Assembly: GCA_001443025.1 (NCBI GenBank)
Contig: LEKP01000002.1
Span: 28,429-92,428 of the forward strand
DNA: 64,000 bases
Origin: Parcubacteria bacterium GBS-2
GTDB taxonomy: Bacteria; Patescibacteriota; Minisyncoccia; Minisyncoccales; GBS-2
Reading direction: 5' to 3'
Both the position numbers and the translations under genes were made by a program. Of the stretch, positions 1 through 64,000 are shown piece by piece (within the stretch, counting starts at the first letter, position 1; the number at the start of each line of letters is the position of its first letter). The notes beneath the pieces are model-generated. The model did no database searches, was not told the origin of the DNA, and saw nothing but the letters and a program-made list of their open reading frames with translations.

Positions 1-613
1 ATTTTTCAGTGAAAAAGGATTCAAGCCTAGAAAACCTAAATTTGCCAGAGAAAATATTCTGCAAGAACTTATTCCTGAATTGCCAGGGATTTATGAAGGA
101 ATTGTATTTTATCAATTAGGACCAAAACTCCACCGTTGTTTCAAGGAAAAATTGAAAGGTTTAGCAATTTCTAATAAAACCCTATATTGGGCCCTTAAAA
201 GAAACGAGAAGGTAAAAGTAACTCCGGGGATTAAGTGTCCGATGAAACGCAGAGAATTCAATTGTTTTAATTGTGAAGAAAACCTCTTCTTCGATCCTTG
301 CAAATATTTTGTAGTTCGGCTCATTCAGTGAGAGTTTTTTAACTCTATTTTTTTTGAAATTTTTTAATCCGTGGCTTTTGTATTCTCAACCCAATAACCA
401 TCTTTTTTATTCTCTCTCTTTCTTCTAAAACGGCAGATACTTTAGTTTTTAATTTACAGATTGAGAAAAGAAAGCAAAAATTATTCCTGGAAAAAAATCG
501 CCAAAAGAGTCTTAGATTTTTATCAATTTTACAAAAAGAGAAAAACAACAAAATTTCTCTCTTCTTCACAAGTTTGTGATTTAGGGTAAAATAAAAATTG
601 GAGGTGGATAGAG

Positions 614-1612
614 ATGAGGGGTAGAAAAGTAAGCTTGGAGGAGTGGGAGGAGAGAAAAGTAAGGCTACTAGAATATTTAAAGGAGAACCCGAGAGCTACC
701 AGCAAAGATGTCATCAAGGCAGGGCACGCAAGTGTTCTTTTGAAGGTTTACGGTGGAAGGATAAACGAAGCTAAGGCTGAGGCTGGTGTTCCAAGGGGAA
801 AGAAAAGAAAACTAACTCCCTCAGAATGGGAGGAAAGAAAGAGAAAACTGCTGGAATTTCTCCGTGAAAACCCCGAAGCCACTCGTAGAGAAGCCAGTAA
901 GGCAGGGCATACAGGTGTTCTCTGGAAGATTTACGGTGGAAGGATAAACGAAGCTAAGGCTGAGGCTGGTGTTCTAGTGGAAAGGAAACGAAAACTAACT
1001 TCTTCAGAAAAGGCGAAAGTGAAAATAAGAAAAAGACGCAGATGGGTGTTCAAAAAGGGAAAGAATGAAGTAAGAGAGATTATCACTGAAATATTGAAAA
1101 GATGGAAAATTGAAGAAGAGTATATTGAAGAAATTGCAGAGAGTGCTATAGCTCACTTCCAAAAAGTGAAAGAAGTACTACTCAAAGGAAGAGGGGTTAT
1201 AAAAGTCAGTGAAGTATGTTGCTACCTTGCTTGTCGCCAATTAGGAATACCAGTTCCTTCCAAACCTCCTCGCAAGATATACCTGCAAATCATTGCTGCA
1301 ACAGGTAGCATCATTCCAATTGGTCATCCAGAGAAATATGTACCAATTATCTGCGAAAGGCTGCTTCCCAAAACAGATGCAGAGAAAGTTGCTAAAAAAG
1401 CAACTGGTATCTTAAGTTCCTCAAAGATTTCATTTGTGGGAAAGTCAGAGAAAGTGCTTGCTGCTGCAGCCGTATATCTTGCCGCAAAGGAGCTAAAATA
1501 TCTAATAACTCAAGAGGAGGTAAGCAAAGCAGCTCATACTACTTCAGTCTCTTTGAGAAACACATTGAAAATGCTTAGAAAAACTAACGCACCTTCTTTG
1601 TGTTGTTATTAA
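614..1612 (+). CDS. TFIIB/TFB-like cyclin-core protein with tandem duplicated ~65-aa N-terminal module (no Zn-ribbon)
   Basis: C-terminal ~200 aa align with the archaeal TFB core: VSEVCCYLACRQLGIPV matches SVMAACVYAACRLLKVP, EKYVPIICERL matches TDYVNKFADEL, and GKSEKVLAAAAVYLAAKE...TQEEVSKAAHTTSVSLRNTLKML matches GKSPAGLVAAALYIASLL...TQREVAEVARVTEVTVRNRYKEL. The N-terminus has two near-identical repeats (EEWEERK..LLE.L.ENP.AT...KAGH..VL.K.YGGRINEAKAEAGV). Confidence 0.6.
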   Translation: MRGRKVSLEEWEERKVRLLEYLKENPRATSKDVIKAGHASVLLKVYGGRINEAKAEAGVPRGKKRKLTPSEWEERKRKLLEFLRENPEATRREASKAGHTGVLWKIYGGRINEAKAEAGVLVERKRKLTSSEKAKVKIRKRRRWVFKKGKNEVREIITEILKRWKIEEEYIEEIAESAIAHFQKVKEVLLKGRGVIKVSEVCCYLACRQLGIPVPSKPPRKIYLQIIAATGSIIPIGHPEKYVPIICERLLPKTDAEKVAKKATGILSSSKISFVGKSEKVLAAAAVYLAAKELKYLITQEEVSKAAHTTSVSLRNTLKMLRKTNAPSLCCY

Positions 1613-1619
1613 TTTTTTT

Positions 1620-3008
1620 TCAATATTTTTTCAATTTTTTAATTCTCGGACCTTCTCTTGTGTCTTCAACCCAATAGCCCATTTCTTTAATTTTCATTCT
1701 AATTTCATCTGCCTTTTTGAAATCTCCCATTTTTCGATAATTTTCCCTAATTTCAACTAATTTTTTAATTTCTTTTGGAATTCTTAATTTCTTTACTTTT
1801 TCAAGGCTTAGGCCAAAAATCCTGTCAAAATCCAACAAAAGCTCGTATTTTTCTTGATCTGAGATCCTTTTATCTCCGATTAAATTCCACATTAAAGCCA
1901 ATGCTTTTGGAAGGTTCAAGTCATCATTAATAAACTCCAAAAATTTTCTTTGATAATCTTTTCCCTTACTTCCTAATTTTTTCTCTTTTTTTCCAGATTT
2001 CATTTCTCTTACTTTTTCATGAAGATTCTCTAGAGCATTTTGGCTGGCTTTCAATCCTTCGAAAGTGAAATTTAATTTCGAGCGATAATGAGCTCCCAAA
2101 CAAAAATATCGATAAGAAAGAGGATTAAAACCTCTTTTAATTAAATCTTCTAAAGTATAAATATTTCCAAGGGATTTTGCCATTTTCTTTCCTTCAACTA
2201 GCAGAAATTCACCATGTAACCAATATTTCGCCAAAATTTTTCCAAAAGCAGCTTCTGCTTGAGCGATTTCGTTTGTATGATGGATTAAAATATGGTCTAC
2301 CCCACCGCAATGAATATCAAAAGGAATCCCCAATTCTTTCATTGACATTACCACACATTCTGTATGCCAACCAGGAAACCCCTTTCCCCAGGGAGAATCC
2401 CAAACCATTTCTTTTCTTCCTTTAGCAAACTTCCAAAGAGCAAAGTCAGTCGGGTTTTTCTTTCCAGGAGTCATTTCGATTCTTGCTCCTGGCAAAATTT
2501 TCATTTCCTTTGGCCAAAGTCTTCCATATTTTTTCAATTTTGAAGTATCAAAATAAACTCCATCTTCGATGATGTAAGTGAACCCCTTTTTTTCCAAAAT
2601 TTTTATTAATTCAATTTGATCTTTTATAGTTTCAGTCGCTCTAATCCAAACATCTGGCTCTAAAATGTTTAATCTCCTTAAATCTCTTTTGAATGCTTTT
2701 TCATAAAACCTTGCAATTTCTCTTGCGTTCTTTTTTTCTTTTTTTGCCGCTATCAAAATTTTATCTTCTCCCACATCTTGATCAGAAACTAAATGCCCAA
2801 CATCAGTAATGTTCATTACGTGTTTTACTTTGTAACCGTTATAGATCAAAACTCTTTTTAATATATCCTCAAAAATGTAAGTTCTTAAATTTCCAATGTG
2901 AGCAAACCAATAAACAGTTGGACCACAAGTGTAAATCCCAACTTTTTCATTTTTCAAAGATTTAAATATTTCCTTTTTTCTTGTTAGGGTATTGTAAAGT
3001 TTAATCAT
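1620..3008 (-). CDS. cysS: cysteinyl-tRNA synthetase
   Basis: Class I HIGH motif ([17 protein letters not shown]) and KMSKS motif (KMAKSLGN); 462 aa; bacterial architecture. Confidence 0.95.
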
Positions 3009-3018
3009 TCCTAATATT

Positions 3019-3855
3019 TTACAATAAATCTAAATACCTTTCACCCCTATCTGGAAAAACCGTGACGACTTTTTTGTACTTTTTACTTAACTTTTTAGCA
3101 GCCAAAAAATTAGCCCCAGAAGAAATTCCAACTAAAAGACCATACTTTTTTGCCAAAACCTTTGTCATTTTTATAGCCTCCTTACTCTTGACCTTAATCA
3201 TTCCATCGATTAAATCAAAATTCAGAATTTTTGGGATTATTCCATCTGAAATTCCTTCAATTCGATGCGATGATTCTGCAGCCTCAACTCCAAATATTTT
3301 TACATTTTTAAACTTTTCTTTTAATGCTTTAGCTACTCCCATCAAGGTTCCTCCTGTCCCAATTCCAGCCACAAATGCATCAACCTTATCAATTTGTCGT
3401 AGTATTTCTTGTCCAGTAGTTTTATAATGAGCCTCGACATTATCTGGATTTTCAAATTGTTTAGGAAGCCAAACTTTCTTGTACTTTTTGGCCAATTTTT
3501 CAGCTACTTCAAATGCTCCTAGAAATCCTTTTTCTTTTGGTGTTAAAATAATCTTTGCTCCGAATACTTTCATCATTTTCTTTTTTTCTCTTCCTAGATT
3601 TTCTGGCATTACCGCAATGAATTTGTATCCTTTTACTGCCGAAATCATAGCAAAAGAAACACCAGTATTTCCTGAAGTAACTTCAATTATAGTATAACCC
3701 GGTTTAAGTTCTTCCCTTTTTTCTGCTTTTTGAACCATGTAATAAGCCATTCTATCTTTGATAGAACCAGAGGGATTAGTTGTCTCAAGTTTAGCGTAAA
3801 TTTCTCCAATTTTTATTAGCGGTGTATTTCCGATTGTGTCCAAAACACTCTTCAT
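3019..3855 (-). CDS. cysK: cysteine synthase / O-acetylserine sulfhydrylase (PLP-dependent)
   Basis: [11 protein letters not shown] lysine motif, TSGNTG, GxGTGGT glycine loop; 278 aa. Confidence 0.9.
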
Positions 3856-4058
3856 AAAAATAAAAGCCTCTTTTTTGGGAGAGGCTAGGAATTTTGAAAA
3901 ATTATTGATTAATTTTAACTAGCCCCTCCCTAAAAAGAGGCACAACAACATTCACAGTAATTTAAACTAAGAAACTTTTTCATATTTTCATTTTAAAGCC
4001 TTCAAAATTTTTTGTCAAGCCTCCTTTTCAAATTCCCTAGATTTGTTATTATCAAGTA

Positions 4059-4655
4059 ATGAAAAAGATTGATCTAATTTTAAGCATAATAACTGCTGAG
4101 GGAGTGGCAGGGCTTTTTATATGGTTGATCAAAAACACATCTTTAAATTTGCCTTTTTTAAATTGGCTTTTACCAATTTTGTTTCCCTTTTTGGCAGTTT
4201 TTGGAATTTGGCTTGCTGAACTCATTGGAAGAAAATTTCTTTTTGTCTATCAGTTGGCAAAATTTCTTTTGGTTGGAGCTTTCTTTGCAGTTTTTGATTT
4301 AATAATACTAAATTCGTTAATGGTTTATTTTGGGATTACTAAAGAGGAGATTTTAAAATACGCAATTTTTGTCACAATTTCTTTTACGATTGCTACTATC
4401 TTTAAATATTTTGCCAACAAGTATTGGACTTTTGAAAAATTAGAAAAAGAAAGAATGGAAAGAGAGTTTGGAATTTTCTTTGTAGTTACTGCAATTTCAG
4501 GCCTAATCCAAGTTGGAGTTGCTTCTTTGTTATTTAGGTTTTTAATTTTAATTGTGCCTCCTTTGGTTGCCGGAAATGTTGGAAAGATCTTAGGAATAGT
4601 AGTAGCTTCTGCCTGGAACTTCCTTTGCTATAAATTTTTAGTTTTCAAAAAATAA
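4059..4655 (+). CDS. GtrA-like polytopic membrane protein
   Basis: Multiple TM helices and a YFANKYWTFEK GtrA-type motif; upstream of and coupled to dnaX. Confidence 0.55.
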   Translation: MKKIDLILSIITAEGVAGLFIWLIKNTSLNLPFLNWLLPILFPFLAVFGIWLAELIGRKFLFVYQLAKFLLVGAFFAVFDLIILNSLMVYFGITKEEILKYAIFVTISFTIATIFKYFANKYWTFEKLEKERMEREFGIFFVVTAISGLIQVGVASLLFRFLILIVPPLVAGNVGKILGIVVASAWNFLCYKFLVFKK

Positions 4656-4656
4656 T

Positions 4657-5757
4657 ATGCCTCAAGTTTTCTATCGAAAATACAGACCCCAGAGATTTTC
4701 AGAATTTATTGGGCAAGACCACGTTGTAAAAACTCTAACTAATGCAATTTTAATGGGAATGATTTCTCATGCTTATTTGTTTTCCGGACCTAGAGGAACT
4801 GGAAAAACAACCTTAGCTAGAATTTTTGCAAAGGCAGTGAACTGTCAAAATAGAAAAAAGGATGAATTTGAACCTTGTGGTCAATGTACGTCTTGTGTTG
4901 AAATCCAAGAAGGAAAATCAATGGATTTAATTGAAATTGATGCTGCGTCCCATAGAGGAATTGATGAAGTTAGGGAGTTGAGAGATACAATTAGGTTTGT
5001 CCCGACAAAATCAAGATACAAAGTTTATATTATCGACGAGGCTCATCAATTAACAAAAGAAGCGGCAAACGCACTTTTGAAAACTCTTGAAGAACCACCT
5101 CCATTTGTGATTTTTATTTTAGCAACAACAGAACCCCATAAAATGATTCCGACGATTTTATCAAGATGCCAACGGTTCGATTTTTATAAGTTAAGAATGG
5201 AAGAAATTTTAGAAAAATTGGAAAAGATCGCAAAAAACGAAAAAATTAATATTCAAAAAGAAGCATTAGCAGAAATTGCAAGATTAGCCTCTGGTTCAAT
5301 GAGAGATGCAGAATCTCTTTTGGATCAGGTTTTCACTTTCTTTGGAGAAAGAGAAATCAAGATTGAAGACATAAGAAATTTGTTGGGATTAGTCCCAACG
5401 CAATTAGCTATTGAATTTTTTGAATTTTTAATAAAAAAGGATGCTAAAGGAGGAGTAAATTTTTTGAACGAAATTGGAGAAAAAGGAATTGATTTGGAAG
5501 AATTTGCAAAAAACTTTATAGATTATTTGCGAAAAATTCTAGTTTTCAAAATTACTAATTCAATGGACGATGAAATATTTTCAGGTTTCTCAAAAGAGGA
5601 ATTGGAAAAACTAAAAGAACAATCTCAAAAAATTACTGAAACCGAATTAAAAAAAATTATCTCCCTCTTTCTAGATGCTCAAAACAAAATGAGATTTTCT
5701 CCAATTTTGCAATTACCTTTAGAATTGGCAGTGGTTGAAATTTGCGAAAAAACTTGA
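4657..5757 (+). CDS. dnaX: DNA polymerase III subunit gamma/tau (short form)
   Basis: YRPQ.F.E.IGQ N-terminus, Walker A GPRGTGKTT, zinc module CGQCTSC, Walker B IIDEAH, sensor SRCQ; 366 aa. Confidence 0.93.
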   Translation: MPQVFYRKYRPQRFSEFIGQDHVVKTLTNAILMGMISHAYLFSGPRGTGKTTLARIFAKAVNCQNRKKDEFEPCGQCTSCVEIQEGKSMDLIEIDAASHRGIDEVRELRDTIRFVPTKSRYKVYIIDEAHQLTKEAANALLKTLEEPPPFVIFILATTEPHKMIPTILSRCQRFDFYKLRMEEILEKLEKIAKNEKINIQKEALAEIARLASGSMRDAESLLDQVFTFFGEREIKIEDIRNLLGLVPTQLAIEFFEFLIKKDAKGGVNFLNEIGEKGIDLEEFAKNFIDYLRKILVFKITNSMDDEIFSGFSKEELEKLKEQSQKITETELKKIISLFLDAQNKMRFSPILQLPLELAVVEICEKT

Positions 5758-5856
5758 AAATTTTATCTTAAATGTTAAAATAAAAAGATAAGGTAAAGCA
5801 CAAATTTAAACCGAAAAATTACTGGATGGATAGAAAAAATTTGTGAAATTTTACAT

Positions 5857-5929
5857 TGCGGGGTGGTGTAATTGGTAACACACCTGCCTTTGGAGCAGGT
5901 GATTGTAGGTTCGAGGCCTACCCCCGCAG
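5857..5929 (+). tRNA. tRNA-Gln (anticodon UUG)
   Basis: Hand-folded cloverleaf: acceptor TGCGGGG/CCCCGCA, D-arm GTGT..ACAC, anticodon stem CCTGC/GCAGG with loop CTTTGGA (UUG), T-arm GTAGG-TTCGAGG-CCTAC, discriminator G; CCA not encoded. Confidence 0.88.
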
Positions 5930-6268
5930 CATGAAAAAATTTACAAAAAAGAGAACTCCTTCTTTAGGAAAGTCAAGACCAAAAGGGAAAAAGAAAGTTC
6001 CTGACGTTCCAAGGATGTGGCATTTAGCAAAAAGGTTGCAACCAAAACAAATAAAAAAAGATTAATATGGAAGAGAGAGAAAGGCAAAAGAAAATTGTAA
6101 AAGAATTCATGAAAAGATGGGGAGAAGGTTTGAGCTTTATTCAAAACATATTGAAGATTTTAAAATTCCAAGGATCTTGATTAATAGAAATTTGTCTCCA
6201 ATGGAATTTAAAAAACTTTGGAATGAATTGGTTGAAGAAATAAAAAGAGAAAAAACTCAAGAGATTTA

Positions 6269-6718
6269 ATGGCGCTTGAAGAATACTGGAGAAAGAGAAA
6301 ATTTGAAAAAACTCCAGAACCAAAAGGAGAAGTTAAATTTGCTGGAAAAAGTCGCTTTGTCGTTCACGATCATTACGCAGAAAAAGCAGGTCATCACCAC
6401 GATTTTAGATTAGAAATGGAAGGGGTTTTGAAAAGCTGGGCGATTCCAAAATTGGTTCCCGAAGAAAAAGGAGTAAAGAGGTTAGCGGTTCAAGTTGAAG
6501 ATCATCCTATAGACTATATTAATTTCAAAGGGATAATACCAAAAGGAGAATACGGGGCAGGGGAAGTAAAAATTTTTGATAAGGGAAACTATAAATTAAT
6601 TGAAAGAGATGAAAATAAGATTGTCTTTGAACTAAAAGGAAAAAAATTAAAAGGAGTTTATACTTTAGTAAAGTTAAAAGGAAGGAAGAATCAGTGGTTG
6701 ATTTTTAAAGCAAAATGA
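6269..6718 (+). CDS. stand-alone DNA ligase D 3'-phosphoesterase (PE) domain protein
   Basis: RFVVHDHYAEKAGHHHDFRLE...GVLKSWAIPK...RLAVQVEDHPIDY..FKGIIPKGEYGAGEV matches the LigD-PE consensus (rFVvQ.H.A.rLHYDfRLE / vEDHPleY). Confidence 0.85.
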   Translation: MALEEYWRKRKFEKTPEPKGEVKFAGKSRFVVHDHYAEKAGHHHDFRLEMEGVLKSWAIPKLVPEEKGVKRLAVQVEDHPIDYINFKGIIPKGEYGAGEVKIFDKGNYKLIERDENKIVFELKGKKLKGVYTLVKLKGRKNQWLIFKAK

Positions 6719-6998
6719 ATTTTAACGAAAAGGATGTTAGAGCTTTCTATCACCTTTTAAATCAGAAGTAGAAAAAAATTCAAAAAGATTTTAAAAGAGA
6801 AAAATTGTCAAATCGATAGAATGTATGATCTGCCAAGAATTGAAAAAGTCTTGGAATAATGTCTGTCAAAGGAGAAAATACAAAAGAAAGACCTTGGAGG
6901 TTATCTTATTTTATTGACCAACCAAAAAGAATCGAAGACAAAAAATTCCTCCAAAACCTTTTAAAAGGCAAAATTTAATTTTTCACTTTTTCACAGTT

Positions 6999-7715
6999 GT
7001 GAAATTTATGAGAAAGGATAGATTTTTTATCTCCACAAAGATTGGAAAAGGAGAATTGGAAATTTCAGATAAAAAAATTTTTTATCAATTGAAAAACGTT
7101 CTAAGAAAAAAAGTAGGCGATCGAATAATTCTATTTGATGGAACTGGAATTGAGGCTGAAGCTAAAATCAAAAAATTCTCAAAAGATAAAATAAAAGTTG
7201 AAATCTTAAAGATTGAAAGACCTGAAAGAGAACCAAAAATTTTTGTTTCTCTTTTTTGTTCGATTTTAAAGAAAGCAAATTTTGAATTAGTGGTTCAAAA
7301 GTCAACCGAAATTGGAGTAAAAGAGATAGTGCCAATGTTGTGTAAAAATACTGTTAAAACAGGGTTAAATTTTGAAAGATTAAGAAAAATTGCAAAAGAA
7401 GCTGCCGAACAATCAAAAAGAGTTACTTTACCAGAGATTAAAAAAATCTTAACCTTTAGAGAAGCTATTGAGAAAACAAAGGAGTTTGATTTGAAAATCT
7501 TATTTGATGCTTCAGGAAAAAATTTTTCTCTTCCCAAAAACAAGATTCAAAAAATTGCCATTTTCATTGGCCCAGAAGGAGGTTGGGATAAATCAGAAAT
7601 CGAATTGGCAAAAAAAGAAGGTTTTGAAATTTTGAATTTGGGAAAATTAAATTTAAGATCAGAAACTGCTGCAATTTGTGGTAGTTTTTGGGGAGTAAGT
7701 TTTTTGAGTCAGTAG
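6999..7715 (+). CDS. rsmE: 16S rRNA (uracil1498-N3)-methyltransferase
   Basis: RsmE family: ELVVQKSTEIGV, C-terminal GPEGGW...E, and a SPOUT knot; GTG start at 6999 (alternative ATG at 7008). Confidence 0.85.
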   Translation: MKFMRKDRFFISTKIGKGELEISDKKIFYQLKNVLRKKVGDRIILFDGTGIEAEAKIKKFSKDKIKVEILKIERPEREPKIFVSLFCSILKKANFELVVQKSTEIGVKEIVPMLCKNTVKTGLNFERLRKIAKEAAEQSKRVTLPEIKKILTFREAIEKTKEFDLKILFDASGKNFSLPKNKIQKIAIFIGPEGGWDKSEIELAKKEGFEILNLGKLNLRSETAAICGSFWGVSFLSQ

Positions 7716-7716
7716 A

Positions 7717-8913
7717 ATGGTAAAAAAACTAAAGATTTTTTATTTCTTTATTTTTTCTTTTTCACTTACCCTCTCCTTTTTACTTCTTTTTATCGTTTTT
7801 GAAAAGAAAAATTTAAATCCGAGTTTAAAAAATCAAAAATTAGAGGAAATAAATGAAAAAGAAATCGATAAAGAATTAAAAGAGAAAATAGGACAAATGA
7901 TAGTAATCGGATTTAGAGGAACTAAAGTTTCAGAAAATTCACCAATCGTGAGAGCCATTAAGGAATTAAACCTGGGAGGAGTAATCCTTTTTGATTATGA
8001 TATTCCCTCAAAATCCTTTCCCCGTAACATCTTAACTCCAGAGCAAACCAAGAAATTGATTTCAGATCTTCAAAAATTCTCTTCAATACCTTTGTTCATT
8101 GCAGTAGATGCAGAAGGAGGAAAAATAAACCGGTTAAAAGAAAATTATGGCTTTTTAAAAATCCCTTCACATGAAGAATTAGGGAAAATAAACGATCTTA
8201 ATTTTACGAAACAGGAAATTTCAAAACTTTCAAAACAGCTTAAAGATTTAGGTTTTAATGTTAATTTCGCTCCCGTACTTGATTTAAACACCAATCTTCA
8301 AAACCCAATTATTGGAAAGCTAGGGCGTTCTTTTTCTTCCGATCCTGAAATAGTTTTTTCACAGGCGAAGGTTTTTATTAAAGCTCATGTTGAAAATGGG
8401 GTAATTCCAATTGTCAAACACTTTCCAGGGCATGGAAGTTCTTTTTCTGATAGTCATTTAGAGATGGTTGATGTAACAAACAGCTGGGAAGAAGAAGAGT
8501 TAATTCCCTACAAAAAACTCAAAAATGAAAATTTACTTTTTGGAGTAATGGTTGGACATGTTTTCAACAAAAAAATAGACAAAGACTATCCAGCAACTCT
8601 TTCTCCAAAATTTTTACAAGAGATTTTAAGAAAAGAAATAGGTTTTAATGGGGTGATAATTTCAGACGATCTACAAATGGGAGCCATTAAGAAACATTAT
8701 TCTCTTGAAGAGGCAATAATAAAAGCAATAAATGCAGGTTGCGATGTTCTTTTGTTTTCAAATAACATAGAAGAATACGATGAGAACTTGCCTTATAAAG
8801 TATTTGATATTATTTTTCAAGCGGTAAAAGAAGGAAAAATTTCAAAAGAAAGAATTTTTGAAGCTTTTGAAAGAGTGATTAATTTAAAAAAGGAATTCGG
8901 AATAATAAAATGA
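7717..8913 (+). CDS. nagZ: beta-N-acetylhexosaminidase (GH3), peptidoglycan recycling
   Basis: GH3 N-domain motifs: GQMIVIGFRG, GGVILF, AVDAEGG..NRL, KHFPGHG; N-terminal TM/signal. Confidence 0.85.
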   Translation: MVKKLKIFYFFIFSFSLTLSFLLLFIVFEKKNLNPSLKNQKLEEINEKEIDKELKEKIGQMIVIGFRGTKVSENSPIVRAIKELNLGGVILFDYDIPSKSFPRNILTPEQTKKLISDLQKFSSIPLFIAVDAEGGKINRLKENYGFLKIPSHEELGKINDLNFTKQEISKLSKQLKDLGFNVNFAPVLDLNTNLQNPIIGKLGRSFSSDPEIVFSQAKVFIKAHVENGVIPIVKHFPGHGSSFSDSHLEMVDVTNSWEEEELIPYKKLKNENLLFGVMVGHVFNKKIDKDYPATLSPKFLQEILRKEIGFNGVIISDDLQMGAIKKHYSLEEAIIKAINAGCDVLLFSNNIEEYDENLPYKVFDIIFQAVKEGKISKERIFEAFERVINLKKEFGIIK

Positions 8914-9776
8914 AAACTCAAATTATAAGACCATTCGATCCTTGGAAATCTCCTTATTGTACTTGTCCTAAAAAATTTTCTTTAGACCCATATACAGGAT
9001 GTGCGCATAATTGTATTTACTGTTACGCCACCTCTTACATTCCAAATTTTTATTTTCCAAGAAGGAAAAAAGATTTGTTAAAGAAAGTTTTAAAAGATTG
9101 CCAAAAAATTCCAGAAAATTCTTTAATTTCGATTTCAAATTCTTCTGACCCTTATCAACCTTTAGAGGAAAAATATCAAGAGTTTAGAGAGTGTTTAAAA
9201 GTTTTTCAAAATTTCAATTTCAAAATCTTAATCATCACAAAATCGAATTTAGTTTTGAGAGATATTGATCTTTTAAAAAAATTAAAATGTGCAGTAACGA
9301 TAACGATCACAACTTTTAAAAGAGAAATTTTAAAAAAACTAGAACCTGAAACTCCAAATTCAGAAGAAAGATTAAAAGCCTTAAAAATTCTATCAGAAAA
9401 TAAAATTCTTACTGGGTTGAGATTAGATCCGATTTTTCCCTATTTAAATGATGATGAAATTGAAGAAATAGTAAAAAGAGTAAAAGAGGCCGGAGTTTTG
9501 CATATTGTAGCCTCAACTTTTAAACCGAGATTTGATAGTTGGAAAAGACTTGAAAGAACTTTTCCAAAAGTTGCTAAAAAATTATGTTCTCTTTATTTTG
9601 AAAAAGGTCAAAAAATAAAGAATTCTTTCTATTTACCACAACAAATGAGAAGAGAATTAATGGAAAAAGTTTTTGAAATTTGCCAAAAATACCAAATTCC
9701 TTTTTCAACTTGCAGAGAAGGTTTTTTGAATTTAAAAACTTCAAAATCTTGTGATGGAAGTCACTTGATAACTTAG
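8910..9776 (+). CDS. radical SAM protein (SplB/COG1533-like)
   Basis: CAHNCIYCYA CxxxCxxC cluster preceded by LDPYTGC; 4-nt overlap with nagZ. Confidence 0.7.
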   Translation: MKTQIIRPFDPWKSPYCTCPKKFSLDPYTGCAHNCIYCYATSYIPNFYFPRRKKDLLKKVLKDCQKIPENSLISISNSSDPYQPLEEKYQEFRECLKVFQNFNFKILIITKSNLVLRDIDLLKKLKCAVTITITTFKREILKKLEPETPNSEERLKALKILSENKILTGLRLDPIFPYLNDDEIEEIVKRVKEAGVLHIVASTFKPRFDSWKRLERTFPKVAKKLCSLYFEKGQKIKNSFYLPQQMRRELMEKVFEICQKYQIPFSTCREGFLNLKTSKSCDGSHLIT

Positions 9777-9810
9777 TTAAATTTTACACCAGCTTTTTTT
9801 AGAGTAGTAT

Positions 9811-9868
9811 CTTATTCCAATGTTCCTAAGGTCCTTGGAATAATAAATAATATTTTTTGAAATTGGAA
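9811..9868. repeat. intergenic hairpin repeat family, copy 1 (divergent)
   Basis: cttATTCCAAtgttcctaaggtccTTGGAATaataaataatattttttgaaattggaa; related to copies at 26729 and 32838. Confidence 0.5.
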
Positions 9869-9934
9869 TTTTAAATGCTTCTATTGGTAAAGTAAAGGAT
9901 AGGTTGATTAAAAATACTGGTTTGAGTTTCATTT

Positions 9935-10276
9935 TTGAATTTTATAAAATCAAAAAAGATGAAAAAAGGATACAAAGCTGAGTGGGAAGCGAAAAAGATT
10001 TTGTTTAAAAAATATTCAAAAGATTCGATTTTCAAGGTTGCCATTGGGGGGGCAGTTGATTTTTTTATTTTGGGAAAAGGAGGGAAAGTTGAAAAAATTG
10101 TTGAGGTTAAAAAGACAAACAAAAATCAATGGTATCCAACAGAACACGATAAGAAGCAATATCAGGCATTATCTAAGATTCAAAAAAAATTTGATATTCC
10201 AGTCGAATATTGGATTAAAATTAAAGGAAAATGGAATTTTTTGAATCTTCATGAAGTAAAGCAATTCTTTAAATAA
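9935..10276 (+). CDS. Holliday-junction resolvase Hjc-like nuclease (archaeal type)
   Basis: KGYKAEWEAKKIL....VAIGGAVDFFILGKGGKVEKIVEVKKT matches the Hjc pattern G..ER.L......(Asp)...IEVK; possible later start at 9959. Confidence 0.6.
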   Translation: MNFIKSKKMKKGYKAEWEAKKILFKKYSKDSIFKVAIGGAVDFFILGKGGKVEKIVEVKKTNKNQWYPTEHDKKQYQALSKIQKKFDIPVEYWIKIKGKWNFLNLHEVKQFFK

Positions 10277-10291
10277 CAGCTCCTAAAATTA

Positions 10292-11389
10292 ATGAAAAAA
10301 GACTTTACCTTTTTGTTTAGAAAAGAAATAAATGAATACGATTTTGGCGAAGATCATCCCTTTCATGGGAGGAGGGGAGAGGATTTTTTGAATTTTTTAA
10401 AAGAAAAAATAAAGATTGACTTTCCGATTTTGAAAGCAAAAAAAGCAACCGATAAGGATTTGTTTTTAATTTGTGAAAAAGAATACATTGAGTTTACTAA
10501 AAAATATTTTGAGGCAAAAAATAAAGGAGAAGAATTTGATGGTAGATTTTTCTTTTACCATTCTGCTGACAATCTGCCAATTGGAAAGCCAGGAAAAATC
10601 GAAGAAGCGGCAAGATACATAATCGGACAGGCAAAAATGGCCGCCGATTTAATAATGGATGGCAAGTTTAAAAAAGTAATTTCAATTGGAGGAGGATTAC
10701 ATCATGCAAAAAAGAATTTTGGGGAAGGATTTTGTATTTATAATGATGTAGCATTTTGCGCAAAATATTTAATTGAAAAGTATGGTTTAAAAAGAATTTT
10801 AATTTTGGATACTGATGCTCATGCTGGAAACGGAACTTTGGAATATTTTTATGAAGATGAAAGGGTTTTATTTATTGATATTCACCAAGATCCAAGGACT
10901 CTTTATCCTGGAACAGGATTTATTGAACAAAAAGGCTCGGGTAGGGGAGAGGGTTTAAAAATTAACATTCCTTTATCTCCAGAAGCAGGAGATGAGTCTT
11001 ATAGGATGGTTTTTGAAAAAATAATTGAACCAGTAGTCAAGGAATTTAAACCAGAAATTATAATTAGGAATGGTGGCTCTGACCCTCATTTTTCAGATTA
11101 CTTAACAAATCTTGGGCTAACCCTTGAAGGATTTAAAATGATTGGGAAAAAGGTTAGAAATTTAGCTGAATTTTGTGGCGGAAAAGAAATCGATTTGATT
11201 GCTTCTGGATATAATTTGAGAGTTTTACCTTTTGCTTGGGCTGCGTTAATTTCCAGTTTAATTGGGATGGAAGTTGAAATTAAAGAACCAATTACAATGA
11301 AAAAAATTCGAGACCCTATTGAAGAAACGAAAAAAATAATTGATGAAATAAAAAGAGAGTTTAAAAAATATTGGAAATCGCTTTCTTGA
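10292..11389 (+). CDS. histone deacetylase-family (AcuC/acetylpolyamine amidohydrolase-like) deacetylase
   Basis: HHAKKNFGEGFCIYNDVA, ILDTDAHAGNGT and YEDERVLFIDIH: metal and charge-relay motifs of HDAC class. Confidence 0.85.
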   Translation: MKKDFTFLFRKEINEYDFGEDHPFHGRRGEDFLNFLKEKIKIDFPILKAKKATDKDLFLICEKEYIEFTKKYFEAKNKGEEFDGRFFFYHSADNLPIGKPGKIEEAARYIIGQAKMAADLIMDGKFKKVISIGGGLHHAKKNFGEGFCIYNDVAFCAKYLIEKYGLKRILILDTDAHAGNGTLEYFYEDERVLFIDIHQDPRTLYPGTGFIEQKGSGRGEGLKINIPLSPEAGDESYRMVFEKIIEPVVKEFKPEIIIRNGGSDPHFSDYLTNLGLTLEGFKMIGKKVRNLAEFCGGKEIDLIASGYNLRVLPFAWAALISSLIGMEVEIKEPITMKKIRDPIEETKKIIDEIKREFKKYWKSLS

Positions 11390-11959
11390 TTATTCTTCCT
11401 CAACTCTTCTCACGTATTCGCCGGTTTCAGTATTAACCTCAATAATATCCCCAGCTTCTACGAACAACGGAACATTAATTTTTGCCCCAGTTTCTAATGT
11501 TACTTGTTTTGTTCCGGGCTGAGATCTGTCTCCTCTAATCCCAGGCGGGGCTTCAACAACTTTTAATTTTACTTTAATTGGCAACGTAACGTTTATTATT
11601 TTATCTTTGAATTTTAGTCCATCTAAAATTAGTCCAGGCTTCAAAAATTTTACTCCTTCTCCAATTTTTTCTTCTTCCAATTCAAATCTTTTACTTGGAT
11701 TTTCAACTTCACAGAAATTATATTTTCCTCTTTTTTGAAAAATAAACTTTACTGCTACTTTTTCAATTTCTGCTTCTTCAAAGGTTTCGTCTTGGTGAAA
11801 GCTCCTTTCAAAAATTTTTCCATTAACTAAATTTTTAATTTTAACTCTTGCTACTACCACATCCTGAGCTTTTCCAATTTGTTTAAAATCCAAAACTTCG
11901 TACGGTTGTCCGTCTAAAATGAACCTTACTCCTTTTCTTAAATCAAAATAGGTTAGCAT
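11390..11959 (-). CDS. efp: elongation factor P
   Basis: 189 aa; FRKGVRFILDGQPYEVLDF and KPGLILDG motifs typical of EF-P. Confidence 0.9.
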   Translation of the reverse strand: MLTYFDLRKGVRFILDGQPYEVLDFKQIGKAQDVVVARVKIKNLVNGKIFERSFHQDETFEEAEIEKVAVKFIFQKRGKYNFCEVENPSKRFELEEEKIGEGVKFLKPGLILDGLKFKDKIINVTLPIKVKLKVVEAPPGIRGDRSQPGTKQVTLETGAKINVPLFVEAGDIIEVNTETGEYVRRVEEE

Positions 11960-11962
11960 GTT

Positions 11963-12745
11963 TTAAATAAAAAGAAGATTTTCGAAAATTGAAATCAAAA
12001 GCTTTTCAAGATCTAATTCTTCTTTCTCTTTCCTTAACATTTCCTCCTCTAAATTTTCAAGTTTTATTATAGCTTTTACAAAATTTCCTTCAAGCTCTAT
12101 TTCTTTTACCAGATTTTTTTCATCAACCAATAATTTCCCAGAAATTCTTTCAAAGTTTTTAAAAAAGTTGTCAACATTTTCTTTTGAAATTTCCCTTCTC
12201 CATTCAAAAATTCTATCTTTTAATTTTTCTGTGTCAATTTCAAACTCGTAGCCTTTCTCAACTCTTTCAAATTTTCTAAAAACTCCATCTTTCTCTAGAA
12301 TTTCTTTTAATTTCTTTAATTCCTCAACCTCCTCATTTTTCACTTGAATCTTTTTCCGTCCAAAAAATAAATTTTGTAAAAATTGAAATGTTTTCAATGG
12401 AGGCTGAGAACTGATGATTGAATTAATTCTCCAATAAATATCGTTTCCATCAACAACTCCAGAAAGAGTGAAAGAAACGATTGTAGTAGTTTGAATGTTA
12501 ATCTGAGCAAAAATTCTCAATCCTTTTTCAGGTAATTCCACTTCAGGACTTGCTTTTTCCCTTATTTCTTTTAAGGGGCTTTCAACCTTTTCTCTTATTT
12601 CTTTAATCCATTCTTGGCTTTCTTTTTTAGGAAGAGATTGTTGGAAAGTAATTAAAACCAAATATAAGGCAAAAATGAAAAACCCAGCTCTTATCAAAAA
12701 ACCAATAATTTTTAAGAAAAATTCTCTCATTTTTCGATTCTCCAT
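11963..12745 (-). CDS. hypothetical membrane-anchored protein
   Basis: N-terminal TM helix then a charged coiled region; no recognisable motif. Confidence 0.4.
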   Translation of the reverse strand: MENRKMREFFLKIIGFLIRAGFFIFALYLVLITFQQSLPKKESQEWIKEIREKVESPLKEIREKASPEVELPEKGLRIFAQINIQTTTIVSFTLSGVVDGNDIYWRINSIISSQPPLKTFQFLQNLFFGRKKIQVKNEEVEELKKLKEILEKDGVFRKFERVEKGYEFEIDTEKLKDRIFEWRREISKENVDNFFKNFERISGKLLVDEKNLVKEIELEGNFVKAIIKLENLEEEMLRKEKEELDLEKLLISIFENLLFI

Positions 12746-13398
12746 TCAATTTCTGATTCCTTGCCGGCAAATTCTAACCATTCTCCTTCTGGAGAGATCA
12801 CATACCACTTTTTCTTTGTCTCAGACCAAACCATTGGCATCCCTCTATAATATGGTTTTTTAACAATTTCTTTTGGTTTTAGTTTGTCAAGCTCTAACCA
12901 TTTTTTAAACACTGTTTCTATTGCATAATCTAGATTTCTTGATTTTGCCCATTCTGCAACTTTTGCTATTGCTTCTTTTGCTTTTTCAGTTGACCCTGCC
13001 AGTTCTAAAAGCTGCTTTGCAGGTTTTGTATATCTTGAATAAATTATCTCCCGTTTTTTAGCAGATTCTTTTAATTTTTCCAAAGAAATTCCTTTAGTTT
13101 TAAAATAAAAAGTGACAATTTCTCTAATTTTTGTTTTTTCTTTTAAAATCTCGTAATCTTTAATTTTTCCAGTTTTTAAATATTCTTCTATTTTCTTTGC
13201 AATTCTCTTGCCAATACCAGGTAAAGCCTCCAAACCAAAAACTCCCCTTTCTTTATAAATTTTTCCAACATCTTCTTTTAATTGTAAAACTGATTTAGCT
13301 GCTCTTTTGTAAGCGAAAGGTTTTCCTTTTGCGCTATTTATTTCATAAAGTTCTGCCATATGTTTTAAAATTTTTGCAATTTTTTCATTCCTTTTCAT
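12727..13398 (-). CDS. Pol X (Pol beta)-like N-terminal 8-kDa/HhH domain protein, lacking the polymerase palm
   Basis: N-terminus NEKIAKILKHMAELYEINSAK..KPFAYKRAAKSV...LPGIGKRIAKKIEEYLKTGK matches the PolX lyase/HhH consensus; the remaining ~120 aa are unrelated. Confidence 0.5.
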   Translation of the reverse strand: MKRNEKIAKILKHMAELYEINSAKGKPFAYKRAAKSVLQLKEDVGKIYKERGVFGLEALPGIGKRIAKKIEEYLKTGKIKDYEILKEKTKIREIVTFYFKTKGISLEKLKESAKKREIIYSRYTKPAKQLLELAGSTEKAKEAIAKVAEWAKSRNLDYAIETVFKKWLELDKLKPKEIVKKPYYRGMPMVWSETKKKWYVISPEGEWLEFAGKESEIEWRIEK

Positions 13399-13694
13399 AG
13401 TTTTTTTAAAATTTCTTGATAAAAATTCTTTGCTTTTTCTAATTCTTTTTCTCCCTTTTCGGTAATCTGATAAACCCTTCTTCTATTTTCTATTTTACTT
13501 TTCACAAACCCATCTTTTTCAAGTCGATAGAGAACTCTATAGGGCGTTATTTTTCCTGGTTTAAATCCAAAATTCTCATTAATTTTTTTTGGAATATCCC
13601 AGGCGTGAGTACTTTCTTTTTTTAAAATCAAAAGAATATAAATCCAAAGGTTTTCTATTGTATTCGATTTTTTTAATCTTTCAAAAGGAAGCAT
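13395..13694 (-). CDS. PadR-family transcriptional regulator
   Basis: 99 aa winged HTH: LWIYILLIL....YRVLYRLEKDGFV......RRVYQITEKGEKEL. Confidence 0.8.
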   Translation of the reverse strand: MLPFERLKKSNTIENLWIYILLILKKESTHAWDIPKKINENFGFKPGKITPYRVLYRLEKDGFVKSKIENRRRVYQITEKGEKELEKAKNFYQEILKKL

Positions 13695-13695
13695 C

Positions 13696-13723
13696 TTGAC
13701 AAAGTATTTTACGGGCGTAAAAT
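13696..13723 (+). promoter_or_regulatory. sigma70-like promoter for the inositol-phosphate synthase gene (TTGACA-16-TAAAAT)
   Basis: TTGACA at 13696-13701 and TAAAAT at 13718-13723, in a 60-nt divergent intergenic region abutting the padR start. Confidence 0.35.
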
Positions 13724-13756
13724 ATTAAGAAAGGTCGGAGAATAAATTTATAAAAT

Positions 13757-14860
13757 ATGTCAAAAGAAATAAGAATTGCCATAACAGGAGTAGGAAATTG
13801 TGCTTCAAGCCTTGTTCAAGGTTTATTTTATTACAAAAATGTCAAAGATGAAAGAGAGCTGGTTCCTGGGTTAATGCACAATGTTTTGGGTAGATATAAA
13901 ATTTCAGACATTAAAGTTGTTGCTGCTTTCGATATCGATGCAAGGAAAGTAGGGAAGGATGTTTCAGAAGCGATTTTTGCTCCTCCAAATTGCACTAAGA
14001 TTTTTTGTAAAAATGTGCCAAAAATTGGAGTTAAAGTGAAAATGGGACCTGTGTTAGATGGAGTGGCTCCTCATATGAAAGAATATCCAGAAGATAAAAC
14101 GTTCGTAATAGCAAAGAAAAAACCTGTTGATGTAGCAAAAGAATTAAAAAAAACCAGGGCAGAAATTTTAATTAATTATTTACCTGTTGGTTCCCAAAAG
14201 GCGGTAGAGTACTACGCAAACTGTGCATTGAAGGCAAGATGTGCTTTTATTAATTGTATGCCAGTTTTTATCGTTTCTAATAAAAAATGGGCAGAGAGAT
14301 TTGAAAAGAAAAAATTACCTTGCATTGGAGACGATATAAAAAGCCAAGTAGGAGCGACAATAGTTCATAGGACTTTATGTCACCTTTTTACCCAAAGAGG
14401 AGTTATAATCGATCGCTCTTATCAATTAAACTTTGGGGGGAACACAGATTTCCTTAATATGTTAGCTAGAGAAAGATTAAAATCAAAGAAAATTTCAAAA
14501 ACTGAAGCAGTGGAAGCAGAGCTTGCCAAAAGATTAAGTTACGATAATTTACATGTTGGACCTTCAGATTGGATTCCCTGGCTAAAAGATAACAAAATTT
14601 GTTACATCAGGATTGAAGGAAGAAAGTTTGGAAACGTACCAGTTGAACTTGAACTTAAACTTTCCGTTGAAGATTCGCCAAATTCTGCAGGATGTGTGAT
14701 AGACGCAATAAGGTTGGCAAAAATTGCTTTAGATAGAAAAATCGGGGGTCCATTAATTTCAGCCTCTGCTTATTTAATGAAGCATCCTCCGCAACAATTC
14801 ACTGATGAAAAAGCAAGAGAAATGGTCGAAGAATTTATAAAAGGTGAAAGAGAAAGGTAG
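13757..14860 (+). CDS. ino1: myo-inositol-1-phosphate synthase (Ino1 family)
   Basis: N-terminus IRIAITGVGNCASSLVQGLFYYKN is nearly identical to the mycobacterial/archaeal MIPS signature VRVAIVGVGNCASSLVQG; 367 aa. Confidence 0.85.
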   Translation: MSKEIRIAITGVGNCASSLVQGLFYYKNVKDERELVPGLMHNVLGRYKISDIKVVAAFDIDARKVGKDVSEAIFAPPNCTKIFCKNVPKIGVKVKMGPVLDGVAPHMKEYPEDKTFVIAKKKPVDVAKELKKTRAEILINYLPVGSQKAVEYYANCALKARCAFINCMPVFIVSNKKWAERFEKKKLPCIGDDIKSQVGATIVHRTLCHLFTQRGVIIDRSYQLNFGGNTDFLNMLARERLKSKKISKTEAVEAELAKRLSYDNLHVGPSDWIPWLKDNKICYIRIEGRKFGNVPVELELKLSVEDSPNSAGCVIDAIRLAKIALDRKIGGPLISASAYLMKHPPQQFTDEKAREMVEEFIKGERER

Positions 14861-15158
14861 TATGGAACCATTCGAAAGATTTAAAAAATTGAATACTGAA
14901 GGAAATTTATGGATTTACATTTTAAGTTTGGGAAGAGAAATAACCTGCGAAGATGAAGTAAGGAAATTGATCTTTGAGAAATTTGGGTTCTTACCAGGAA
15001 ACATTTTAACAAAAACAGTTTTGTATCGATTAAAAAGAAGAGGTTATATAAAACCAGAAAAATACAAAGGGAAGAAAGCGTTTATCAGAACTGAAAAGGG
15101 AGAGAAAGAGTTGGAAAAAATGAAAGAGTTTTGTAAAGAACTGTTACAAAAAATCTAG
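14844..15158 (+). CDS. PadR-family transcriptional regulator (paralog of 13395-13694)
   Basis: MEPFERFKKLNTEGNLWIYILSL...VLYRLKRRGYI...TEKGEKELEKMKEF parallels the upstream PadR almost motif-for-motif. Confidence 0.75.
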   Translation: MKEKGSMEPFERFKKLNTEGNLWIYILSLGREITCEDEVRKLIFEKFGFLPGNILTKTVLYRLKRRGYIKPEKYKGKKAFIRTEKGEKELEKMKEFCKELLQKI

Positions 15159-15716
15159 TTATTCAAATTTTTCTACCGTGAATCGATAGATTAGAAACCT
15201 CTCATTTTGAGGATTGATTTTTGCTTTTTGACAAGCAATTAAAATTTGTTTTTCGATTGTATCAACGCCTTCTAAATCTGGAAGTAAAACCCCAGTTTTT
15301 GGAACAAAATGGCCATTAAAAATAACATCACCTGACGGAGAAATTGGTACCGTTTTTACAATTATTCCGTATTTTTTGGGATCGAGTTCTGAAATATCTT
15401 TTACCAATTCAGGCTCGCTTAAAATATACACAGTATAAGAAAGGTAGGGGAGTTCTTCTTTTTGAACTGGCCCGAATCTCCAATCTTCAGTAGCAGCAGC
15501 AATGGCGTTATAGATGACTTCTTCTGCAATATTTTGTCTAGTTGGTAAATAAGTTCCAATACAGCCTCGTAATTCCCCCTTTTTTTCAATAGTCACAAAC
15601 GCCCCCGCTCTTCTTTCTAAAAATTCTTTTGGTAAATTTTCAGGCAGAAAAAGGACTTTACCTTCTTTGACATATTTTTCGACTGCTAATTTTGCCAATA
15701 AAACTAAAGGGTGCAT
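15159..15716 (-). CDS. AMMECR1 domain protein
   Basis: GAFVTIEKKGELRGCIGT motif of AMMECR1. Confidence 0.85.
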   Translation of the reverse strand: MHPLVLLAKLAVEKYVKEGKVLFLPENLPKEFLERRAGAFVTIEKKGELRGCIGTYLPTRQNIAEEVIYNAIAAATEDWRFGPVQKEELPYLSYTVYILSEPELVKDISELDPKKYGIIVKTVPISPSGDVIFNGHFVPKTGVLLPDLEGVDTIEKQILIACQKAKINPQNERFLIYRFTVEKFE

Positions 15717-15790
15717 AATTTCATTTTAACCTCTAAAATCCAATAAAAAAAGCCAAAAATTTTTGGCGATTTGTGCTAAAAATTAACGGT

Positions 15791-17208
15791 TTAAAGTAAC
15801 CCAATGTCCTTTCTCCATCGTATTCCTTTGAAGTATATTTTTTCAATTTCTCTGTACGTTATTTCTCTTGCTTCCTGCAAGGTATTGCCTTCTCCTACTA
15901 CTGTTAGTACTCTTCCTCCACTTGTTCGGAGAAATCCCTCTTGATCAAATTCTGTCCCATTGTGATAAATTGCTGCTTTAATGTAACTCTTTATATTAAG
16001 ACTTCTGTGCCATTTTAATGACTCAGTCGATTTCTTACTTTTTATGTATATTGGTTGGTTTGTATAGTGCTTGTCATCTGGGTAACCTGGGTAGTATCCT
16101 TTTCGTCCTGTGCACGGTCCGCTTACAGCGCAAAGGCCAACTGTCCATTTTTTCGAGTACCATTCCATTGTTATTTGGTCTAATCTTTGTTCCACTAGCG
16201 CGCTGTAAATTTCTACAAGATCAGTCTTCAAACGTGGTAATCGAACCTAAGCTTCTGGATCACCGTCGCGCACGTTATCTCTAGTACTTTGGGTCTTTTT
16301 TGTCCGTTTTCATTCACCATCATTATGACGAAATGCATTATTCCTATGTACTCTTTTCGATAGGGGAAATTTTCGATCGTAGGGAAGACAATTTCTTTCA
16401 GAACTTTTTCTTTTACATTTTTCTCTAACGGATGGGGAGAAATTGTTCCCATTCCACCTGAGTTAGGGTTCATTCCTCTGAAAAAGCCATTGATTATTCT
16501 TTGAGTTTTTCTATCTCTTTCGTGTTCTTCGAATGCTTTCTTGTAATCTCTTGCTGTTCCAAAAAATTCTACGTGTTCCCCGTCAGTTAGTACGAAGAAA
16601 GAAATTTCCTCTCCTTCAAGCTTTTCTTCGATTTCGATTTTTCTTCCTGCATTGTTGTATCTTTGATTAAAATCTTCACTGAAAACTTTATCAATTGCCC
16701 AAAGAGTTTCTTCTAACGAACCGCAAACAAATGTTCCTTTCCCTTCAACTATTCCATCAGCTTTCACTACTCGCATTTTTGGATTTTCTTTCACGAATTC
16801 TTTTGCTTTCTCAGGATTCTTGAAAATTTCGTACTCGGGGATAGGTACCCCAATTTTCTTTAAGTAGTCTTTAGTCCAACATTTACTGGTTTCTAAAATT
16901 GCTGCTTTTTTTGAAGGAGCAATGATTTCTAACTTTTTCTTTCTAAACTCGTCAGTAATTCCTCTTGAAATTGACGCCTCCGGTCCTACAACTGTGAAAT
17001 CAACTTCCTCATCTTCTGCAATTTCTCTAAGTTCTTCGATTGCCCTTATTGAAGTGGATTTGATTCTTCTGCATTTTTTTATTAATTCGCTCCCTCCATT
17101 TCCTCTTGTCATTATCACTTCTCTCACTTGGTGGCTTTTGACCAAAGCTTCCGCGATTGCATTTTCTCTTCCGCCTGTTCCAACTACTAAAATTTTATAT
17201 TCCTTCAA
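15791..17208 (-). pseudogene. purD: phosphoribosylamine--glycine ligase (purD) disrupted by a 1-nt frameshift and an in-frame TAG
   Basis: Two ORFs (16228-17208, 15791-16231) together cover PurD. At the junction, frame 1 gives KVLEITCAT; the frame after a 1-nt slip gives NVRDGDPEA-TAG-VRLPRLKTDLVEI, which matches the conserved FNCRFGDPETQ..LRLKSDLVEL. The TAG sits where the conserved Gln is, consistent with CAG>TAG. TAG is used as a stop elsewhere (rsmE). Confidence 0.7.
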
Positions 17209-17334
17209 TTTTTTTCACCTCCTTTGAAGTTCTACTTTATTTTTTATCAATTTTATTGTTTTTTAGCAATATTTTCTATGCCGTCATTAAAGCTGTATAA
17301 ATAACAATGAGTTTTTAGTTCAAATTTATATTTT

Positions 17335-18084
17335 TTAAATTGGTAAATTAAAAAATTTTTTGACGTTTTCATCAGTGATTTTATTGATTTCATTGAAATC
17401 TAGCTTTTTTATTTTTGCAATCTCTCTCGCTATAATTTCTACACTTAAAGGATCGTTTCTTTTCCCTTCTCCTAACCAAGGGGAGTCTGTCTCAAGTAAT
17501 ATTTTTCCCAATGGCATATCTCTAACAATTTTCTTTATTTTTTTGCTTTTTAGCAAAGTTGTGTTTACTGAAATTGACCAACCATTTTTCATTACTCGTG
17601 GTAATAATTCCTTTGCAGTAAAAAAATGCATTAAAACATTTTTTTCTCCAAATTTTTCTAAAATTTCAATCGCTTCTAAAAATGCTTTTCTGGCGTGAAT
17701 TACCAATGGTTTTTTAAGATCTCTCGCTAATTGGATAAATTTTTTAAAAAGTTCCTTTTGTTTCTTCCTCCACTCAGCTTCTTCAATGATAAAATCCAAT
17801 CCTGTTTCTCCGATTCCAACTATTTTTTCTTTATTTTCCTCAATTTTTTTGAAAAATTCATCCACTTTTAAATGATCAATTTCTTTAATATATTCAGGAT
17901 GAATTGAAACTGTGGCAAAAACAAAATTTTTGTATTTTTCAACTAATTCCATCGTCAAATCAAAATCATCGGGATGGCAACAACAAGTAATCACTGCTTT
18001 TAATTTCTCTTTGCACTTTTCAATTACCTCATCCCTATCTTTTTCATAATCTTTTTGCTCTAAGTGACAATGCACATCAATCAT
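17335..18084 (-). CDS. tatD: TatD-family metal-dependent DNase/hydrolase
   Basis: MIDVHCHL start, HxH and conserved His/Glu/Asp positions of TatD; 249 aa. Confidence 0.85.
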   Translation of the reverse strand: MIDVHCHLEQKDYEKDRDEVIEKCKEKLKAVITCCCHPDDFDLTMELVEKYKNFVFATVSIHPEYIKEIDHLKVDEFFKKIEENKEKIVGIGETGLDFIIEEAEWRKKQKELFKKFIQLARDLKKPLVIHARKAFLEAIEILEKFGEKNVLMHFFTAKELLPRVMKNGWSISVNTTLLKSKKIKKIVRDMPLGKILLETDSPWLGEGKRNDPLSVEIIAREIAKIKKLDFNEINKITDENVKKFFNLPI

Positions 18085-18510
18085 TTTAATTTTTTAATTA
18101 TATTGACATTTTCACATCTCCGCAAATGTGCAAATGTCGAATTTTTGTTGGGAGATTTTTCTTTTAAAAGAAGTTAATTTTAGTTTTTAATCGAGAATTG
18201 GTTTTATCTGTAGATATCTTTTTGATGACCTACTTCAATTAACTTTATAACTTCAAGATGCAAAAAATTGAAAAATCAGTCGTCATTCGCGAGTAATTCT
18301 GAAAGAATAAAAACCAAAAAGTGGACCAGTTAATAGTATGTAAAAGAGAATGAAATGGATTCTTTTGAAGTAGTTCCAATTTTGTTGCTAATTTATTTTG
18401 AATTTTAGCTGGAAGTTTCTTAACTAATTTTAAAAAATTTTTGCTATAAATAATAAGTACTTCCAGTACTCCTTTTCTGATCCTTCAAAATTTGGACTTT
18501 TTTTCTAAAA

Positions 18511-18590
18511 TTTTCCAAATTTTCTCTCTAAGCTTTTGTTTTTCTTTAATTTTCCAAATTTTCTCTCTAAGCTTTTGTTTTTCTTTTTCA
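18511..18590. repeat. tandem direct repeat (2 x ~40 bp) in a 510-nt non-coding region
   Basis: ttttccaaattttctctctaagcttttgtttttctttaa occurs twice in tandem. Confidence 0.8.
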
Positions 18591-18597
18591 ATTAACA

Positions 18598-18894
18598 TTA
18601 TTTCAATGTTTCAATAATCTTTTTTATTCTTTCTGCCTCTTCTTTCACAATCTCGCTTTCGTATTCTCCTGCATGAGCTGGGGTTCTTTCATATTTTGGA
18701 GCTTTTTGGTCCAAATGCAAATTAAAAATTAAGTTTTCACCCTCGATCTTCAAAATCAAATGAAATCTTGGGAACCCTTTAGGTGGTCTGACAAATTTGA
18801 TTTCGTCTCCACGTTTTTCTTGAAAAAAATAACCCAATTTTCTACTTAAAGAATAAATATTTTCTTTTAATGGTCCTTTTATTACAAATTTCAT
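18598..18894 (-). CDS. hypothetical small protein, translationally coupled to polB
   Basis: 98 aa; 4-nt overlap with the polB stop; no recognisable motif. Confidence 0.45.
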   Translation of the reverse strand: MKFVIKGPLKENIYSLSRKLGYFFQEKRGDEIKFVRPPKGFPRFHLILKIEGENLIFNLHLDQKAPKYERTPAHAGEYESEIVKEEAERIKKIIETLK

Positions 18895-21290
18895 TTTATT
18901 AACTCAGACTCTGAAATTCCCAAAACTTGCAAAATTCTCATTGCTGCAGGTAAAATTTGATGACCAATGTAATAATCCAAATCTATCTTTTCTAATTTTG
19001 CAAATTCTACAGGCTGAGCCCTTTCAGAAATTGAACCCAAACCCTCTTCAATTACAAACATTATTACTTGTCCTTCTCCAACTTCGATTCCTCTTTCTTT
19101 CATTTTTTTGGCAGCTATTACATGGGGTGAAATTAATTTATATTGCTCAATTGGTTTTGTTAATTCCTCATAAATTATCAAATCCTTCAGTGAAACTTTC
19201 CTTTTTCTCAAATCGTTGATTACTTTTCTTACATACTCTTTCGCACCCTCAACATCTTTTTCTTTTAGTACAAATTCCAAAACTTTCCTTTGAATTTCTT
19301 TTGCCAAATTGCACCAATCTCTTCTTACTGTTTCCAATCCTCTAATCAATAAATTTCCTTTTTCATCAACTAAAGCGTATCTCTTTTTTGCAGTTCCGTA
19401 AGTTCCTCTTGGAATAAAAATTCCTCTTTCATAGAATCCTTGAAGTTCCAATTCCAAAATCCCTGGAAATTTTTGATTGATTTTTTTTAAAAATCCTTCA
19501 ACTTCTTTCTCAATTTCTTCTGATTTTTTCAAAAATAAAGAATCAGTATCAGCATAAATTACAGAAAATCCTTCTTTTTCAGCTTCTTTTATTGTTTCCT
19601 TTATCCAATATCTTCCAAATGCTGTACAGCTTTCTGCGCACTCTTTTGAATACCACTTTGAGGCAGGAAAACCAAAATATCCGTAAGTTGCATTAGCAAT
19701 GATTTTTAGAGCATATTGTCTGTTATCTAAAACTTTGTATTCGAAAGAATCTTTTGGAATAGTTTTCAATTTCTTTTTGAGTTCTGTTCTTTTCTGAATT
19801 ATTTCTTTTAAAACTGAAGGAACAAATCCTTCTCTCTTTTTGCAAAACCAATGATTCAATTCTGGAACCTTATGTCCATTGCCTTTACAACACTCACAAT
19901 TTAGAGTTTCTGGAGAAATGTTAAAAGAAACAATTAAGGAAGGATACAAAGATCTAAAATCCAAAACTGAAATTTTTTCGTGAATTCCTAAAACTGGTTC
20001 CTTTACAAACCCTCCAACATAAGTTTTCTTTCTTCTTTCTTGAATTTCTTCATATTTTGGCTGATTTGGAATAATTTCTCCTTTTTCTCCAGCTTTTCTT
20101 GACAAATACCATTCAACCAATTGCCCATAAGTCATTCTTGAAACATCAAAAAGAACTTGGCCTACGGTCCTTGAAATTTCAAAAATCTGTGGTAACAAAA
20201 CTTCACCCAACCTAAAAGTTAATTCTGAATCTTTCAAGCAATATTCTGCCAATTTTTCCAAATTCTTTCCTTTTCTCCAGCTTTCTAACAATTCTTGATA
20301 ATCCATTTCAATTTTTTTATCTCCTAAAATTTCCGTTGCCACTGAATCTAAAGTTAAAACTTCAGTTTGGAGGTTAGGGGAGAGGATGTTTTGGGTAAAG
20401 TTAAAAAGGTCAATGTGAACTATTCCGTTAAATCTTGCTGCTGAAATTTTAGCTCTTCTTGCAAACTTTGTCTCTTTCTTGTCCCTTGAAATTATTAATT
20501 TTATTTTGTTTTTCTCGCATCTTTGATCTAAAATTGGAAAGTCAAAAGAATCTCCATAATAAGTCAAGATGATGTCAGGATTTTCTTTTTGAAAAATTTC
20601 AACAATTCTTTCTAAAATTTTTCTTTCGTTTTCTAAAACCTCAACCCATTCTTTGTAATTTGATTTTTGGGAAGTTAAAACTTTTTTGAAGTTTTTTCCA
20701 AAAAAGGATGCCATTACGATTTCTTTTTCTCCCTTCTTTTCAACAGTTTCAATGTCAAAAGCCAAAATTTTTAATTCTGGAATTGAGATTTCTTCTAAAA
20801 CTTCAATCTTTTGACAATCTATTGCAAAATCGACATTATAATTTGTTTTAATTTCTTTTCCTTCAACATCAACCCAACAACATCCATTAATTCTTTTGTC
20901 GATTAAAAATTTTCTGTAAAAATTAATGGCGTATTCGAATTCATCGATTATTGAACCTTTTCCTCCTCTCTTTTCTTCTAAAACTTTAATGATATCTCTA
21001 ATGTTTTGAGTGTCTGCTGGCCTTTTGCAAACAATCTTTATAAAATCTCTTTCTTTGCCTGCCAATTTCATTTTCACTTTTTCAATTTTTTCAACTTGAA
21101 TTTTCTTTTCTGTTAAAAGTTTTTGAATATCAGAAATTGCTTCAGTTTTATTCTTTGGCAAAACAAAAAAATAGGGCTTTTCTTCAAAAAACAAAATCCC
21201 ATTTTGCCCTTTTTCATTCTTTCCCCAAAGCCTGATTTTCGTTTTCCCTTCCTCAACTATATAATCTGCATCCAAAATAAAGAATCTCAT
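18891..21290 (-). CDS. polB: family B DNA polymerase with intact 3'-5' exonuclease
   Basis: Exo I FDIET, Exo II YYGDSFDFP, Exo III YCLKDS; Pol motif A DFRSLYPSLI, motif B KIIANATYGYFG, motif C YADTDS; 799 aa. Confidence 0.92.
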   Translation of the reverse strand: MRFFILDADYIVEEGKTKIRLWGKNEKGQNGILFFEEKPYFFVLPKNKTEAISDIQKLLTEKKIQVEKIEKVKMKLAGKERDFIKIVCKRPADTQNIRDIIKVLEEKRGGKGSIIDEFEYAINFYRKFLIDKRINGCCWVDVEGKEIKTNYNVDFAIDCQKIEVLEEISIPELKILAFDIETVEKKGEKEIVMASFFGKNFKKVLTSQKSNYKEWVEVLENERKILERIVEIFQKENPDIILTYYGDSFDFPILDQRCEKNKIKLIISRDKKETKFARRAKISAARFNGIVHIDLFNFTQNILSPNLQTEVLTLDSVATEILGDKKIEMDYQELLESWRKGKNLEKLAEYCLKDSELTFRLGEVLLPQIFEISRTVGQVLFDVSRMTYGQLVEWYLSRKAGEKGEIIPNQPKYEEIQERRKKTYVGGFVKEPVLGIHEKISVLDFRSLYPSLIVSFNISPETLNCECCKGNGHKVPELNHWFCKKREGFVPSVLKEIIQKRTELKKKLKTIPKDSFEYKVLDNRQYALKIIANATYGYFGFPASKWYSKECAESCTAFGRYWIKETIKEAEKEGFSVIYADTDSLFLKKSEEIEKEVEGFLKKINQKFPGILELELQGFYERGIFIPRGTYGTAKKRYALVDEKGNLLIRGLETVRRDWCNLAKEIQRKVLEFVLKEKDVEGAKEYVRKVINDLRKRKVSLKDLIIYEELTKPIEQYKLISPHVIAAKKMKERGIEVGEGQVIMFVIEEGLGSISERAQPVEFAKLEKIDLDYYIGHQILPAAMRILQVLGISESELIK

Positions 21291-22015
21291 AATTTTTTGA
21301 GCTCTAAATCTCTTGCAGTTTTTATTTCTTTTGAGAAATTAGCGATCACAATTATTCTTTCTTTAGAATAAGCAGAAGAAGTAAATATAGTTAAACAGCG
21401 ATCATCGTACATCAATAAAGGAGCATTTGGATCATGGGAACGAATTAATATTTTTTTGTTTAGTTTTTCCATTATTTTTAAAAAATAATCTTTCCCAAAT
21501 TGAGGCCTACCAGTAAAAGGATCAATTCCAAAATTTTCTCCAGCTTCATCTATAAAATCTCCCCAACAAATTCTGAACCAATTTTCGTCACCAATTTTGA
21601 TTTTTTCAAAATCCTCCAATTTTTCAATTTCAGGTAAAGCACCATGAAGAGCGATAATGTTTTTTACAACAACTGCCAAAGGAAATTTTTCAACAAGTTG
21701 TGCATATTTTTGATATTCTTCATTTGTTAAGCTTTCCCAAAATTCAGCAGGAGAGAATTTTAAAATTCTATGTCCTTCATGATTCCCTTGTAAAAGAAAA
21801 ATCTGCTCTGGATATTTTTCTTTTTGTTCTAATAAAAAATCAAGATTTTCTTTTGAAAAAGGCCCTCTGTCAACATAATCTCCTAAAAAAACAATTTTGT
21901 TTCCTTCTTTTAGATAATTTCTAATAATTTTTTGTGATGCTTCTAAATCTCCGTGAGTATCTCCTACAAAAATTACTTTTTTTGCAGTTTTGATTTCAAT
22001 CAAATTTGGCATCAA
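21287..22015 (-). CDS. PPP-family (calcineurin-like) metallophosphoesterase
   Basis: GDTHGD, GDYVDRG, GNHE signature triad; 4-nt overlap with the polB start. Confidence 0.8.
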   Translation of the reverse strand: MMPNLIEIKTAKKVIFVGDTHGDLEASQKIIRNYLKEGNKIVFLGDYVDRGPFSKENLDFLLEQKEKYPEQIFLLQGNHEGHRILKFSPAEFWESLTNEEYQKYAQLVEKFPLAVVVKNIIALHGALPEIEKLEDFEKIKIGDENWFRICWGDFIDEAGENFGIDPFTGRPQFGKDYFLKIMEKLNKKILIRSHDPNAPLLMYDDRCLTIFTSSAYSKERIIVIANFSKEIKTARDLELKKL

Positions 22016-23367
22016 AGAACCGGTAAGTACTCTTTAATTTCATATGGACTAACTTCTTTTTGGTATTTTTTTCCTACTGACTTTTTGTACTTTTGCCATT
22101 CAATTTCTTTATTCTGAATTAATTTTTGAAAAATGTGATCTCCTAGAGTCTCTTTCATTAATTTGCTTTTCTTGAAAATTTCTAGGGCTTCTTTCAAATT
22201 TTTAGTCAGAGTTGCAATTTTTAATTTTTTCATTTCTTCTTTCGTCATTTTATAAATATTTCTCTCTTGTGGCGGGATCAACTTTAAGTTTTCTTTTATC
22301 CCTTGGACTCCAGCTGCCTGAATTGCTGCAAAAGCTAAATAAATGTTGCAGGCAGGATCTGGACTTCTTATTTCGATCCTTGTTGATCTTTCTTTTCCCT
22401 TTGGAACTTCTGGTACTCTAATGTAGGCTGATCTGTTTCTTGTTCCCCAAGCAAGGTAGACTGGTGCTTCAAAACCAGGAACCAATCTCTTATAAGAATT
22501 TACCCATTGATTCAAGACCAATTGAATCTCTCTTCCATACTTTATTAACCCCATCATGTATTTTTTTGCTATTTCAGAAAGTCCTCCTTTTTCAAAAAAC
22601 AGATTTTTTCCATTTTTCCACAAACTCAAATGCAAATGCATTCCAGTTCCAATCATTCCAGTAATTGGCTTTGGCATGAAGGAAACGTAAACTCCAGCAT
22701 TCCTTGCTACTCTTTTTAAAACGTATTTCGCAATCATTACTGAATCTGCAATAGAAAGGGCATTGTTAAATTTTAAATCAATCTCATGTTGGCTCGGTCC
22801 AACTTCATGATGGTCACAGTCTATTTCAATTCCCATTTGAGCCAAATAAATCTGTGCTAATTTTCTAATTTCACCCCATTTCCCTCCATGAAAATATCCT
22901 CCGTAGTCTAAAAGCTCTGGAGTTTTTTCATCTTTGAAAATATAAAACTCTAGCTCAGGTCCCACAAAGAGCTCCCCGTATTCTTTAGTTTTCTCTAAAA
23001 CTTTCTCTAAAATTCTCCTGGAATCGCCTGGAAATTCATTTCCTTTTGAATCAAAAATTTTTCCAAAAACTATCGCTTCTTTCCAAGAAACTCCCTCTAA
23101 TTGATAGTCCCATGGCAAAATTCTAAAGGTTTTTGGATCTAGGAAAAAATAAAGGTCAGATTCTTCGATCCTGGCAAATCCTTCGACTGAACTTCCATCA
23201 AATCCTTTTCCATTTTTGAAAGCAGATTCTAATTCTTCAGAGGGAATACAAAAGCTCATTTCTCTCCCCAAAACATCAGGAAAAATCATCCTCACAAATT
23301 TGACTTCTTTTCTTTCTTTTAAAACTTCGAGTACTTCTTTTTCATCTTTGAAACCAAAATTCTTCAT
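22012..23367 (-). CDS. glnA: glutamine synthetase type I
   Basis: GS beta-grasp and catalytic motifs (GFDGSSVEGF, ...GMHLHLSLW..., NPY/ADP-ribosylation-region-like tail); true start taken at internal Met (MKNFGFKDEK) overlapping the upstream RR stop (ATGA). Confidence 0.85.
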   Translation of the reverse strand: MKNFGFKDEKEVLEVLKERKEVKFVRMIFPDVLGREMSFCIPSEELESAFKNGKGFDGSSVEGFARIEESDLYFFLDPKTFRILPWDYQLEGVSWKEAIVFGKIFDSKGNEFPGDSRRILEKVLEKTKEYGELFVGPELEFYIFKDEKTPELLDYGGYFHGGKWGEIRKLAQIYLAQMGIEIDCDHHEVGPSQHEIDLKFNNALSIADSVMIAKYVLKRVARNAGVYVSFMPKPITGMIGTGMHLHLSLWKNGKNLFFEKGGLSEIAKKYMMGLIKYGREIQLVLNQWVNSYKRLVPGFEAPVYLAWGTRNRSAYIRVPEVPKGKERSTRIEIRSPDPACNIYLAFAAIQAAGVQGIKENLKLIPPQERNIYKMTKEEMKKLKIATLTKNLKEALEIFKKSKLMKETLGDHIFQKLIQNKEIEWQKYKKSVGKKYQKEVSPYEIKEYLPVL

Positions 23368-23741
23368 TTTAATAATTTTTCGATTTCCCTTACCACTTCG
23401 CTTGGAGTAAAATTTGCTTTGATCAAATAGGAAGTGACACCCAAAGAAAGAGCTTTTTTGACATCTTCCTTTTCTCCCAAATTTGACCAAACGATAATTT
23501 TCATTTTCTCAAGATCTTTTTTCTCTTCTTTCATTTTTTTTATTTCCTCTAAAATTTTCCACCCATCAATCCTTGGCAAAACAATATCTAAAAGCATCGA
23601 ATCAAACACTTTTTCTTTTAACAATTCAAGCGCTTTTTCCCCATTTTCTGCCACCTCAACTTCAAAACCAGAATTTTCTAATTTTGTCTGATAAATATCT
23701 ATTAAAAACGGGTCGTCTTCAACTAAAAGAATTTTTTTCAT
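23364..23741 (-). CDS. receiver-only response regulator (CheY-like), paralog 1
   Basis: ILLVEDD, D...LLDIVLP (phospho-Asp), conserved K; no output domain; 125 aa. Confidence 0.85.
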   Translation of the reverse strand: MKKILLVEDDPFLIDIYQTKLENSGFEVEVAENGEKALELLKEKVFDSMLLDIVLPRIDGWKILEEIKKMKEEKKDLEKMKIIVWSNLGEKEDVKKALSLGVTSYLIKANFTPSEVVREIEKLLK

Positions 23742-23742
23742 G

Positions 23743-24759
23743 TTATTTTAAAATTAAATTCAAATCCTCCCCACATTTTGGACATTTGCCATTTTTGTCA
23801 TAGCGATGGACAAAATAATTTACCCTATTTATCGCTAACGTTCCGCATTTTGGACAATAAGTATTTTCTGCTTTATGTCCTGGAATGTTTCCAATATAAA
23901 CATATTTTAAGCCAACTTTTCTTCCAATTTCGATTGCTTTCTCTAAAGTTTCAACAGGAGTATCTGGTATATGTTGCAATCTCCAAGAAATTGACCCACA
24001 AAATTGAGAAACGTGCCAAGGGGTTTCAGGTCCTAAATTTTCATAAATCCATTTTGCAATTTTTTCAAAAGTTTCCTCGTTATCATTTAAAGTTGGAATG
24101 ACCAGGGTTGTAATTTCCACCCAAACTCCTGATTTTTTCATCAATTTTGCAGTATTTAAAACTGGATCGAGCTTTCCGCCACAAATTTTTTGATAAAACT
24201 CATTCGAAAATCCTTTAATGTCAATGTTGTTCGCATCCAAGTAGGGAATTACCAATTTGGCAGATTCTTCTGACATGAAACCATTGGAAACAAAATTGTT
24301 TTTCAATCCTGCATTTTTTGCCAATTTCATTGTATCTAAGGCGTATTCTAAAAATATCGTTGGCTCTGTGTAAGTGTAAGAAATGCTTTCAACTTTATTT
24401 TCAATTGCCAATTCAACAATTCTTTCTGGCAAAACTATTTCACCTGGAATCTCTTTTGCTCCTTTGAAAGCTTGTGAAATTTCCCAATTTTGACAGTTCA
24501 AACAAGAAAAATTGCAACCTACAGTGGCAATTGAAAGAGAATGACTCCCCGGTAAAAAATGATAAAATGGTTTTTTTTCAATCGGGTCAATGTTTATTGC
24601 AATCGCTTTTCCATAATTTAAAGCATAAAGTTTTCCATCAATATTTTCTCTCACTCCGCATTTTCCTCTTTGAGTTGGAGCTAAAGTACAATAGTGAGAG
24701 CAAGTTCGGCACTGTACGTTTTTATTGGAAAGTTTTCTGTAAAGGTAAGCCTCTTTCAC
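23743..24759 (-). CDS. AmmeMemoRadiSam-system radical SAM enzyme
   Basis: CRTCSHYC N-terminal cluster, GCNFSCLNCQNW radical-SAM cluster, C-terminal CPKCG...CPKCG zinc ribbon; family partner of the AMMECR1 gene. Confidence 0.8.
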   Translation of the reverse strand: MKEAYLYRKLSNKNVQCRTCSHYCTLAPTQRGKCGVRENIDGKLYALNYGKAIAINIDPIEKKPFYHFLPGSHSLSIATVGCNFSCLNCQNWEISQAFKGAKEIPGEIVLPERIVELAIENKVESISYTYTEPTIFLEYALDTMKLAKNAGLKNNFVSNGFMSEESAKLVIPYLDANNIDIKGFSNEFYQKICGGKLDPVLNTAKLMKKSGVWVEITTLVIPTLNDNEETFEKIAKWIYENLGPETPWHVSQFCGSISWRLQHIPDTPVETLEKAIEIGRKVGLKYVYIGNIPGHKAENTYCPKCGTLAINRVNYFVHRYDKNGKCPKCGEDLNLILK

Positions 24760-24797
24760 ACTTTTATTTTAACTTATTTTTTGATAAACTCAAAAAA

Positions 24798-25373
24798 ATG
24801 CGAAGAAGAATTTTCATTGCCATAAATTTACCAGAAAAAATTAAGGAAGAATTGGTGTCTTTTCGAGAAAAATATTCAGAATTGCCAGCTCGATGGGTAA
24901 AACCTGAAAATTTGCATATTACCTTAGCTTTTTTAGGATACGTGAAAGATGAGGATATTCCAAAAATTATTGAAATTACAAAAAATGTCGCCTCAAAACA
25001 TAATCCCTTTTCAATAAAAATTGTCAAAATCACTTATGGTCCGCCGAAAGTTTCTCCTCCCAGGATGATCTGGGCGATTGGGGAAAAAAATGAAAGCTTG
25101 TGGAAGTTACAAGAAAATTTGAAAAATGCTTTAATGGAAATGAAAATTCCTCAATTGGAAGAAGAAGAGGGAAGAGGATTTATTCCTCATATTACCTTAG
25201 CCAGAATTAGAAAATTGGAATTCAGACAAATGGAACCTGAAGAAAGGCCAGAAATTGATGAAGATGTAAATTTTTCTTTTGAAGTAAAAAGTATTGAAAT
25301 AATGGAAAGCCATCTAAAAAGAGGAGGAGCAGAATATACTCTATTAGAAAGTTTTCCTTTGGCAAAATCATGA
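24798..25373 (+). CDS. thpR: RNA 2',3'-cyclic phosphodiesterase (2H family, LigT/ThpR)
   Basis: Two H-x-T/S-x motifs: HITLAFLG and HITLARI; start placed at MRRRIFIAIN (the ORF-track N-extension is antisense to the radical SAM gene). Confidence 0.85.
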   Translation: MRRRIFIAINLPEKIKEELVSFREKYSELPARWVKPENLHITLAFLGYVKDEDIPKIIEITKNVASKHNPFSIKIVKITYGPPKVSPPRMIWAIGEKNESLWKLQENLKNALMEMKIPQLEEEEGRGFIPHITLARIRKLEFRQMEPEERPEIDEDVNFSFEVKSIEIMESHLKRGGAEYTLLESFPLAKS

Positions 25374-26680
25374 AAATTCATTTTATTGGTATTGGGGGAA
25401 TTGGTGTTTCGGCACTGGCTAGATATTATTTGACTCAAGGACATAAAGTTTCAGGTTCTGATTTAACCTCTTCTGAAATTACAAAGGCTCTTGAAAAATT
25501 AGGAGCCAAAATTTTTATTGGAAAGCATAGAGCGAAAAATCTATCAAAAGACGTTAATTTGGTAGTTTATAGCCCAGCGATTCTTGAATACAATCCTGAA
25601 TTAAAAAAAGCAAGAAAACTCAAAATTAAGTGCCAAAGTTACCCCCAAGCTCTTGGAGAATTAACAAAAACTCATTTTACCATTGCAGTTTGCGGATCCC
25701 ATGGAAAATCAACGGTTGCTGGAATGATTGGACTAATTTTAACTAAAGCAAAGTTTGATCCAACAGTAATCTTGGGAACAAAATTGAGAGAGTTTGGAGA
25801 TTCAAACTGTAGAGTAGGAAAGTCGGAATATTTAGTTATCGAAGCTGACGAATACAAAGAATCTTTTTTAAATTACTGGCCAAAAATCATCGTTTTACTA
25901 AACATTGATTATGATCACCCAGATTATTTTAAAAATTTAGACCATTACATTTTAGCTTACAAAAAATTTGTTTCTCATTTACCAAAAGATGGATTTTTAA
26001 TAGCAAACAGAGATGATAAAAATACTTTTTCAACTTTCAAAAAGAAAAAGGCAATTTGGTATTCATTAAAAGAAAAAGAGTGTAAAAAATTAAAAAAAAT
26101 TTTAAAAGTTCCAGGAGAGTTTAATGTCTCAAACGCAGTAGCTGCTTTAAAAGTTACTCGAATTTTAAAAATTCCAGATAAAATTTCTTTCAGAGCTCTC
26201 TCTCAATATAAAGGCTCTTGGCGCCGTTTTGATGAAAAAATTGTCCGTATACCAAATATGAAATACCCAATACGAATCATCAATGATTATGGCCACCATC
26301 CAACACAAGTCAAAGTCACTTTAGAGGCAGCCAGACAAAAATACAAAAACAAAAAGATCTGGTGTATTTTCCAACCCCATCAATATCAAAGAACTTATTA
26401 TCTTTTTGATGAGTTTGTAAAAGTTTTTAAGAGCCACTCAATCGATAAAGTAATTATCACTGACATTTATACAGTTTCTGGAAGAGAAAGCAAAGAAATA
26501 ATGAAAAAAGTGAATGCTCCAAAATTGGTAAAAGCAGTGAACAAAGAAAATGTGAAATATCTTCCAAAAGAAAAAATCATTCCTTATTTGAAGAAAAAAT
26601 TAAAGGGAGGCGAAATAGTAATAATAATGGGGGCAGGTGACATTTATAATTTGAGCTTGAAATTTAAAAATACTCAATAA
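25370..26680 (+). CDS. murC: UDP-N-acetylmuramate--L-alanine ligase
   Basis: MKIHFIGIGGIGVSALA Rossmann start, GSHGKSTV P-loop, Mur ligase middle/C domains. Confidence 0.9.
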   Translation: MKIHFIGIGGIGVSALARYYLTQGHKVSGSDLTSSEITKALEKLGAKIFIGKHRAKNLSKDVNLVVYSPAILEYNPELKKARKLKIKCQSYPQALGELTKTHFTIAVCGSHGKSTVAGMIGLILTKAKFDPTVILGTKLREFGDSNCRVGKSEYLVIEADEYKESFLNYWPKIIVLLNIDYDHPDYFKNLDHYILAYKKFVSHLPKDGFLIANRDDKNTFSTFKKKKAIWYSLKEKECKKLKKILKVPGEFNVSNAVAALKVTRILKIPDKISFRALSQYKGSWRRFDEKIVRIPNMKYPIRIINDYGHHPTQVKVTLEAARQKYKNKKIWCIFQPHQYQRTYYLFDEFVKVFKSHSIDKVIITDIYTVSGRESKEIMKKVNAPKLVKAVNKENVKYLPKEKIIPYLKKKLKGGEIVIIMGAGDIYNLSLKFKNTQ

Positions 26681-26728
26681 AAAAAATTTTTATCAGCTTT
26701 TCTCAAGGAATTCAGCTCCTTAATCGTA

Positions 26729-26787
26729 CTCATTCCAATGTTCTTAAGAACAGTGGAATAACAGAGAATGTTTTTGAAAATTGTCAA
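26729..26787. repeat. intergenic hairpin repeat family, copy 2
   Basis: ctcATTCCAATGTTCTTAAGAACAGTGGAATaacagagaatgtttttgaaaattgtcaa; 28-bp near-perfect palindrome; about 85% identical to the copy at 32838. Confidence 0.6.
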
Positions 26788-26800
26788 ATAATGGACTAAT

Positions 26801-26844
26801 AATTTCACAATTCACAATTGTGAAATTGTGAAAAACTGAAATTG
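26801..26844. promoter_or_regulatory. nested palindrome TTTCACAATTCACAATTGTGAAATTGTGAAA (hairpin/bidirectional terminator or operator)
   Basis: Lies in the convergent murC/trmB intergenic region; the TTCACA-N2-TGTGAA core recurs at 6990-7003 and 32805-32820. Confidence 0.4.
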
Positions 26845-26866
26845 TTAAGTTTCTTTGAGGTTCTCA

Positions 26867-27481
26867 TTAGAACAATAAAATAATTTTTGATGATTTTGAG
26901 GGAAAAAAGGCAATTTTATCAAAAATAATCAAGCTTCCACTTAAACCTGGAATGTTTGTTTTCTTTACTTTTATTTGCCCCAATCTTTTTTTGATTGATT
27001 GGTAAATTTTTTTCCTCTCTCTTTGGCCAATAGGATTTAACTCTGGATTGACGATCAAAATTTCGGGGGTGGAGGAGAGAGAAAGAATTTCGATGAATGC
27101 CTTTTTTCCTTCTTTTCCTTGAAAAATTCTAATCCCTTCTTTTTCTCTCGAATACTTTGCTTCCAAAATCGAAACAATTCTGGTAAATTCTCTTTCCTTT
27201 TCTTCGATTTCTCTCTTTTTGATTCTTAAAAATCTCAAAATTTGGCTTGGGGATTGAGCGACAAAAAGTCTCTTTTTTCCTCTTTTCGTTTCAACAAATA
27301 ATCCCTTTTCTTCTAATTTTTTTACAATCTCATAAACAGTCGGTCTTGGAATTTTCACTTTTTCTGCAATATTTTTTATTGGACTTGGCCCTAATTCCAA
27401 ACCCGCCAAATAAACTTTGACCTCCTTTTCTTTCAAGCCCAATTTTTTCAATTCCAACTCAATTGGTAATTCAAGAACCAT
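26867..27481 (-). CDS. TrmB-family transcriptional regulator
   Basis: N-terminal wHTH: LGLKEKEVKVYLAGLELGPSPIKNIAEKVKIPRPTVYEIVKKLEEKGLF. Confidence 0.7.
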   Translation of the reverse strand: MVLELPIELELKKLGLKEKEVKVYLAGLELGPSPIKNIAEKVKIPRPTVYEIVKKLEEKGLFVETKRGKKRLFVAQSPSQILRFLRIKKREIEEKEREFTRIVSILEAKYSREKEGIRIFQGKEGKKAFIEILSLSSTPEILIVNPELNPIGQRERKKIYQSIKKRLGQIKVKKTNIPGLSGSLIIFDKIAFFPSKSSKIILLF

Positions 27482-27524
27482 ATTGCAATTTTATTTTAGT
27501 TTACTAAAAAACTAAGGTCAACAC

Positions 27525-27571
27525 AAAAAATGTCAAAAAAACTTGACAAAATTCTTTGACCCAATAAGATG
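27525..27571 (+). promoter_or_regulatory. promoter cassette (TTGACA-16-TAAGAT), copy 1
   Basis: aaaaaatgtcaaaaaaaCTTGACAaaattctttgacccaaTAAGAT ends 8 nt before the RR start codon, implying a (near-)leaderless transcript. Confidence 0.4.
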
Positions 27572-27579
27572 AAATTGAA

Positions 27580-27942
27580 ATGCCAAAAATTTTAATAATT
27601 GAAGATGAAAAGGTTTTAGCCCAAATGTACAAAGAAAAATTTGAAAAAGAAGGGTTTGAAGTTTATTTAGCCTTTACTTCAAATGAGGGACTAGATTTGG
27701 CGAAAAAAGAAAAACCAGACTTGATTTTATTGGACATTCTATTACCGGGAAAAGATGGAATTTCTTTTCTTAAATGGCTCAAAAATGAACTTCAAATTTC
27801 ATCAATTCCAGTAGTTGTCCTTTCAAATTACGATGACCCAAAAACAAAAAAAGAGGCATTTGAATTAGGAGTGAAAGAATATTTATTGAAAACCGATTAT
27901 ACTCCACAACAACTAGTAGAAAAAATAAGAAAATATCTCTAA
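27580..27942 (+). CDS. receiver-only response regulator, paralog 2
   Basis: MPKILIIEDEKVLAQMYKEKFEKEGFEV...DLILLDILLP...EYLLKTDYTPQQL; 120 aa. Confidence 0.85.
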   Translation: MPKILIIEDEKVLAQMYKEKFEKEGFEVYLAFTSNEGLDLAKKEKPDLILLDILLPGKDGISFLKWLKNELQISSIPVVVLSNYDDPKTKKEAFELGVKEYLLKTDYTPQQLVEKIRKYL

Positions 27943-27948
27943 TTTTTT

Positions 27949-27995
27949 CGAAAAATGTCAAAAAATCTTGACAAATTTTTTTGATTTGCTAAATA
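27949..27995 (+). promoter_or_regulatory. promoter cassette (TTGACA-16-TAAATA), copy 2
   Basis: cgaaaaatgtcaaaaaatCTTGACAaatttttttgatttgcTAAATA; same cassette as 27525; followed by the strong SD AAGGAGGTG and a TTG start at 28033. Confidence 0.4.
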
Positions 27996-28032
27996 AAAAT
28001 ATGTACCTTAAAAAAAAGGAGGTGATGGGAGA

Positions 28033-28797
28033 TTGAATTATGAAGAGCTGGTTAAAAGGAATTTTCCCCTAATCTCTAGAGAAACTCAAGAAAAGATAAG
28101 GAAGCTGAAAGTGGCAATTGTAGGAGTGGGAGCGTTGTCTTTTGTTCCCGCAATGTTAGCTAGATTAGGTGGAGAAAATTTCGTGCTAATTGATGGAGAT
28201 ATCATCGAAGCACACAACATGAATCACCAAATCTACACGGTACACCATATTGGAAAACCTAAAGTAGAAGCTCTGAAAGAAATAATTCTTTCTATCAACC
28301 CCCAAGCCAACGTCATAGCGTTGTCGAGTTTTGTAACACTTGAGAATTTGGAAGAGATATGGGAGAAGTATCTCTCTACAGCAAGGGTCATTGTTGACGG
28401 AATAGATCCGGTAACTCCTCTAGGGGGAATATTAATTTCATTGGAGTTAGCTCGGAAAGCGAAAGAAAATGAAATAGTGTTTCTATATCCGCTTGATATT
28501 GGGCATGGCGCTATTCTTTTGACTCAACTAGACGAACTTTCCTTAAAAGGAGAGGAGCCTCTGGAAATTCTCTTAAATCTAATGCAAAAGGCTCAGCAGT
28601 TCATTAACTTCCCCCAAGACTACGAAGAGATAATAATGAAAACTCTGAAGGAAGAAATTCATTACCCTCAAACAATACTATCTGCAATCAGTGCCTCCAT
28701 TTTAGTAACCACTTGTATACTTAACCTAGTTCAAGGGAAATCACTGCCCAAGCTCCTTTATCTCGATCTTGCCAATCTTTGCTTTATACACAAATAG
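28033..28797 (+). CDS. ThiF/MoeB/E1-like adenylyltransferase-fold protein
   Basis: KVAIVGVGALS Rossmann loop and DGDIIEAHNMNHQIY (E1 D.D.vE.SNLnRQ-like); TTG start after a strong SD; fewer Lys codons than neighbouring genes. Confidence 0.6.
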   Translation: MNYEELVKRNFPLISRETQEKIRKLKVAIVGVGALSFVPAMLARLGGENFVLIDGDIIEAHNMNHQIYTVHHIGKPKVEALKEIILSINPQANVIALSSFVTLENLEEIWEKYLSTARVIVDGIDPVTPLGGILISLELARKAKENEIVFLYPLDIGHGAILLTQLDELSLKGEEPLEILLNLMQKAQQFINFPQDYEEIIMKTLKEEIHYPQTILSAISASILVTTCILNLVQGKSLPKLLYLDLANLCFIHK

Positions 28798-28908
28798 TCA
28801 ATAATAAGGGATAGTACTACATTTTGTAGTCTATCCCTCTTTTTTAAAAACTTTAAAATGTTTGATAAAATATATTAATAAGGTCTATTTTCAAGGAATT
28901 TCGAAACC

Positions 28909-30444
28909 ATGGCAAAAATAGGAGAACTAATGCAAAAATTCATAATGTCGAACCCAGATAGGGCGTTAAAATTTTTTGCTTCAAGATCTGCAGAATGGTG
29001 GGAAAGGAGGGGAGAGAAGAAGGCTCTTCAAACGTTCCATGCAACTGCAGAGAGGGTCCCAGCTTATAAAGATTTTTTAAAAAAACATGGGATAACTGAT
29101 CATACAAAAATTCAAACGTTAGAAGACTTTAAGAAATATGTACCACTTCTTACTAAAGAAAATTACATTTTGGCTTATGATCTCAAAGAAAGATTAGCTG
29201 TTCCTTATGAGGATTTATTTACTATTTCTACTTCTTCTGGAACCATGGATAAACCTATTTATTGGCCGCGAACAGCATTTCAAGATAAAATGACTTCACG
29301 TTATTTTGAACTAATTTTTCGCGATGTTTATCAAATTCATAAACTTTCAACTTTAGCGATAGTGGCTTTTTCTTTAGGAAATTACATAGCCGGAGAATTG
29401 GTTAATTTTGTTGTGAAAGATATTGCCTTGCGCAATAAAAATAAGGTGAGTGTTGCTACGCCAGGTTCAGACCTTGAGGGAGTTTTACAAATCTTAACAG
29501 GCTTTCTAGATAAGTATGACCAGACCGTTATTTTCTGTTATCCTTCTTTGTTTAGAATTTTAATAGAAGAAGGAAAAAAGGTAGGAATAAATTGGAAAAA
29601 TTATAACGTCAAATGGTGTTATGGGGGGGAACCGTGTCCTCCAAAAATGAAAGCAAAAATTAAAGCGGAGGTTTTAGGAGAAAAAGAAGATTATACGTTT
29701 ATTCTCGCTGTTTATGGGGCGGCCGACGCAGGAGGAATTGGTTTTGGGAATCCATTCACTAATTTATTGGAGGAAATAATTCAAACAAATCCAAAAATCC
29801 AAGAAGGACTAAGAAAAAGAGGGATTGAATTAGAGGGCTCTTTAGTACAAGTAAACCCTTTGGCATATTTTATAGAAGAGGAAGATGACTATCTAATAAT
29901 TACAACCGGGGGAGCGGTTCCACTTGTAAGATATAATATCAAAGACCTGGGAGAAATTATTCTTTTTGAAGAAATGAATACTATTCTGAAAGAGGGTGGA
30001 ATAAATATTCAAGAACTTTTGAGAGAGAAATTGCACTCATATTATTTAATGAAACAACCTTTAGTTTTAATAAAGGGTAGGGAGGCTGCAGTTTCTTTAG
30101 ATGGAGCTAACGTTTTTCATTATCAAGTCAAAGAGATTATAGAAAAATCTCCTCACTTTAACAGTGTAAAAATTGGGAAAAAAGAGTTAGAGGGAGGAAA
30201 TGTAAAATTTGCAGTATATTTGGAATTGAAAAAAGATATTCAGCTTTCAAGTAATGAAATAGAAAAGTTGAAAAAAGAGTATCGTGATAAGATTCTTAAT
30301 CATCTGTTAGAAGTAAATTACGATTTCAGAAGATCTTATCAAGATAATCCTACTTTGTGCGATCCGGAAATTATTATTAGAAAATTTGGAGAAAAAGAAT
30401 TTGCTCCTACTAAATCTGGTAAATTTAAGCCAATAGTTATATAA
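28909..30444 (+). CDS. adenylate-forming enzyme (PaaK / coenzyme F390 synthetase / GH3-like)
   Basis: N-terminus RVPAYKDFLKKHGI..IQTLEDFKKYVPLLTKENY resembles PaaK; AMP-motif TSSGTMDKPIYWP; VRYNIKDLGEI hinge. Confidence 0.6.
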   Translation: MAKIGELMQKFIMSNPDRALKFFASRSAEWWERRGEKKALQTFHATAERVPAYKDFLKKHGITDHTKIQTLEDFKKYVPLLTKENYILAYDLKERLAVPYEDLFTISTSSGTMDKPIYWPRTAFQDKMTSRYFELIFRDVYQIHKLSTLAIVAFSLGNYIAGELVNFVVKDIALRNKNKVSVATPGSDLEGVLQILTGFLDKYDQTVIFCYPSLFRILIEEGKKVGINWKNYNVKWCYGGEPCPPKMKAKIKAEVLGEKEDYTFILAVYGAADAGGIGFGNPFTNLLEEIIQTNPKIQEGLRKRGIELEGSLVQVNPLAYFIEEEDDYLIITTGGAVPLVRYNIKDLGEIILFEEMNTILKEGGINIQELLREKLHSYYLMKQPLVLIKGREAAVSLDGANVFHYQVKEIIEKSPHFNSVKIGKKELEGGNVKFAVYLELKKDIQLSSNEIEKLKKEYRDKILNHLLEVNYDFRRSYQDNPTLCDPEIIIRKFGEKEFAPTKSGKFKPIVI

Positions 30445-30457
30445 TTTAATTTAAATA

Positions 30458-32029
30458 ATGGATTTGTATTTCTTGCTCTATCAGGTTTTAGTAATTGTTA
30501 TTGATTTTTCAGGATTAGGAATTGGAATTTTGGTATTACAAAAAGATATTAAAAACCCAACCAACCAGCTCTTTTTTTTAATGACTCTTTTCGCTCTAGG
30601 TTGGATTACTTTTGCGTATCTTTCTGACTTTCCATTTCTATTTCAAAATGCGCTTTTATTTAATAGAATTATTTATTTTTTTCTTTCTCTTTTTTTTATA
30701 ACTGTTTATTTTTTTAGCTTTTACTTTCCTCGCAAAGAAAAAATTTCTCCATTTTTCCGCATAATCAATAAATTTTATTTAATTTTTGGGATCTTTATTA
30801 GCATCTTAGCGCTTTTTACTTCCTTAATAATTCGAGATGTTAGAAAAACTCCTTGGGGAACTGACCTGGTACTTGGTGAATTATTTCCCCTTTTCGCTTT
30901 CTTAGGATGTGGATGGATTGCCTCTCTCTTTATTTTAATTAAGAAATTTTTCAAACTCCCTTCTCACGAAAAACTACAAATAAAATATTTTATAATGGGT
31001 TTTTTAATTTTTCTCTTCGCAAATATTATCTTTAACGTAATTGTGCCTCATTTGCGGGGTACTTATGAATATTATTGGTTTGGCAATCTTTCCATAATTT
31101 TCTTTCTTGGATTTACAGCCTATGCAATTTTTGCAAAACACCTTTTTGGTATTGAAGTAATTTTAACTGAAATTTTAGTTGGAATAATTGGATTATTGCT
31201 AATAGTTCAAATTTTTACAGCGCCGACAATTTTGTGGAGATTTATTAATATCTTGATTTTTATCTTATTTTGCATTTTTGGTTATTTTTTAATTCGGAGT
31301 GTTTTGAGAGAAATTAAGTTGAGAGAGGAAATAGAAAAAATCAGTCAAGCAAAAACAGAATTCATTTCGATTACTTCCCATCAATTGAGGACTCCGCTTT
31401 CTGCTATTAAAGGGTATTTATCAATGATCTTGGAGGGTTCTTATGGACAATTACCAGAGAAAGTAAAAGAAAAAATGGAAAATGTTTTTCAATCGAATGA
31501 AAGGTTAATAAAATTGGTAAACGATATTTTAAACGTCTCAAAGATTGAAGCAGGGGAAATAGAAATGAATTGGGAGAGGGTGGATTTGAGAGAAATAATT
31601 AAAGAAGTAATCAATGAACTTTCTATAAAAGCAAAAGAAAAGAATCTTTATTTGAATTTTGAAGAACCAAAAGAGGTTCCAAAAGTTTTGTTAGATAGCG
31701 AGAAAATAAGGCAAGTAATTTTGAATTTGATTGATAATGCAATAAGGTACACCCAAGAAGGAGGAGTTAATGTTAAATTGCAAATGTCAAAAGGTAAATT
31801 GCAAATTGTGATAGCAGATACTGGTGAGGGATTGACAAAAGAGGAAAAAGAAAAACTTTTTAAAAGATTTTCAAGGGGAACTGCTGGAACAAAATTTTGG
31901 ACAGAGGGAGCAGGACTTGGGCTTTACATTGTAAGAAGGTTTGTTGAAATGCATAATGGAAAAATTTGGGCTGAGTCTGAGGGAAGGGGAAAAGGATCGA
32001 CTTTCTTTGTTGAATTGCCAATAAAATGA
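30458..32029 (+). CDS. sensor histidine kinase with polytopic (~7-8 TM) N-terminal sensor
   Basis: HisKA H-box ITSHQLRTPLSAIKGY; N box NLIDNAIRYT; G boxes DTGEG and GGAGLGLYIV. Confidence 0.9.
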   Translation: MDLYFLLYQVLVIVIDFSGLGIGILVLQKDIKNPTNQLFFLMTLFALGWITFAYLSDFPFLFQNALLFNRIIYFFLSLFFITVYFFSFYFPRKEKISPFFRIINKFYLIFGIFISILALFTSLIIRDVRKTPWGTDLVLGELFPLFAFLGCGWIASLFILIKKFFKLPSHEKLQIKYFIMGFLIFLFANIIFNVIVPHLRGTYEYYWFGNLSIIFFLGFTAYAIFAKHLFGIEVILTEILVGIIGLLLIVQIFTAPTILWRFINILIFILFCIFGYFLIRSVLREIKLREEIEKISQAKTEFISITSHQLRTPLSAIKGYLSMILEGSYGQLPEKVKEKMENVFQSNERLIKLVNDILNVSKIEAGEIEMNWERVDLREIIKEVINELSIKAKEKNLYLNFEEPKEVPKVLLDSEKIRQVILNLIDNAIRYTQEGGVNVKLQMSKGKLQIVIADTGEGLTKEEKEKLFKRFSRGTAGTKFWTEGAGLGLYIVRRFVEMHNGKIWAESEGRGKGSTFFVELPIK

Positions 32030-32074
32030 AATTGACATTGTTGTTTTGAAGATTTACTATAAAAGTAGAAAAGC

Positions 32075-32308
32075 ATGGCTCGGAAAATCACAGAAAAATT
32101 GACTAAAAAGGAAATTGAAAAACTTCTTAACAAACAAACCAATGTTATTCTTGATGCAGTCGATGAAAGACTATTAAAGCAGCAAAAATATATCGACTAT
32201 AGATTTTCCCTTTTAGAAAAAAGATTAGAAAAAGTGGAGATCAGATTAAATCAAAAGATTGCACTGCTTGTTACGACTTTAGATAAATTCTTAAAAAGAT
32301 TGTACTGA
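32075..32308 (+). CDS. hypothetical small coiled-coil protein
   Basis: 77 aa, heptad-like charged sequence between the HK and RR genes. Confidence 0.3.
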   Translation: MARKITEKLTKKEIEKLLNKQTNVILDAVDERLLKQQKYIDYRFSLLEKRLEKVEIRLNQKIALLVTTLDKFLKRLY

Positions 32309-32402
32309 TTTAGAAGATGAATTTACTTTGATGAAAGCTGAAATAAAGAAAATTAAGGCAGTGCTAAAAGAAAAATTGGGAGTAAACATGGATTAAAGTT
32401 CC

Positions 32403-32768
32403 ATGAAGAAAATTTTAATAATTGAGGATGAAAAGGTTTTAGCAGAGATGTACAAGGAGAAATTGGAAATGGAAGGCTTTGAAGTGTGTTTGGCTTTTGA
32501 TGTGAAAGAGGGAATAGAATTGGTAAAAAGAGAAAGACCTGATCTGATTTTGCTTGATATTTTGCTCCCCGTCGAAAACGGGGTTTCTTTTTTAAAAAGG
32601 CAAAAAGAAGATAAAGATATATCTGAAATTCCAGTAATCGCTTTTTCAAACTACGATGATCCAAGAGTAAAGAAAGAAGCAATTGAACTTGGGGTAAAAG
32701 AGTATTTGATCAAGACAAACTATACTCCAACAGAAATCACTGAGAAAATAAAAAAATATCTGAAGTGA
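32403..32768 (+). CDS. receiver-only response regulator, paralog 3
   Basis: MKKILIIEDEKVLAEMYKEKLEMEGFEV...DLILLDILLP...EYLIKTNYTPTEI; about 65% identical to paralog 2. Confidence 0.85.
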   Translation: MKKILIIEDEKVLAEMYKEKLEMEGFEVCLAFDVKEGIELVKRERPDLILLDILLPVENGVSFLKRQKEDKDISEIPVIAFSNYDDPRVKKEAIELGVKEYLIKTNYTPTEITEKIKKYLK

Positions 32769-32837
32769 ACGATATTTTCGGTTTTTTATCTAAAATTTCA
32801 TTGTTTCACAATTGCGAAAAACTGAAATTTTGAAATA

Positions 32838-32896
32838 CTTATTCCAATATTCTTAAAAACATTGGAATAGCAGAGAATATTTTTTAAAATTGTCAA
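32838..32896. repeat. intergenic hairpin repeat family, copy 3
   Basis: cttATTCCAATATTCTTAAAAACATTGGAATagcagagaatattttttaaaattgtcaa. Confidence 0.6.
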
Positions 32897-33013
32897 TTTC
32901 TTTCTCAAGCTCAAAATAACTCCACATGGGTCAGACCGGTGGGATTATAAAATTTACTCTGCACTTTGGGGAGAACTCTTTCATTTTTATAGAAAGTGAG
33001 GTATTATTAAAAA

Positions 33014-33628
33014 ATGGCAAAGAAAGTAGAAAAAACAAGCTCAAAATTAAAAAAATTGACTGATTTTTTGTTTGAGACGAGGATTTTAAAATATCTTCCA
33101 AGAGCCTCCCTTCCTTATCTGAAAATTCCTTTAAAAGAAAATGTAGCTGAACATAGTTTCTACACTTCAATAATCGGATGGATATTGGCGGAGTTAGAAC
33201 AAGCTAACAAAGACAAAGTGATTAAAATGGCTTTAATCCATGATTTGGCTGAGGCTAGGGGAGGGGAAAGAAATTTGATTAATAAGTTTTATTCAGACCC
33301 CTTAAACGAACCAAAAATAGTTGATGAAATATCCGAAACTTATGATTTAAAAAATTTCGAAATAAAAGAGCTTTTTAAAGAATTCTTTGAAGAAAAAAGC
33401 AAAGAAGCAAAAATCGTGAAAGATGCGGATGTATTAGCTGGAATGTTATTGGAAAAGGAGGTTTTTGACTCGGGAAATAAAAAAGCAAAAAAGTGGTTGG
33501 ATGTTTCTTTATCAAGGTTAAAAACCAAAAGTGGAAAAGAATTAGGAAAGTTAATTTTTCAAACTGACAGCGATGAATGGTGGTTAGAAGTTGCTAAAAA
33601 ATATCTTCCATTTATAAAGTTTTTATAA
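33014..33628 (+). CDS. HD-domain phosphohydrolase (YfbR-like)
   Basis: AEHSF..S...H and ALIHDLAEARGGE (H...HD...D) metal motifs. Confidence 0.7.
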   Translation: MAKKVEKTSSKLKKLTDFLFETRILKYLPRASLPYLKIPLKENVAEHSFYTSIIGWILAELEQANKDKVIKMALIHDLAEARGGERNLINKFYSDPLNEPKIVDEISETYDLKNFEIKELFKEFFEEKSKEAKIVKDADVLAGMLLEKEVFDSGNKKAKKWLDVSLSRLKTKSGKELGKLIFQTDSDEWWLEVAKKYLPFIKFL

Positions 33629-33631
33629 TTT

Positions 33632-34948
33632 ATGCGCGTATTAAATATAGAAACAAAAGGGTATCTTGGTAAAAAAATAAAAGTTGCAGGATGGGTCAAT
33701 TCAAGAAGAGATCACGGAAAAATTGTTTTTTTGGATTTAAGAGATAAAAGTGGGGTTTTGCAAGTAGTTGCACACTCAAAAATAGCAGAAGGAATAAAAG
33801 AAGAAGATGTTTTGGAAGTGGAGGGGGAAGTAAAAGAAAGACCAAAAGAAATGATAAATCCGAAATTGGAGACTGGAAATGTGGAATTGAAAGCAGAAAA
33901 AATTAAAATTTTAGTAAAATCTCAAAAATTACCATTTGATATCAAAAGTTTAAAACTTTCTTTACCAAAACTTTTGGATTTTAGACCCTTAACTTTACGG
34001 AACGAAAAGCAAAGGGCAATTTTTAGGGTCCAAAGAGAAATTATTGATAGTTTTAGAAAAACAATGAAAAATCTTGGATTTTTTGAATTTGAAGCTCCAA
34101 CCATCGTAGCATCGGCAACTGAAGGAGGAGCTGAGGTTTTCCATGTTGACTATTTTGATAAAGATGCTTATTTGGCTCAATCTCCTCAGTTATACAAGCA
34201 AATTTTGGTTTCGGTTTTTGAAAGAGTTTTCACGGTTTGCAAAGCTTTCAGGGCAGAACCTTCAATTACTACTCGTCACTTAACAGAGTATATTTCTTTG
34301 GATTGCGAAATGGGATTTATTGAATCTTGGGAAGATTTAATGGAAACTTGTGAAATTGTGGTCAAAAATATTTTTTCTGATGTTGAAAGAAATTGTAAAA
34401 AAGAGCTTGAAATGTGGGGAGCAAAAATTCCAGAGATAAAAGGGAAAATACCAAGGCTAAAACTTAGGGAAGCTCAAGAAATAATTTTAAAAAGAACGGG
34501 GAAAGATAAAAGAGAAAACCCTGATCTAGATCCAGAAGATGAAAGAGAAATTTGCAACTATGCAAAAGAGAAATTCAATTGTGAATTAGTTTTTATTACT
34601 CATTTCCCAACCTCAAAGAGACCATTTTATACTTTTGAAGACCCAGAGAACTCAGAATATACTTTGAGCTTTGATCTTTTGTTCAGAGGTTTAGAAATTG
34701 TAACGGGGGGGCAAAGGATTAACGATTACAAATATTTAGTCAAAAAAATGAAAAGGTTCAAACTTGACCCAAAAAATTTTAAATATTACCTTCAGGCTTT
34801 CAAATACGGAATGCCCCCTGAAGGAGGTTTTGCAATTGGCGCGGAAAGAATAACAAAACAGATTCTAGGCTTAGAAAACATCAGAGAAGCTTCTTTATTC
34901 CCGAGAGATTTACAAAGAGTCGATATTAGATTAAAAAAGAAAAAATGA
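33632..34948 (+). CDS. aspS: aspartyl-tRNA synthetase, short archaeal/eukaryal type
   Basis: N-terminal OB fold, class II motif 2 FRAEPS, motif 3 GGFAIGAERI; 438 aa with no bacterial GAD insertion. Confidence 0.9.
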   Translation: MRVLNIETKGYLGKKIKVAGWVNSRRDHGKIVFLDLRDKSGVLQVVAHSKIAEGIKEEDVLEVEGEVKERPKEMINPKLETGNVELKAEKIKILVKSQKLPFDIKSLKLSLPKLLDFRPLTLRNEKQRAIFRVQREIIDSFRKTMKNLGFFEFEAPTIVASATEGGAEVFHVDYFDKDAYLAQSPQLYKQILVSVFERVFTVCKAFRAEPSITTRHLTEYISLDCEMGFIESWEDLMETCEIVVKNIFSDVERNCKKELEMWGAKIPEIKGKIPRLKLREAQEIILKRTGKDKRENPDLDPEDEREICNYAKEKFNCELVFITHFPTSKRPFYTFEDPENSEYTLSFDLLFRGLEIVTGGQRINDYKYLVKKMKRFKLDPKNFKYYLQAFKYGMPPEGGFAIGAERITKQILGLENIREASLFPRDLQRVDIRLKKKK

Positions 34949-35859
34949 GAAAAAATTTGTTTATATTTTGTTTTGGAATTTTCCTTGGTGGATTTTTAAC
35001 TTATTTCTTAAATTTTTCACAAACGAAACTAGAAAATTTTTTTACTGCTCAAATTACAAAACCACTAGAAGAAATAAATTTTGTAAAAATTGAAAGACAA
35101 AAAAAATCTCTACCAGATTTAGAAGTCAAAGCAGTGATCTCTTTGAGATTGAACCCAAAAAAGAAAATATCAGAGAAGGTTTTGTATTCAAAAAATGAAG
35201 ATGAAATTTTGCCAATTGCCTCTTTAACAAAATTAATGACTGCTTTAGTTGTAATTGAAGACCCAGAAAATTATCCTCTTAATAAAGAGGTTAAAATTTC
35301 AAGAGAGGCAGCTTTTCAAATTGATGTCCCGGAATATGGAAATCTGAAACCTGGAGAAAGAAAAACAATTTATGATCTTTTAAATTTCATGCTCTTTTTC
35401 TCGAGCAACGACGCAGCGTTTGCATTAGCAGAACAAATCGATGTTAAAAATTTCGTAAATAGAATGAATCAGAAGGCAAAAGAAATTGGTTTGGAAAATA
35501 CTTATTTTTCAAATCCTACGGGTTTGGATCCCGAAAATTTAAAATGGAGTTTGGAAAATAAAGACCATTTTAATTATTCAACTGCCAGAGATTTGGTTTT
35601 GCTTGGGAAGTATATTCTCAAAAATTATCCTCTAATATTTGAATTCTCTAATCTGAAAAATAAAATTCAGCTTTTGGAAAATCAATATCTAATCGGAATG
35701 AAAACTGGCTATACTAATGAAGCTGGCGGTTGTATTTTTTTAGTTTTTTCAAATGACAAGGGTGATTATTTCTTAAACGTAATCTTAGGTGCGAAATCGA
35801 GAGAAGAAAGGTTTTTGCAAATGCAAAAATTGGTAGATTGGATTAATGGAAAAATTTGA
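34945..35859 (+). CDS. D-alanyl-D-alanine carboxypeptidase (S11, low-MW PBP)
   Basis: SLTK (SxxK), SSND (SxN) and KTGYT (KTG) triad; N-terminal TM. Confidence 0.85.
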   Translation: MRKNLFIFCFGIFLGGFLTYFLNFSQTKLENFFTAQITKPLEEINFVKIERQKKSLPDLEVKAVISLRLNPKKKISEKVLYSKNEDEILPIASLTKLMTALVVIEDPENYPLNKEVKISREAAFQIDVPEYGNLKPGERKTIYDLLNFMLFFSSNDAAFALAEQIDVKNFVNRMNQKAKEIGLENTYFSNPTGLDPENLKWSLENKDHFNYSTARDLVLLGKYILKNYPLIFEFSNLKNKIQLLENQYLIGMKTGYTNEAGGCIFLVFSNDKGDYFLNVILGAKSREERFLQMQKLVDWINGKI

Positions 35860-36931
35860 TTTTGCTTTTGCGGTTGTTAAAGTTTTGTTTTTTTCTGGAG
35901 TAACTGCTACTCTTTCTTTAGCTTTTGCTCCAATTTTAATTAAGTTTTTAAACAAAATTAAGTTCTGGAAAAAGAAGGCTAGAGAAAGTGCAATCTCAGG
36001 AGAAAAAGCAGAGATTTTTTATTCATTGCATAAAGAAAGGGAGGTTTCTGTACCAAGGGGCGGAGGACTATTAATCTGGAGTTCATTGGTTTTTGTTATT
36101 TTTTTGACTTTTATTTTAGCAAAAATTACTGGAATTTGGTGGCTAGAGAAATTGAATTTTCTATCAAGAAAGGAAACTTGGCTTCCTCTATTTGCATTAG
36201 TTTCAGCATCGATTATTGGATTGATTGATGATATACTAGTTGTCTTTGGAAAAGGAAAATATCTTGGTGGAGGAATGAGTTTTTGGAGAAGGTTTTTAAT
36301 TATTTCTTTAATTGGATTAATCGGTGGTTGGTGGTTTTATTATAAATTAGGATGGAACCAGGTCCATATTCCTTTATTGTTTAATTTTCCAGCTGGTATT
36401 GATATCAATATCGGTCCTTGGATAATTCTTCTTTTTGTAATTGTTACTTTAGCTTGCTGGGCAGGGGGAATAGTTGATGGTTTGGATGGTTTAGCTGGTG
36501 GAGTTTTTGCTTCAATTTTTGGTGCCTTTTCAATTTTGGCATTTTCTCAGGGAAAAATAGATTTAGCAACTTTTTGTGGATCGATCGTTGGCGCTCTTTT
36601 TGCATTTTTATGGTATAACATTCCACCAGCAAGGTTTTACATGGGAGAAACCGGTGTGATGGGATTGACTGTCACCATAGCTGTAGTTTCTTTTTTGACA
36701 GATTCAGTTTTGGTTTTACCAATCATCGGTGGGATTTTGGTAATAGAAGTTGGCTCTGTAATTTTACAGCTTTTATCGAAAAAAATTAGAAAAAAGAAAA
36801 TTTGGTTGTCCACTCCAATTCATCACCATTTGGAAGCTAAAGGTTGGCCTCCATATCAAATAGTGATGAGATTTTGGGTTTTATCTTTTGTTTTTGCAAT
36901 TTTGGGAGTGGCAATTAGGCTTTTAAGATGA
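35846..36931 (+). CDS. mraY: phospho-N-acetylmuramoyl-pentapeptide transferase
   Basis: 10-TM protein with the GIVDGLDGLAGG motif and C-terminal HHHLE. Confidence 0.88.
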   Translation: MEKFDFAFAVVKVLFFSGVTATLSLAFAPILIKFLNKIKFWKKKARESAISGEKAEIFYSLHKEREVSVPRGGGLLIWSSLVFVIFLTFILAKITGIWWLEKLNFLSRKETWLPLFALVSASIIGLIDDILVVFGKGKYLGGGMSFWRRFLIISLIGLIGGWWFYYKLGWNQVHIPLLFNFPAGIDINIGPWIILLFVIVTLACWAGGIVDGLDGLAGGVFASIFGAFSILAFSQGKIDLATFCGSIVGALFAFLWYNIPPARFYMGETGVMGLTVTIAVVSFLTDSVLVLPIIGGILVIEVGSVILQLLSKKIRKKKIWLSTPIHHHLEAKGWPPYQIVMRFWVLSFVFAILGVAIRLLR

Positions 36932-38205
36932 TCGCAAAAACTTTAAGAAAAAAATATCCAAAATTTGTTTTTAATTCATTTGATTTCAAATTGAAAAAGA
37001 AGGGGCTTGAGATTTTTTTTAATTTTAAAATAGAACCTAATATTCGATTTTCCCCAAAAGTTTTGATTGAAGGGATTAGAGAAAGAGAAATTAAAAGAGT
37101 AGGAGAGAGAGCGTTGAAAAATTTAATATTCAATCTAGGAATAATTGAAATTTTGAGTTATTGGAAAGCAACTTGCTCTCCAAAGATTGAAATTTTAGCA
37201 GGGGCTTTAAACAAAGAACAAATTAAATGGTGGAAAGAGCTGATTTTGAAAGGAATGGGACAATTCTTCTTTGAAAACAAAATCAATTTTTTAGAAAAAA
37301 ATTTCTTAAAAATTGAAGGCTTTGGAGAAAAATTTGAAAGATTTGAAGGAAGATTGAATGAAAACAGAATTTTGGTTCCAGTAGGTGGGGGGAAAGATTC
37401 TGTAGTGACTATTGAATATTTAAAGAAAATGAAAAAAGATTTGATTTTGTTTTGTTTGAACCCAAACAAAAACCAAAAGAAAATAATTAAAATTTCTGGA
37501 GTCAAAAAAAGAATTTTTGTTAAAAGAGAGATAGACAAAAAACTTTTGATGCTAAATCAAAGAGGATTTTTAAATGGTCATACTCCATTTACTGCTTATT
37601 TGTGTTTTTTATCGGTTTTAGTTGCTGTTTTGAAAAATTGTAAGTTTATTGCTTTTTCAAATGAAAAAAGTTCAAACGAAGGTAACCTGAAATATCTTGG
37701 AAGAATCATTAACCATCAATACTCAAAGAGTGAAGATTTTGAAAAAAAGTTCAGATTTTATTCAAAAAAATATTTAGCAAAAAACGTAGAATGCTTTTCT
37801 TTATTAAGAAATCTTTATGAACTTGAAATTTCAGCTTTATTTTCCCAATTTCCTCAATATTTCAACGCTTTCTTGAGTTGCAATGTCGCTTTCCAAACAA
37901 AATCTGGAACAAAAAAACCGATTAAGAAGTGGTGCGGTGAGTGTCCAAAGTGTCTTTTTGTTTTTACTTCTCTTTATCCTTTTATCGGGGAAAAAGTAAT
38001 GAAAATTTTTGGGAAAAACCTTTTTGAAGATAAAAATTTACTTCCTTTAATGTTCCAGTTAATAGGGAAGAAAAAATTCAAACCATTTGAATGCGTTGGG
38101 ACAAAAAAAGAAAGTTTTTTAGCTTTTAAACTTTCGCTTGAAAGATGGAAGAGAGAAAATCAAAAATTGCCTTTTTTGCTCAAAAAATTTTCCTCTTTGC
38201 TATAA
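36928..38205 (+). CDS. PP-loop (SGGKDS) ATP-pyrophosphatase-superfamily protein with CxxC motif, function unknown
   Basis: ILVPVGGGKDSVV P-loop of the adenine-nucleotide alpha-hydrolase fold about 140 aa from the N-terminus; WCGECPKC near the C-terminus; sits between mraY and murD. Confidence 0.55.
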   Translation: MIAKTLRKKYPKFVFNSFDFKLKKKGLEIFFNFKIEPNIRFSPKVLIEGIREREIKRVGERALKNLIFNLGIIEILSYWKATCSPKIEILAGALNKEQIKWWKELILKGMGQFFFENKINFLEKNFLKIEGFGEKFERFEGRLNENRILVPVGGGKDSVVTIEYLKKMKKDLILFCLNPNKNQKKIIKISGVKKRIFVKREIDKKLLMLNQRGFLNGHTPFTAYLCFLSVLVAVLKNCKFIAFSNEKSSNEGNLKYLGRIINHQYSKSEDFEKKFRFYSKKYLAKNVECFSLLRNLYELEISALFSQFPQYFNAFLSCNVAFQTKSGTKKPIKKWCGECPKCLFVFTSLYPFIGEKVMKIFGKNLFEDKNLLPLMFQLIGKKKFKPFECVGTKKESFLAFKLSLERWKRENQKLPFLLKKFSSLL

Positions 38206-38211
38206 TCTAAT

Positions 38212-39558
38212 ATGAAATTGGAAGAATTAAAAAATAAAAAAATTTTAATTTTGGGGCTTGGAAAGGAAGGAAAAGATACTTTTGAATTTTTGAGTAAAAT
38301 TTTTCCAGGAAAAATCATTGGAATTGCTGATCAGAATCCAAATTGCAAATTGCAGGCTACAGACCGAAAACTCAAGAGAGTTAAATGGTATTTAGGAAAA
38401 AGTTATTTGAAGGCATTAAAAAATTATGATGTTATTATCAAATCGCCAGGAGTTCCGATTCATCTGCCAGAAGTTGAAAGAGCTTATAAAGAAGAGAAAA
38501 TTACTTCTCAAACTGAAATTTTTCTTCAAAATTGCAAATGTAAAGTTGTTGGAATAACAGGAACCAAAGGAAAAAGCACCACTGCGAGTTTAATATACAA
38601 GGTTTTGAAGGAAGGAGGGTTAAAAGTCCATCTAGTAGGTAACATAGGGAAACCGGTTCTAAATTATCTAATCTCTCAAAGAGAGGATGAAATTTTCGTT
38701 TATGAGCTGTCCTCTCACCAACTTTATAATTTAAAAATCTCTCCTCATGTCGCTGTTTTTCTAAACATTTATCCTGAGCACTTGGATTATTACAAAGATT
38801 TTAAGGAATATTTAATGGCAAAGGCAAATATTACTCTTTGGCAAAGAAAAAACGATTTTTTGATTTATAATTTCAAAGATAAAAACGTAAGGGAAATTGC
38901 AAAAAAAACAAAAGCAAAAAAAATCCCAATAAAAGATTATTCCAAAATGCTCAAGGATATTGGAATAAAGAAAATTCCTTTTTATGGGGAATTTTATGGA
39001 TTAAACATTGCTTGTGCAATTGAGGTTGGAAAAATTTTTGGAGTCAAAAAAGAAAAAATTAAAAGAGCAATTGAAAAATTTAACCCCTTGCCTCATAGAT
39101 TAGAGTATGTTGGAAAATTCAAGGGAATTGAATTTTTCAACGATTCTCTTTCAACAATTCCTCAAACTACCATTTTTGCCCTTAAAACTCTTGGTGAAAG
39201 GGTTCAAACTTTAATTTTAGGAGGATATGATAGGGGATTGAATTTTAAAGAATTGGTAAAAGAAGTTTTAAAAATGAAAGTTAAAAATTTGATTTTGTTC
39301 CCCGAAACTGGGGAAAAAATTTGGCGAGAGATTTTGAATCAAGTGAAGAACGGTTCTGAACTACCAAAGGCAATCTTAGTTCAAAACATGAAAGATGCTG
39401 TAAAAACCGCTTTTAAAATTACAGAAAAAAGAAGAATATGTCTTTTGTCTCCTGCGTCACCTTCTTTTGGAATTTTCAAAGATTATAAGGAAAGGGGGGA
39501 TTTATTTAAAAAGTATGTAAAATATTATGGGAAAAAATCTTGTGGGGAAAAATCCTGA
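38212..39558 (+). CDS. murD: UDP-N-acetylmuramoylalanine--D-glutamate ligase
   Basis: ILILGLGKEG N-terminus, GITGTKGKSTT P-loop; position in the cluster. Confidence 0.88.
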   Translation: MKLEELKNKKILILGLGKEGKDTFEFLSKIFPGKIIGIADQNPNCKLQATDRKLKRVKWYLGKSYLKALKNYDVIIKSPGVPIHLPEVERAYKEEKITSQTEIFLQNCKCKVVGITGTKGKSTTASLIYKVLKEGGLKVHLVGNIGKPVLNYLISQREDEIFVYELSSHQLYNLKISPHVAVFLNIYPEHLDYYKDFKEYLMAKANITLWQRKNDFLIYNFKDKNVREIAKKTKAKKIPIKDYSKMLKDIGIKKIPFYGEFYGLNIACAIEVGKIFGVKKEKIKRAIEKFNPLPHRLEYVGKFKGIEFFNDSLSTIPQTTIFALKTLGERVQTLILGGYDRGLNFKELVKEVLKMKVKNLILFPETGEKIWREILNQVKNGSELPKAILVQNMKDAVKTAFKITEKRRICLLSPASPSFGIFKDYKERGDLFKKYVKYYGKKSCGEKS

Positions 39559-40630
39559 CCTTTTCCTTTTAAGTATTTTTCTCTTTATTTTGATAGGGAA
39601 TTTTCTAATTTTAGCTAGTGTCTCTGCGCCAATTTCTCAAGAAAAATACGGTGAAAGTTTTTATTATTTTCGCCATCAGATAATTTATGGGTTAATTCCT
39701 GGCGTAATTTTACTTTTGTTTTTTTATAAAATTGATTTAAATTTATTAAAAAAATACTCTCCAATTTTTCTCTTAATTACCTTGGTTTTTACCGCATTGG
39801 TATTTATCCCAGGAATCGGAATAACAATTAGGGGTGGAACAAGATGGATAGGTTTTGGTCCTTTTTCATTCCAGCCATCTGAATTTTTAAAGCTGGCTTT
39901 CATTGTTTATTTAGCAGCTTGGCTTGAAACGCGGACCAAAAAGAAAACTAAAAATTTTAACCAAACTCTTGTTGCTTTTTTAATTATTCTCTCTTTAATA
40001 GGAATTTTTCTTCTTGCTCAGCCTGACGTTTCTACATTTGGAATAATTTTTGCAACTGCTTTAGTAATGTTTTTTTTGGCAAAAACTCCAATGTGGCAAA
40101 CTTTTTCAATCTTGGTTTTGGCAATTTTGCTCCTCATCCCTTTAATAAAAACTTCTACATATCGAATGCATAGAATTTTAACATTTTTAAATCCAGACCT
40201 TGACCCTTTAGGCATAGGTTATCAAATAAAACAGGTTTTAATCGCTATTGGTTCTGGAAAATTATTTGGTTTGGGTTTTGGTCTTTCACAACAGAAATTT
40301 GGATTTTTACCTCAATCTTTTTCAGATGCAATTTTTGCAGTATTCGCTGAAGAATCTGGTTTTTTGGGATGCTTGTTTTTAATTATCTTGTATTTGATGT
40401 TTTTTTGGAAATCATTTAAGATTGGAAAAGAAAGACAGAACGAGTTTGAACGACTTTTGGTTTTTGGAATTTCGTTCTGGATTTGTTTTCAAACTTTTCT
40501 TAATATTGGAGCAATGACAAGAATTTTACCACTTACCGGAATTCCATTTCCTTTTTTGAGTTATGGGGGATCTCATCTGATTTCTGAGATGGCGGCGGTC
40601 GGTATTTTATTAAAAATTTCAAAATCATGA
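39527..40630 (+). CDS. ftsW: SEDS-family peptidoglycan glycosyltransferase
   Basis: 10 TM; GIPFPFLSYGGS C-terminal motif. Confidence 0.88.
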   Translation: MGKNLVGKNPDLFLLSIFLFILIGNFLILASVSAPISQEKYGESFYYFRHQIIYGLIPGVILLLFFYKIDLNLLKKYSPIFLLITLVFTALVFIPGIGITIRGGTRWIGFGPFSFQPSEFLKLAFIVYLAAWLETRTKKKTKNFNQTLVAFLIILSLIGIFLLAQPDVSTFGIIFATALVMFFLAKTPMWQTFSILVLAILLLIPLIKTSTYRMHRILTFLNPDLDPLGIGYQIKQVLIAIGSGKLFGLGFGLSQQKFGFLPQSFSDAIFAVFAEESGFLGCLFLIILYLMFFWKSFKIGKERQNEFERLLVFGISFWICFQTFLNIGAMTRILPLTGIPFPFLSYGGSHLISEMAAVGILLKISKS

Positions 40631-41745
40631 AAATAGTATTCACTGGAGGAGGAACAGGTGGGCATATTTTTCCAATTATTGCAATAATTAGAGAGCTCAA
40701 AAAAATTGCAGGTGAAAAATTTGAAATTTTTTATATTGGCCCAAAAGACGAAATTGCCCAAATTTATCTTTCATACGAAAATATCAAAATTAAATGGATA
40801 ATTTGTGGAAAGTTTAGGAGATATTTAAATTTTCAAAGTTTTTTTCAAAACATAGTTGATTTGTTTAAAATATCAATTGGAGTAGCTCAGGCTTTTTTCC
40901 ATCTTTTTCTGATTAATCCCGATTTAATTTTTTCAAAAGGGGGGTATGGGTCTTTTCCCGCGGTAATTGCAGGGTGGATTTTGAGAATTCCAATTTTCCT
41001 TCACGAGTCTGATGTAGTTCCAGGCTTGGCAAACAGAATTTTAGCAAGGTTTGCCTTGGAAATTTTTGTTTCATTTCCAAAAACTCTTTATTTTCCTCTA
41101 GACAGAGTTATAGTTGTCGGAAACCCAATAAGGACTGAGTTATTAAATGGAAATAGAGAAGAAGGAAAACAGTATTTTAAAATCACAGGAGAAAAACCGG
41201 TAATTTTAATCTTAGGAGGTTCTCAAGGAGCTCAAAGAATAAATGAAAAAATTTTAACAATTTTAAACAACCTTTTAGAAAATTTCGAATTAATTCATCA
41301 AACTGGGGTAAAAAATTTCAAACAAGTAGAGGCCGAGGCTAACGCAATCATAGAAGAAGAGTTAAAAAAATATTATCACCCTGTTCCATTTTTAAAAGAA
41401 GAGGAATTGAAGAAAGCCTATGCTGTATGTGATCTGGTAGTTGCCAGATCGGGATCTGGAACGATTTTTGAAATTGCTGCATTAGCCAAACCTTCAATTT
41501 TAATTCCTCTTCCTGAATCAGCTCAAGATCATCAAGTAAAAAATGCCTATTCTTATTTTGAGCATAAAGCAACTATTGTGATTGAAGAAAAGAATTTCAC
41601 TCCAGGTTTTTTCCTTGAAAGGCTCAAAGCTCTTTTTGAGAACAAAGAAGAATTGGAAACCATGATAAAAGCAGCTAAAGATTTTGCGCGGCCTTTAGCG
41701 GCAAAAGTAATTGCTTATTATATTTTTGAATTTTTAAAAAGATAG
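40627..41745 (+). CDS. murG: UDP-GlcNAc:undecaprenyl-PP-MurNAc-pentapeptide GlcNAc transferase
   Basis: FTGGGTGGHIFP N-terminal motif and GT-B C-domain. Confidence 0.9.
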   Translation: MKIVFTGGGTGGHIFPIIAIIRELKKIAGEKFEIFYIGPKDEIAQIYLSYENIKIKWIICGKFRRYLNFQSFFQNIVDLFKISIGVAQAFFHLFLINPDLIFSKGGYGSFPAVIAGWILRIPIFLHESDVVPGLANRILARFALEIFVSFPKTLYFPLDRVIVVGNPIRTELLNGNREEGKQYFKITGEKPVILILGGSQGAQRINEKILTILNNLLENFELIHQTGVKNFKQVEAEANAIIEEELKKYYHPVPFLKEEELKKAYAVCDLVVARSGSGTIFEIAALAKPSILIPLPESAQDHQVKNAYSYFEHKATIVIEEKNFTPGFFLERLKALFENKEELETMIKAAKDFARPLAAKVIAYYIFEFLKR

Positions 41746-41761
41746 CGATAAAATTTAAGTA

Positions 41762-43348
41762 ATGAACTCTGAATTTAAATTTATCCAGCCTGGAGAGGTA
41801 CGAGTAAGATTCGCTCCTTCCCCAACAGGCTTTTTACACATTGGTAGTGCGAGAACTGCTCTTTTTAACTTTCTTTTTGCCAAAAAAAATAATGGATTTT
41901 TTATATTAAGAATAGAGGATACAGATAAAGAAAGAACTCGATTGGAATATGAACAAGATATTATTGAAAATTTAAAATGGTTAGGGATTGAATGGGACGA
42001 AGGTCCTGATATAGGAGGGAAGCACGGTCCTTATAGACAGTCTCAAAGAGGAGAAATTTATGAAAAATATTTAAAAAAACTTCTTGAAGAAGGGAAGGCA
42101 TATTATTGCTTTTGCTCCCCAGAAGAATTAGAAGCAGAAAGGCAATATCTTTTATCAATCGGCCAACCTCCAAAATATTCTGGTAAATGTCGAAACTTAC
42201 CAAAGGAAATAGTTGAAAAATATAAAAAAGAGAGAAAACCTTTTGTAATCAGATTTAAAGTTCCTCCTAAAAAAGTATGGTTTAATGATCTAATTAGAGG
42301 AAAGATTGAGTTTGATATGTCATTAAGCGGTGATTTTGTCATTGCGAAAGGTTTTGATTCACCACTTTATAATTTTGCCTGTGTAGTTGATGATTTTGAA
42401 ATGAGAATTTCTCATGTCATAAGGGCTGAAGATCATATTTCAAACACTCCAAAACAAATCTTACTTCAAGAAGCCTTAGGATTTCCAACGCCTTATTATG
42501 CTCATATTCCTTTAATCTTAGGACCTGATAGATCTAAACTTTCAAAAAGACATGGAGCCACTTCAATTTCAGAATATAAAAAAATGGGATACTTACCAGA
42601 AGCTCTGGTGAATTTTATGGCACTACTTGGGTGGAATCCTGGTGACAGCAGAGAATTTTTTTCAATGTCGTCTTTAATAAAAGAATTTTCTTTAGAGAAT
42701 GTTCAAAAATCGCCAGCAGTTTTTAATATAAAAAAATTGGACTTTTTAAATGGATTTTACATAAGACAGAAGCCTTTAGAAAAACTTACAGAATTATGTG
42801 TCTTTTATTTAATCGAAGCGGGGTTAATAAAAGTTGAATTCGCTGAATCTCAATATCCTCCTGCCTATGGTGCAAAAGAAATTGTGCCAGTTTATAAAAT
42901 CTCAGAGACTGGTGAAGAGATAAATATTGAAACTATAAAAAAGATTGTTGAAATTTATCAACAAAGATTGAAGAGGCTGTCGGAGATCGTTGAATTAACT
43001 GATTTTTTCTTCAAAAAAGAACTAACTTACGAAAAAAATCTATTAAAATGGAAAGATATGAACGACGAAGAAGTTTTAAAAGCTCTTGACAGATTAGAGA
43101 ATGTATTACATAAAATAAAAGAATGGGATAGAAAGAAACTAGAAGAGACCTTAATGGAAGAAGCTAGGAAATTTTCAGAAGATATTGGTAAAGAAGCAGG
43201 GGATAGGGGATATTTGCTTTGGCCGTTTAGAGTGGCTTTAACAGGGAAAAAAGCCTCGGCAGGTCCCTTTGAAATTGCCGAAATTTTAGAAAAAGAAAAA
43301 ACCATACTCAGAATAAAAAGGGCAAAAGAATTAATTAAATCATCGTGA
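41762..43348 (+). CDS. gltX: glutamyl-tRNA synthetase (bacterial type)
   Basis: RFAPSPTGFLHIGSARTA (HIGH) and KLSKRHG (KMSKS). Confidence 0.92.
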   Translation: MNSEFKFIQPGEVRVRFAPSPTGFLHIGSARTALFNFLFAKKNNGFFILRIEDTDKERTRLEYEQDIIENLKWLGIEWDEGPDIGGKHGPYRQSQRGEIYEKYLKKLLEEGKAYYCFCSPEELEAERQYLLSIGQPPKYSGKCRNLPKEIVEKYKKERKPFVIRFKVPPKKVWFNDLIRGKIEFDMSLSGDFVIAKGFDSPLYNFACVVDDFEMRISHVIRAEDHISNTPKQILLQEALGFPTPYYAHIPLILGPDRSKLSKRHGATSISEYKKMGYLPEALVNFMALLGWNPGDSREFFSMSSLIKEFSLENVQKSPAVFNIKKLDFLNGFYIRQKPLEKLTELCVFYLIEAGLIKVEFAESQYPPAYGAKEIVPVYKISETGEEINIETIKKIVEIYQQRLKRLSEIVELTDFFFKKELTYEKNLLKWKDMNDEEVLKALDRLENVLHKIKEWDRKKLEETLMEEARKFSEDIGKEAGDRGYLLWPFRVALTGKKASAGPFEIAEILEKEKTILRIKRAKELIKSS

Positions 43349-43785
43349 AAAAAATAATTTGCGCTTTATTAATTTCTTTTTGGTCGTTTATTTTAACTTT
43401 TGAAACCTTGGCAGTAATAAAAGAGAGGAGTAGTGAAGGGGTTCTTAATAAGCTTGATAAATTTTTGTTAATACTAGAAAAAAAATGGAAAGAAGAAGTT
43501 CTTCCTGTATTCGAAAAACTATGGAGTTGGTTTAAAGAAAATATCTGGAAAAAAATTCTTTACTTATTAAAATCGGAATACGAAAAAAGAAAAGATGAAA
43601 TTAAACATGAATTTAAAAGAAAGGAGAAGGAGATAAAAGGGGAAATAAAAACACAGCTTTCAAAAATAATGAATGTAATACTAGAAAGGACGTTCCCGTT
43701 TTTTAAACAATTTTTTAAAGGAGATAAAATAGAAAAACAAAATAATCTTGACAATAAAGTTTTTTCTCTTATTATAAACATATAA
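43345..43785 (+). CDS. hypothetical secreted/membrane protein
   Basis: N-terminal hydrophobic segment, Lys/Glu-rich remainder; coupled to gltX. Confidence 0.35.
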   Translation: MKKIICALLISFWSFILTFETLAVIKERSSEGVLNKLDKFLLILEKKWKEEVLPVFEKLWSWFKENIWKKILYLLKSEYEKRKDEIKHEFKRKEKEIKGEIKTQLSKIMNVILERTFPFFKQFFKGDKIEKQNNLDNKVFSLIINI

Positions 43786-43810
43786 TGTCGCATAATGTAG
43801 GTTAAACGAC

Positions 43811-44743
43811 ATGAAAGAAGAAAAACAAAAAAGGATAATCGATTACTTAAACGACTTTTTAGACTGGTTGGATGTTGAAAAGGGACTTTCATCAAAAACT
43901 CAAGAAAACTATGCAAGATTTTTGAAAAAATTTTTTGAGTGGCTAAAAATAAATAACTTGGAAAGTTTAAAACCCTATCAGCTCTCCCCCGATCACATCT
44001 ACCAATACAAAACATTTCTTTCAAGGAAACTGAAAAAACCTCTGAAACAATCGACTCAGAGCTATTACTTAATTGCGCTGAGACAATTTTTGAACTTTTT
44101 TGCAGAAAAAGATATAAAATCTTTGCCACCAGAAAAAGTAAAGTTGCCAAAGAAAAAAACTGAAAAAGTAATCCATTTTTTAACTTTAGAACAAATTGAA
44201 AAACTCCTAGAATCTCCGGATACTTCAAACGAAATTGGTTTAAGAGATAGAGCAATTTTGGAAACTTTCTTTTCAACTGGAATGAGAGCTGGAGAATTAA
44301 TTAATTTAAACAAAGAGCAAATAAAAATCAAACCTGAAACTAAAGATTTAGAAATTACAATAATTGGAAAGGGACAAAGACCGAGAACTGTTTATTTATC
44401 AGAAAGAGCAGTTTTTTGGTTGAGAAAATATTTAGAAACAAGAAAAGACAGAGAAAAAGCTCTTTTTATAAACTATCGAGGAAAAAAACCAGGAACAAGA
44501 TTAACCATTAGAAGTTTAGAAAGAATAGTTAAAAAATATGCGATTTTGGCTGGTCTTCCCCTCGCTACAGTCTGCCACACTTTAAGACATTCTTTTGCGA
44601 CCGACCTTTTGAGGAAGGGAGTAGATTTAAGAATCGTCCAAGAATTTTTGGGACATAAAAATATCTCAACTACTCAAATTTACACTCATGTAACTAGACC
44701 CCAATTAAGAGAAATCCATAAAAAATATCACGGAATAAAATAA
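43811..44743 (+). CDS. tyrosine site-specific recombinase (XerC/XerD-like)
   Basis: HTLRHSFAT...LGH.......Y catalytic box (R..H..R..Y). Confidence 0.88.
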   Translation: MKEEKQKRIIDYLNDFLDWLDVEKGLSSKTQENYARFLKKFFEWLKINNLESLKPYQLSPDHIYQYKTFLSRKLKKPLKQSTQSYYLIALRQFLNFFAEKDIKSLPPEKVKLPKKKTEKVIHFLTLEQIEKLLESPDTSNEIGLRDRAILETFFSTGMRAGELINLNKEQIKIKPETKDLEITIIGKGQRPRTVYLSERAVFWLRKYLETRKDREKALFINYRGKKPGTRLTIRSLERIVKKYAILAGLPLATVCHTLRHSFATDLLRKGVDLRIVQEFLGHKNISTTQIYTHVTRPQLREIHKKYHGIK

Positions 44744-44779
44744 ATGTCGCTTAATCTTTGTTATAAAACACAGCGATCG

Positions 44780-45751
44780 TCAAAATTTATAACGGGTTGG
44801 AATTAAAAAATCGCCATCGATTTTAAAACTTGTTAATAAGGAATAAGGAAAACTGAGTCCAAGAAGATAAACTATTTTTTTTGATAGCTTCGAAGAGATA
44901 ACATTTGGAAAGAAAAAAAATTTTGCTTCCTTTTGGTATTTAAAAAAATTTGGAAAGTTTTTCAAAAGCAAGTTAGCTGATATCAAACTCCATATCACTC
45001 CTCCCCCACTCCAAGGTTTTGTCAGCCCTGTAGAATCTCCGCAAAGGGTGATTTTTTCATTTTTTGGAATAATAAACCCTTGAGGAATGATCGCAGATTC
45101 TATTTTTTCTAACTTCAAATTTTGTTTTTCTAAAAAATCATTAAAAATTTCTTTTGCTATCTTTGGCTCTTCCATTATCCCCCACTCTGTCTCTTTTCCT
45201 CTTGGAATTTTCCATAAAAAACCATTTTTTGTTGACCAAACTTCTGCAAAGTTTGAAAAATTTTCTTTTTTTTCAATACCTTTAATTCCCAAATAAAATT
45301 TTGGTTTTGGCAATTTTAAAAAATCTCGAACGATAGAGTTTGCTCCATCACAACCAACAATCCTATCAAATTCCTTTGAAAATTTCCCAAGATCAGAATG
45401 GGAAATATTTTTATTGAAAAAAATTTTTGCTCCAGAACTTTCTGCTAAATTTTTCAACAAAGTCTCAATTTCTGGACGATCGCAAACAAAAAACCTTTTC
45501 TTGAAATAAAGGTAAATTGTCTTTTTAGGGAAATTGATTTTACAAAAATTTATTTCGTTCTTCGCTAGTTTTTTGCTTTCTGGTATGAATTCAAAAATCC
45601 TTTCAGAAAAAAGACCAGAGCAAACTTTTCCTCCTACTTTTTCTTTCTTTTCAAAAACAAAAACTTCATTTTCCCTTTCTGAAAGTTTCCAAGCCAAATA
45701 AAGGCCCGAGACTGAAGCTCCAATGATTGCTACTTTCATATTCAATTTCAA
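44780..45751 (-). CDS. FAD-dependent oxidoreductase (geranylgeranyl-reductase-like)
   Basis: KVAIIGASVSGLYLA dinucleotide-binding start; likely true start at the internal Met (MKVAII). Confidence 0.65.
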   Translation of the reverse strand: MKLNMKVAIIGASVSGLYLAWKLSERENEVFVFEKKEKVGGKVCSGLFSERIFEFIPESKKLAKNEINFCKINFPKKTIYLYFKKRFFVCDRPEIETLLKNLAESSGAKIFFNKNISHSDLGKFSKEFDRIVGCDGANSIVRDFLKLPKPKFYLGIKGIEKKENFSNFAEVWSTKNGFLWKIPRGKETEWGIMEEPKIAKEIFNDFLEKQNLKLEKIESAIIPQGFIIPKNEKITLCGDSTGLTKPWSGGGVIWSLISANLLLKNFPNFFKYQKEAKFFFFPNVISSKLSKKIVYLLGLSFPYSLLTSFKIDGDFLIPTRYKF

Positions 45752-45856
45752 TTGGTTGTTTTTGTTCTTGCTTGGCAGTAATATAACCTATTGCAAAAGA
45801 AAGTAAAGAAATCAAAATTACTCCGCTTGCTAAAATTATTTCCTCCCAATGATTTT

Positions 45857-47485
45857 TTATAAATTCTTTGATCTTTTCAAGCATGCTCTGATAAATTCTC
45901 TAAACAGAGGATGAGGTCTTAAAGGTCTTGATTTAAATTCTGGGTGGAATTGAGTAGCAACAAAAAAGGGGTGATCTTTTAATTCAATAATTTCAACTAA
46001 ATCCCTTTCTGGATTGATCCCTGCCATTACCATTCCTCTTTTCTCTAAAATTCCTCTAAATTCATTATTCAATTCGTACCTGTGTCTGTGTCTTTCAAAA
46101 ACAATTTCTTGTTTATATGCCAAATAACTTTTAGTTCCTTTTTTAATTTGACATTTGTAATCTCCAAGCCTCATTGTGCCTCCGTATTTTTTTTCTTTCA
46201 AAAGAACTTTTTGCTCTGGCATCACATCAATGACTGGATATTTGGTCTTTTGATTAAATTCAGTAGAATTTGCTCCTCTTAAGCCACAAACGTTTCTTGC
46301 AAATTCAATAATCGCAAGTTGCATTCCAAGACAAAGACCCAAATAAGGAATTTTATTCTTTCTACAAAACTCAATTGCTCTTATTTTTCCTTCTACTCCC
46401 CTACTCCCAAACCCTCCTGGAACAATAATTCCAGCAAAATTTTCTAATTCTCTAACATTTCTTGGATGTTTCTCATACTCTTCTGCATCTAACCATTGAA
46501 TTTCTGGTTTTCTTTTGAAATACCAGCAGGCATGTTTGATTGCTTCAATTACTGAAATGTAAGAATCTATCAAAATAAATTTTCCAATTTTGAAATATTT
46601 TCCACAGACGCCAATTTTTAATTCTTTTTTTGAACTTTTAATTCTCTTTATTAGAGTCTCCCATTCTTTCAAATCAGTTTTTCTAGGTTTCATTCCGAGT
46701 TCTTTCAAAATTTTATTTCCCAAACTTTCTCTTTCAAAATTGAGAGGAATCTCATAAAGAAACTCAATATCCGGAGCTGAAATTACATTCTCTGGTTTAA
46801 TATTGCAAAAAAGAGAAATTTTTCTTTTTCTTGGTTCGTCTAAGAGAGTTTTTGATCTTGCTAAAATAAAATTTGGTTGGATTCCTGCCTCGTTCAATAA
46901 TCTTGCAGCAGTCTGAGTTGGTTTTGTTTTCATTTCGCCTAACATTTCAGGAATCGGCAAATAAGATACCAAAATAAAAATAACCCTCTTTGGGTTTTCC
47001 AATTTCATTTGTCTTGCTGCTTCTAAAAATAAAAGGTTTTGATACTCACCGACGGTTCCTCCAATTTCAACTAAAACAAAATCTGCTTTTTTACCCAACT
47101 CCTTAATTCTCGAAATTATTTCATTGGTTACGTGAGGAATAATTTCAACACACTTTCCTCCAAACTCAAAATTTCTTTCTTTATTCAGCACACTCCAATA
47201 CACTTGGCCTGAGGTCAAATAGTTTTTTCTTTCTAACTCTTGATCTAAAAACCTTTCATAAATTCCAATATCTTGATCTGTTTCTATTCCATCTCTTGTT
47301 ACAAAGACTTCACCATGTTCTAAAGGATTCATCGTTCCTGCGTCAATGTTCAAATAAGGATCAATTTTCATTGGTTCTACCGAAAATCCTTTAGATTTTA
47401 AAATCAGACCGATCGAGGCGGTTGCAGTTCCCTTTCCGATTCCAGACATCACTCCTCCGCAAACGAAAATGTACCTTGCAGCCAT
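45857..47485 (-). CDS. pyrG: CTP synthase
   Basis: YIFVCGGVMSGIGKG start, synthetase domain, C-terminal GATase with GLCLGMQ. Confidence 0.93.
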   Translation of the reverse strand: MAARYIFVCGGVMSGIGKGTATASIGLILKSKGFSVEPMKIDPYLNIDAGTMNPLEHGEVFVTRDGIETDQDIGIYERFLDQELERKNYLTSGQVYWSVLNKERNFEFGGKCVEIIPHVTNEIISRIKELGKKADFVLVEIGGTVGEYQNLLFLEAARQMKLENPKRVIFILVSYLPIPEMLGEMKTKPTQTAARLLNEAGIQPNFILARSKTLLDEPRKRKISLFCNIKPENVISAPDIEFLYEIPLNFERESLGNKILKELGMKPRKTDLKEWETLIKRIKSSKKELKIGVCGKYFKIGKFILIDSYISVIEAIKHACWYFKRKPEIQWLDAEEYEKHPRNVRELENFAGIIVPGGFGSRGVEGKIRAIEFCRKNKIPYLGLCLGMQLAIIEFARNVCGLRGANSTEFNQKTKYPVIDVMPEQKVLLKEKKYGGTMRLGDYKCQIKKGTKSYLAYKQEIVFERHRHRYELNNEFRGILEKRGMVMAGINPERDLVEIIELKDHPFFVATQFHPEFKSRPLRPHPLFREFIRACLKRSKNL

Positions 47486-47931
47486 TATTTTTCTTCGACT
47501 ACAATCACTTTAATTTCTGCTTCTAAATTGTGAGGGAATTTAATTTTTACTGGAAATTCGCCCAATTCCTTTATCGGAGAGTCCAATAAAATTTGATTCT
47601 TTTTAATTTCAAATCCTTCTTCTTTAAGCTTTTCATAAATCTTTTGAACAGTGATCGATTCAAAGAATTGTCCGTTCTCCCCTACTTTTACTGGAATTAT
47701 TATTTCTTGTCCATCGATCGCTGAAGCAGCTTCCTGTACTTTCTTTAATTCCTCTTCTGCTTTCTTTTCTTCTTTTTCTTTTTGCTTTTCCAACCACTGC
47801 AAATTCTTCTCATTGGCAACTTTTGCCAATTTTCTTGGAATTAAATAGTTCCTTGCATAACCATCTGAAACTTCTTTTATTTCGTATTTCTTTCCTAAAT
47901 TTTCAATATCTTTTAACAAAATTACCTTCAT
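47485..47931 (-). CDS. rplI: 50S ribosomal protein L9
   Basis: MKVILLKDIENLGKKYEIKEVSDGYARNYLIP N-domain; 148 aa. Confidence 0.9.
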   Translation of the reverse strand: MKVILLKDIENLGKKYEIKEVSDGYARNYLIPRKLAKVANEKNLQWLEKQKEKEEKKAEEELKKVQEAASAIDGQEIIIPVKVGENGQFFESITVQKIYEKLKEEGFEIKKNQILLDSPIKELGEFPVKIKFPHNLEAEIKVIVVEEK

Positions 47932-47944
47932 AGAATTTTTTATA

Positions 47945-49102
47945 TCAAAGGCTCTTTAGAATTTCAATTGCTCTTTCTAATTGCAAATCCCTTTCTTCAT
48001 CTTCTGGAATTTTAACAACTTCATCAGGATCCAAACCAACGTCTGAAATCAGCTTTCCTTGTGGTGTCAACCACTTCGCAATGGTTATTTTTAAAGATCC
48101 TTCTCTTAATCTTTCTAATTCTTGAACAGAGCCCTTACCAAAAGATTTTTCTCCAATTAATAATATACCAAGATTGTCCCTTAAGGCTCCAGCTAAAATT
48201 TCAGCGCCAGATGCCGTTCCTTCGTTTATTAAAACGACAATTTTATAATCTGAAAAATAAGAAGGACCTTCACTTTTGTATTCTTTTCTTTCACCATTTC
48301 CAAAGTCTTCAATCACTACCACTTTTCCTTTTTCTAAAAACCAACCTGCAATATCCTTTGCAACCTCCAAATATCCTCCAGGATTGTCCCTTAAGTCCAA
48401 AATCATTTTCCGAGGTGGTAATCTCAAAATTTCAATTGCAGCTTTTGCAAAATCTAAAGATGCTTTTTCTGTAAAGTGATAAATTTTAATATAAATTATT
48501 CCATCTTTCTCTTCCCATCTCAAAGAAGGAATTTGAATTACATCTCTTACTATTTCAATTTCTTTCTCTTTTTCCCACCCTTCCCTATATATCGTTAATT
48601 TCACTTTTGTTCCTTTCGGACCTCTAATCATCGAAACAGCCTGCTCTAAGGTTAAATCAACAGTTGGAGTACCGTTTATTTTTAAAATTTTATCTCCTGC
48701 TTTCAAACCTGCTCTAAAAGCTGGAGTTCCCTCCAAAGGAGCAATAACTTGCAATTGTCCTTTTTTGATTCCAATCTCAATCCCTATTCCTTCAAAAGTT
48801 CCTTTGACATCTTCGATGAATCTTTTTGTCTCTTCTGGCGTTAAAAAAATAGTGTAAGGATCTCCTAAAGATTTCACCATTCCAGAAATTGCACCATAGA
48901 TTATCTGTCTTGGATCAATTCTTGATTTGTCAACAAACTTTTCCTGAAGTTTATAATAAGCCTCCCAAAAAAGCGAAAAATCAATTTCTTCTGGTGGACA
49001 AATTTTGCATTGAGATTTACCAACTAAAAACCCACTATAAAAAATTCCACCCAAAAAAATTCCAACTAAAAAACTGAAAGTTAATTTTTTACTTAAAGAC
49101 AT
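47945..49102 (-). CDS. ctpA: carboxyl-terminal processing protease (S41)
   Basis: PDZ (GLKAGDKILKINGTP), catalytic Ser region GTASGAEILAGAL and Lys region GEKSFGKGSVQ. Confidence 0.88.
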   Translation of the reverse strand: MSLSKKLTFSFLVGIFLGGIFYSGFLVGKSQCKICPPEEIDFSLFWEAYYKLQEKFVDKSRIDPRQIIYGAISGMVKSLGDPYTIFLTPEETKRFIEDVKGTFEGIGIEIGIKKGQLQVIAPLEGTPAFRAGLKAGDKILKINGTPTVDLTLEQAVSMIRGPKGTKVKLTIYREGWEKEKEIEIVRDVIQIPSLRWEEKDGIIYIKIYHFTEKASLDFAKAAIEILRLPPRKMILDLRDNPGGYLEVAKDIAGWFLEKGKVVVIEDFGNGERKEYKSEGPSYFSDYKIVVLINEGTASGAEILAGALRDNLGILLIGEKSFGKGSVQELERLREGSLKITIAKWLTPQGKLISDVGLDPDEVVKIPEDEERDLQLERAIEILKSL

Positions 49103-49146
49103 TCTTTTATTGTAGCAGAATTTTTTTAAATTTAAAAGGATTTAAA

Positions 49147-50166
49147 TTACGTCTCTTTTTTTCTAACCTGAAGTTTTTTTCTAATTAAGAACGCAGTTAC
49201 AATTACGCTAACTATGATTAAAATTAAAACAATTGAAATTTGAATGATTTTCTTGGGGTGTAATTCTTTCTTGGGTCGAACTGTTTCTTTTTCTTTTATT
49301 TTTTCTGGATAGAAAGTAGCAATTGTTTCGTTTCCTGCTCTATCCACTGCTTTGACTTTTATTTCTTCATCCAAATTCTGATTTTCTAACAAATAAGGAC
49401 TTTTTGCTATTTTCCATTCTCTTTCTCCTTCTTTTACCATGTAATAATCAACTCCGGTTTCTTTATCAGTGGTATAAAAAACTATAAAATATTTTCCATC
49501 AAAAATGGCAGGATCTCTCTGAATTTGAATTTCAAAAGGTTCTGGGGGGGTAGTATCATTTAACAATTTTTCTCGCCACTCATTTAACCCTTTGCCAGAG
49601 GTGGGTAAAATTTTGATTTTTGAATCTTGAAGAGTAAGTCTTGCTAAAGTTCCTCTACCATCATTTAGAAAAACTTGAGAAGTGTTTAAAATTTTAATTT
49701 CTGCAATTTTTTCTTCAACTTCTCCTACTATCATTGAAGGTATAAAAAACCTAATTTCACCAATCACATTTGTCATCCCCGGATCTCCTGGAATTCTTCC
49801 ACAATAACCACCTGGAATTCCTCCAGAAAAAGAAATTTTTCCAGTTTCATTGATTTTTTTAGTATCTAAACTTGATGGTCTTTCAACCCAGATTGTAACG
49901 ATTGAATCTCCAAAATCTGCTCCTTCAAAGATTAAGGTATCATTTGGAAAACTTAAATCAACTGAAATTGTGTTAATACATTCTCCTTCCGGATCAATCC
50001 TGATTTTAATACCAAAATGATCCTTAAGACCGTATTCACCTTCTTTGGGATCTAAATATAAAACAGCACCAAAAATAAATGATGGTAAAACTGAAAACAA
50101 CAAACAAAAAGCCAAAATTTTTAATTTAAGGTGTGGAATTTGGAATTTGGAATTTGGAATTTTCAT
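49147..50166 (-). CDS. surface protein with N-terminal signal and C-terminal TM anchor; 5' heptanucleotide SSR
   Basis: Signal peptide, C-terminal IIQISIVLILIIVSVIVTAFLIRKK anchor; (AATTCCA)x4 in codons 2-10. Confidence 0.5.
   Translation of the reverse strand: MKIPNSKFQIPHLKLKILAFCLLFSVLPSFIFGAVLYLDPKEGEYGLKDHFGIKIRIDPEGECINTISVDLSFPNDTLIFEGADFGDSIVTIWVERPSSLDTKKINETGKISFSGGIPGGYCGRIPGDPGMTNVIGEIRFFIPSMIVGEVEEKIAEIKILNTSQVFLNDGRGTLARLTLQDSKIKILPTSGKGLNEWREKLLNDTTPPEPFEIQIQRDPAIFDGKYFIVFYTTDKETGVDYYMVKEGEREWKIAKSPYLLENQNLDEEIKVKAVDRAGNETIATFYPEKIKEKETVRPKKELHPKKIIQISIVLILIIVSVIVTAFLIRKKLQVRKKET
50134..50161. repeat. heptanucleotide SSR (TGGAATT)x4, minus-strand (AATTCCA)x4
   Basis: Perfect 4-unit tandem repeat directly after the start codon of the 49147-50166 gene. 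Confidence 0.85.
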
Positions 50167-50167
50167 T

Positions 50168-51208
50168 TTATCCTGTCCAATAATACATCATTATACTAAA
50201 ATCGACTAAATTCACTATTCCATCTTGGTTTTGGTCTGCACAAGGATTGTTAGTCCCCCAATAGTAAAGTAAAATTGAAAAGTCGATTAAATTTACTTTC
50301 CCATCTTGGTTTAAATCAGCACCAGGACAAATTCCAACTGGTGGCTTTTTCCCAACATAGAAAGTAACAAATCTGCTAAAACTGCTTACCACCGTTGCTC
50401 CTTCTATTATTGTTTTGAATTGGGATTTGGCTGTGTGCATTGATTCATCTTCTAAAGGAGAAGTATCAAAGAAAAGGTCCCATTCTCCTTTTTCTGTAGA
50501 AGTGGTTTCTTGGATTATTTCAGCTGGCGAGGCAATGTAAACTGGAACTTTAGCTTCTGGAATAGTTTGACCGAATATTTTTAGTATTTCCCCTCTTTTT
50601 ACAACATTTTTATCTACCCCAATAGTGGGTGGTAAATATGCTCCTCTAACAGTCGTCACAGCATTTGGCATTACTTCAAAGGTTAAAGTATATAAAATTG
50701 ATCTCAGTCCAAATTTATCATCTGCCCAAAAACTTAAGGTATTAATCCCTGGAGTAATATCTGTTGTTTGCCAGGAAAAATTTGCTTTTGAATCGGTTCT
50801 TACTCTGGCGATTTCCTTTCCATCTTTTAAAATTCTCACTTCAGTATCGGGATAGGCTTTCCCCAAAACAATTAAGGTAGTGGGTCCCAAAGGTCTCATT
50901 GCTCCTCCAGGATATCCCCCACCCCCTGCCCCCATTCCTCCAGGTTCTACATAACAGTGCTCAATGGAAATTCTAGTGCAATTATCAACACAGAGTAAAT
51001 ATCCTCGATTATATCCGTAAGTTGCGCAAGTTTTGCCCCCGAAATTGTCTCCGTCGCAAACTTCAAAACCATCGATTCTTCCATCACCACAAACTGAAAT
51101 TCCAACTATGGTAGGAACTTGTTTTTGAGCAAAGACTTTTAGAGAAAAAATTAAAAGAAAGGTTAAAATTAGAAAGAAAATTTTCAAAAATTCCTTCCAT
51201 AATTTCAT
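50168..51208 (-). CDS. secreted protein with Cys-rich repeat and C-terminal dockerin-like module
   Basis: CGDGRIDGFEVCDGDNFGGKTC (Myxococcus-type C-G-D-G...E.CD.GN repeat); C-terminal DLNQDGKVNLIDFSILLYYW and DQNQDGIVNLVDFSIMMYYW (two dockerin Ca-binding repeats). Confidence 0.6.
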   Translation of the reverse strand: MKLWKEFLKIFFLILTFLLIFSLKVFAQKQVPTIVGISVCGDGRIDGFEVCDGDNFGGKTCATYGYNRGYLLCVDNCTRISIEHCYVEPGGMGAGGGGYPGGAMRPLGPTTLIVLGKAYPDTEVRILKDGKEIARVRTDSKANFSWQTTDITPGINTLSFWADDKFGLRSILYTLTFEVMPNAVTTVRGAYLPPTIGVDKNVVKRGEILKIFGQTIPEAKVPVYIASPAEIIQETTSTEKGEWDLFFDTSPLEDESMHTAKSQFKTIIEGATVVSSFSRFVTFYVGKKPPVGICPGADLNQDGKVNLIDFSILLYYWGTNNPCADQNQDGIVNLVDFSIMMYYWTG

Positions 51209-51212
51209 AAAA

Positions 51213-52169
51213 TTATTTTTTTCCTCGTTTAAAAAAGATTCTTTTGAGTGCTTTGAAAGAAACTAAAAAGATTCCAAAAACCAAAGCGATTGCCAGAATT
51301 GAAATTAAAACTTTTTCTCTCCCCAAGATTAGAGATTCAAAAAAACTAAATCCTTTATACCCAGGAATGCTTCCTCTTTCTTTAATGTTGACCACTAATT
51401 CTCCCTCTTTAACTATTTCTTTTTCTTTGTAAATTTTATATTTTACCCAATAATTTCCCTTTGGGAGTTTTGTTTTGAAAATTGCAAAAACATTATCTGT
51501 TTTGAAAGGTAAAACTTTTCCTTCAATTTTTACACTATCTAAAGATTCCAAAATTTTTGATTTTAATATGTCGTAAATATCCAAATGAACTTTAGACGGA
51601 GTTACTGGCAAATTTCCCACATTTTCAATTGTCATTTTCATTACCAATTTTCCAGGAATGAAAAAGAAAAACCATTTGTAGCCTTCTTCTAAATCTAAAA
51701 ATTCAACTGCCCTAACGATAAAGCTAAAAATTTTTCTTTCAGTAACGTTCAAATCAACTTCAACTCTAGCTCCAAGAGCAATTCCAACTTGACCTGGTTG
51801 TATTTCTTTTGGTTCAACTGTAATTCGCATAAAACCAGTGTACCTTCCATACGGTGCATCGTTTGGAACTTGCACACTAACTATTATCGGAACTGCTTTT
51901 TCTCCTTTTGGCAAAATAAAAGAGGTTCCCTTGTCGATTTTTATCCAATTGTCTGCGCCTGGAACGTTAATTGTAATTGTAACTTTTGAATCCTCAACCG
52001 GATCTCCTCTTACTAAATATATTTTTTCCTCAAAATAGGAACCTCTTGTTAGATTTTCGTTACGCAAAAATGGAGGGGAAATTCCAAAACCAGCAAAAGC
52101 TGTTTGGTAAAAAAACAATAAAAATAATATTAATAACCCAATTTTTCCCCAATTTTCTTGGGAAGTCAT
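51213..52169 (-). CDS. surface protein with signal peptide and C-terminal TM anchor
   Basis: N-terminal signal, beta-rich body, C-terminal ISILAIALVFGIFLVSF + KR tail. Confidence 0.45.
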   Translation of the reverse strand: MTSQENWGKIGLLILFLLFFYQTAFAGFGISPPFLRNENLTRGSYFEEKIYLVRGDPVEDSKVTITINVPGADNWIKIDKGTSFILPKGEKAVPIIVSVQVPNDAPYGRYTGFMRITVEPKEIQPGQVGIALGARVEVDLNVTERKIFSFIVRAVEFLDLEEGYKWFFFFIPGKLVMKMTIENVGNLPVTPSKVHLDIYDILKSKILESLDSVKIEGKVLPFKTDNVFAIFKTKLPKGNYWVKYKIYKEKEIVKEGELVVNIKERGSIPGYKGFSFFESLILGREKVLISILAIALVFGIFLVSFKALKRIFFKRGKK

Positions 52170-52198
52170 TTCTGGTTAAAAATGATAAAAACTTTAGC

Positions 52199-53956
52199 TT
52201 ACCAAGCGCTGGAAGTGCTCATTCTGGCAAAGAAGTAATTCAATCCAGTGTAAAGTCCTCTTGCTTGTTCAGTTTCAACCTTTATTTTCCAATAAGTCGG
52301 TTTTGATGCTGGAGTGGTACTCGTACTTTTTGGACATTCTAACTGACAATAAACCGGAGTCGTGCTTGCAGACAAAAAGTTCTGATAAGTGCTAGTTGGT
52401 GCGCCCCACTCAGTTCCAGAAGTTAAATACCAATACTGTCTGTCCACGGAAATTGTGCTATTCCCACAATTCCCTGGTTGGCTACATAGCATTGGATTTC
52501 CTCCTAAATCTTGATCTAAACCAGTATTGCCAGTAGCTTTAATAGTTGTCGTTTGTTCTTCTGATGGTTCTCCTGGGATAACGCTTCCATAATTAATTGC
52601 AGATTCTTCAATAGCTAAGGCTAAAAATGCATCCAATTCAATTTCGCCACCTTCTACTAGATCGGAAGATGCTCCATCATCATCTATAGCTTTAATTGAG
52701 GCTTTCCAAACATCACTTTCCCAAGGAGTTGAGGTTACAGTCGGATCTGCATGATACCAGAGAGTAAAAGTTGTCGTTGCCCAGATATAACCTTGTTCTG
52801 GCCCTGAACAAGAATCCAATTCAAAATTAGTAATTTCTGGATAACAATTGTTATTATTAGCTTCTCCAGCACTATCACAACCTGCTTGTCCAATTCCTGA
52901 TCGATAAACATAAGCTAAAATATTTGAAATTTCGCTTCCGCCTCCTTCTGCCCAACAACTGTTGTTGTCGATAATTTGATATCTTATTTTGAATCCAGTG
53001 GTAGTGCCAGCCTCTGTTGTGAGAATAAGTCTGTCAGTCGCTCCGTCCCAATTGTAAATAGTGATCGTTGATGTAACTACTGTCGGGGGGACATTATTTA
53101 CTGTCCATGGGCTGTTTGATCCTTGAGCGGTTCCAGTAGCAGCTAAATTGAACTCATCTATGATGAAAACATATCCATCGTAAGTTTTGTCTGGTTTTGG
53201 AATCGGAATGTTATAGCTTGCAGATGGATTTGACGTAGCAAAAGTTGAAGTTGCCAGAGTTTCCCCAACACATCCTGTTGAAGGATTAAATTCGTTTGTT
53301 GAACAAACAAAGAGTTTAATATTGTCTCCTCCCCTCAAGGTATCTGGGTCAGAAGCAACAGTCGTCCAAGTTACTGTCTGTCCTGGATTTTTTGGACTAT
53401 CATTAGATACTGAAGTGAAATTTGGTCTGTGATTTACTACAAAAGGAGAACCAGAAGCACCTTCCCCTTGTGAAACAGAACTACAAAGTGGTTGTCCTTC
53501 AAAAGCATCGCAAACGAAAGCATACCACTCATAAGTTTCTGAAGTATCTGTTTCTTGAACTAAATAAGAGCAAGTTGAAGTGGTTCCTGAAGTTGTCGTT
53601 GCAGATACACACCAAGCTCCATCGTTGCAAGTTGGAGGAGCTCCTGCATTTGGAGTAACTCTGTCACTCTTGCAAACTGCCAAGAAATAATCATCAGCGT
53701 TGGCATCGGTTGCTACTGCCTTGAAGGTAACGTAAGCTCCAACATTGGTTGGAGTAGTCGTGGCTGAGACTGGATCTTCAAAAGGATAAACTGTCCACTG
53801 AGGAGCTGAATTAACAACTGTTACAGTAGTAGTGACCGTATCTGCCTTTGCTTTCTGAACATTCCATTTTCCATTAAGAACTATTGTTAAAAGCAAAAAA
53901 ACTAGTAGCCCTCCAGCGATCGCTGAAAAAAGATTTTTCTTAACTTTTTCTGGCAT
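52199..53956 (-). CDS. large secreted Thr/Ser/Gly/Cys-rich protein (compositionally atypical)
   Basis: Signal/TM at the N-terminus; 585 aa, poor in Lys/Glu unlike the rest of the proteome; many Cys pairs; locally higher GC. Confidence 0.5.
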   Translation of the reverse strand: MPEKVKKNLFSAIAGGLLVFLLLTIVLNGKWNVQKAKADTVTTTVTVVNSAPQWTVYPFEDPVSATTTPTNVGAYVTFKAVATDANADDYFLAVCKSDRVTPNAGAPPTCNDGAWCVSATTTSGTTSTCSYLVQETDTSETYEWYAFVCDAFEGQPLCSSVSQGEGASGSPFVVNHRPNFTSVSNDSPKNPGQTVTWTTVASDPDTLRGGDNIKLFVCSTNEFNPSTGCVGETLATSTFATSNPSASYNIPIPKPDKTYDGYVFIIDEFNLAATGTAQGSNSPWTVNNVPPTVVTSTITIYNWDGATDRLILTTEAGTTTGFKIRYQIIDNNSCWAEGGGSEISNILAYVYRSGIGQAGCDSAGEANNNNCYPEITNFELDSCSGPEQGYIWATTTFTLWYHADPTVTSTPWESDVWKASIKAIDDDGASSDLVEGGEIELDAFLALAIEESAINYGSVIPGEPSEEQTTTIKATGNTGLDQDLGGNPMLCSQPGNCGNSTISVDRQYWYLTSGTEWGAPTSTYQNFLSASTTPVYCQLECPKSTSTTPASKPTYWKIKVETEQARGLYTGLNYFFARMSTSSAW

Positions 53957-54048
53957 TTGTTATTTTTAATTTGCCTCGACCTTTTTAATTTTTGTTTCTT
54001 TTTTAATTCTACCATAAATCCCGAAAAATTGTATCAATTATGAAAATC

Positions 54049-55239
54049 TTATTTATATCTTATCGCTTCTAAAGGATTAAGAGAAGCAGCACGTCTTGCA
54101 GGAAAAAGCCCAGTTAAAAATCCCATCACGAATGAGAACAAAATTATAAAGAGTAAAAAAGGAATTGGGAAAATAACCAATTTTATCGCAACACCTCCCA
54201 TTCTAACAGCCACCAAATTTAAAAGAAAATTAATCAATTTCCCCACACTCACACCCATTATAATCCCAACCACTCCTCCACAAAAACCCATTAGAGTAGA
54301 TTCTCCCAGAAACATCATCATAATGTCTTTTGAAGAGGCTCCTATGGTTCTCATTATACCAATTTCGTTCGTTCTTTCCAAAAGAGTAACTGTCATTGTG
54401 TTAAACATTCCGATTGCAGAAACAATAAGAGCTATTGCTCCAAAAAGTCCTAGGGTAAACTGAATTGCCCTGAAAACTTTGTTTGCTTGTTCTACCGTTT
54501 TTGATAGGGCAGTGACGTTGAATCCCATTTCAATGATTTTTGTTTGAATTTCGCTCAAAAATTTATTTTGAGCAACTTTTACTCTTGCTGATTCATAATA
54601 AGGAAACGAAAACTGAGAAGTTAATTCAGAAAGAGGAATGAAAACAATTGGAAGAGGATTTTCAATTACTCCCTTAACAAAGTAAGTGTAAGGCAAAGCT
54701 ATCTCTTCTTTTTCTTCAGTTCCAGGTTTTGTTAAAAGAACTTTGAACTTTACAGGTTGATTTAAAATCTCTTCTGCTTGTTTGTTGAATAACTTCAACA
54801 CAGTAGTAGAAACTACAACTTTATCCTTTTCTCCTTTTTTAAAAAATTCTCCATTTAAAATTTTAATACCTGCTAAGCTGAAATAATCTTCGTTAACTCC
54901 GTTTAAAGTAATATTTGTGGAAATATTTTGAAAAGAGATCAAACTAGGAAAGGCTGCTAAAGGTGAAACTCTTTCTACATTTTCAATTTTTGAAATTTCA
55001 TTAATTTTTTCTTGTGTTAAAGTGACAATTTTTGAAGCAGGGTTTGTCACATTCAAACTTAAAAGAGCCTCACCAAAAATAATTCTTTCTAACATAATTT
55101 GTTGCAAACCATAACCAAAACCAACCAAAACTACGACTGCAGCAAAACCAACTCCCATACCTAAAATTGTCAAGCCAGTTCTTGTCGGTCTTGTTCTAAA
55201 AGCTCTGATTGAAAGGTTGAAAATATCTTGAGCTCTCAT
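54049..55239 (-). CDS. FtsX/MacB-family ABC transporter permease
   Basis: N-terminal TM, about 200-aa extracytoplasmic domain, three C-terminal TM with the FtsX signature. Confidence 0.85.
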   Translation of the reverse strand: MRAQDIFNLSIRAFRTRPTRTGLTILGMGVGFAAVVVLVGFGYGLQQIMLERIIFGEALLSLNVTNPASKIVTLTQEKINEISKIENVERVSPLAAFPSLISFQNISTNITLNGVNEDYFSLAGIKILNGEFFKKGEKDKVVVSTTVLKLFNKQAEEILNQPVKFKVLLTKPGTEEKEEIALPYTYFVKGVIENPLPIVFIPLSELTSQFSFPYYESARVKVAQNKFLSEIQTKIIEMGFNVTALSKTVEQANKVFRAIQFTLGLFGAIALIVSAIGMFNTMTVTLLERTNEIGIMRTIGASSKDIMMMFLGESTLMGFCGGVVGIIMGVSVGKLINFLLNLVAVRMGGVAIKLVIFPIPFLLFIILFSFVMGFLTGLFPARRAASLNPLEAIRYK

Positions 55240-56537
55240 ACTCCTTGAGCAATTAATTTTTCCAAGTAAACTGTAAATTTTTTAGCAGTATTTCTTTTAA
55301 ATCCTGCGCCCCCTTTCTCAATTGGCAAATCAAGTTTTCTAAAAAATTCATCTTTTGTGATATAGCCTGCCAACCTATCCTCTATTGCTTCTTCTAATCT
55401 TTTAACCTGAATTGGTTTTACTTCTCCCTCAAATTGATCCAAAAGCGCCATCCTTAATCTTCTCACATGAATTTTTGTTTCATCTAGCTCCTCTTCCTCT
55501 AGCTTTCTTCTAAATCTTTTTACTTCGATTGATCTTTTTAATACATCCTCTAACTTTTGAATCATTTCTTGGGCTCTAGCTTGATTGAGTTCTACTCCTC
55601 CTTTGTCAAACGGGGACACTAAAAAATCATAAAGCATTTGAGTGCTCATTTTTCTTTCAACAACCAATTTCACCAATTTTTCCAATCTGTCTATTTGTTC
55701 AAAAGTGAGATCTTGAGTTAAATAATTAACAATACTTTTGACCTTTAATTCTTCTGGTGAAGCATAAGGATAAATTCTGGCTAATTTTTCAGTTTCTGAA
55801 ACCAAAGATGCCCCTCTTTCGATTGGTTTTATTTGCTTTCTTTCTGGATTAATAAATTCTCTTTCGATTCTCCCGTCTCTCATGAAATAAACCCTATGAG
55901 CGTAAGCTAGATATCTTGGGTCGTGCGACACTAAAATCACTGTCTTTTTTTCTTTTTCGTTAATTTCTAAAAGAGTCTCCATTACTTTTTTTGCTGAAGC
56001 TTCATCTAAGTTTCCAACGGGTTCGTCTGCTAGTAAAATATCTGGATTATTAACCAAAGCTCTACAAATTGCCACTCTTTGCTGTTGACCGCCAGAAAGC
56101 ATTGTAGGAAGTTTTTTTGCTTGTTCTGCAATTCCAAACCTTTCTAAAAGTTCCATCGCTCTTTTTCTTCTTTGGGCTGGAGGTATTCCCATGAAAATTT
56201 GGGGCAAAGCCACATTGTCTAAAACGTTCAGCGAAGGAATGAGGTTGAATTGCTGATAAATAATTCCTACAGTTTTTTGTTGGAATTTAACTAATTCTTT
56301 TGGCGGAAGTTTATAAGGATCTTGACCTCCAATGTAAAATTCTCCAAAAGTGTAAGGCAAAGCTCCCAAGATACAATAGAGCATCGTTGACTTTCCACAA
56401 CCTGAAGGACCAAAGAAAACAATGTATTCTTGAGGGTAAATTTCAATGTTTACTTTTTTTAAGGCGTAATACTCGTTCGATTTCCCGTAGTTGTAATAAA
56501 TTTCTAAATTTCTCGCAACGATTAATGGTTCTGGCAT
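55236..56537 (-). CDS. ABC transporter ATP-binding protein (MacB/LolD-like) with ~200-aa C-terminal extension
   Basis: Walker A GPSGCGKST, signature LSGGQQQRV, Walker B LLADEPVGNLD, H-loop SHD; residues ~235-433 are a charged helical extension of unknown function. Confidence 0.88.
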   Translation of the reverse strand: MPEPLIVARNLEIYYNYGKSNEYYALKKVNIEIYPQEYIVFFGPSGCGKSTMLYCILGALPYTFGEFYIGGQDPYKLPPKELVKFQQKTVGIIYQQFNLIPSLNVLDNVALPQIFMGIPPAQRRKRAMELLERFGIAEQAKKLPTMLSGGQQQRVAICRALVNNPDILLADEPVGNLDEASAKKVMETLLEINEKEKKTVILVSHDPRYLAYAHRVYFMRDGRIEREFINPERKQIKPIERGASLVSETEKLARIYPYASPEELKVKSIVNYLTQDLTFEQIDRLEKLVKLVVERKMSTQMLYDFLVSPFDKGGVELNQARAQEMIQKLEDVLKRSIEVKRFRRKLEEEELDETKIHVRRLRMALLDQFEGEVKPIQVKRLEEAIEDRLAGYITKDEFFRKLDLPIEKGGAGFKRNTAKKFTVYLEKLIAQGV

Positions 56538-56541
56538 ATTT

Positions 56542-58005
56542 TTAGAATCTGATTTTCTTTACCCAACCAAAAGTTGCTTCAAGGTTTTCAATAATGATAT
56601 CTAAAATACTTTTTTCTCTGGTCGGTGTCAAAAGAGTAAAATAATCTGATTTTCCTTCATTTTGGGCTCTATCTTTGCATTTTATCCAAAATTTATAAGT
56701 TGTATTTGGAGCAAATTCGGTGATCACTTGAATGTGTTTTTGAGAATATTCAGTTTCTGGTGGTAAAGCAATCTCTGGAACCCCCTCTGCCAATCCTTCT
56801 TGATAGAAAAACTGACAAATTGCATTTTCATCAGTTTTCCAATTGACTACAACCTGAACCCTTAATTGTTCTTCTCCAGGATAAAGGGTGGAATCAACTG
56901 TTACACTAGAAATTACCGGTGGTTGTTCATCTTTCACAGTGGTAAAAGTGATTGGCTGACTTTGAGCTCTATCTCCATTTTCGCTTTCAGCTTTTACTAT
57001 TACTTGATAAGTAGTATCGAATTCTAAATTGGTAAGCCTGAAACGGTGAACAGTAACGAATGTTGGATCTCCCACTTGTTTTACTTCTCCAGTTTTTAAA
57101 TTTTTGTACTCGATTAAACTTGAACAAGGAATGTTAGTTAGCCAGGTTAAAGTTGCAGCATCTTCTTCCACCTTTACTACTTGAAGGTTAGAAATTACTG
57201 GCAAAACTGAAAGGGTGGTAAAAGTTCTATCTTCGCTTTTTACCATAGAACCAACTCTTGGAGTAGATTGCACTTGAAAATGGTAAGTAGTTGCAGGTTT
57301 TAAGCCAGAAATTTCAACTAAATGATGCAAAACGTATTCGTTTGGTTCTCCTACTTTCATTTTATAAGGATCTGGAGAATGGGGGTCGTATTCGTTTTCT
57401 GGAACTAAAGCCACAATTGAGTTTGCCTCTTTGTTAGTCGCCCAAAAAATTTTTGCCCAATCTTCACCAACTTCAACTCTTGGATCACCAATTATAACTA
57501 ATTCTTCTGCTTTTGCTCCCCCAACTTCTTCAATCTTTTCTTTAGTGAAGGCTATTGCCTCCTCGCTTCTCATTTGATAAACTGCCTCGATTGCTTTCTC
57601 AATCAATTTTGCTTCTTCTCCAAACTTTTCTACTCCTGGTACTTCAATTAATTTTTTAGTAGTGAAAGCAAAACCCTTACTAGCTGCCTGATTTCCCATT
57701 TCGTCAACTGAAACTACTTGAAAATAATAATCGGTATTTGGCAAAAGATTGTCTAAAACTATTTGGTGTTCGGTAGTGAAAGTTGGGTCTCTAACTACTC
57801 CGTAGTTTCTGTCTAATCCGTAATTGACTATTGAGTCTGCTCTTTTATCAGTAGTCCAAGAAATAATTGCAGAAGAAGTAGTAATTTCAAGAATTTTTAT
57901 ATTGGAAATTATTGGAGGCCTCTCTTCTTGTCCTCTAATAAACAGGGCAAAACTGGCAATCAAAAAGAGAAAAGCCAGATAAAAAATGAAGTGTCCAACT
58001 TTCAT
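56542..58005 (-). CDS. membrane-anchored protein with multiple fibronectin type III-like domains
   Basis: N-terminal TM; repeated about 90-aa beta-sandwich units with W....D..A.S.V.YG and TTY.F patterns. Confidence 0.6.
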   Translation of the reverse strand: MKVGHFIFYLAFLFLIASFALFIRGQEERPPIISNIKILEITTSSAIISWTTDKRADSIVNYGLDRNYGVVRDPTFTTEHQIVLDNLLPNTDYYFQVVSVDEMGNQAASKGFAFTTKKLIEVPGVEKFGEEAKLIEKAIEAVYQMRSEEAIAFTKEKIEEVGGAKAEELVIIGDPRVEVGEDWAKIFWATNKEANSIVALVPENEYDPHSPDPYKMKVGEPNEYVLHHLVEISGLKPATTYHFQVQSTPRVGSMVKSEDRTFTTLSVLPVISNLQVVKVEEDAATLTWLTNIPCSSLIEYKNLKTGEVKQVGDPTFVTVHRFRLTNLEFDTTYQVIVKAESENGDRAQSQPITFTTVKDEQPPVISSVTVDSTLYPGEEQLRVQVVVNWKTDENAICQFFYQEGLAEGVPEIALPPETEYSQKHIQVITEFAPNTTYKFWIKCKDRAQNEGKSDYFTLLTPTREKSILDIIIENLEATFGWVKKIRF

Positions 58006-58050
58006 TATTTCTATTTTACCACATTCTAAAAATCTTTTATAATCAATGTA

Positions 58051-58719
58051 GTGGTAAGGGCATTATCTCAGGTCTACCTAATGAGCGTGATTTCAGGAGC
58101 TGAGAAAAGGGGAAGAAGTGCTGATTTTTCAGGAGAAACAATAGAGGGATTTATTATCTCTGATCGTCAAATTAAAGTTCCTCTCATTTTCAAAAACGCC
58201 AAAATTTTAGGCCAAGTTTACTTTAACAACGTTACCTTAGAAAAAGAAGTTAATTTTGAAGGAGCAACCATTAACGGCGCTTTTTCTATTTCTGAATCTC
58301 AAATAAAAGAAAATTTCATTTCAAGAAAAGTTTCAATTAGGGAAAGTTTCAATTTAACCGGAAATATCTTTGAAAAAAACGTCGATTTAGAAGGAGCTCA
58401 AATTAGAGGATTTTTGAGTCTAAATAAATCAAAAATAATGGGAAAGTTAAATTTTAAAAGAGTCAACATTTTGGATTTGGAAGAAAGAATTGGAAAAATT
58501 ATCGGAAATTTCTATTTTGAAAATGCCACAGTAAAAGAAGTGGTAATTGAAAATTCAACAATAGACGGTGACTTGAATCTTTCCAATACCACAATTTTTG
58601 AATCTTTATCCATCATCAACACAAAAATAAAAGGTGAATTAAAACTTTCACATAAAGAAATCGTGCAGGCAAAAATAAAAGAGAGAAAGAAAGCTGAAAG
58701 GGAATTGGAAAAAGGATAA
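58051..58719 (+). CDS. pentapeptide-repeat-like protein
   Basis: Degenerate tandem 5-residue periodicity (..F.GA.I.G.F..S.S.I) over about 150 aa. Confidence 0.4.
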   Translation: MVRALSQVYLMSVISGAEKRGRSADFSGETIEGFIISDRQIKVPLIFKNAKILGQVYFNNVTLEKEVNFEGATINGAFSISESQIKENFISRKVSIRESFNLTGNIFEKNVDLEGAQIRGFLSLNKSKIMGKLNFKRVNILDLEERIGKIIGNFYFENATVKEVVIENSTIDGDLNLSNTTIFESLSIINTKIKGELKLSHKEIVQAKIKERKKAERELEKG

Positions 58720-60060
58720 CTAAAAAGTAGGAACTATTACATAGGTTAGTTGGGCCTGGTAAGAGCCTGCAGATTGGAGATTGCGAACTTCAATTCGAAA
58801 AACAATATCAAAAACTTCATTAAAAATAGGATAGGGACTAAATCCTACCTCTTTCATTTGAGTTTCAAAACCAGCAAAGGAATCGTTTGGAGCAAATCTG
58901 GCAGGACCAAGACCAATATCAGATAAAGAATCATCACCTGTATGATATCCAAAACAACTATAAAAATCAGAAGGGCAAGCAGAATTCCAAGGAGCAGGAT
59001 ATTCATTAGTGGAACTTGCTGGCATGATCTCAGCTCCACTAGCTGAAATTAAATTTTGATTTTGCCAGACAAAAAGTTGATAACCTCCTTCCCCATTTAC
59101 TGAAATTTCAAACCTTTGAGCTGCATTTCTTGGTTCATTCAAAGGTAAATTCTCAAAATACACTGAGATTGGTGAAGTTTCATAATCTGTAACAACTCCT
59201 TCTGTTGTTGTTCCAGCAGGCAAACCATAAATTGTGAAAGCTAAAAAACTTTCTCCAACAACTAAACTTGGATAAGTAAAAGTTCCATTGTTTGTTAAAA
59301 CTGGCTCTTGGTTTGTTGTATCGTAAACCCTAAAGTAAAAAGTGGTTCCAGTTGGAGCGCCATTGTTGAAAATTGTGAATTCAAATTCAGCGGAGGAACT
59401 TGCCAAAAATGTATAACTTGAAGTTGAAATTCCAGATTCATTGTGGGTTCCGTTTGAATCAGAATCAGAAAGCAATTTTTGAGTTATGGTTGCGTTATCT
59501 TCGCCTCCACCATCAAAATAGCACCAAAGTTTTTGATTGGGACAAGAAATTTCATCGACAAACTCTGCCCAAGAAAATTCAGAAGAAGTTGAGTATTGTA
59601 ATCTTAATTTTAAATTTGAAATATCAACTCCCCCTGTTTCTTTTATTGTGATTCTAAGTTTTAGCGCATTTCCCTTGGCAATGTTGTTTGGAGCGAAATT
59701 TTCTTGAGCTGCTGGAACTTCTGGAGTTTCTTTTTCTTCATCATGGAAAAACTGCCAATTTTGAGACCTCAAAGTAGTCCCTACAATTTGTTGATAACCT
59801 CCCCACTCTTTAAAATTCTCACTCTCTGAAATTCCGCTCGCAGATTGACCAACTGTCTCTTCCAATTTGTAATTTTGGGAACTCAAATCCTCTTCCCTAC
59901 CAACATTCAAAGAATCCCAAGGAATTTGATAATTCTGGCTTGACATTCCAATGGCAAAGCTTTCGCAAAACAAAGAAAAGACCAAAATTAATGCAAAAAT
60001 TTTTTTATTCATTTTCTTGACTATTTTCATTATTTGATTGCTCAATAGCTGGCTCACCAT
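58720..60060 (-). CDS. secreted hypothetical protein
   Basis: Signal peptide; Ser/Thr/Asn/Gly-rich; 446 aa; stop abuts the giant-protein gene. Confidence 0.45.
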   Translation of the reverse strand: MVSQLLSNQIMKIVKKMNKKIFALILVFSLFCESFAIGMSSQNYQIPWDSLNVGREEDLSSQNYKLEETVGQSASGISESENFKEWGGYQQIVGTTLRSQNWQFFHDEEKETPEVPAAQENFAPNNIAKGNALKLRITIKETGGVDISNLKLRLQYSTSSEFSWAEFVDEISCPNQKLWCYFDGGGEDNATITQKLLSDSDSNGTHNESGISTSSYTFLASSSAEFEFTIFNNGAPTGTTFYFRVYDTTNQEPVLTNNGTFTYPSLVVGESFLAFTIYGLPAGTTTEGVVTDYETSPISVYFENLPLNEPRNAAQRFEISVNGEGGYQLFVWQNQNLISASGAEIMPASSTNEYPAPWNSACPSDFYSCFGYHTGDDSLSDIGLGPARFAPNDSFAGFETQMKEVGFSPYPIFNEVFDIVFRIEVRNLQSAGSYQAQLTYVIVPTF

Positions 60061-63000
60061 TTTGAATTTCGTTAGTTAATTCTTCTTCAGTTTTGCCATT
60101 TGAGATTTGAGTTTTGAGTTCTTCTTCCTTTTCTTCAGTTTTGACATCGAAGCTTTGAGTTTTGAGTTCTTCTTCAGTTTTGAGTTTTGAGATTTGAGTT
60201 TTGAGTTCTTCATCGCATTCCCCTTTTTCTTTTTTCAACTCTCCATTTTCAATCCACAAACAATAAATTTCTCCTGTCGCCTTATCTTTGATTTTTATTC
60301 TTGTTGTTTCTATTTCCTCTGACTTTATCCCTTCAACCACAATTTCCTTGGCAAAAATTTTCTCGACTTTAGCTATACCATTTTCAATTAACAAACCTAA
60401 TTTTTCTAAAGCTTTTTTTATTGCCAAAGTAAACTGATCTAAAATTCCTATTTCTAGCGAATTTTCACCAATTTGATCACTAATTTCATTAATACCACTG
60501 CTGGCAAGAGAACCATTTTCGGTCAAAGATCCCAGCGACCAATGAGGATTTATAAACATTAAAATTTTACAATTTCCTGTTTCTAATTCTTCTTGAGTGC
60601 ATTTTTCAGAAGATTCCAAAGCAACACCGATTACTCTTCCAGGTTCGGTTGCTTTCATTGCCACCCCCGGAGTGCTTGAAAGAGTAAGCAAATCACCTGG
60701 TTGAATTTTTCCATTTTCTGTTGAAACCTTAACCGGCACTCTTCCCATAAGAGTAATTGGCCTTGGTCGCTTAGCCTTGGTGAAGATATCCTCACCGATA
60801 GTTCCAGAAGGTGCAGACGATACTACTCCGATAAAATTTGAACCTCTCTTTGCTTTTTCTAAAACTGGAATTTTTGCAGGTCCTAATTGAGAATCGTATT
60901 CCAAAAGTTCGTCACTCAAAGTAACTACATCTCCTGCTTCAACATCTTCTTTTGTTTCGTACCATTCAGCAAAGTCTGCCCCGCCACTGTAAACATAAGA
61001 ATAAACAACAACCACACCTCCAGCCCCATTCCCTCCGTTGGCAGTATCGGCAACGTCTACTATTGCTCCTCCACCTCCACCAGACCCCCAGGCAATTCCA
61101 TTTTTGCCATCGCTTATTTCAGCAAGATTAGCATTACCTCCTTGACCTCCTTCTCCCCAATAGCTTGCTCCACCTTCGCCTCCGACTGCGTTTTCAGCCA
61201 CGCAAGATTTTGGAGCTGAACCATCGCCACCTGCCAAATTAATGTCTCCATTAGTTGACGCTGCCCCTCCTTCTCCTGGTTCGCCAAAACCAGCAGCACA
61301 AGTACCACCAGTTGATGGGGTTCCAATCGCCCCTCTTCCACCATTAGCAGTAACAAAATCCCCAAATGAAGAATTGCCACCATCAGAACCGCTTCCTCCA
61401 GAACCAGTTCCACCAGCTCCACCAGCACCAACAGTAACATTTACACTATCTGGTAAATCTTCTGCTGAAAATATCTTAATAGTTGTCGCACCCGCACCAC
61501 CCCCAGAACCAGCGCTTTCGCATGTATTATCGCTACAGGTTGCAGTGCCACCTCCACCCCCTCCTCCTGTCACAATCACTTTTACGAATTTAGCGCCAGC
61601 AGGTTTAAACCAGGTACCGTTTGATGTGAAAACATCAACTCTCACGTTATTTACCGCAGTAGTAATACAATCTTTCCAAGCACCATTCTCATAGCATCTA
61701 AATTTATTTAAGGTAGAGTCGTAATAAATCACTCCGTTTGCTCCGGTAGGTTCCGAACTAGGAATTAATCTCATTGGTCCTGCAACATCCAATTTATAAT
61801 CAGGTGCCGTCGTCCCGATGCCGATGTTGCCATTTGCTCCCAAAACAAGTTGGTTGAGATTGTTGGCAGTGAACAAAGTGGTAGTGGCAGTTCCTTGAAT
61901 AGTGTTTGAGCCAATGATAATTGTTCCACCAATTGTCGTTGTTACTGCATAAATGTTCGCCCATCTTAAATTAATGTCTCCTAAATTGTAGAGATTATCA
62001 ACTTCAGGCAAAATAGTTCTGGCAGTAGTTGTCCCCACAATTTGTAAAGTGGTAGCAGGTGTTGCTGTTCCAATTCCTACATTGCCTCCTTGGGAAGCCA
62101 AAATAACAGATCCTGTAATGGTAGTGGTGGCATTTTGATAAGGAGAAATTAAAAGTTGGCCAGATTGAGTAGTAATTAAAGGAACTGACAATTGAGTGGA
62201 AATGGTAGTTGTTGCCAAAGAAGTTAATCCTTGAATGGTTAAATTTCCACTAGCTAAAATGTTTCCGTCCACTGTTAATTTTTCAGGAGGAGTGGAAGTA
62301 CCAATCCCTACGTTCCAGGTAAGATTGTTAGGATAAAGATAAGAGCCATCTAAAGTCCAATAATTTACAGCCGAACCCCAAGAACTAATACAATTTTCTC
62401 CAATGCAAAATCCAGTCTCTGACCTCACATAATTCGTTGCCCTCATGTTTCCTACAATATCTAATTGATAAGCAGGCGTTGTCGTCCCGATGCCCACATT
62501 GCCAGAAGAATCGATTGTGATTCCAGTTGAAGTTGAAATGTCAGAACTAGGGATGATTTTGAGTTTCCCAGTTGAAATGTCGACTCCTAAAGTAAAGTTT
62601 GTTGTGGGAGTGGTTCCAGTTCTAAATTGAATTTGAGGAGAATAAGTTGTTGAAGTAGCAGAAGTTATTGTCAAAATTGGTGAACTATCTGTTTTGTAAA
62701 GTTCCAAAAGAGAAACTGGTGCTATCGTTCCAATGCCAACTTTGCCCATAAAAGACGAAGTGGCAGAAACGTAAAAGTCGCCATCGACAGTAAGTTTGAA
62801 ATTAAGAGTGCTAGTACCAATTCCTACTCTGTTGATTGTGGGATCAATATAAAGTAAATTATCGTTAACCACAAGAGAACCAAAAATCGTGGTAGTTGAA
62901 AGGGTGGATGTGGCAGAAACTGTCAATTTTGTAAAATAAGCCTCATTAGGAGTGGTAGCACCAATTATTCCCGGGGATGCCCAATCGTAACCTAATAATT

Positions 63001-63463
63001 TTTTTGCCTCAAAGGATGCGGTTACTGCTCCCAAAATTTTTCTTGGTGAAAACACTTCTTCAAAAGTGCCGTCGCAATCTGGATCAAATTGAACTTCCAA
63101 ATAAAGAGGTTGATTGAAATTTACATTAGAGAGGGAATTGTGCTTTCCAAGCATTACAGAAAAAAGCCCTCTTGTCGTTGTGACCATTTCTGTCGAAGTT
63201 GTCCAAACCTCAGACCAAACTTCATTTCCACCCACTAAATCATCCATTAACCTGAATTTCATGCATTTTCCCCCATCTTCAACCGGAACTCCTTGATTGT
63301 TGGTCAATTTTCCCTGGTAGTTAATCTGCTCTAAAAAAGCACCAAAAACTTGAGAACTCAAAAAGAGAGAGCAAAAAATTATCAAGATTTTAAAAATGAT
63401 TTTATTTGTCTTTTCCATATTAGAAAGTAATCCTTTCTCTTTTCTCAATTTCTTTAACTTCAA
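60005..63463 (-). CDS. giant secreted tail-fibre/adhesin-like protein (VGIGT repeats, poly-Gly domain, C-terminal EELKTQ coiled coil)
   Basis: Signal peptide (probable start at MEKTNK, about 63418); six or more repeats of x[VI]GIGT..P...L.V.G; 200-aa Gly-rich domain (VTGGGGGGGTATC...); DFAEWYETKEDVEAGDVV module; 3x EELKTQ heptad tail. Confidence 0.7.
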   Translation of the reverse strand: MKLKKLRKEKGLLSNMEKTNKIIFKILIIFCSLFLSSQVFGAFLEQINYQGKLTNNQGVPVEDGGKCMKFRLMDDLVGGNEVWSEVWTTSTEMVTTTRGLFSVMLGKHNSLSNVNFNQPLYLEVQFDPDCDGTFEEVFSPRKILGAVTASFEAKKLLGYDWASPGIIGATTPNEAYFTKLTVSATSTLSTTTIFGSLVVNDNLLYIDPTINRVGIGTSTLNFKLTVDGDFYVSATSSFMGKVGIGTIAPVSLLELYKTDSSPILTITSATSTTYSPQIQFRTGTTPTTNFTLGVDISTGKLKIIPSSDISTSTGITIDSSGNVGIGTTTPAYQLDIVGNMRATNYVRSETGFCIGENCISSWGSAVNYWTLDGSYLYPNNLTWNVGIGTSTPPEKLTVDGNILASGNLTIQGLTSLATTTISTQLSVPLITTQSGQLLISPYQNATTTITGSVILASQGGNVGIGTATPATTLQIVGTTTARTILPEVDNLYNLGDINLRWANIYAVTTTIGGTIIIGSNTIQGTATTTLFTANNLNQLVLGANGNIGIGTTAPDYKLDVAGPMRLIPSSEPTGANGVIYYDSTLNKFRCYENGAWKDCITTAVNNVRVDVFTSNGTWFKPAGAKFVKVIVTGGGGGGGTATCSDNTCESAGSGGGAGATTIKIFSAEDLPDSVNVTVGAGGAGGTGSGGSGSDGGNSSFGDFVTANGGRGAIGTPSTGGTCAAGFGEPGEGGAASTNGDINLAGGDGSAPKSCVAENAVGGEGGASYWGEGGQGGNANLAEISDGKNGIAWGSGGGGGAIVDVADTANGGNGAGGVVVVYSYVYSGGADFAEWYETKEDVEAGDVVTLSDELLEYDSQLGPAKIPVLEKAKRGSNFIGVVSSAPSGTIGEDIFTKAKRPRPITLMGRVPVKVSTENGKIQPGDLLTLSSTPGVAMKATEPGRVIGVALESSEKCTQEELETGNCKILMFINPHWSLGSLTENGSLASSGINEISDQIGENSLEIGILDQFTLAIKKALEKLGLLIENGIAKVEKIFAKEIVVEGIKSEEIETTRIKIKDKATGEIYCLWIENGELKKEKGECDEELKTQISKLKTEEELKTQSFDVKTEEKEEELKTQISNGKTEEELTNEIQNGEPAIEQSNNENSQENE

Positions 63464-63899
63464 TTTTCTTTTCCAATTTTGAAGATAAAAACCAGGTGGA
63501 AATCGAAGTAATCAAAAAAATCAAAAGAAAGAAGATAATCAAAAAAGTTTTGAATTCCTTAAAAAACATTTTTAAAAGATTCAACTCAAAGCCCATCCTT
63601 GTCTTAAAAGAATTCAAACTCTCGCTTATTTTCTCTTTAAGGTTTCCTTTCCCCTTTTTCTTTTGCTGTCTATTTTTATAAGCTAAAATCGCCTCTCTTG
63701 TTGTCTGCCAAGAAACTCCAGTATAAACCATTCTCCCTGTAATTTTCCCAGTTCTGATTAAATAGCCAATATAATCTGGGGAATAACCAGAAAGTTTTGA
63801 GGCCTCCTTTAGAGAAATATATTCCTCCTTCCCTTTTTTCTGTTCTTTTTCTTCCTCTTTCATATCTCGACCATCGTGATTTTTTAAAATCTCGACCAT
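63420..63899 (-). CDS. small HTH-like protein with C-terminal TM helix
   Basis: ISLKEASKLSGYSPDYIGYLIRTGKI (helix-turn-helix-like) then a hydrophobic helix FLIIFFLLIFLITSISTWFL. Confidence 0.4.
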   Translation of the reverse strand: MVEILKNHDGRDMKEEEKEQKKGKEEYISLKEASKLSGYSPDYIGYLIRTGKITGRMVYTGVSWQTTREAILAYKNRQQKKKGKGNLKEKISESLNSFKTRMGFELNLLKMFFKEFKTFLIIFFLLIFLITSISTWFLSSKLEKKIEVKEIEKRERITF

Positions 63900-64000
63900 C
63901 GCGATATTATTTCATTTTCTAATACCCAAAACTCCTTGTCAAGAGCAAAAGATAAAAAGCGAAGGTCTACCCTTTGTCAACTCTCTATTGAAAGAGGAAT

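Follow-up and report, generated by a model that had tools for sequence, protein, structure and literature searches.

Phase variation by repeat slippage is, to our knowledge, known almost solely from cultured pathogens and commensals. Patescibacteria (the candidate phyla radiation, CPR) are generally regarded as living attached to other cells, and their surface biology is poorly characterised. Among the described heptanucleotide systems, NeuO, the polysialic-acid O-acetyltransferase of Escherichia coli K1 encoded on prophage CUS-3, carries AAGACTC units (the poly-psi motif) 2 nt past its start codon and is made at full length in one of three unit-number classes; slipped-strand mispairing changes the number of units, three of which encode a 7-residue peptide repeat (PMC3046976). 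Isolates carry 2-93 copies and switch at high frequency, and the repeat peptide stays on the enzyme and tunes its activity (PMC3046976). Heptanucleotide loci of Haemophilus influenzae hold 1-38 copies that differ between nearly all strains, and an AACAACC tract of a TonB-dependent receptor lies in or next to the ORF, with frameshifted alleles (PMC2651432). The usual cut-off for simple sequence repeats (SSRs) is at least five units for longer units, or at least seven G (PMC6321876). Heptamers are a favoured slippage unit in many bacteria (PMC4692102), and heptamer repeats of intergenic DNA include TAACTGA in Beggiatoaceae, Cyanobacteria and Bacteroidetes and GGGAATC in Xanthomonas (PMC4679880, PMC4692102).

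In the 64,000-nucleotide stretch of DNA analysed here, referred to as the window, four AATTCCA units begin 2 nt past the ATG of a gene for a membrane-anchored protein with a cohesin fold. The likeness to NeuO lies in this placement of a heptanucleotide array and in an ON state confined to one class of three. The two differ in that only 3, 4 or 7 units are found here, rather than anything like the 2-93 copies of NeuO, and in that the ON class is n = 1 mod 3. Moreover, the array lies in a signal peptide and is probably cleaved off, whereas the NeuO peptide is retained, and the cohesin-fold protein is unrelated to NeuO, a hexapeptide-repeat acetyltransferase. With hmw1A/hmw2A and the AACAACC locus of H. 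influenzae the array shares seven-base units that would govern a surface protein, although the repeats of the hmw promoters, some 100 bp upstream, work through transcription and, in contrast to the heptanucleotide loci of that species, copy number is nearly fixed here. A 5' repeat whose unit is not a multiple of three, a surface-protein gene and on/off control by frameshift are also features of the contingency loci of Haemophilus, Neisseria and Campylobacter, which are built on tetranucleotide or homopolymer SSRs. Those classical loci usually exceed the length thresholds and are often OFF in isolates, while the array here is short and 0 of 153 loci sampled regardless of their N-terminus were OFF.

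Tandem heptamers near start codons are shared with the TAACTGA and GGGAATC repeats, which typically have 2-6 copies and in Xanthomonas commonly four. Those repeats, however, consist of one fixed heptamer genome-wide, are intergenic and have been given regulator-binding or G-quadruplex roles by proposal, whereas here the unit varies by lineage and by gene and the array of the window lies within an ORF. Finally, a cohesin fold (aa 33-190) and a dockerin protein encoded directly upstream recall the anchoring scaffoldins of cellulosomes, from which the protein differs by only 8-14% identity to cohesins, a single cohesin followed by a C-terminal membrane helix, and a locus with no cellulase context. 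Literature searches returned no report of phase variation within Patescibacteria/CPR, nor of this array there. The array probably adds to the known heptanucleotide frameshift switches, in a phylum for which no such report was found.

The array, its reading frames and its gene

The array, (AATTCCA)x4, occupies 50134-50161 on the minus strand, inside the 5' end of a 339-aa ORF, and the gene strand around it reads TAA A ATG AA (AATTCCA)x4 CACC. Its translation, KIPNSKFQIP, falls within the signal-peptide n-region. TRF run on the window returned 50134-50162 with period 7, 4.1 copies and 100% matches, in agreement with an earlier note on this DNA that had described a four-unit heptanucleotide SSR at 50134-50161. 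That note had placed the array immediately after the start codon; it does lie beside the ATG (50166-50164), with an actual gap of 2 nt, and so is a tandem repeat of a unit that is not a multiple of three, within an ORF and close to its 5' end. In the 64-kb window it is the sole perfect repeat with a unit longer than 4 nt and at least three copies, and AATTCCA is tandem only at 50134-50161. The possibility, raised in the same note, that similar 7-mers simply recur at random in an AT-rich genome did not hold up: the window (32.6% G+C) contains 65 lone AATTCCA/TGGAATT heptamers, none of them tandem outside the array, and the 28-mer (AATTCCA)x4, with up to 3 mismatches tolerated, appeared in 0 of 100 dinucleotide-preserving shuffles. 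The occurrence of the array in the window is far above chance.

Alleles with n = 0-8 units were rebuilt in silico to read the frame from the ATG, and the gene is in frame only at n = 1, 4 and 7. Both other frames reach a TAA no more than 12 nt past the tract, one codon per alternative frame (50126-50128 and 50121-50123, minus strand), which end translation after a change of +1 or -1 unit. The OFF peptides of these in-silico alleles are 5-22 aa long, with MKIPNSKFHTLN followed by the stop predicted at n = 3 and MKIPNSKFQIPNSTP followed by the stop at n = 5. The only in-frame starts past the array are TTG codons (codons 18, 22 and 23), all without a Shine-Dalgarno sequence, and initiation at any of them would delete the charged n-region. 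In these alleles, then, a change by one unit gives a frameshift and an early stop with no rescue start, which bears out the proposal that gain or loss of a single unit frameshifts the gene.

The ATG (50164-50166, minus strand) and the register of ATG, AA and heptads, with the array starting 2 nt downstream, are kept in all orthologs examined. A Shine-Dalgarno-like GGACAGGA (50171-50178, minus strand) sits within the 3' end of the upstream gene and is kept in aligned relatives, with one A/G change in the most distant ones. The TAA stop of this upstream, dockerin-encoding gene (50168-50170, minus strand) ends 1 nt ahead of the ATG, an arrangement that, as read from the DNA, is a tight coupling of the two genes. 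An ultra-conserved block of 40 nt, GATTTTAGTATAATGATGTATTATTGGACAGGATAAAATG (50164-50203, minus strand), covers the last dockerin codons, a TATAAT at 50190-50195, the Shine-Dalgarno sequence and the ATG. In an alignment of 10 relatives it is identical save one A/G change in 10/10, synonymous sites included, down to 67% protein identity. An internal promoter at TATAAT 50190-50195 was considered and rejected, as a consensus scan made no call and there was no -35 match; neither a structured RNA (z = +0.67, not structured) nor a known RNA family (no Rfam match) was found at the start region.

The ORF (49147-50166, minus strand) is real, the 339-aa protein being found identical on 6 contigs from independent samples. 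Its product starts with a signal peptide (aa 1-33), continues with a cohesin-fold domain (aa 33-190; 49597-50070) and another beta domain (aa 214-285), and has a membrane helix at its C-terminus (aa 304-336; 49159-49257). The N-terminal signal-peptide-like segment consists of MKIPNSKFQIPHLKLK followed by ILAFCLLFSVLPSFIFG. In the AlphaFold model (pLDDT 80), residues 1-11 are disordered and are followed by the signal-peptide helix, the two beta domains (aa 33-190 and 214-285) and the C-terminal helix (aa 304-336). The signal peptide and C-terminal anchor that had been assigned to this protein from the sequence alone thus agree with the N-terminal segment and with the modelled helix. A Pfam search of the protein gave no match, hence no acyltransferase match. 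In Foldseek, the first domain matched cohesin modules from solved dockerin complexes (probability 1.0, target TM 0.6-0.73) at a sequence identity to known cohesins of 8-14%; a sequence-profile search of solved structures found no relative, so that the cohesin was identified by fold comparison only. The protein has 1528 homologs, and those with a source name belong to Patescibacteria (Parcubacteria, Nealsonbacteria and others). Many orthologs (L015, L019, L021-L025 and others) show a tblastn match that spans 1300-1500 nt for about 285 residues, which implies an insertion of about 500 nt inside those genes.

The upstream partner gene (50168-51208, minus strand) encodes 346 aa with a C-terminal type I dockerin at aa 298-341 (50186-50317; Pfam PF00404, Dockerin_1, E 5e-7). 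The order of dockerin gene and then cohesin-fold gene is the same in all related contigs, including L179, L183, L184 and L185. By its domains the locus therefore holds a cohesin-dockerin pair, a cohesin fold (Foldseek probability 1.0) next to a dockerin (Pfam E 5e-7), and this conserved pair suggests a surface complex of the cohesin-dockerin type in Patescibacteria. Besides the dockerin protein, the genes upstream on this strand encode two proteins (318 and 585 aa) to which Pfam assigns no domain, a MacB-type ABC pair, an FN3 protein, a weakly CBM_3-like protein (E 8e-4, sub-threshold by the Pfam cut-off) and a glycine-rich protein of 1152 aa. On the downstream side are an S41 protease (Pfam) and the genes of ribosomal protein L9 and CTP synthase, the latter two recognised by Pfam domains of their counterparts in related contigs. 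With surface-type genes on one side and the protease, L9 and CTP synthase on the other, the gene does sit at the edge of a surface-protein locus, as had been supposed.

Some neighbouring genes are called shorter in other contigs. The dockerin gene is called at 339 aa in JGI GBS contigs L003, L005, L006 and L008, against 346 aa in the window (50168-51208), and CTP synthase at 530 aa in L003 and L172, the two contigs reaching that gene, against 542 aa in the window (45857-47485). Judged from the sequences, these shorter calls are differences between strains or alternative starts at the 5' ends. ACTCAAA-type heptads also occur at 60080-60211 of the window, nested in 39/48-nt repeats that encode C-terminal sequence of the glycine-rich protein of 1152 aa (EELKTQISKLKTEEELKTQ...); the two genes there are called at 1137 and 436 aa in L002, against 1152 and 446 aa. 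The second period-7 array that this region would provide (60154-60207) was set aside, being nested in the 39/48-nt coding repeats at another protein's C-terminus, where the comparison locus ends, and so not comparable.

Heptamer arrays and unit numbers among relatives

Every ortholog examined at the DNA level has ATG-AA followed by heptads in one shared register. Four AATTCCA units are found in the window, L182 and L179-181, while L183 has AATCCCA/AATTCCA in an ABAB pattern, L012 AACTCAA x2 and AAGTCAA x2 (AABB), L014 an AAATCAA-type x4 array, and L013 and L178 a degenerate x4 array. The nearest orthologs thus share the array of the window and remoter ones have analogous periodic N-termini. 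Most orthologs have four units, L184 and L185 have seven, and no class other than n = 1 mod 3 occurs in intact genes. At position 6 of the unit, one clade has C and another A, uniformly across its four units in either case; such concerted changes, like the ABAB and AABB patterns, imply that units were gained and lost repeatedly. The array is nevertheless maintained as a perfect one, to judge from its sequence in the sister species L179: it is identical at 30/30 nt, whereas identity falls to 0.67 over the remainder of the signal peptide and to 0.62 in the mature region at third positions (P about 5e-6 to 2e-3 for array conservation).

Perfect period-7 arrays are concentrated at the starts of these genes. 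Among 153 loci (885 kb), 20 lay within -120 to +150 nt of the ortholog start, compared with 15 in the other 843 kb, which corresponds to densities of 0.485 and 0.018 per kb, or an enrichment of about 27-fold. No other period from 4 to 12, periods 6 and 9 included, was enriched at the ortholog start in the 153 loci. The ortholog arrays, built of unrelated units, are placed right past the ATG, within the 5' leader or within the hydrophobic core of the signal peptide. Period 7 is also the commonest short tandem period in about 970 kb of Patescibacteria DNA, with 40 arrays against 2-14 for other periods. Perfect arrays of about 3-4 heptamers occur in frame within housekeeping-type ORFs (L038:6870-6898, TyrS-like; L105:162-188, Tgt-like; L165:6197-6216, MurD-like), which means that arrays can become fixed without a switching role. 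They do so although out-of-frame intermediates should be lethal in such genes, perhaps by single steps of +21 nt. Period-7 arrays are found in intergenic DNA as well, and in L096, L129, L047 and L156 the heptamers lie in the leader, where a frameshift is impossible.

Several further heptamer arrays were seen at loci of this type. The 5' leader of the ortholog in L129 (2940-2979) carries (ATACTGA)x4.7, akin to the TAACTGA repeats (PMC4679880). Arrays also stand at the starts of other secreted proteins of the same locus type (L030:1586-1603, L031:458-475, L037:3903-3920, L149:3926-3954), among them a paralog and, downstream, a protein that bears the motif SLYLSPSTG, and are thus not limited to one gene. 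A small gene for a 'four-helix-bundle' protein, of the kind found in 23S rRNA intervening sequences, lies between the dockerin gene and the ortholog in L043:2564-3021, L017:216-627, L034:2578-3882 and L157:1150-1240 and is flanked by mutually reverse-complementary heptamer arrays; in L157 the facing GTAGAAG and TTTCTAC arrays give a long hairpin upstream of a gene.

One close relative carries a natural out-of-frame allele. In L186 (ENA ERZ650669), a single contig at 3.35x coverage, the gene begins ATGAA(AATTCCA)x3 and has 90-98% nucleotide identity to the gene of the window; compared with four-unit strains, it has no indel other than a single 7-nt gap within the array. Translation from the ATG gives MKIPNSKFQTLT and then a stop, out of frame with the remaining 337 codons, which are intact without further decay, as are the neighbouring genes on the contig. 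One added unit would restore the normal signal peptide. Gene callers resort to TTG only in this three-unit allele. Relative to 49147-50166 of the window, L186 is 90% identical in the first half and 97.9% in the second, with a C-terminus identical as protein, a contrast that suggests intragenic recombination between strains.

A 5' SSR frameshift allele of a second kind comes from a related species, in a k141 Illumina assembly. In L177, A7 replaces A8 in a poly-A tract (GGTAAAAAAA(A)TCTTG; L177:150-165 vs L178:1535-1550) about 40 nt past the ATG and frameshifts the cohesin-anchor ortholog. Both OFF alleles came from a targeted search of truncated gene calls among cluster members. A screen of 163 loci returned no out-of-frame 5' ends beyond L186 and L177, and among the 153 loci sampled regardless of their N-terminus 0/153 were out of frame.

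Within the species of the window, all conspecific contigs that span the array have four units, in at least 7 samples (JGI GBS sets, two ENA assemblies and Logan SRA assemblies); the contig names point to samples of 77 C hot-spring sediment. Sister-species contigs have four units in 5/5. Across all relatives, unit numbers are only 3, 4 and 7, with variation between strains made up of the three units of L186 (OFF) and the seven of L184 and L185, against four throughout the species of the window and five sister contigs. The earlier note had held that exactly four units in all strains would speak against a switch, and had proposed to compare repeat number among strains. The former does not apply to the family, given the three-unit allele and the seven units of remoter orthologs; the latter comparison did reveal variation in L186, L184 and L185, while the species of the window itself always has four. 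Exact look-ups among about 15 billion proteins gave no gene call for another repeat state of this species (n = 1 and 7, and three OFF forms starting at TTG), nor for six sister loci in the OFF form or the L186 allele in the ON form. The close strains compared here were reached by way of cluster members and look-ups of contigs; among the matches listed, scans of metagenomes and genomes gave mostly distant relatives.

Two apparent variants were discarded or left ambiguous on closer analysis. In L008 the gene is in three pieces and resembles a pseudogene, but the four single-base homopolymer insertions, with no substitutions, mark this as sequencing error; even this error-prone contig has four units. 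In SRR7539411, two contigs overlap at the tract by exactly k-1 = 30 nt, that is, by the tract itself, and the assembly graph branches there. This break is not counted as a sign of a change in unit number, as strict de Bruijn logic puts the branch at the second base past the tract and a five-unit allele would break one k-mer earlier; the branch, the only population-level hint of switching, remains ambiguous, and the sequences suggest a variant at that second base rather than a unit change.

A probable low-frequency frameshift switch and its alternatives

The uniqueness of the array in the window, the frame logic, the natural OFF allele, the shared register, the concerted unit changes, the maintenance of the array, the 27-fold enrichment, the L177 allele and the precedent of NeuO together favour a switch. 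On balance, the array is probably a frameshift switch that, like that of NeuO in E. coli, works by slipped-strand mispairing, here at low frequency and in the signal-peptide n-region of a membrane-anchored cohesin gene. With four units (or one, or seven) the ATG would be in frame and the cohesin anchor made, and this anchor could hold the dockerin-bearing product of the upstream gene on the cell surface, where its cohesin would presumably bind the dockerin. If one 7-nt unit were gained or lost in replication, the ATG would fall out of frame with a stop 12-15 codons in, and no anchor would be made until another slip restored the frame. With four units only, the switching rate would probably be low, and the ON state dominates natural populations. 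Slippage would have to be frequent and reversible enough to matter, and switching may bring a benefit. Several observations count against a fast switch, namely four units in every spanning conspecific contig and in 5/5 sister contigs, the lack of gene calls for alternative states and of an ON/OFF pair on one background, and 0/153 loci OFF; L186, in turn, could be a plain loss-of-function allele. At 4.1 units, the tract is also below the length at which switching is empirically seen (at least five units for units of at least 4 nt, the cut-off of PMC6321876). The earlier proposal of a phase-variable contingency locus is therefore sustained in its frameshift logic and by the three-unit L186, but weakened by the constancy of four units throughout its own species and by a tract below the cut-off of five. 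The likening of the source to host-associated bacteria presumes a lifestyle on the grounds of lineage only.

The main rival is that the array is a tolerated by-product of slippage at a weakly constrained n-region that needs only some lysines, with no switching at all and a three-unit allele that reflects ordinary inactivation or assembly error. This explanation, which we hold to be somewhat unlikely, would account for the general prevalence of period 7 (40 arrays vs 2-14 in about 970 kb), for in-frame arrays in housekeeping genes and arrays in intergenic DNA, for the decay of the array in some lineages (L013, L178) and for the invariant copy number in the species of the window; an excess of heptamers is moreover known in many bacteria and has been ascribed to polymerase slippage (PMC4692102). 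It is harder to reconcile with a perfect array that is far better conserved between species than the adjoining signal peptide, and with the body of the L186 ORF, which shows no further decay. A frame-breaking period should also be selected against in an ORF, yet period 7 is 27-fold enriched here while periods 6 and 9 are not.

Alternatively, the array could be a cis element of the translation-initiation region that acts independently of its length, either as a G-less unstructured stretch that promotes initiation or as a periodic site for an RNA- or DNA-binding factor. The array abuts the 40-nt block that is invariant in relatives down to synonymous sites, its length is fixed at four in most lineages, degenerate arrays retain a CAAA-N3 periodicity, some orthologs carry their arrays in the leader (L096, L129, L047, L156), and the start region is unstructured (z = +0.67, as above); TAACTGA heptamers just upstream of start codons have likewise been proposed as translational regulator sites in Beggiatoaceae (PMC4679880). 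A common trans-factor motif is, however, at odds with units that vary between lineages and even between genes of one locus, and the absence of an Rfam match also argues against the element. In L012 and L178 the array diverges while the block next to it does not, which marks the two as separate features; lysine codons in the n-region account for the conserved A-rich positions, and an unstructured leader has no need of perfect tandem identity. Such an element is thus quite unlikely. That the true start lies past the array, leaving the heptads in an untranslated leader where frame is irrelevant, appears highly improbable: the in-frame TTG codons 18, 22 and 23 would permit it, but they are without Shine-Dalgarno sequences and would remove the charged n-region, the ATG and GGACAGGA are kept in all relatives, and callers use TTG only in the three-unit allele. 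The restriction of heptads to four or seven in intact genes, too, makes sense only if the array is translated.

What a switch would mean for Patescibacteria

If the low-frequency frameshift switch is true, it marks a surface complex that cells can afford to lose and regain. Perhaps, and here we are more doubtful, cohesin-anchor genes and the secreted-protein genes beside them share, in their 5' heptanucleotide arrays, a contingency system that evolution has maintained phylum-wide, with short, self-renewing signal-peptide arrays in each lineage that keep to the in-frame series 4, 7. Ultra-small and probably host-attached cells might in this way stochastically shed and regain a cohesin-dockerin complex, for example in escape from phage or in a change of partner. 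If this tentative extension is true, no phase-variation system would have been described in the candidate phyla radiation before it. The pattern of the family, with one register, varied units and four or seven copies, is an unusually clean comparative signature of frame-constrained slippage, and, should the switch be true, heterogeneity of repeat length in existing metagenomic reads would offer a testable handle on population-level bet-hedging in uncultured bacteria.

Follow-up and report, generated by a model that had tools for sequence, protein, structure and literature searches.

A candidate usher-less surface-fibre system with a MacB-type ABC motor and a cohesin–dockerin pair in Parcubacteria-type bacteria

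Analysis of a 64,000-nucleotide stretch of DNA (hereafter the window) from Parcubacteria bacterium GBS-2 pointed to a locus at positions 49147-63899 that probably encodes a Sec-dependent, usher-less surface fibre/adhesin system of CPR bacteria (Parcubacteria/Paceibacteria-type), composed of two evolutionarily linked modules, a function that we infer. An earlier note on this DNA had proposed a dedicated attachment/host-interaction apparatus of an episymbiotic, reduced-genome bacterium; domain content, signals and synteny all supported a dedicated, Sec-dependent surface locus of a CPR-type bacterium. In the literature we found no description of a Pam-related surface set combined with an ABC motor of the MacB type and with anchoring by cohesin–dockerin, an arrangement that hundreds of relatives share.

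Layout of the locus and module A

ORF calling gave 11 ORFs within the locus, ten of them co-directional on the minus strand, as previously noted, and a Kyte-Doolittle scan found an N-terminal hydrophobic segment or TM helices in 9/11 products, in agreement with the claim that nearly all carry a signal peptide or TM anchor. The genes fall into two conserved modules, module A (63899→58720) and module B (58005→49147); this composite structure, rearranged among relatives, had been overlooked. The only plus-strand gene (58051-58719), encoding a pentapeptide-repeat protein of 222 aa (Pentapeptide_3 in Pfam, 5e-12) without signal peptide, is confined to a thermophile clade and has another slot in the related locus L094; it is a clade-specific insert and no component of the system. 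An IS200 transposase lies just outside the HTH gene that heads module A, housekeeping genes lie on the flanks of the locus, and the system probably extends past position 64000 of the window.

The HTH gene (63420-63899) encodes a membrane-tethered protein of 159 aa. The TM helix attributed to it earlier was recovered (a single one, around residue 120-138, Kyte-Doolittle scan), and its N-terminal excisionase/MerR-like HTH was matched weakly (HTH_17 in Pfam, E 0.013; PHROG excisionase, E about 1e-3). In 24 genome loci an orthologue sits directly 5' of the fibre gene, and the HTH/fibre gene pair is downstream of module B in 24/47 determinable loci. The fibre gene (60005-63418; 1137 aa from the gene callers' start at 63418, 1152 aa as an ORF) encodes a signal peptide, a Gly_rich_2 domain (Pfam, 1.2e-15, residues 616-821 of the 1152-aa ORF), six [VI]G[IV]GT motifs and an EELKTQ low-complexity tail. 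It matched the phage tail-fibre family phrog_863 (E 4.7e-45), further tail-fibre PHROGs and, weakly, the NCBIfam model Bdello_MAT_N, confirming a giant protein with phage tail-fibre-like VGIGT repeats.

The third product of module A, PIL (58720-60030; 436 aa from the gene callers' start at 60030, 446 aa as an ORF), contains a signal peptide, disordered S-x-N-Y repeats (about 23-81) and two beta domains (AF2 model, pLDDT 81), and its C-terminal end reads ...AGSYQAQLTYVIVPTF. Within its family, 34/37 members matched CPR_Pam_pilin_C (NF058581, best 2e-10) and 12/37 the PamT N-terminus model in NCBIfam, every one of these matches falling under the NCBI curated cut-offs. Judged by these profiles, we read the 436-aa protein as a distant Pam-type pilin. 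The strong tail-fibre and weak excisionase matches to PHROG, together with the nearby IS200 transposase, might suggest a prophage or tail-fibre remnant, but we give this almost no credence, since there is no further phage gene, the flanks carry housekeeping genes, the PIL family was not found in IMG/VR and the cassette is kept across species-level genomes (at least 204).

The motor and surface proteins of module B

Module B opens with the gene of a 487-aa protein (56542-58005) with a membrane anchor or signal at its N-terminus and, as the earlier description of a multi-FN3 membrane protein had it, at least three FN3 domains (Pfam fn3, 5e-25; Pur_ac_phosph_N, 3e-26). This gene lies immediately 5' of the ATPase gene in 44 genome loci and in most metagenome loci, and its product may be the partner of the ABC outside the cytoplasm. 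The ATPase (55236-56537; 433 aa; ABC_tran in Pfam, 2e-31; top NCBIfam matches LolD, DarD, MacB and FtsE) has intact Walker A (GPSGCGKST), signature (LSGGQ) and Walker B (ILLADEP) motifs, followed by a conserved C-terminal extension of 200 aa (residues 233-433, 55239-55841). In an alignment of 33 orthologues this extension resolved into a pair of similar units, each about 60-75 aa long and containing a GGxG motif, and it had no match in Pfam or PDB. It is present as first reported but not unique to this genome: 52 genome loci and 274 metagenome matches show it conserved, and within the data gathered it is restricted to a surface-gene context. The permease (54049-55239; 396 aa; MacB_PCD, 5e-20, and FtsX, 4e-19, in Pfam) is of the MacB/LolC/FtsX type (type VII), with four TM helices and, as expected from the earlier note, a large outer domain (~220 aa from TM1 to TM2, Kyte-Doolittle scan); its nearest solved structures were YtrF (3e-27), MacB (7e-27) and LolC.

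The next product, a Cys/Thr-rich secreted protein of 585 aa (52199-53956), shows an AxA|D signal cleavage consensus, a conserved beta-strand at the mature N-terminus (TTSVTVLN), a C-terminal end of the form 'aG-Y-G ... W' and, across its family, numerous invariant Cys. It contains no known domain (no match in Pfam, PDB or NCBIfam) and showed no homology with any pilin, PIL and PIL' included (weak C-terminal strand match, E 0.03-0.08; 0.03-0.05 against PIL). In 74 loci its gene lies immediately 5' of the 318 gene, and it fills the 'pilin slot' before a chaperone-like gene. The 318-aa protein (51213-52169) begins with a signal peptide, and its mature N-terminus (GFGISPP) is invariant; two Ig-like domains follow and, at the C-terminus, a TM helix. 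It was modelled as a PapD-like fold, a widespread Ig-type fold, followed by the TM helix; its Foldseek TM-scores were low because superposition covers single domains only. It is homologous (hhalign 98%) to TM-anchored chaperone-like proteins encoded after Pam-type pilins in relatives; such homologues come after PIL in 5/5 canonical operons and match WxLIP by sequence. We consider it a putative membrane-anchored chaperone or adaptor.

The last two genes encode a secreted dockerin protein of 346 aa (50168-51208) and a membrane-anchored cohesin of 339 aa (49147-50166), the latter directly after the former in 65 loci. The dockerin protein carries a DUF4215 repeat rich in Cys, a linker rich in Gly, Big_6 Ig domains and, at its C-terminus, the dockerin itself (about 50177-50320; Dockerin_1 in Pfam, 5e-7, with PDB dockerins also matched). 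Of the Myxococcus-type Cys-rich repeat plus dockerin proposed earlier, the dockerin was confirmed in the window copy, in which the repeat is under threshold, the latter being established at family level (Dockerin_1 34/35, Big_6 32/35, DUF4215 31/35). The 339-aa protein carries a signal peptide and, at its N-terminus, a cohesin-like domain; a second beta domain and a TM helix at the C-terminus complete it. All PDB matches of its family profile were cohesins (6/6, best 8.6e-4), 7/34 orthologues matched Pfam Cohesin (best 1e-6), and NCBIfam returned an OmpL47-type barrel (3e-4). The 318- and 339-aa products are the two proteins with signal plus C-terminal TM anchor previously announced; the cohesin partner of the dockerin, the PapD/WxLIP fold of the 318-aa protein and the nature of the 446-aa ORF as a distant Pam-type pilin had escaped notice. 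Among the module-B proteins that were scanned against NCBIfam, none matched a Pam model.

A cohesin–dockerin pair, a weak CBM_3 match in PIL (E 8e-4) and a compatible sample origin (samples include 77 °C cellulolytic enrichments) could also fit a mini-cellulosome degrading polysaccharide. We hold this very improbable: a glycoside hydrolase or other catalytic domain was found in 0/11 products, the other domains of the dockerin protein are DUF4215 and Big_6 only, and relatives come from many non-cellulolytic habitats. The pair resembles non-cellulosomal ones in its dockerin with two Ca-binding loops and its divergent cohesin in the next gene, but differs from them in lacking enzymes, in belonging to a pilus-like operon and in anchoring the cohesin through a C-terminal TM helix rather than SLH or sortase.

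Conservation of gene order and the place of the ABC

The order FN3–ATPase–MacB–585–318–dockerin–cohesin recurred across 80 genome loci and at least 204 species-level genomes keep the cassette, a synteny far beyond chance; modules A and B are adjacent, in an order that differs among clades. The refutation allowed for by the earlier note, namely neither synteny nor secretion signals, therefore fails, as hundreds of syntenic relatives were found and secretion/anchor signals are present.

The ABC adjoins the 585–318–dockerin–cohesin genes in 51/61 determinable genome loci, where it sits between a 585-like paralogue and 585, and, in the reverse direction, loci found through the ATPase tail carried MacB, 585 and 318 in at least 40/43 determinable metagenome cases. 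This two-way synteny backs the proposal that the MacB-type ABC is part of the apparatus. It also bears on a different reading, that FN3–ABC is an independent housekeeping system (an FtsEX-like wall-hydrolase regulator or a MacB/Bce-like detoxification pump) beside unrelated surface genes, for which speak the family matches (LolD, MacB, FtsE, YtrF, none pilus-linked), the absence of the ABC from 10/61 module-B loci and canonical PIL operons that work without it. We judge such independence clearly unlikely given the lodging between the two 585-type genes, the presence of 585 and 318 in the tail-derived loci, a tail known from surface-gene context only in the data gathered, and a separate ordinary FtsE/FtsX pair in the relative L008. 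Since the ABC is missing from those ten loci and from all canonical PIL operons, the motor is not needed by every such system.

In canonical operons of relatives the order is pilin, TM-anchored PapD-like protein, dockerin protein and cohesin anchor, and module B parallels the second half of such Pam-like operons. A non-filamentous envelope layer (S-layer-like or a wall-spanning coat), with 585 as lattice and 318, cohesin and dockerin protein as anchors, seems rather unlikely to us. It would agree with the missing pilin homology of 585, with the match of three members of the relatives' mixed set (alignment A5) to the 'putative S-layer protein' model PACE-CTERM-PROT and with cohesin–dockerin and SH3b modules as classic envelope anchors, but accounts poorly for the homology of 318 to proteins flanking Pam-type pilins, the parallel to PIL'–chaperone–dockerin–cohesin and the link of module B to the tail-fibre gene.

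Related systems and a proposed mechanism for the candidate fibre system

In Candidatus Mycosynbacter amalyticus, Pam pili rely on PapD-like chaperones that bear a TM helix at the C-terminus, and a tail-fibre-like gene is co-localised with theirs; they operate without any known motor, and Pam pilins were reported mainly from Saccharimonadia and Microgenomatia. ABC, MacB, FtsX and dockerin are all unmentioned in that preprint (Troman et al., bioRxiv 10.64898/2026.03.03.709456). The present locus shares with them a CPR-specific, Sec-dependent and usher-less character, the Pam-type C-terminal pilin domain (NF058581, 34/37 PIL members, sub-threshold), PapD/FimC-like proteins and a membrane anchor protein with C-terminal TM helices, and the co-localised tail-fibre-like gene. 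It differs in its lineage (Parcubacteria/Paceibacteria-type), in a single pilin without pilin-adjacent chaperone, in the unrelated Cys-rich 585-aa protein in place of a second pilin, and in the added FN3 protein, MacB-type ABC with new ATPase tail and cohesin–dockerin pair; ATP synthase genes, searched for with a crude test in this comparison, were not found in the window. No T2SS, T4P or sortase components were found in the locus (Pfam, NCBIfam), as already noted, nor their signature motifs in window ORFs of at least 60 aa (crude regex). As a related Pam pilus is already described in the 2026 preprint, the assembly principle is not wholly novel, contrary to part of the earlier suggestion of a new route.

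Compared with chaperone–usher pili (Pap/Fim, CFA/I, Csu), whose assembly requires no ATP, there is here no outer membrane, no usher and no sequence homology to their components; the chaperone-like protein is tethered by a TM helix, and an ABC motor is included. Unlike the WxL/WxLIP loci of Enterococcus and lactobacilli (PMC10599100; PDB 9i1y, 9i25), in which WxLIP grips its partner via an inserted beta-hairpin (PMC10599100) and which lack an ABC, cohesin–dockerin or fibre, it encodes WxL-domain, DUF916 or DUF3324 in no product (Pfam). With the type VII ABC mechanotransducers (MacB, LolCDE, FtsEX, YtrEF) the locus shares a 4-TM permease with a large TM1–TM2 outer domain and a separate ATPase with intact motifs; in contrast to them it lacks a MacA/HlyD adaptor, TolC, LolA/B and lipobox substrates, its ATPase has the 200-aa tandem-repeat extension without known relatives, and its ABC is genomically fixed to surface-fibre genes. 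Substrates of MacB-type (type VII) systems are already outside the cytoplasm. Because every surface protein bears a Sec signal, we take the ABC to be a probable mechanotransducer and not the exporter of these proteins, so that 'its own exporter', as first proposed, is unlikely in the literal sense.

In the proposed mechanism, all structural proteins would cross the membrane via Sec and be cleaved by signal peptidase I, after which 318 would capture 585 by beta-strand complementation at the membrane surface, like PapD, PamC/D and WxLIP with their partners, and, in this compact genome, may capture the pilin too. Ca-dependent tethering of the dockerin protein to the cell would fall to the cohesin. 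The FN3 protein and the MacB-type ABC would draw on ATP hydrolysis in the cytoplasm to move the permease outer domain, by mechanotransmission of the kind known from LolCDE, FtsEX and MacB, which would release, extrude, assemble or tension a 585-type fibre, and the tandem-repeat tail of the ATPase may serve as a cytoplasmic regulatory or docking domain.

The tail-fibre-like protein resembles phage tail fibres and Bdellovibrio MAT chimeric fibres in its PHROG matches (E 5e-45), Gly_rich_2 and VGIGT repeats, and the latter also in its weak Bdello_MAT_N match, but is cellular, has a signal peptide, stands outside any phage context and has a membrane HTH protein and a pilin as its partners; its use by the cell in attaching to other cells is plausible. 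Identity between the window and L094 was highest for the motor genes (74-77%) and lowest for 585, 318, 339 and the fibre (48-56%), and the fibre, the pilin and 585/318/339 may form a fast-evolving, host-facing surface.

Gene content and surroundings of the locus

Of the eleven ORFs in the locus (positions 49147-63899), ten are on the minus strand, which bears out the co-directionality of ten of eleven genes described in the earlier note. Its G+C content is about 0.33-0.41, against about 0.30-0.33 across much of the window, the remainder of which is occupied by housekeeping genes (dcw-type wall genes, tRNA synthetases, CTP synthase and L9). Using Pfam and NCBIfam, we recovered nearly all the domains that the earlier note had named. 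The 396-aa permease carries MacB_PCD and FtsX domains (Pfam); the 433-aa ATPase has an ABC_tran domain followed by about 200 residues that match nothing; the 487-aa protein consists of FN3 repeats; the 346-aa protein ends in a dockerin; the giant fibre protein combines Gly_rich_2 with matches to phage tail-fibre PHROGs (E 5e-45) and six [VI]G[IV]GT motifs; and the 159-aa protein gives a weak HTH_17/excisionase signal and has one TM helix. A hydropathy scan placed a signal or anchor segment at the N-terminus of nine products and gave the permease four TM helices; the 318-aa and 339-aa proteins each have one such helix at the C-terminus.

The genes form two groups, which we call module A (HTH protein, fibre and the 436-aa pilin-like product PIL, 63899 to 58720) and module B (FN3 protein, ATPase, MacB-type permease, 585-aa protein, 318-aa protein, dockerin protein and the 339-aa protein, 58005 to 49147). 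A promoter and terminator scan gave signals no better than those of shuffled sequence, so that operon boundaries are based on gene spacing alone, and a tRNA was the only match of an Rfam search. The nearest named relatives of the locus proteins belong to Parcubacteria/Paceibacteria-type CPR bacteria, and an identical gene order was found on contigs of the Great Boiling Spring 77 °C metagenomes and of other samples. A prophage was ruled out despite the tail-fibre likeness, since no other phage structural or replication genes were found at the locus and the PIL family was not found among the viral contigs of IMG/VR.

Several further features lie in or near the locus. A pentapeptide-repeat gene lacking a signal peptide (58051-58719, plus strand) is antisense between the pilin and FN3 genes; it was seen only in the thermophile clade, and because the 70%-identity relative L094 has it elsewhere, with the FN3 gene on one side and the ATPase gene on the other, we treated it as an insert; it behaves like a small mobile one. 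A Pro-rich ORF of 150 aa (61242-61694, plus strand), antisense to the Gly-rich portion of the fibre gene, is almost certainly a shadow ORF in which GGN codons are read as NCC, and not a gene. Directly downstream of the 339-aa gene lies an S41 C-terminal processing peptidase (PDZ and Peptidase_S41) with an N-terminal TM segment (47945-49102, minus strand), and a tyrosine recombinase (Phage_integrase/Xer-type; 43811-44743, plus strand, from the annotation of the identical contig L002) is located 4-5 kb from the locus. Immediately past the HTH gene, outside the window end, contig L001 carries an IS200/Y1 transposase (L001:236-970). Past this transposase, L094 (L094:1-5990) has cohesin genes (601, 569 and 203 aa), an HSP20 gene and one more dockerin gene, and the system therefore probably extends beyond position 64000.

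A MacB-type ABC system within a conserved cassette

The permease has the architecture of type VII ABC systems, with four TM helices, a large extracytoplasmic domain between TM1 and TM2, and MacB_PCD and FtsX domains, and the 433-aa ATPase (ABC_tran, 2e-31) has the Walker A and B, signature and H-loop motifs of a cognate nucleotide-binding domain. The tail of the ATPase (55239-55841, minus strand) is an internal duplication with one GGxG motif per unit and ends in EKLIAQG. It had no PDB relative in a profile search and no Pfam match, and a word-indexed homologue search returned only fragments. It may resemble the tandem helix-Gly-helix motifs of c-di-GMP-binding MshEN/T2SSE_N domains, for which there was no Pfam match.

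Conservation of this gene order, proposed in the earlier note as a check, was borne out in both directions. In the forward test, GTDB species genomes were fished with the 318-aa family, giving 204 relatives, of which 80 loci were kept. The loci have in common a set of genes read in one direction, in the order [large 585-like paralogue]–FN3–ATPase with tail–MacB–585–318–dockerin–cohesin–[second cohesin] … HTH–fibre (–PIL). The ABC genes adjoin the 585–318 cassette in 51 of 61 determinable loci and are missing in 10, and the HTH/fibre pair lies downstream of it in 24 of 47 determinable loci. In the reverse test, metagenomes were fished with the ATPase tail alone (274 relatives): among the 43 loci with enough downstream sequence, 38 passed a strict MacB+585+318 test and two more hold the three genes at wider spacing, leaving L118, L119 and L170 as true exceptions. 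The thermophile clade of the window has the order HTH–fibre–PIL–FN3–ABC–585–318–dockerin–cohesin, and in other clades module A lies downstream of module B. When the window is compared with L094, identity is highest in the motor (MacB 77%, ATPase 74%) and lowest in the presumed surface parts (339 48%, 318 53%, fibre 55% over a fragment, 585 56%). In many relatives the FN3 gene is separated from the large 585-like paralogue by genes for two small membrane proteins, of about 220-240 aa (N-terminal TM helix) and about 115-127 aa (C-terminal TM helix) (L069:2796-3818, L050:2470-3578, L023:2748-3839); both are missing from the compact version of the locus in the window.

Known roles of MacB-like systems were weighed against this gene content. 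A tripartite MacAB–TolC pump was ruled out, as the locus has no HlyD-family adaptor or TolC domain. Lipoprotein sorting of the LolCDE type was likewise rejected, with scores far under the LolC/E/D cut-offs, no LolA/B domain in the locus and no convincing lipobox in the signal peptides. The proposal of the earlier note that the locus has its own protein exporter in the ABC system is unlikely to hold, because Sec signals are present on every cargo protein and the substrates handled by type VII ABC systems (MacB, LolCDE, FtsEX) are already outside the cytoplasm. That the ABC system is functionally part of the surface system appears more likely than not, and its specific action as an assembly or retraction motor is a far more tentative proposition.

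Pilin-like and chaperone-like proteins and the Pam pilus

The closest known system is the Pam pilus; the NCBIfam models for it go back to a preprint of 2026, which studied Candidatus Mycosynbacter amalyticus (10.64898/2026.03.03.709456). Pam pilins are two-domain proteins joined by donor-strand exchange, with a beta-sandwich at the N-terminus, a donor strand in the linker and a truncated, Ig-like C-terminal domain; PamC and PamD are PapD/FimC-like chaperones with a C-terminal TM helix, PamR is a two-domain, RbmA-like anchor with a C-terminal TM helix, and PamT is the tip pilin; a tail-fibre-like gene and ATP synthase genes are consistently found near the Pam genes (10.64898/2026.03.03.709456). 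The authors of the preprint conclude that there is no dedicated trans-envelope machinery and did not find a retraction motor, and ABC, MacB, FtsX and dockerin all go unmentioned in the text (10.64898/2026.03.03.709456). Module A and the 318-aa protein fit this system in kind, not by curated thresholds.

PIL (58720-60030; 446 aa as ORF, 436 aa from the later start chosen by gene callers) gave sub-threshold NCBIfam matches to 'CPR-type pilus protein PamT' and 'Pam pilus system pilin subunit'. The window copy scores 17.5 bits against the Pam pilin C-terminal model NF058581, the cut-off of which is 55. This model was matched by 34 of the 37 aligned PIL family members (best E 2e-10), all below the NCBI cut-off, and these members matched no unrelated family; one orthologue spans the model end to end (3-148 of 148), still below the cut-off. 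The family is restricted to CPR-type sequences (72 matches). Its AF2 model (pLDDT 81) has a signal peptide, a disordered S-x-N-Y repeat region and then two all-beta domains. A PDB sequence search with PIL returned only noise, and Foldseek with the whole model gave generic multi-Ig matches at TM-scores of about 0.2, with no Pam structures among the PDB matches listed. Judged from these profile matches, PIL is probably a distant Pam-type pilin outside the curated family.

A co-localised tail-fibre-like gene, a trait of Pam loci, is present here and is supported by synteny. For the second neighbour trait, ATP synthase, a crude motif test found no F1 alpha/beta Walker motif in any window ORF; the ORFs at 33-46 kb of the window are housekeeping and cell-wall genes.

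In its AF2 model (pLDDT 88) the 318-aa protein has a signal peptide followed by two beta-sandwich domains and, at the C-terminal end, a long TM helix. The PapD-like fold with a C-terminal TM helix corresponds in fold and topology to that of PamC and PamD. The five other PIL loci all have the operon order giant fibre – PIL – X – X – PIL' – X, where PIL' is a second pilin-like gene and X a TM-anchored, chaperone-like protein (signal, about 270 aa, TM helix). The 318-aa family, for which a profile search gave a size of 1541 representatives, is homologous to X (hhalign 98%, E 2.4e-13, 192 columns; the HMMs cross-match both ways). Some contigs have, immediately upstream of module B, a canonical PIL operon whose last genes are PIL'–X–dockerin–cohesin. 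Module B thus mirrors the operon end, with the 585-aa protein in the pilin slot and the 318-aa protein in the chaperone slot. Since fold, topology and gene context agree, we place the 318-aa protein, as modelled, in the same class as PamC/D-type membrane-anchored chaperones or adaptors.

Two other systems with similar folds were considered. The X profile had two WxLIP sequences as its best PDB matches (E 1.3e-3); the profile of the 318-aa family itself matched nothing significantly in the PDB. WxLIP has two Ig domains, a C-terminal anchor and a predicted hairpin insertion into its WxL partner (PMC10599100). The likeness to a WxL locus is limited to fold and to this weak profile similarity, and such a locus was ruled out because WxL domains are lacking: Pfam matched no WxL, DUF916 or DUF3324 domain in the locus. 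A chaperone–usher system was excluded for want of an usher, no such domain rising above threshold in the locus; the only related match was PapC_C in the FN3 protein (E 0.048, 13.9 bits).

Among distant members of the 318-aa family (P0270-P0347), a bacterial SH3 domain follows the TM helix in 24 of 40, and CARDB is matched in 11 of 40; an SH3b domain cytoplasmic to a single TM helix would be odd.

For the 585-aa family no relative was detected beyond the family itself, PDB profile and NCBIfam searches included, and no Pam model was matched in an NCBIfam scan of the module-B families. It shares with PIL no more than an aromatic last residue and, at the C-terminus, a short 'aG-x-Y' strand, beyond which hhalign found no homology to PIL or PIL'. 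The family has many invariant cysteines, a cleavage consensus (AxA|D) and a strand conserved at the mature N-terminus, features compatible with an extracellular protein that is rich in beta structure and stabilised by disulfides. In some metagenome loci (L156, L159, L173), module B has a PIL-like gene inserted between dockerin and cohesin, which again suggests that pilin genes and those of module B are exchangeable components of one system.

A probable cohesin–dockerin pair and the proposed mechanism

The dockerin that the earlier note recognised was confirmed; the probable cohesin in the next gene had been overlooked. The window copy of the dockerin protein scores 30.2 bits against Dockerin_1 (cut-off 22.9) and has the duplicated Ca-binding loop-helix, and across its gene family dockerin is found in 34 of 35 members, Big_6 in 32 of 35 and the Cys-rich DUF4215 repeat in 31 of 35. 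The 339-aa family profile matched six PDB entries, every one a cohesin (best 8.6e-4), and Pfam Cohesin is matched in 7 of 34 orthologues, the window copy itself having no Pfam match. Dockerin and cohesin genes are neighbours in about 65 loci. The simplest reading is that a membrane-anchored cohesin would hold a dockerin-tagged, non-enzymatic protein. A cellulosome, in which dockerins are borne by glycoside hydrolases, was ruled out, as no dockerin-borne glycoside hydrolase and no catalytic domains were found in the locus. With its two beta domains and C-terminal TM helix the 339-aa protein is a candidate counterpart of PamR, yet its first domain is cohesin-like; profile comparison detected no significant relatedness to the 318-aa protein.

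We consider it likely that the locus encodes a surface fibre/adhesin system related to Pam pili. Its surface proteins would be exported by Sec and cleaved by signal peptidase, the 318-aa protein would capture the 585-aa protein, and possibly PIL too, via strand complementation, and the cohesin–dockerin pair would anchor the dockerin protein. The MacB-type ABC system and the FN3 protein might then use ATP-driven mechanotransmission to release, extrude, assemble or tension the 585-type structure. The full proposal, which we put forward only tentatively, is that a type VII (MacB-like) ABC mechanotransducer with a new tandem-repeat cytoplasmic domain and an FN3 partner uses ATP to assemble, extract or retract a surface fibre of the chaperone type, built by strand complementation, in single-membrane CPR bacteria, the accessory protein of the fibre being kept on the cell by cohesin–dockerin. 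If true, this would be the first energy-coupled form of a chaperone-assisted pilus pathway and a candidate for the motor missing from the Pam pilus study. Neither the Pam preprint nor the literature searched describes module B as a whole (FN3 protein, type VII ABC with a new cytoplasmic domain, novel Cys-rich subunit, PapD-like anchor and cohesin–dockerin pair).

CPR/Patescibacteria, which may represent a substantial part of bacterial diversity, live on host cells and attach to them by means that, to our knowledge, are largely unknown beyond a few cultured Saccharibacteria; we know of no structural study of CPR-specific pili other than the 2026 preprint. That study found no assembly or retraction machinery (10.64898/2026.03.03.709456). 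In Parcubacteria/Paceibacteria, a paralogue of the Pam system is almost always joined to an ATP-driven MacB-type machine and a cohesin–dockerin anchor, an association that extends to no fewer than 204 species-level genomes and to 274 metagenome matches. The locus thus offers a specific candidate, open to testing, for how energy could be coupled to the assembly of CPR surface fibres on a single-membrane cell. The ATPase tail defines a new cytoplasmic ABC domain, and the fast-evolving surface proteins (585-aa and 318-aa proteins, cohesin and fibre) may set host range.

Follow-up and report, generated by a model that had tools for sequence, protein, structure and literature searches.

A candidate Sec-exported surface fibre of a Parcubacteria bacterium with a MAT-like plan, a phage-type intramolecular chaperone and a Pam-pilin-like neighbour

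Overview

The present analysis concerns one minus-strand gene in a 64,000-nucleotide window of Parcubacteria bacterium GBS-2 (contig LEKP01000002.1). Our reading, to which we give a probability of roughly 0.7, is that a CPR bacterium exports the product of this gene through Sec as a homotrimeric surface fibre, which follows the plan of the MAT (mosaic adhesive trimer) fibres of Bdellovibrio, carries a self-excising chaperone, acts as an adhesin and is coupled to a Pam-pilin-like protein. As judged from sequence, the gene is most likely a mosaic and not a prophage gene. A preliminary description had proposed a fibre or adhesin, and the shaft motif, the MAT-like N-domain and the predicted signal peptide all agree with this proposal.

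In the mechanism that we propose, the signal peptide would direct Sec export of the fibre and the N-domain would hold it on the cell surface. The shaft would be an intertwined beta-helix marked by six capping-loop motifs, and the distal tip, Gly_rich_2 in the present fibre, would be exchangeable. The intramolecular chaperone (IMC), of the phi29 gp12 type, would nucleate the folding of the trimer from the C-terminus and would then excise itself between Ala829 and Asp830 by means of the conserved Asp830 and Glu833. The chaperone core, the helix/hairpin module and the acidic tail, about 320 aa in all, would thereby be released, and the protein would then end with Gly_rich_2 as its free binding tip. 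As an adhesin, the fibre would bind a ligand on a host cell or another surface. The adjacent downstream gene encodes the Pam-pilin-like protein, with which the fibre would be co-expressed and probably functionally coupled. The identities of the domains, the statistics of the motif, the mosaic make-up of the family, the synteny and the linkage of the genes come directly from the comparisons below. Trimerisation is suggested by homology to MAT fibres and to gp12; we further infer cleavage, surface display, the adhesin role and the coupling to the pilin-like protein.

Table 1. Features of the fibre locus (all positions are those of the window; the arrow marks a predicted cut).
Feature	Position	Strand	Basis
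Pam-pilin-like protein (remote), 446 aa, downstream operon partner	58720..60060	-	NCBIfam, AF2, gene linkage
Fibre gene, CDS from Met16 to stop, 1137 aa (probable start)	60005..63418	-	Orthologue starts and upstream stop codon
Acidic low-complexity tail, aa 1086-1152, EEL(K)T tandem repeats	60008..60208	-	TRF, heptad count
Post-chaperone module, aa 986-1085, amphipathic helix and beta-hairpins	60209..60508	-	AF2, orthologues
IMC core, Peptidase_G2 / phi29 gp12 type, aa 830-985	60509..60976	-	Profile and fold matches
Predicted autocleavage site Ala829↓Asp830 (..SGGA↓DFAEWYE..)	60974..60979	-	Alignment with phi29 gp12 fragment
Neck and Gly_rich_2 tip, aa 601-829, predicted mature distal tip	60977..61663	-	Pfam PF21722
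Pro-rich ORF, spurious	61242..61694	+	Antisense to conserved Gly_rich_2 domain
Fibre shaft, aa 176-600, six capping-loop motifs	61664..62938	-	Motif statistics, phmmer to MAT structures
Shaft motif copies	62813-62827, 62726-62740, 62483-62497, 62297-62311, 62066-62080, 61811-61825	-	[VI]GIGTxxPxxxLxVxG
Beta-rich N-domain, MAT-N-like, putative cell-proximal anchor, aa 42-175	62939..63340	-	NF053851 match and homologues
Signal peptide, aa 16-41 (...SSQVFG↓AF)	63341..63418	-	Inspection of sequence and orthologues
HTH_17-like protein, 159 aa, C-terminal TM helix, upstream	63420..63899	-	E = 7e-73 to L001 orthologue

Architecture of the fibre protein

The open reading frame on the minus strand at 60005..63463 had been described as a secreted protein of 1152 aa, a length counted from a TTG at 63463. 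The frame stands and secretion agrees with the predicted signal peptide, but the protein is probably only about 1137 aa long. The ATG at 63418 (Met16) is probably the actual start, because (i) the equivalent of Met16 is the start in all four close orthologues (P0002-P0005), (ii) a signal peptide follows it and (iii) a 44-nt overlap with the upstream gene, whose stop codon lies at 63420-63422 just ahead of this ATG, disappears. By inspection, the signal peptide is of the Sec type (MEKTNKIIFKILIIFCSLFLSSQVFG↓AF) and is kept in orthologues. The Pro-rich ORF had already been called spurious; we likewise rejected it as a gene, since it is the opposite strand of the region that encodes the conserved Gly_rich_2 domain.

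The NCBIfam model Bdello_MAT_N (NF053851) is the best or sole match of the fibre protein (E = 5.6e-4). This family was also the top or only one in 10 of 10 diverse members (the fibre and nine others), with E-values down to 1.7e-11, all 10 matches being below the 60-bit cut-off and covering about positions 3-80 of the 162 of the model. The sequence comparison thus indicates that the N-domain (about 130 aa) is a superfamily-level relative of the MAT N-domain, not a member of the Bdellovibrio subfamily. A single search pattern applied to 2.9 million viral contigs (IMG/VR) retrieved no confirmed relative of this domain.

The shaft harbors six [VI]GIGT motifs (aa 213, 242, 323, 385, 462 and 547), each followed by xxPxxxLxVxG. 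"Six or more" repeats, 30-50 aa apart, had been announced; a unit-HMM finds exactly six copies in the protein, and the gaps between them, at 29-85 aa, are more variable than that. When the protein was shuffled 20,000 times, the motif occurred on average 0.022 times per sequence, and only 444 of the shuffled sequences contained it at all. Using phmmer, the shaft aligned on the motif to the crystal structures of MAT fibres 8ond (Bd2133), 8ojn and 8on4. The capping-loop consensus published for MAT shafts is V-G-G/N-pi-x-x-P-x-x-x-L (PMC10769870). Because of this alignment to Bdellovibrio structures, the VGIGT repeats can be considered as a fibre-type motif, as initially proposed. The preliminary description had made this proposal depend on structural similarity to fibre proteins and on conservation of the repeats in orthologues. 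Such similarity was found, and the repeats are kept in orthologues, where their number differs by indels of whole modules.

The "200-aa poly-glycine domain" of the same description does contain Gly-rich segments, but its Gly content is about 32% and it corresponds to the Pfam domain Gly_rich_2 (PF21722; aa 616-821, E = 1.2e-15, 58.5 bits for a cut-off of 24.3, profile positions 4-224 of 226). We did not retain a true poly-glycine or PGII reading. Tail-fibre families of PHROG match aa 477-825 (phrog_863 with E = 6e-45, plus others), and Gly_rich_2 stands at the C-terminal end of the matched profiles. Among 9,145 representatives of clusters related to Gly_rich_2, 130 have the complete domain. 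Ninety-three of these terminate at most 10 aa past it, none terminates 11-100 aa past it and 37 run on for more than 100 aa, the IMC being directly next in 28 of the 37. This bimodality, with the domain either at the terminus or directly followed by the IMC, suggests that Gly_rich_2 works as a free C-terminal tip. Our literature search retrieved no characterised function for Gly_rich_2 (PF21722). With tblastn, the Gly-rich tip matched none of the 50,697 phage records from GenBank, a result to be read with the low-complexity filter of BLAST in mind, which probably masked the query. The clusters of short stand-alone Gly_rich_2 proteins all have blank names.

In the 120 best homologues, the shaft (n = 90), the IMC (n = 65) and the N-domain (n = 61) are common and the Gly-rich tip is found in only six. 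Other members of this set carry PKD, beta-helix, LVIVD, YadA-head, S74, intein-like or other C-terminal domains, and the IMC is located C-terminally behind many different tips.

The post-chaperone module is kept in orthologues, including its conserved Cys1068 and Cys1083, and is also present behind S74-type chaperones in other family members. The tail that follows is acidic (net charge of -11 over 67 aa) and includes four EEL(K)T repeats at aa 1085-1130. These had been taken for heptads of an "EELKTQ coiled-coil tail". The acidity and the repeats are confirmed, but the repeats derive from a tandem duplication at the DNA level (period of 39-48 nt, about three copies according to TRF), the hydrophobic occupancy of a/d positions is only 0.25-0.5 and the repeats are not conserved in orthologues. 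The low a/d occupancy and the lack of conservation led us to reject the coiled coil.

Linkage to a Pam-pilin-like gene

The fibre gene and the 446-aa ORF overlap at the 3′ end of the former. The ORF encodes a protein with a signal/TM helix, a disordered linker and two Ig-like domains, which the AF2 model shows as two tandem beta-sandwiches behind the linker. Searches against NCBIfam gave matches to PamT and Pam_pilin_C, both below cut-off. For the Pam pilin C-terminal domain (NF058581), the protein of the window reaches 17.4 bits, the cut-off being 55, and its L004 orthologue, with 29.7 bits, covers the whole model. This model is matched by 38 of the 45 members of the 446-aa family (best E-value 2e-10), with no competing family. 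The Foldseek matches in the PDB are generic Ig-like structures (integrin legs, FnBPA, AspA, CupB6 and RbmA), and the PDB copy searched yielded no Pam structure.

Of 26 species-level genomes with an orthologue of the pilin-like gene, 22 have a same-strand fibre gene upstream of it, compared to 0 of 29 for the downstream position. This linkage depends on the PamT-like N-terminus of the pilin-like protein (22/26 compared to 1/30). A "tail fibre-like protein" has been reported to co-localise with pam operons across CPR (10.64898/2026.03.03.709456). The two proteins could nevertheless be independent products of surface genes that are only co-regulated, the fibre being perhaps primarily an enzyme of the depolymerase type. 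We consider this rather unlikely, but it has arguments of some weight. The two genes can be up to 2.6 kb apart, and in some genomes other genes, such as one for a beta-lactamase-fold protein, lie between them; homologues of the Pam chaperone, usher and terminator were not detected among the neighbours. In the window and around the L002 and L004 loci, the pilin and PamT models were the only Pam models matched in NCBIfam, which may include none for the membrane-anchored, PapD/FimC-like chaperones PamC and PamD or for the terminator PamR. Furthermore, many phage spikes that carry IMCs are enzymes. However, co-regulation alone fits poorly with a linkage that is specific to strand and order and tied to the PamT-like N-terminus, and no catalytic domain was detected in the fibre using Pfam, NCBIfam and PHROG. 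We therefore favor a fibre coupled to the pilin-like protein.

The intramolecular chaperone and its predicted cleavage

The DFAEWYETKEDVEAGDVV module noticed in the preliminary description is present at aa 830-847. Both sequence profiles and modelling support its assignment to an IMC of the phi29 gp12 (Peptidase_G2) type. Single-sequence searches with the C-terminal module gave nothing in Pfam or the PDB, and the fibre protein itself has no match to PF11962 at threshold; the relationship to gp12 was found only through a profile of 44 sequences and a structure model. Seven of these 44 homologues match PF11962 (best E-value 1.7e-7), and the profile retrieves 6qz9 (E = 1.5e-6), 3suc and 3gqh from the PDB. 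The core of the AF2 model has a pLDDT >90, and its best Foldseek matches in the PDB are 3suc (5e-5) and 3gqh (1e-4), with a probability of 1.0. In BFVD, a "Preneck appendage protein" is matched with E = 5e-10 and TMt 0.64, besides "IMC auto-processing" proteins and viral tail and appendage proteins. At least 265 viral contigs of IMG/VR carry the IMC core. The search for Gly_rich, S74 or IMC domains that had been advised thus ended with a Gly_rich_2 domain and an IMC, the latter of G2 and not of S74 type. Peptidase_S74 (PF13884) has no match in the fibre protein, which has A↓DFAEW at the site instead of SDxxxK, and is present in some other members of the family.

The released fragment of phi29 gp12 (PDB 3gqh) starts with DFAEYFES, which aligns with DFAEWYET of the fibre. 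Asp830 and Glu833, conserved at ≥90% in the 44-sequence alignment, are aligned with D1 and E4 of the 3gqh chain. This Asp/Glu dyad presumably provides the catalytic residues of the G2 chaperone, and the uncleaved sequence of 3suc, which has an E-to-Q change, is consistent with a catalytic Glu. The residue that precedes the predicted cut is Ala here and Ser in phi29, and varies across the family. From these comparisons we predict autocleavage between Ala829 and Asp830, so that the mature protein would end with Gly_rich_2 as its tip.

Alternatively, the same fibre could keep its G2-like module uncleaved, as a distal domain involved in binding or stabilisation. Several observations would fit this: the P1 residue, Ala in this fibre, is unconserved, the protein is below the PF11962 threshold, and some 170 further residues are found behind the core, conserved and structured at aa 986-1085 with a Cys pair able to form a disulfide, which is much for a piece to be discarded. 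Release of the phi29 chaperone reportedly needs ATP (work attributed to Xiang et al. in 2009), and a Sec substrate folds beyond the membrane, where ATP is unavailable. In the P22 tailspike, the auto-chaperone likewise stays attached as an uncleaved C-terminal domain (PMC3357383). Nevertheless, we regard a permanently uncleaved module as quite improbable, given the conservation of the Asp-x-x-Glu dyad, its alignment with the first residues of the fragment that phi29 gp12 releases and the bimodal location of Gly_rich_2. A self-excising chaperone thus remains our preferred reading.

Genomic context

The region past the end of the window was read from the syntenic orthologous locus L001 (64% identity), in which the upstream HTH_17-like gene is also kept. 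The neighbours of the fibre gene (L9, CTP synthase, S41 protease, ABC transporter, FN3, cohesin and dockerin proteins) are housekeeping and surface-protein genes conserved in L001. No capsid, portal, terminase, tail-tube or baseplate genes were found in the 14 kb downstream (window) or the 10 kb upstream (L001), and Rfam identified a single tRNA in the window and nothing else. A phage origin with phage structural genes nearby, as previously envisaged, does not agree with these chromosomal and surface-protein neighbours; only the distal Gly_rich_2 and IMC parts are shared with phages. Nothing supports the term "contractile" either, and such an apparatus was rejected since sheath, tube and baseplate genes are absent. 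A virion structural protein (tail fibre or tail spike of a phage or prophage, or tailocin fibre) is highly improbable: the PHROG matches, the IMC core in viral contigs and in BFVD tail or appendage proteins and a weak excisionase-like HTH gene upstream would suit it, but the gene context, the Sec signal peptide, the MAT-like N-domain, which has no confirmed relative in the single-pattern search of IMG/VR, and the conservation of the fibre/pilin-like pair over many species-level genomes with cellular flanks led us to reject it.

Significance

The ultrasmall CPR bacteria (Patescibacteria) may make up at least a quarter of bacterial diversity, and the way in which they recognise and attach to their hosts is largely obscure. 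To our knowledge, type IV pili and the very recent Pam pili are their sole characterised appendages. Our analysis indicates that they also possess an extensive fibre family, of which the first search alone retrieved more than 1,300 related proteins. These fibres are built like the prey-recognition fibres of Bdellovibrio and endowed with exchangeable tips of phage style and putative self-cleaving chaperones, the linkage to a pilin-like gene being tight in one lineage. The likeness to Bdellovibrio fibres, the phage-type modules and the pilus-like neighbour therefore make this protein a good candidate for gripping the host, and such fibres are concrete candidate determinants of host range. This work would also widen the range of G2-type IMCs beyond phage spikes, to cellular fibres exported by Sec, and raises the mechanistic question of how a G2 chaperone works outside the cytoplasm without ATP.

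More tentatively, and with more doubt than confidence, the MAT-like fibre and the Pam-pilin-like protein could form one composite organelle of host capture in Parcubacteria/Paceibacteria, the fibre being carried by a PamT-like pilus subunit. The conserved N-domain would mount the trimeric fibre on this tip-type subunit, the pilus would be of the donor-strand-exchange type and the swappable phage-type tip would set the host range. If true, this would answer the question of host recognition left open by the Pam preprint and would mechanistically tie CPR episymbiosis to Bdellovibrio predation and phage adsorption.

Comparison with known systems

The Pam pilus of Ca. Mycosynbacter amalyticus (Troman et al. 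2026, 10.64898/2026.03.03.709456) resembles the 446-aa family in its pilin C-domain and PamT models, matched below cut-off, in its signal peptide and in its tandem beta-sandwich/Ig-like domains. Pam pilins combine a beta-sandwich NTD with a truncated Ig-like CTD and assemble by donor-strand exchange. This pilus is mainly known from Saccharimonadia and Microgenomatia (10.64898/2026.03.03.709456), whereas the present locus belongs to Parcubacteria/Paceibacteria, where neither PamC/PamD-like chaperones nor PamR were recognised beside the 446-aa gene.

Phage tail fibres with Gly_rich_2 (PF21722; PHROGs 863, 6202, 21412 and 454) also have their Gly-rich domain at the distal, C-terminal end. This domain ends the PHROG profiles, as it does most database representatives of unspecified origin (93 of 130), whereas it is followed by an IMC in the present fibre, the proximal part of which is cellular.

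With phi29 gp12 (PF11962; 3gq7, 3gqh, 3suc and 6qz9), the fibre shares (i) a C-terminal auto-chaperone with a beta-stranded body, (ii) the cleavage site x↓DFAE[YW][FY]E, the following GD.V...K....GV.S block and the fold, and (iii) the location of the chaperone behind a trimeric beta-helical protein, the trimer being deduced in the case of the fibre. However, the two are only about 15% identical, the fibre has Ala where gp12 has Ser at P1, and the CPR module has about 170 extra C-terminal residues. Moreover, gp12 is a virion tail spike whose beta-helix degrades teichoic acid, and it is devoid of signal peptide, MAT-type N-domain, shaft and Gly_rich_2.

The MAT fibres of Bdellovibrio bacteriovorus (e.g. 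Bd2133 and Bd3182; Caulton et al. 2024, PMC10769870) differ from the present fibre, which comes from Patescibacteria, i.e. bacteria without an outer membrane, by their S74 chaperone (SDxxxK) compared to a G2 one (phi29 gp12) here. The match of the N-domain is below threshold and does not extend past the first half of the model from Bdellovibrio, the Gly_rich_2 tip is not among the described MAT tips, and the post-chaperone module, the acidic tail and the linkage to a Pam-pilin-like gene are additional features of the fibre studied here. Both nevertheless start with a signal peptide, predicted in the case of our fibre, and a conserved beta-rich N-domain some 130 aa in length. They also share the capping-loop motif of the shaft (VG[IV]G..P...L), which aligns to 8ond, 8ojn and 8on4, a length of about 1000 aa, tip swapping throughout the family and, possibly, a self-cleaving C-terminal chaperone. 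Furthermore, both belong to bacteria that live by attachment to other bacteria.

Architecture of the fibre protein and of its family

The giant gene would encode a Sec-exported, homotrimeric fibre displayed at the cell surface and akin to the mosaic adhesive trimer (MAT) fibres of Bdellovibrio, with a Gly_rich_2 tip matured by an intramolecular chaperone of the phi29 gp12 type. The mature fibre, an adhesin in this reading, would bind a host or surface ligand and be functionally tied to a partner resembling the pilins of Pam, a recently described CPR pilus. We put the probability of this reading at about 0.7. The analysis establishes the domain identities, motif statistics, mosaicism, synteny and linkage, from which trimerisation, cleavage, display, ligand binding and physical coupling are inferred.

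All the features listed in the preliminary description are present: six [VI]GIGT motifs, Gly-rich stretches, a DFAEWYETKEDVEAGDVV segment, EEL(K)T repeats (n = 4), an acidic tail and an antisense ORF (see table). The number of motifs stands but their spacing is 29–85 aa, not 30–50 aa, and the region described as poly-glycine contains only about 32% glycine. The EELKTQ "heptads", taken for a coiled coil, are instead a recent tandem DNA duplication (period of 39–48 nt, about three copies), with poor hydrophobic occupancy of the a/d positions (0.25–0.5) and repeats that are not kept in orthologues. The G+C content of the gene is about 39%, compared to about 31% for the window. Its true start is probably Met16, since close orthologues all begin there and a canonical signal peptide comes next, and since the upstream stop codon (63420-63422) then just precedes it, compared to a 44-nt overlap with the TTG; the public call (P0001) would truncate the signal peptide.

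Features of the fibre protein and of its neighbourhood (nucleotide positions in the window unless L001 is stated)
Feature	Fibre aa	Nucleotides	Strand	Remarks
Fibre ORF		60005..63463	minus	1152 aa counted from TTG
Start candidates		63359-63463	minus	TTG 63463, 1152 aa; ATG 63418, 1137 aa, best supported; public call P0001, 1118 aa
Signal peptide	16-41
N-domain	42-175			NCBIfam Bdello_MAT_N (NF053851) match
Shaft	176-600
[VI]GIGT motifs	213, 242, 323, 385, 462, 547
Tip	~601-829			Pfam Gly_rich_2 (PF21722)
DFAEWYETKEDVEAGDVV segment	830-847
G2-like chaperone core	830-985			Profile and fold matches to phi29 gp12
Post-chaperone module	986-1085	60209-60508	minus	Amphipathic helix and beta-hairpins; conserved C1068, C1083
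Variable acidic repeat tail	1086-1152
Antisense Pro-rich ORF		61242-61694
159-aa protein		63420-63899	minus	Directly upstream of fibre; weak HTH_17/excisionase-like N-terminus, C-terminal TM helix
446-aa secreted protein		58720-60060	minus	Directly downstream of fibre
Pentapeptide-repeat/bactofilin-like gene		58051-58719	opposite to fibre
TM-anchored protein		56542-58005	as fibre	Several FN3-type domains
MacB/FtsX-type ABC pair		permease 54049-55239, ATPase 55236-56537	as fibre
Genes upstream of fibre orthologue		L001 1-9999		Cohesin proteins (587 and 564 aa), dockerin protein, WxL-interacting-protein-like PGBD protein, FGE-sulfatase-like gene, HSP20

The sole NCBIfam match of the fibre protein is Bdello_MAT_N (E=5.6e-4, isolated domain). 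This model is also the top or only match in nine further diverse members of the family (E down to 1.7e-11), all the matches covering its first half and lying under its Bdellovibrio-specific cut-off of 60 bits. Shuffling the sequence 20,000 times gave 0.022 motifs on average, so that the six observed in the shaft far exceed chance; a unit-HMM likewise counts six copies and no more, all of them running on to [VI]GIGTxxPxxxLxVxG. For the shaft, a phmmer search against PDB sequences retrieved Bdellovibrio MAT fibres only (8ond Bd2133, 8ojn, 8on4), aligned on GNVGIGTxxPxxxLxVxG, the motif that forms the "capping loop" on the intertwined trimeric beta-helices of these fibres (Caulton et al., PMC10769870). 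Fibre orthologues have whole motif-bearing modules inserted or deleted relative to each other.

The search for fibre homologues yielded 1,348 proteins. Source names or organism titles were available for few of them and nearly always indicate Patescibacteria/CPR MAGs, occasionally Elusimicrobiota or Margulisiibacteriota. Among the best 120 of the 1,348, the N-domain is present in 61, the shaft in 90, the G2-like chaperone in 65 and the Gly-rich tip in only six. In other members the C-terminus is formed by PKD, parallel beta-helix, LVIVD, YadA-head, End_tail_spike, intein-like or Peptidase_S74 modules; the family is a mosaic.

Linkage to a Pam-pilin-like gene

The 446-aa protein belongs to a family of Patescibacteria (72 matches) and is probably a remote relative of Pam pilins, all of the Pam matches being sub-threshold. 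It matches the NCBIfam models of PamT (aa 22-90) and of the Pam pilin C-domain, and one of its orthologues covers the latter at full length. Within 45 members of the family, the C-domain model is matched by 38 and PamT by 15, and a single weak match to any other family was found, in one member. Its AlphaFold2 model (pLDDT 80) comprises a signal/TM helix, about 60 disordered residues and two Ig-like beta-sandwiches, with generic fold matches to adhesin, pilin and Ig-like domains.

Four distant loci picked solely by this protein have a giant gene matching the fibre upstream. In a scan of 80 loci from species-representative genomes, 22 of the 26 loci with a PamT-like N-terminus (17 of 19 given at least 5 kb of flank) have an ORF of the fibre family upstream in the same orientation, and none of 29 has one downstream; the gap to the pilin-like gene is -61 to 2,583 nt. 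The subfamily with a divergent N-terminus has an upstream fibre in only one locus out of 30; the linkage therefore holds only for the subfamily keeping the PamT-like N-terminal ~70 aa. Most of the 80 loci are titled as Parcubacteria/Paceibacteria candidate phyla (among them Sung-, Harrison-, Azam-, Nealson-, Yanofsky-, Lloyd-, Kaiser-, Adler-, Jorgensen- and Falkowbacteria). Many TPA-assembled MAGs with this family, which is specific to Patescibacteria, bear instead the title "uncultured Gammaproteobacteria" or "uncultured (Candidatus) Saccharibacteria" (L013, L019, L024, L033, L055, L078, L081 and others), titles that are probably unreliable automatic labels.

That the fibre is independent of the pilin-like protein, or is an enzyme, overlaps the main explanation, from which it departs solely over the coupling and the adhesin role. 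The linkage by strand and gene order argues against independence; this explanation keeps a real though minor share of the probability. The Pam preprint mentions in passing a "tail fibre-like protein" central in pam neighbourhoods and leaves host recognition by the Pam pilus unresolved (10.64898/2026.03.03.709456). A pilus-mounted, tip-swappable fibre that determines host range is a speculative and rather doubtful proposal.

Two distant loci, L003 (6971-7948) and L004 (8543-9472), have two genes between the giant fibre and pilin-like genes, one with a Beta-lactamase2 fold and a small one of ~172 aa. An array of unannotated secreted proteins (~440, 384, 388, 354, 140 and 557 aa) follows the pilin-like gene and is conserved in the distant loci L002-L005. 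Its ~388-aa protein is paralogous to the pilin-like C-domain and its ~557-aa protein carries Big_6 and dockerin domains; the array may supply additional parts of the pilus or of its assembly machinery. Relatives of array members also occur in the window (49147-53956), namely 50168-51208 (dockerin) and 49147-50166. In the window and in L001, a contig locus with a fibre orthologue, the ABC pair, the FN3 protein and the pentapeptide-repeat gene (54049-58719) separate the pilin-like gene from the remaining array.

Distal tip and C-terminal chaperone

The tip matches Gly_rich_2 with 58.5 bits (cut-off of 24.3), and several PHROG "tail fiber" families match it, their profiles ending in Gly_rich_2. 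Single-sequence searches of aa 830-985 against Pfam and PDB found nothing. A 44-sequence profile of the module reached the phi29 pre-neck appendage protein gp12 (6qz9, E=1.5e-6; 3suc; 3gqh), in an alignment beginning exactly at the start of the released gp12 fragment (DFAEYFES in gp12, DFAEWYET in the fibre); Asp830 and Glu833 are conserved at ≥90% in the 44 sequences. Pfam Peptidase_G2 (PF11962) is reached by seven of these 44 homologues, the fibre protein itself remaining below threshold. The AlphaFold2 model of the region (pLDDT 82 overall, >90 in the core) has gp12 as its two best PDB matches (3suc, E=5e-5; 3gqh, 1e-4; probability 1.0). Its matches among viral structures comprise a "Preneck appendage protein" (E=5e-10, TMt 0.64), tail proteins and proteins labelled "intramolecular chaperone auto-processing domain". 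The C-terminal domain of gp12 is an auto-chaperone required for trimer folding and later cleaved off (PMC3357383; PMC4690869).

An exhaustive HMMER search identified 9,145 cluster representatives related to Gly_rich_2. Among the 130 representatives with a complete domain, it lies ≤10 aa from the protein end in 93, whereas the end is 11-100 aa beyond it in none and >100 aa beyond in 37; a G2-like chaperone begins directly after it in 28 of these 37. Gly_rich_2 is therefore either the natural C-terminus or precedes a homologue of a self-removing module, as expected if autocleavage at the predicted Ala829|Asp830 bond exposes it as a free distal tip. The same fibre with its C-terminal module left uncleaved is an improbable alternative in view of this distribution, even if three points speak for it: P1 is Ala in the fibre and variable across the family, the fibre protein stays under the PF11962 threshold, and release of the gp12 chaperone reportedly needs ATP, to which an exported fibre would have no access. 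The post-chaperone module is also found behind Peptidase_S74-type chaperones in other members (such as P0011, P0019, P0022, P0029 and P0030).

Genomic context

In L001, a 240-kb contig, the fibre orthologue has 64% identity and gene order is preserved. The 159-aa protein, which may be a membrane-tethered regulator, is kept there (E=7e-73). The equivalent of the region past the window end, where a phage origin of the fibre would predict phage genes, carries instead cohesin/dockerin proteins, HSP20 and a sulfatase-maturase-like gene; these upstream genes suggest that a CPR bacterium has a surface scaffold of the cohesin-dockerin kind. On the other side, the ABC ATPase has a charged C-terminal extension of ~200 aa, and further downstream follow four secreted proteins lacking annotation, of which one carries a dockerin, and then an S41 protease, ribosomal protein L9 and CTP synthase.

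Cellular genes on both sides (downstream in the window, and in L001 beyond the window end) speak against a prophage. A prophage tail fibre is a highly improbable reading despite the phage-like distal modules, all the more so since a search of 2.9 million IMG/VR contigs with a single exact pattern for the N-domain confirmed no relative. Given this context, this null result and the presence of the chaperone core in at least 265 viral contigs, the distal modules belong to a pool shared with phages, whereas the locus, like the proximal part, is cellular.

Comparison with known systems

None of the components (MAT fibres, G2 chaperones, Gly_rich_2, Pam pilins) is new in itself, and among the papers searched none describes such fibres in CPR apart from the passing remark of the Pam preprint. 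What distinguishes the fibre is their combination: it is a cellular fibre of the MAT type whose chaperone is G2 and not S74, it has a Gly_rich_2 tip and an additional module behind the chaperone, and in Paceibacteria its linkage to a Pam-like pilin is conserved. The MAT study anticipates relatives in other bacteria (PMC10769870). The Bdellovibrio repertoire and the fibre family share the same design logic, i.e. an anchor kept constant, a fibre, tips that can be exchanged and a cleavable chaperone that may be absent, but this chaperone is of the S74 type in MAT fibres and of the G2 type in the CPR fibre.
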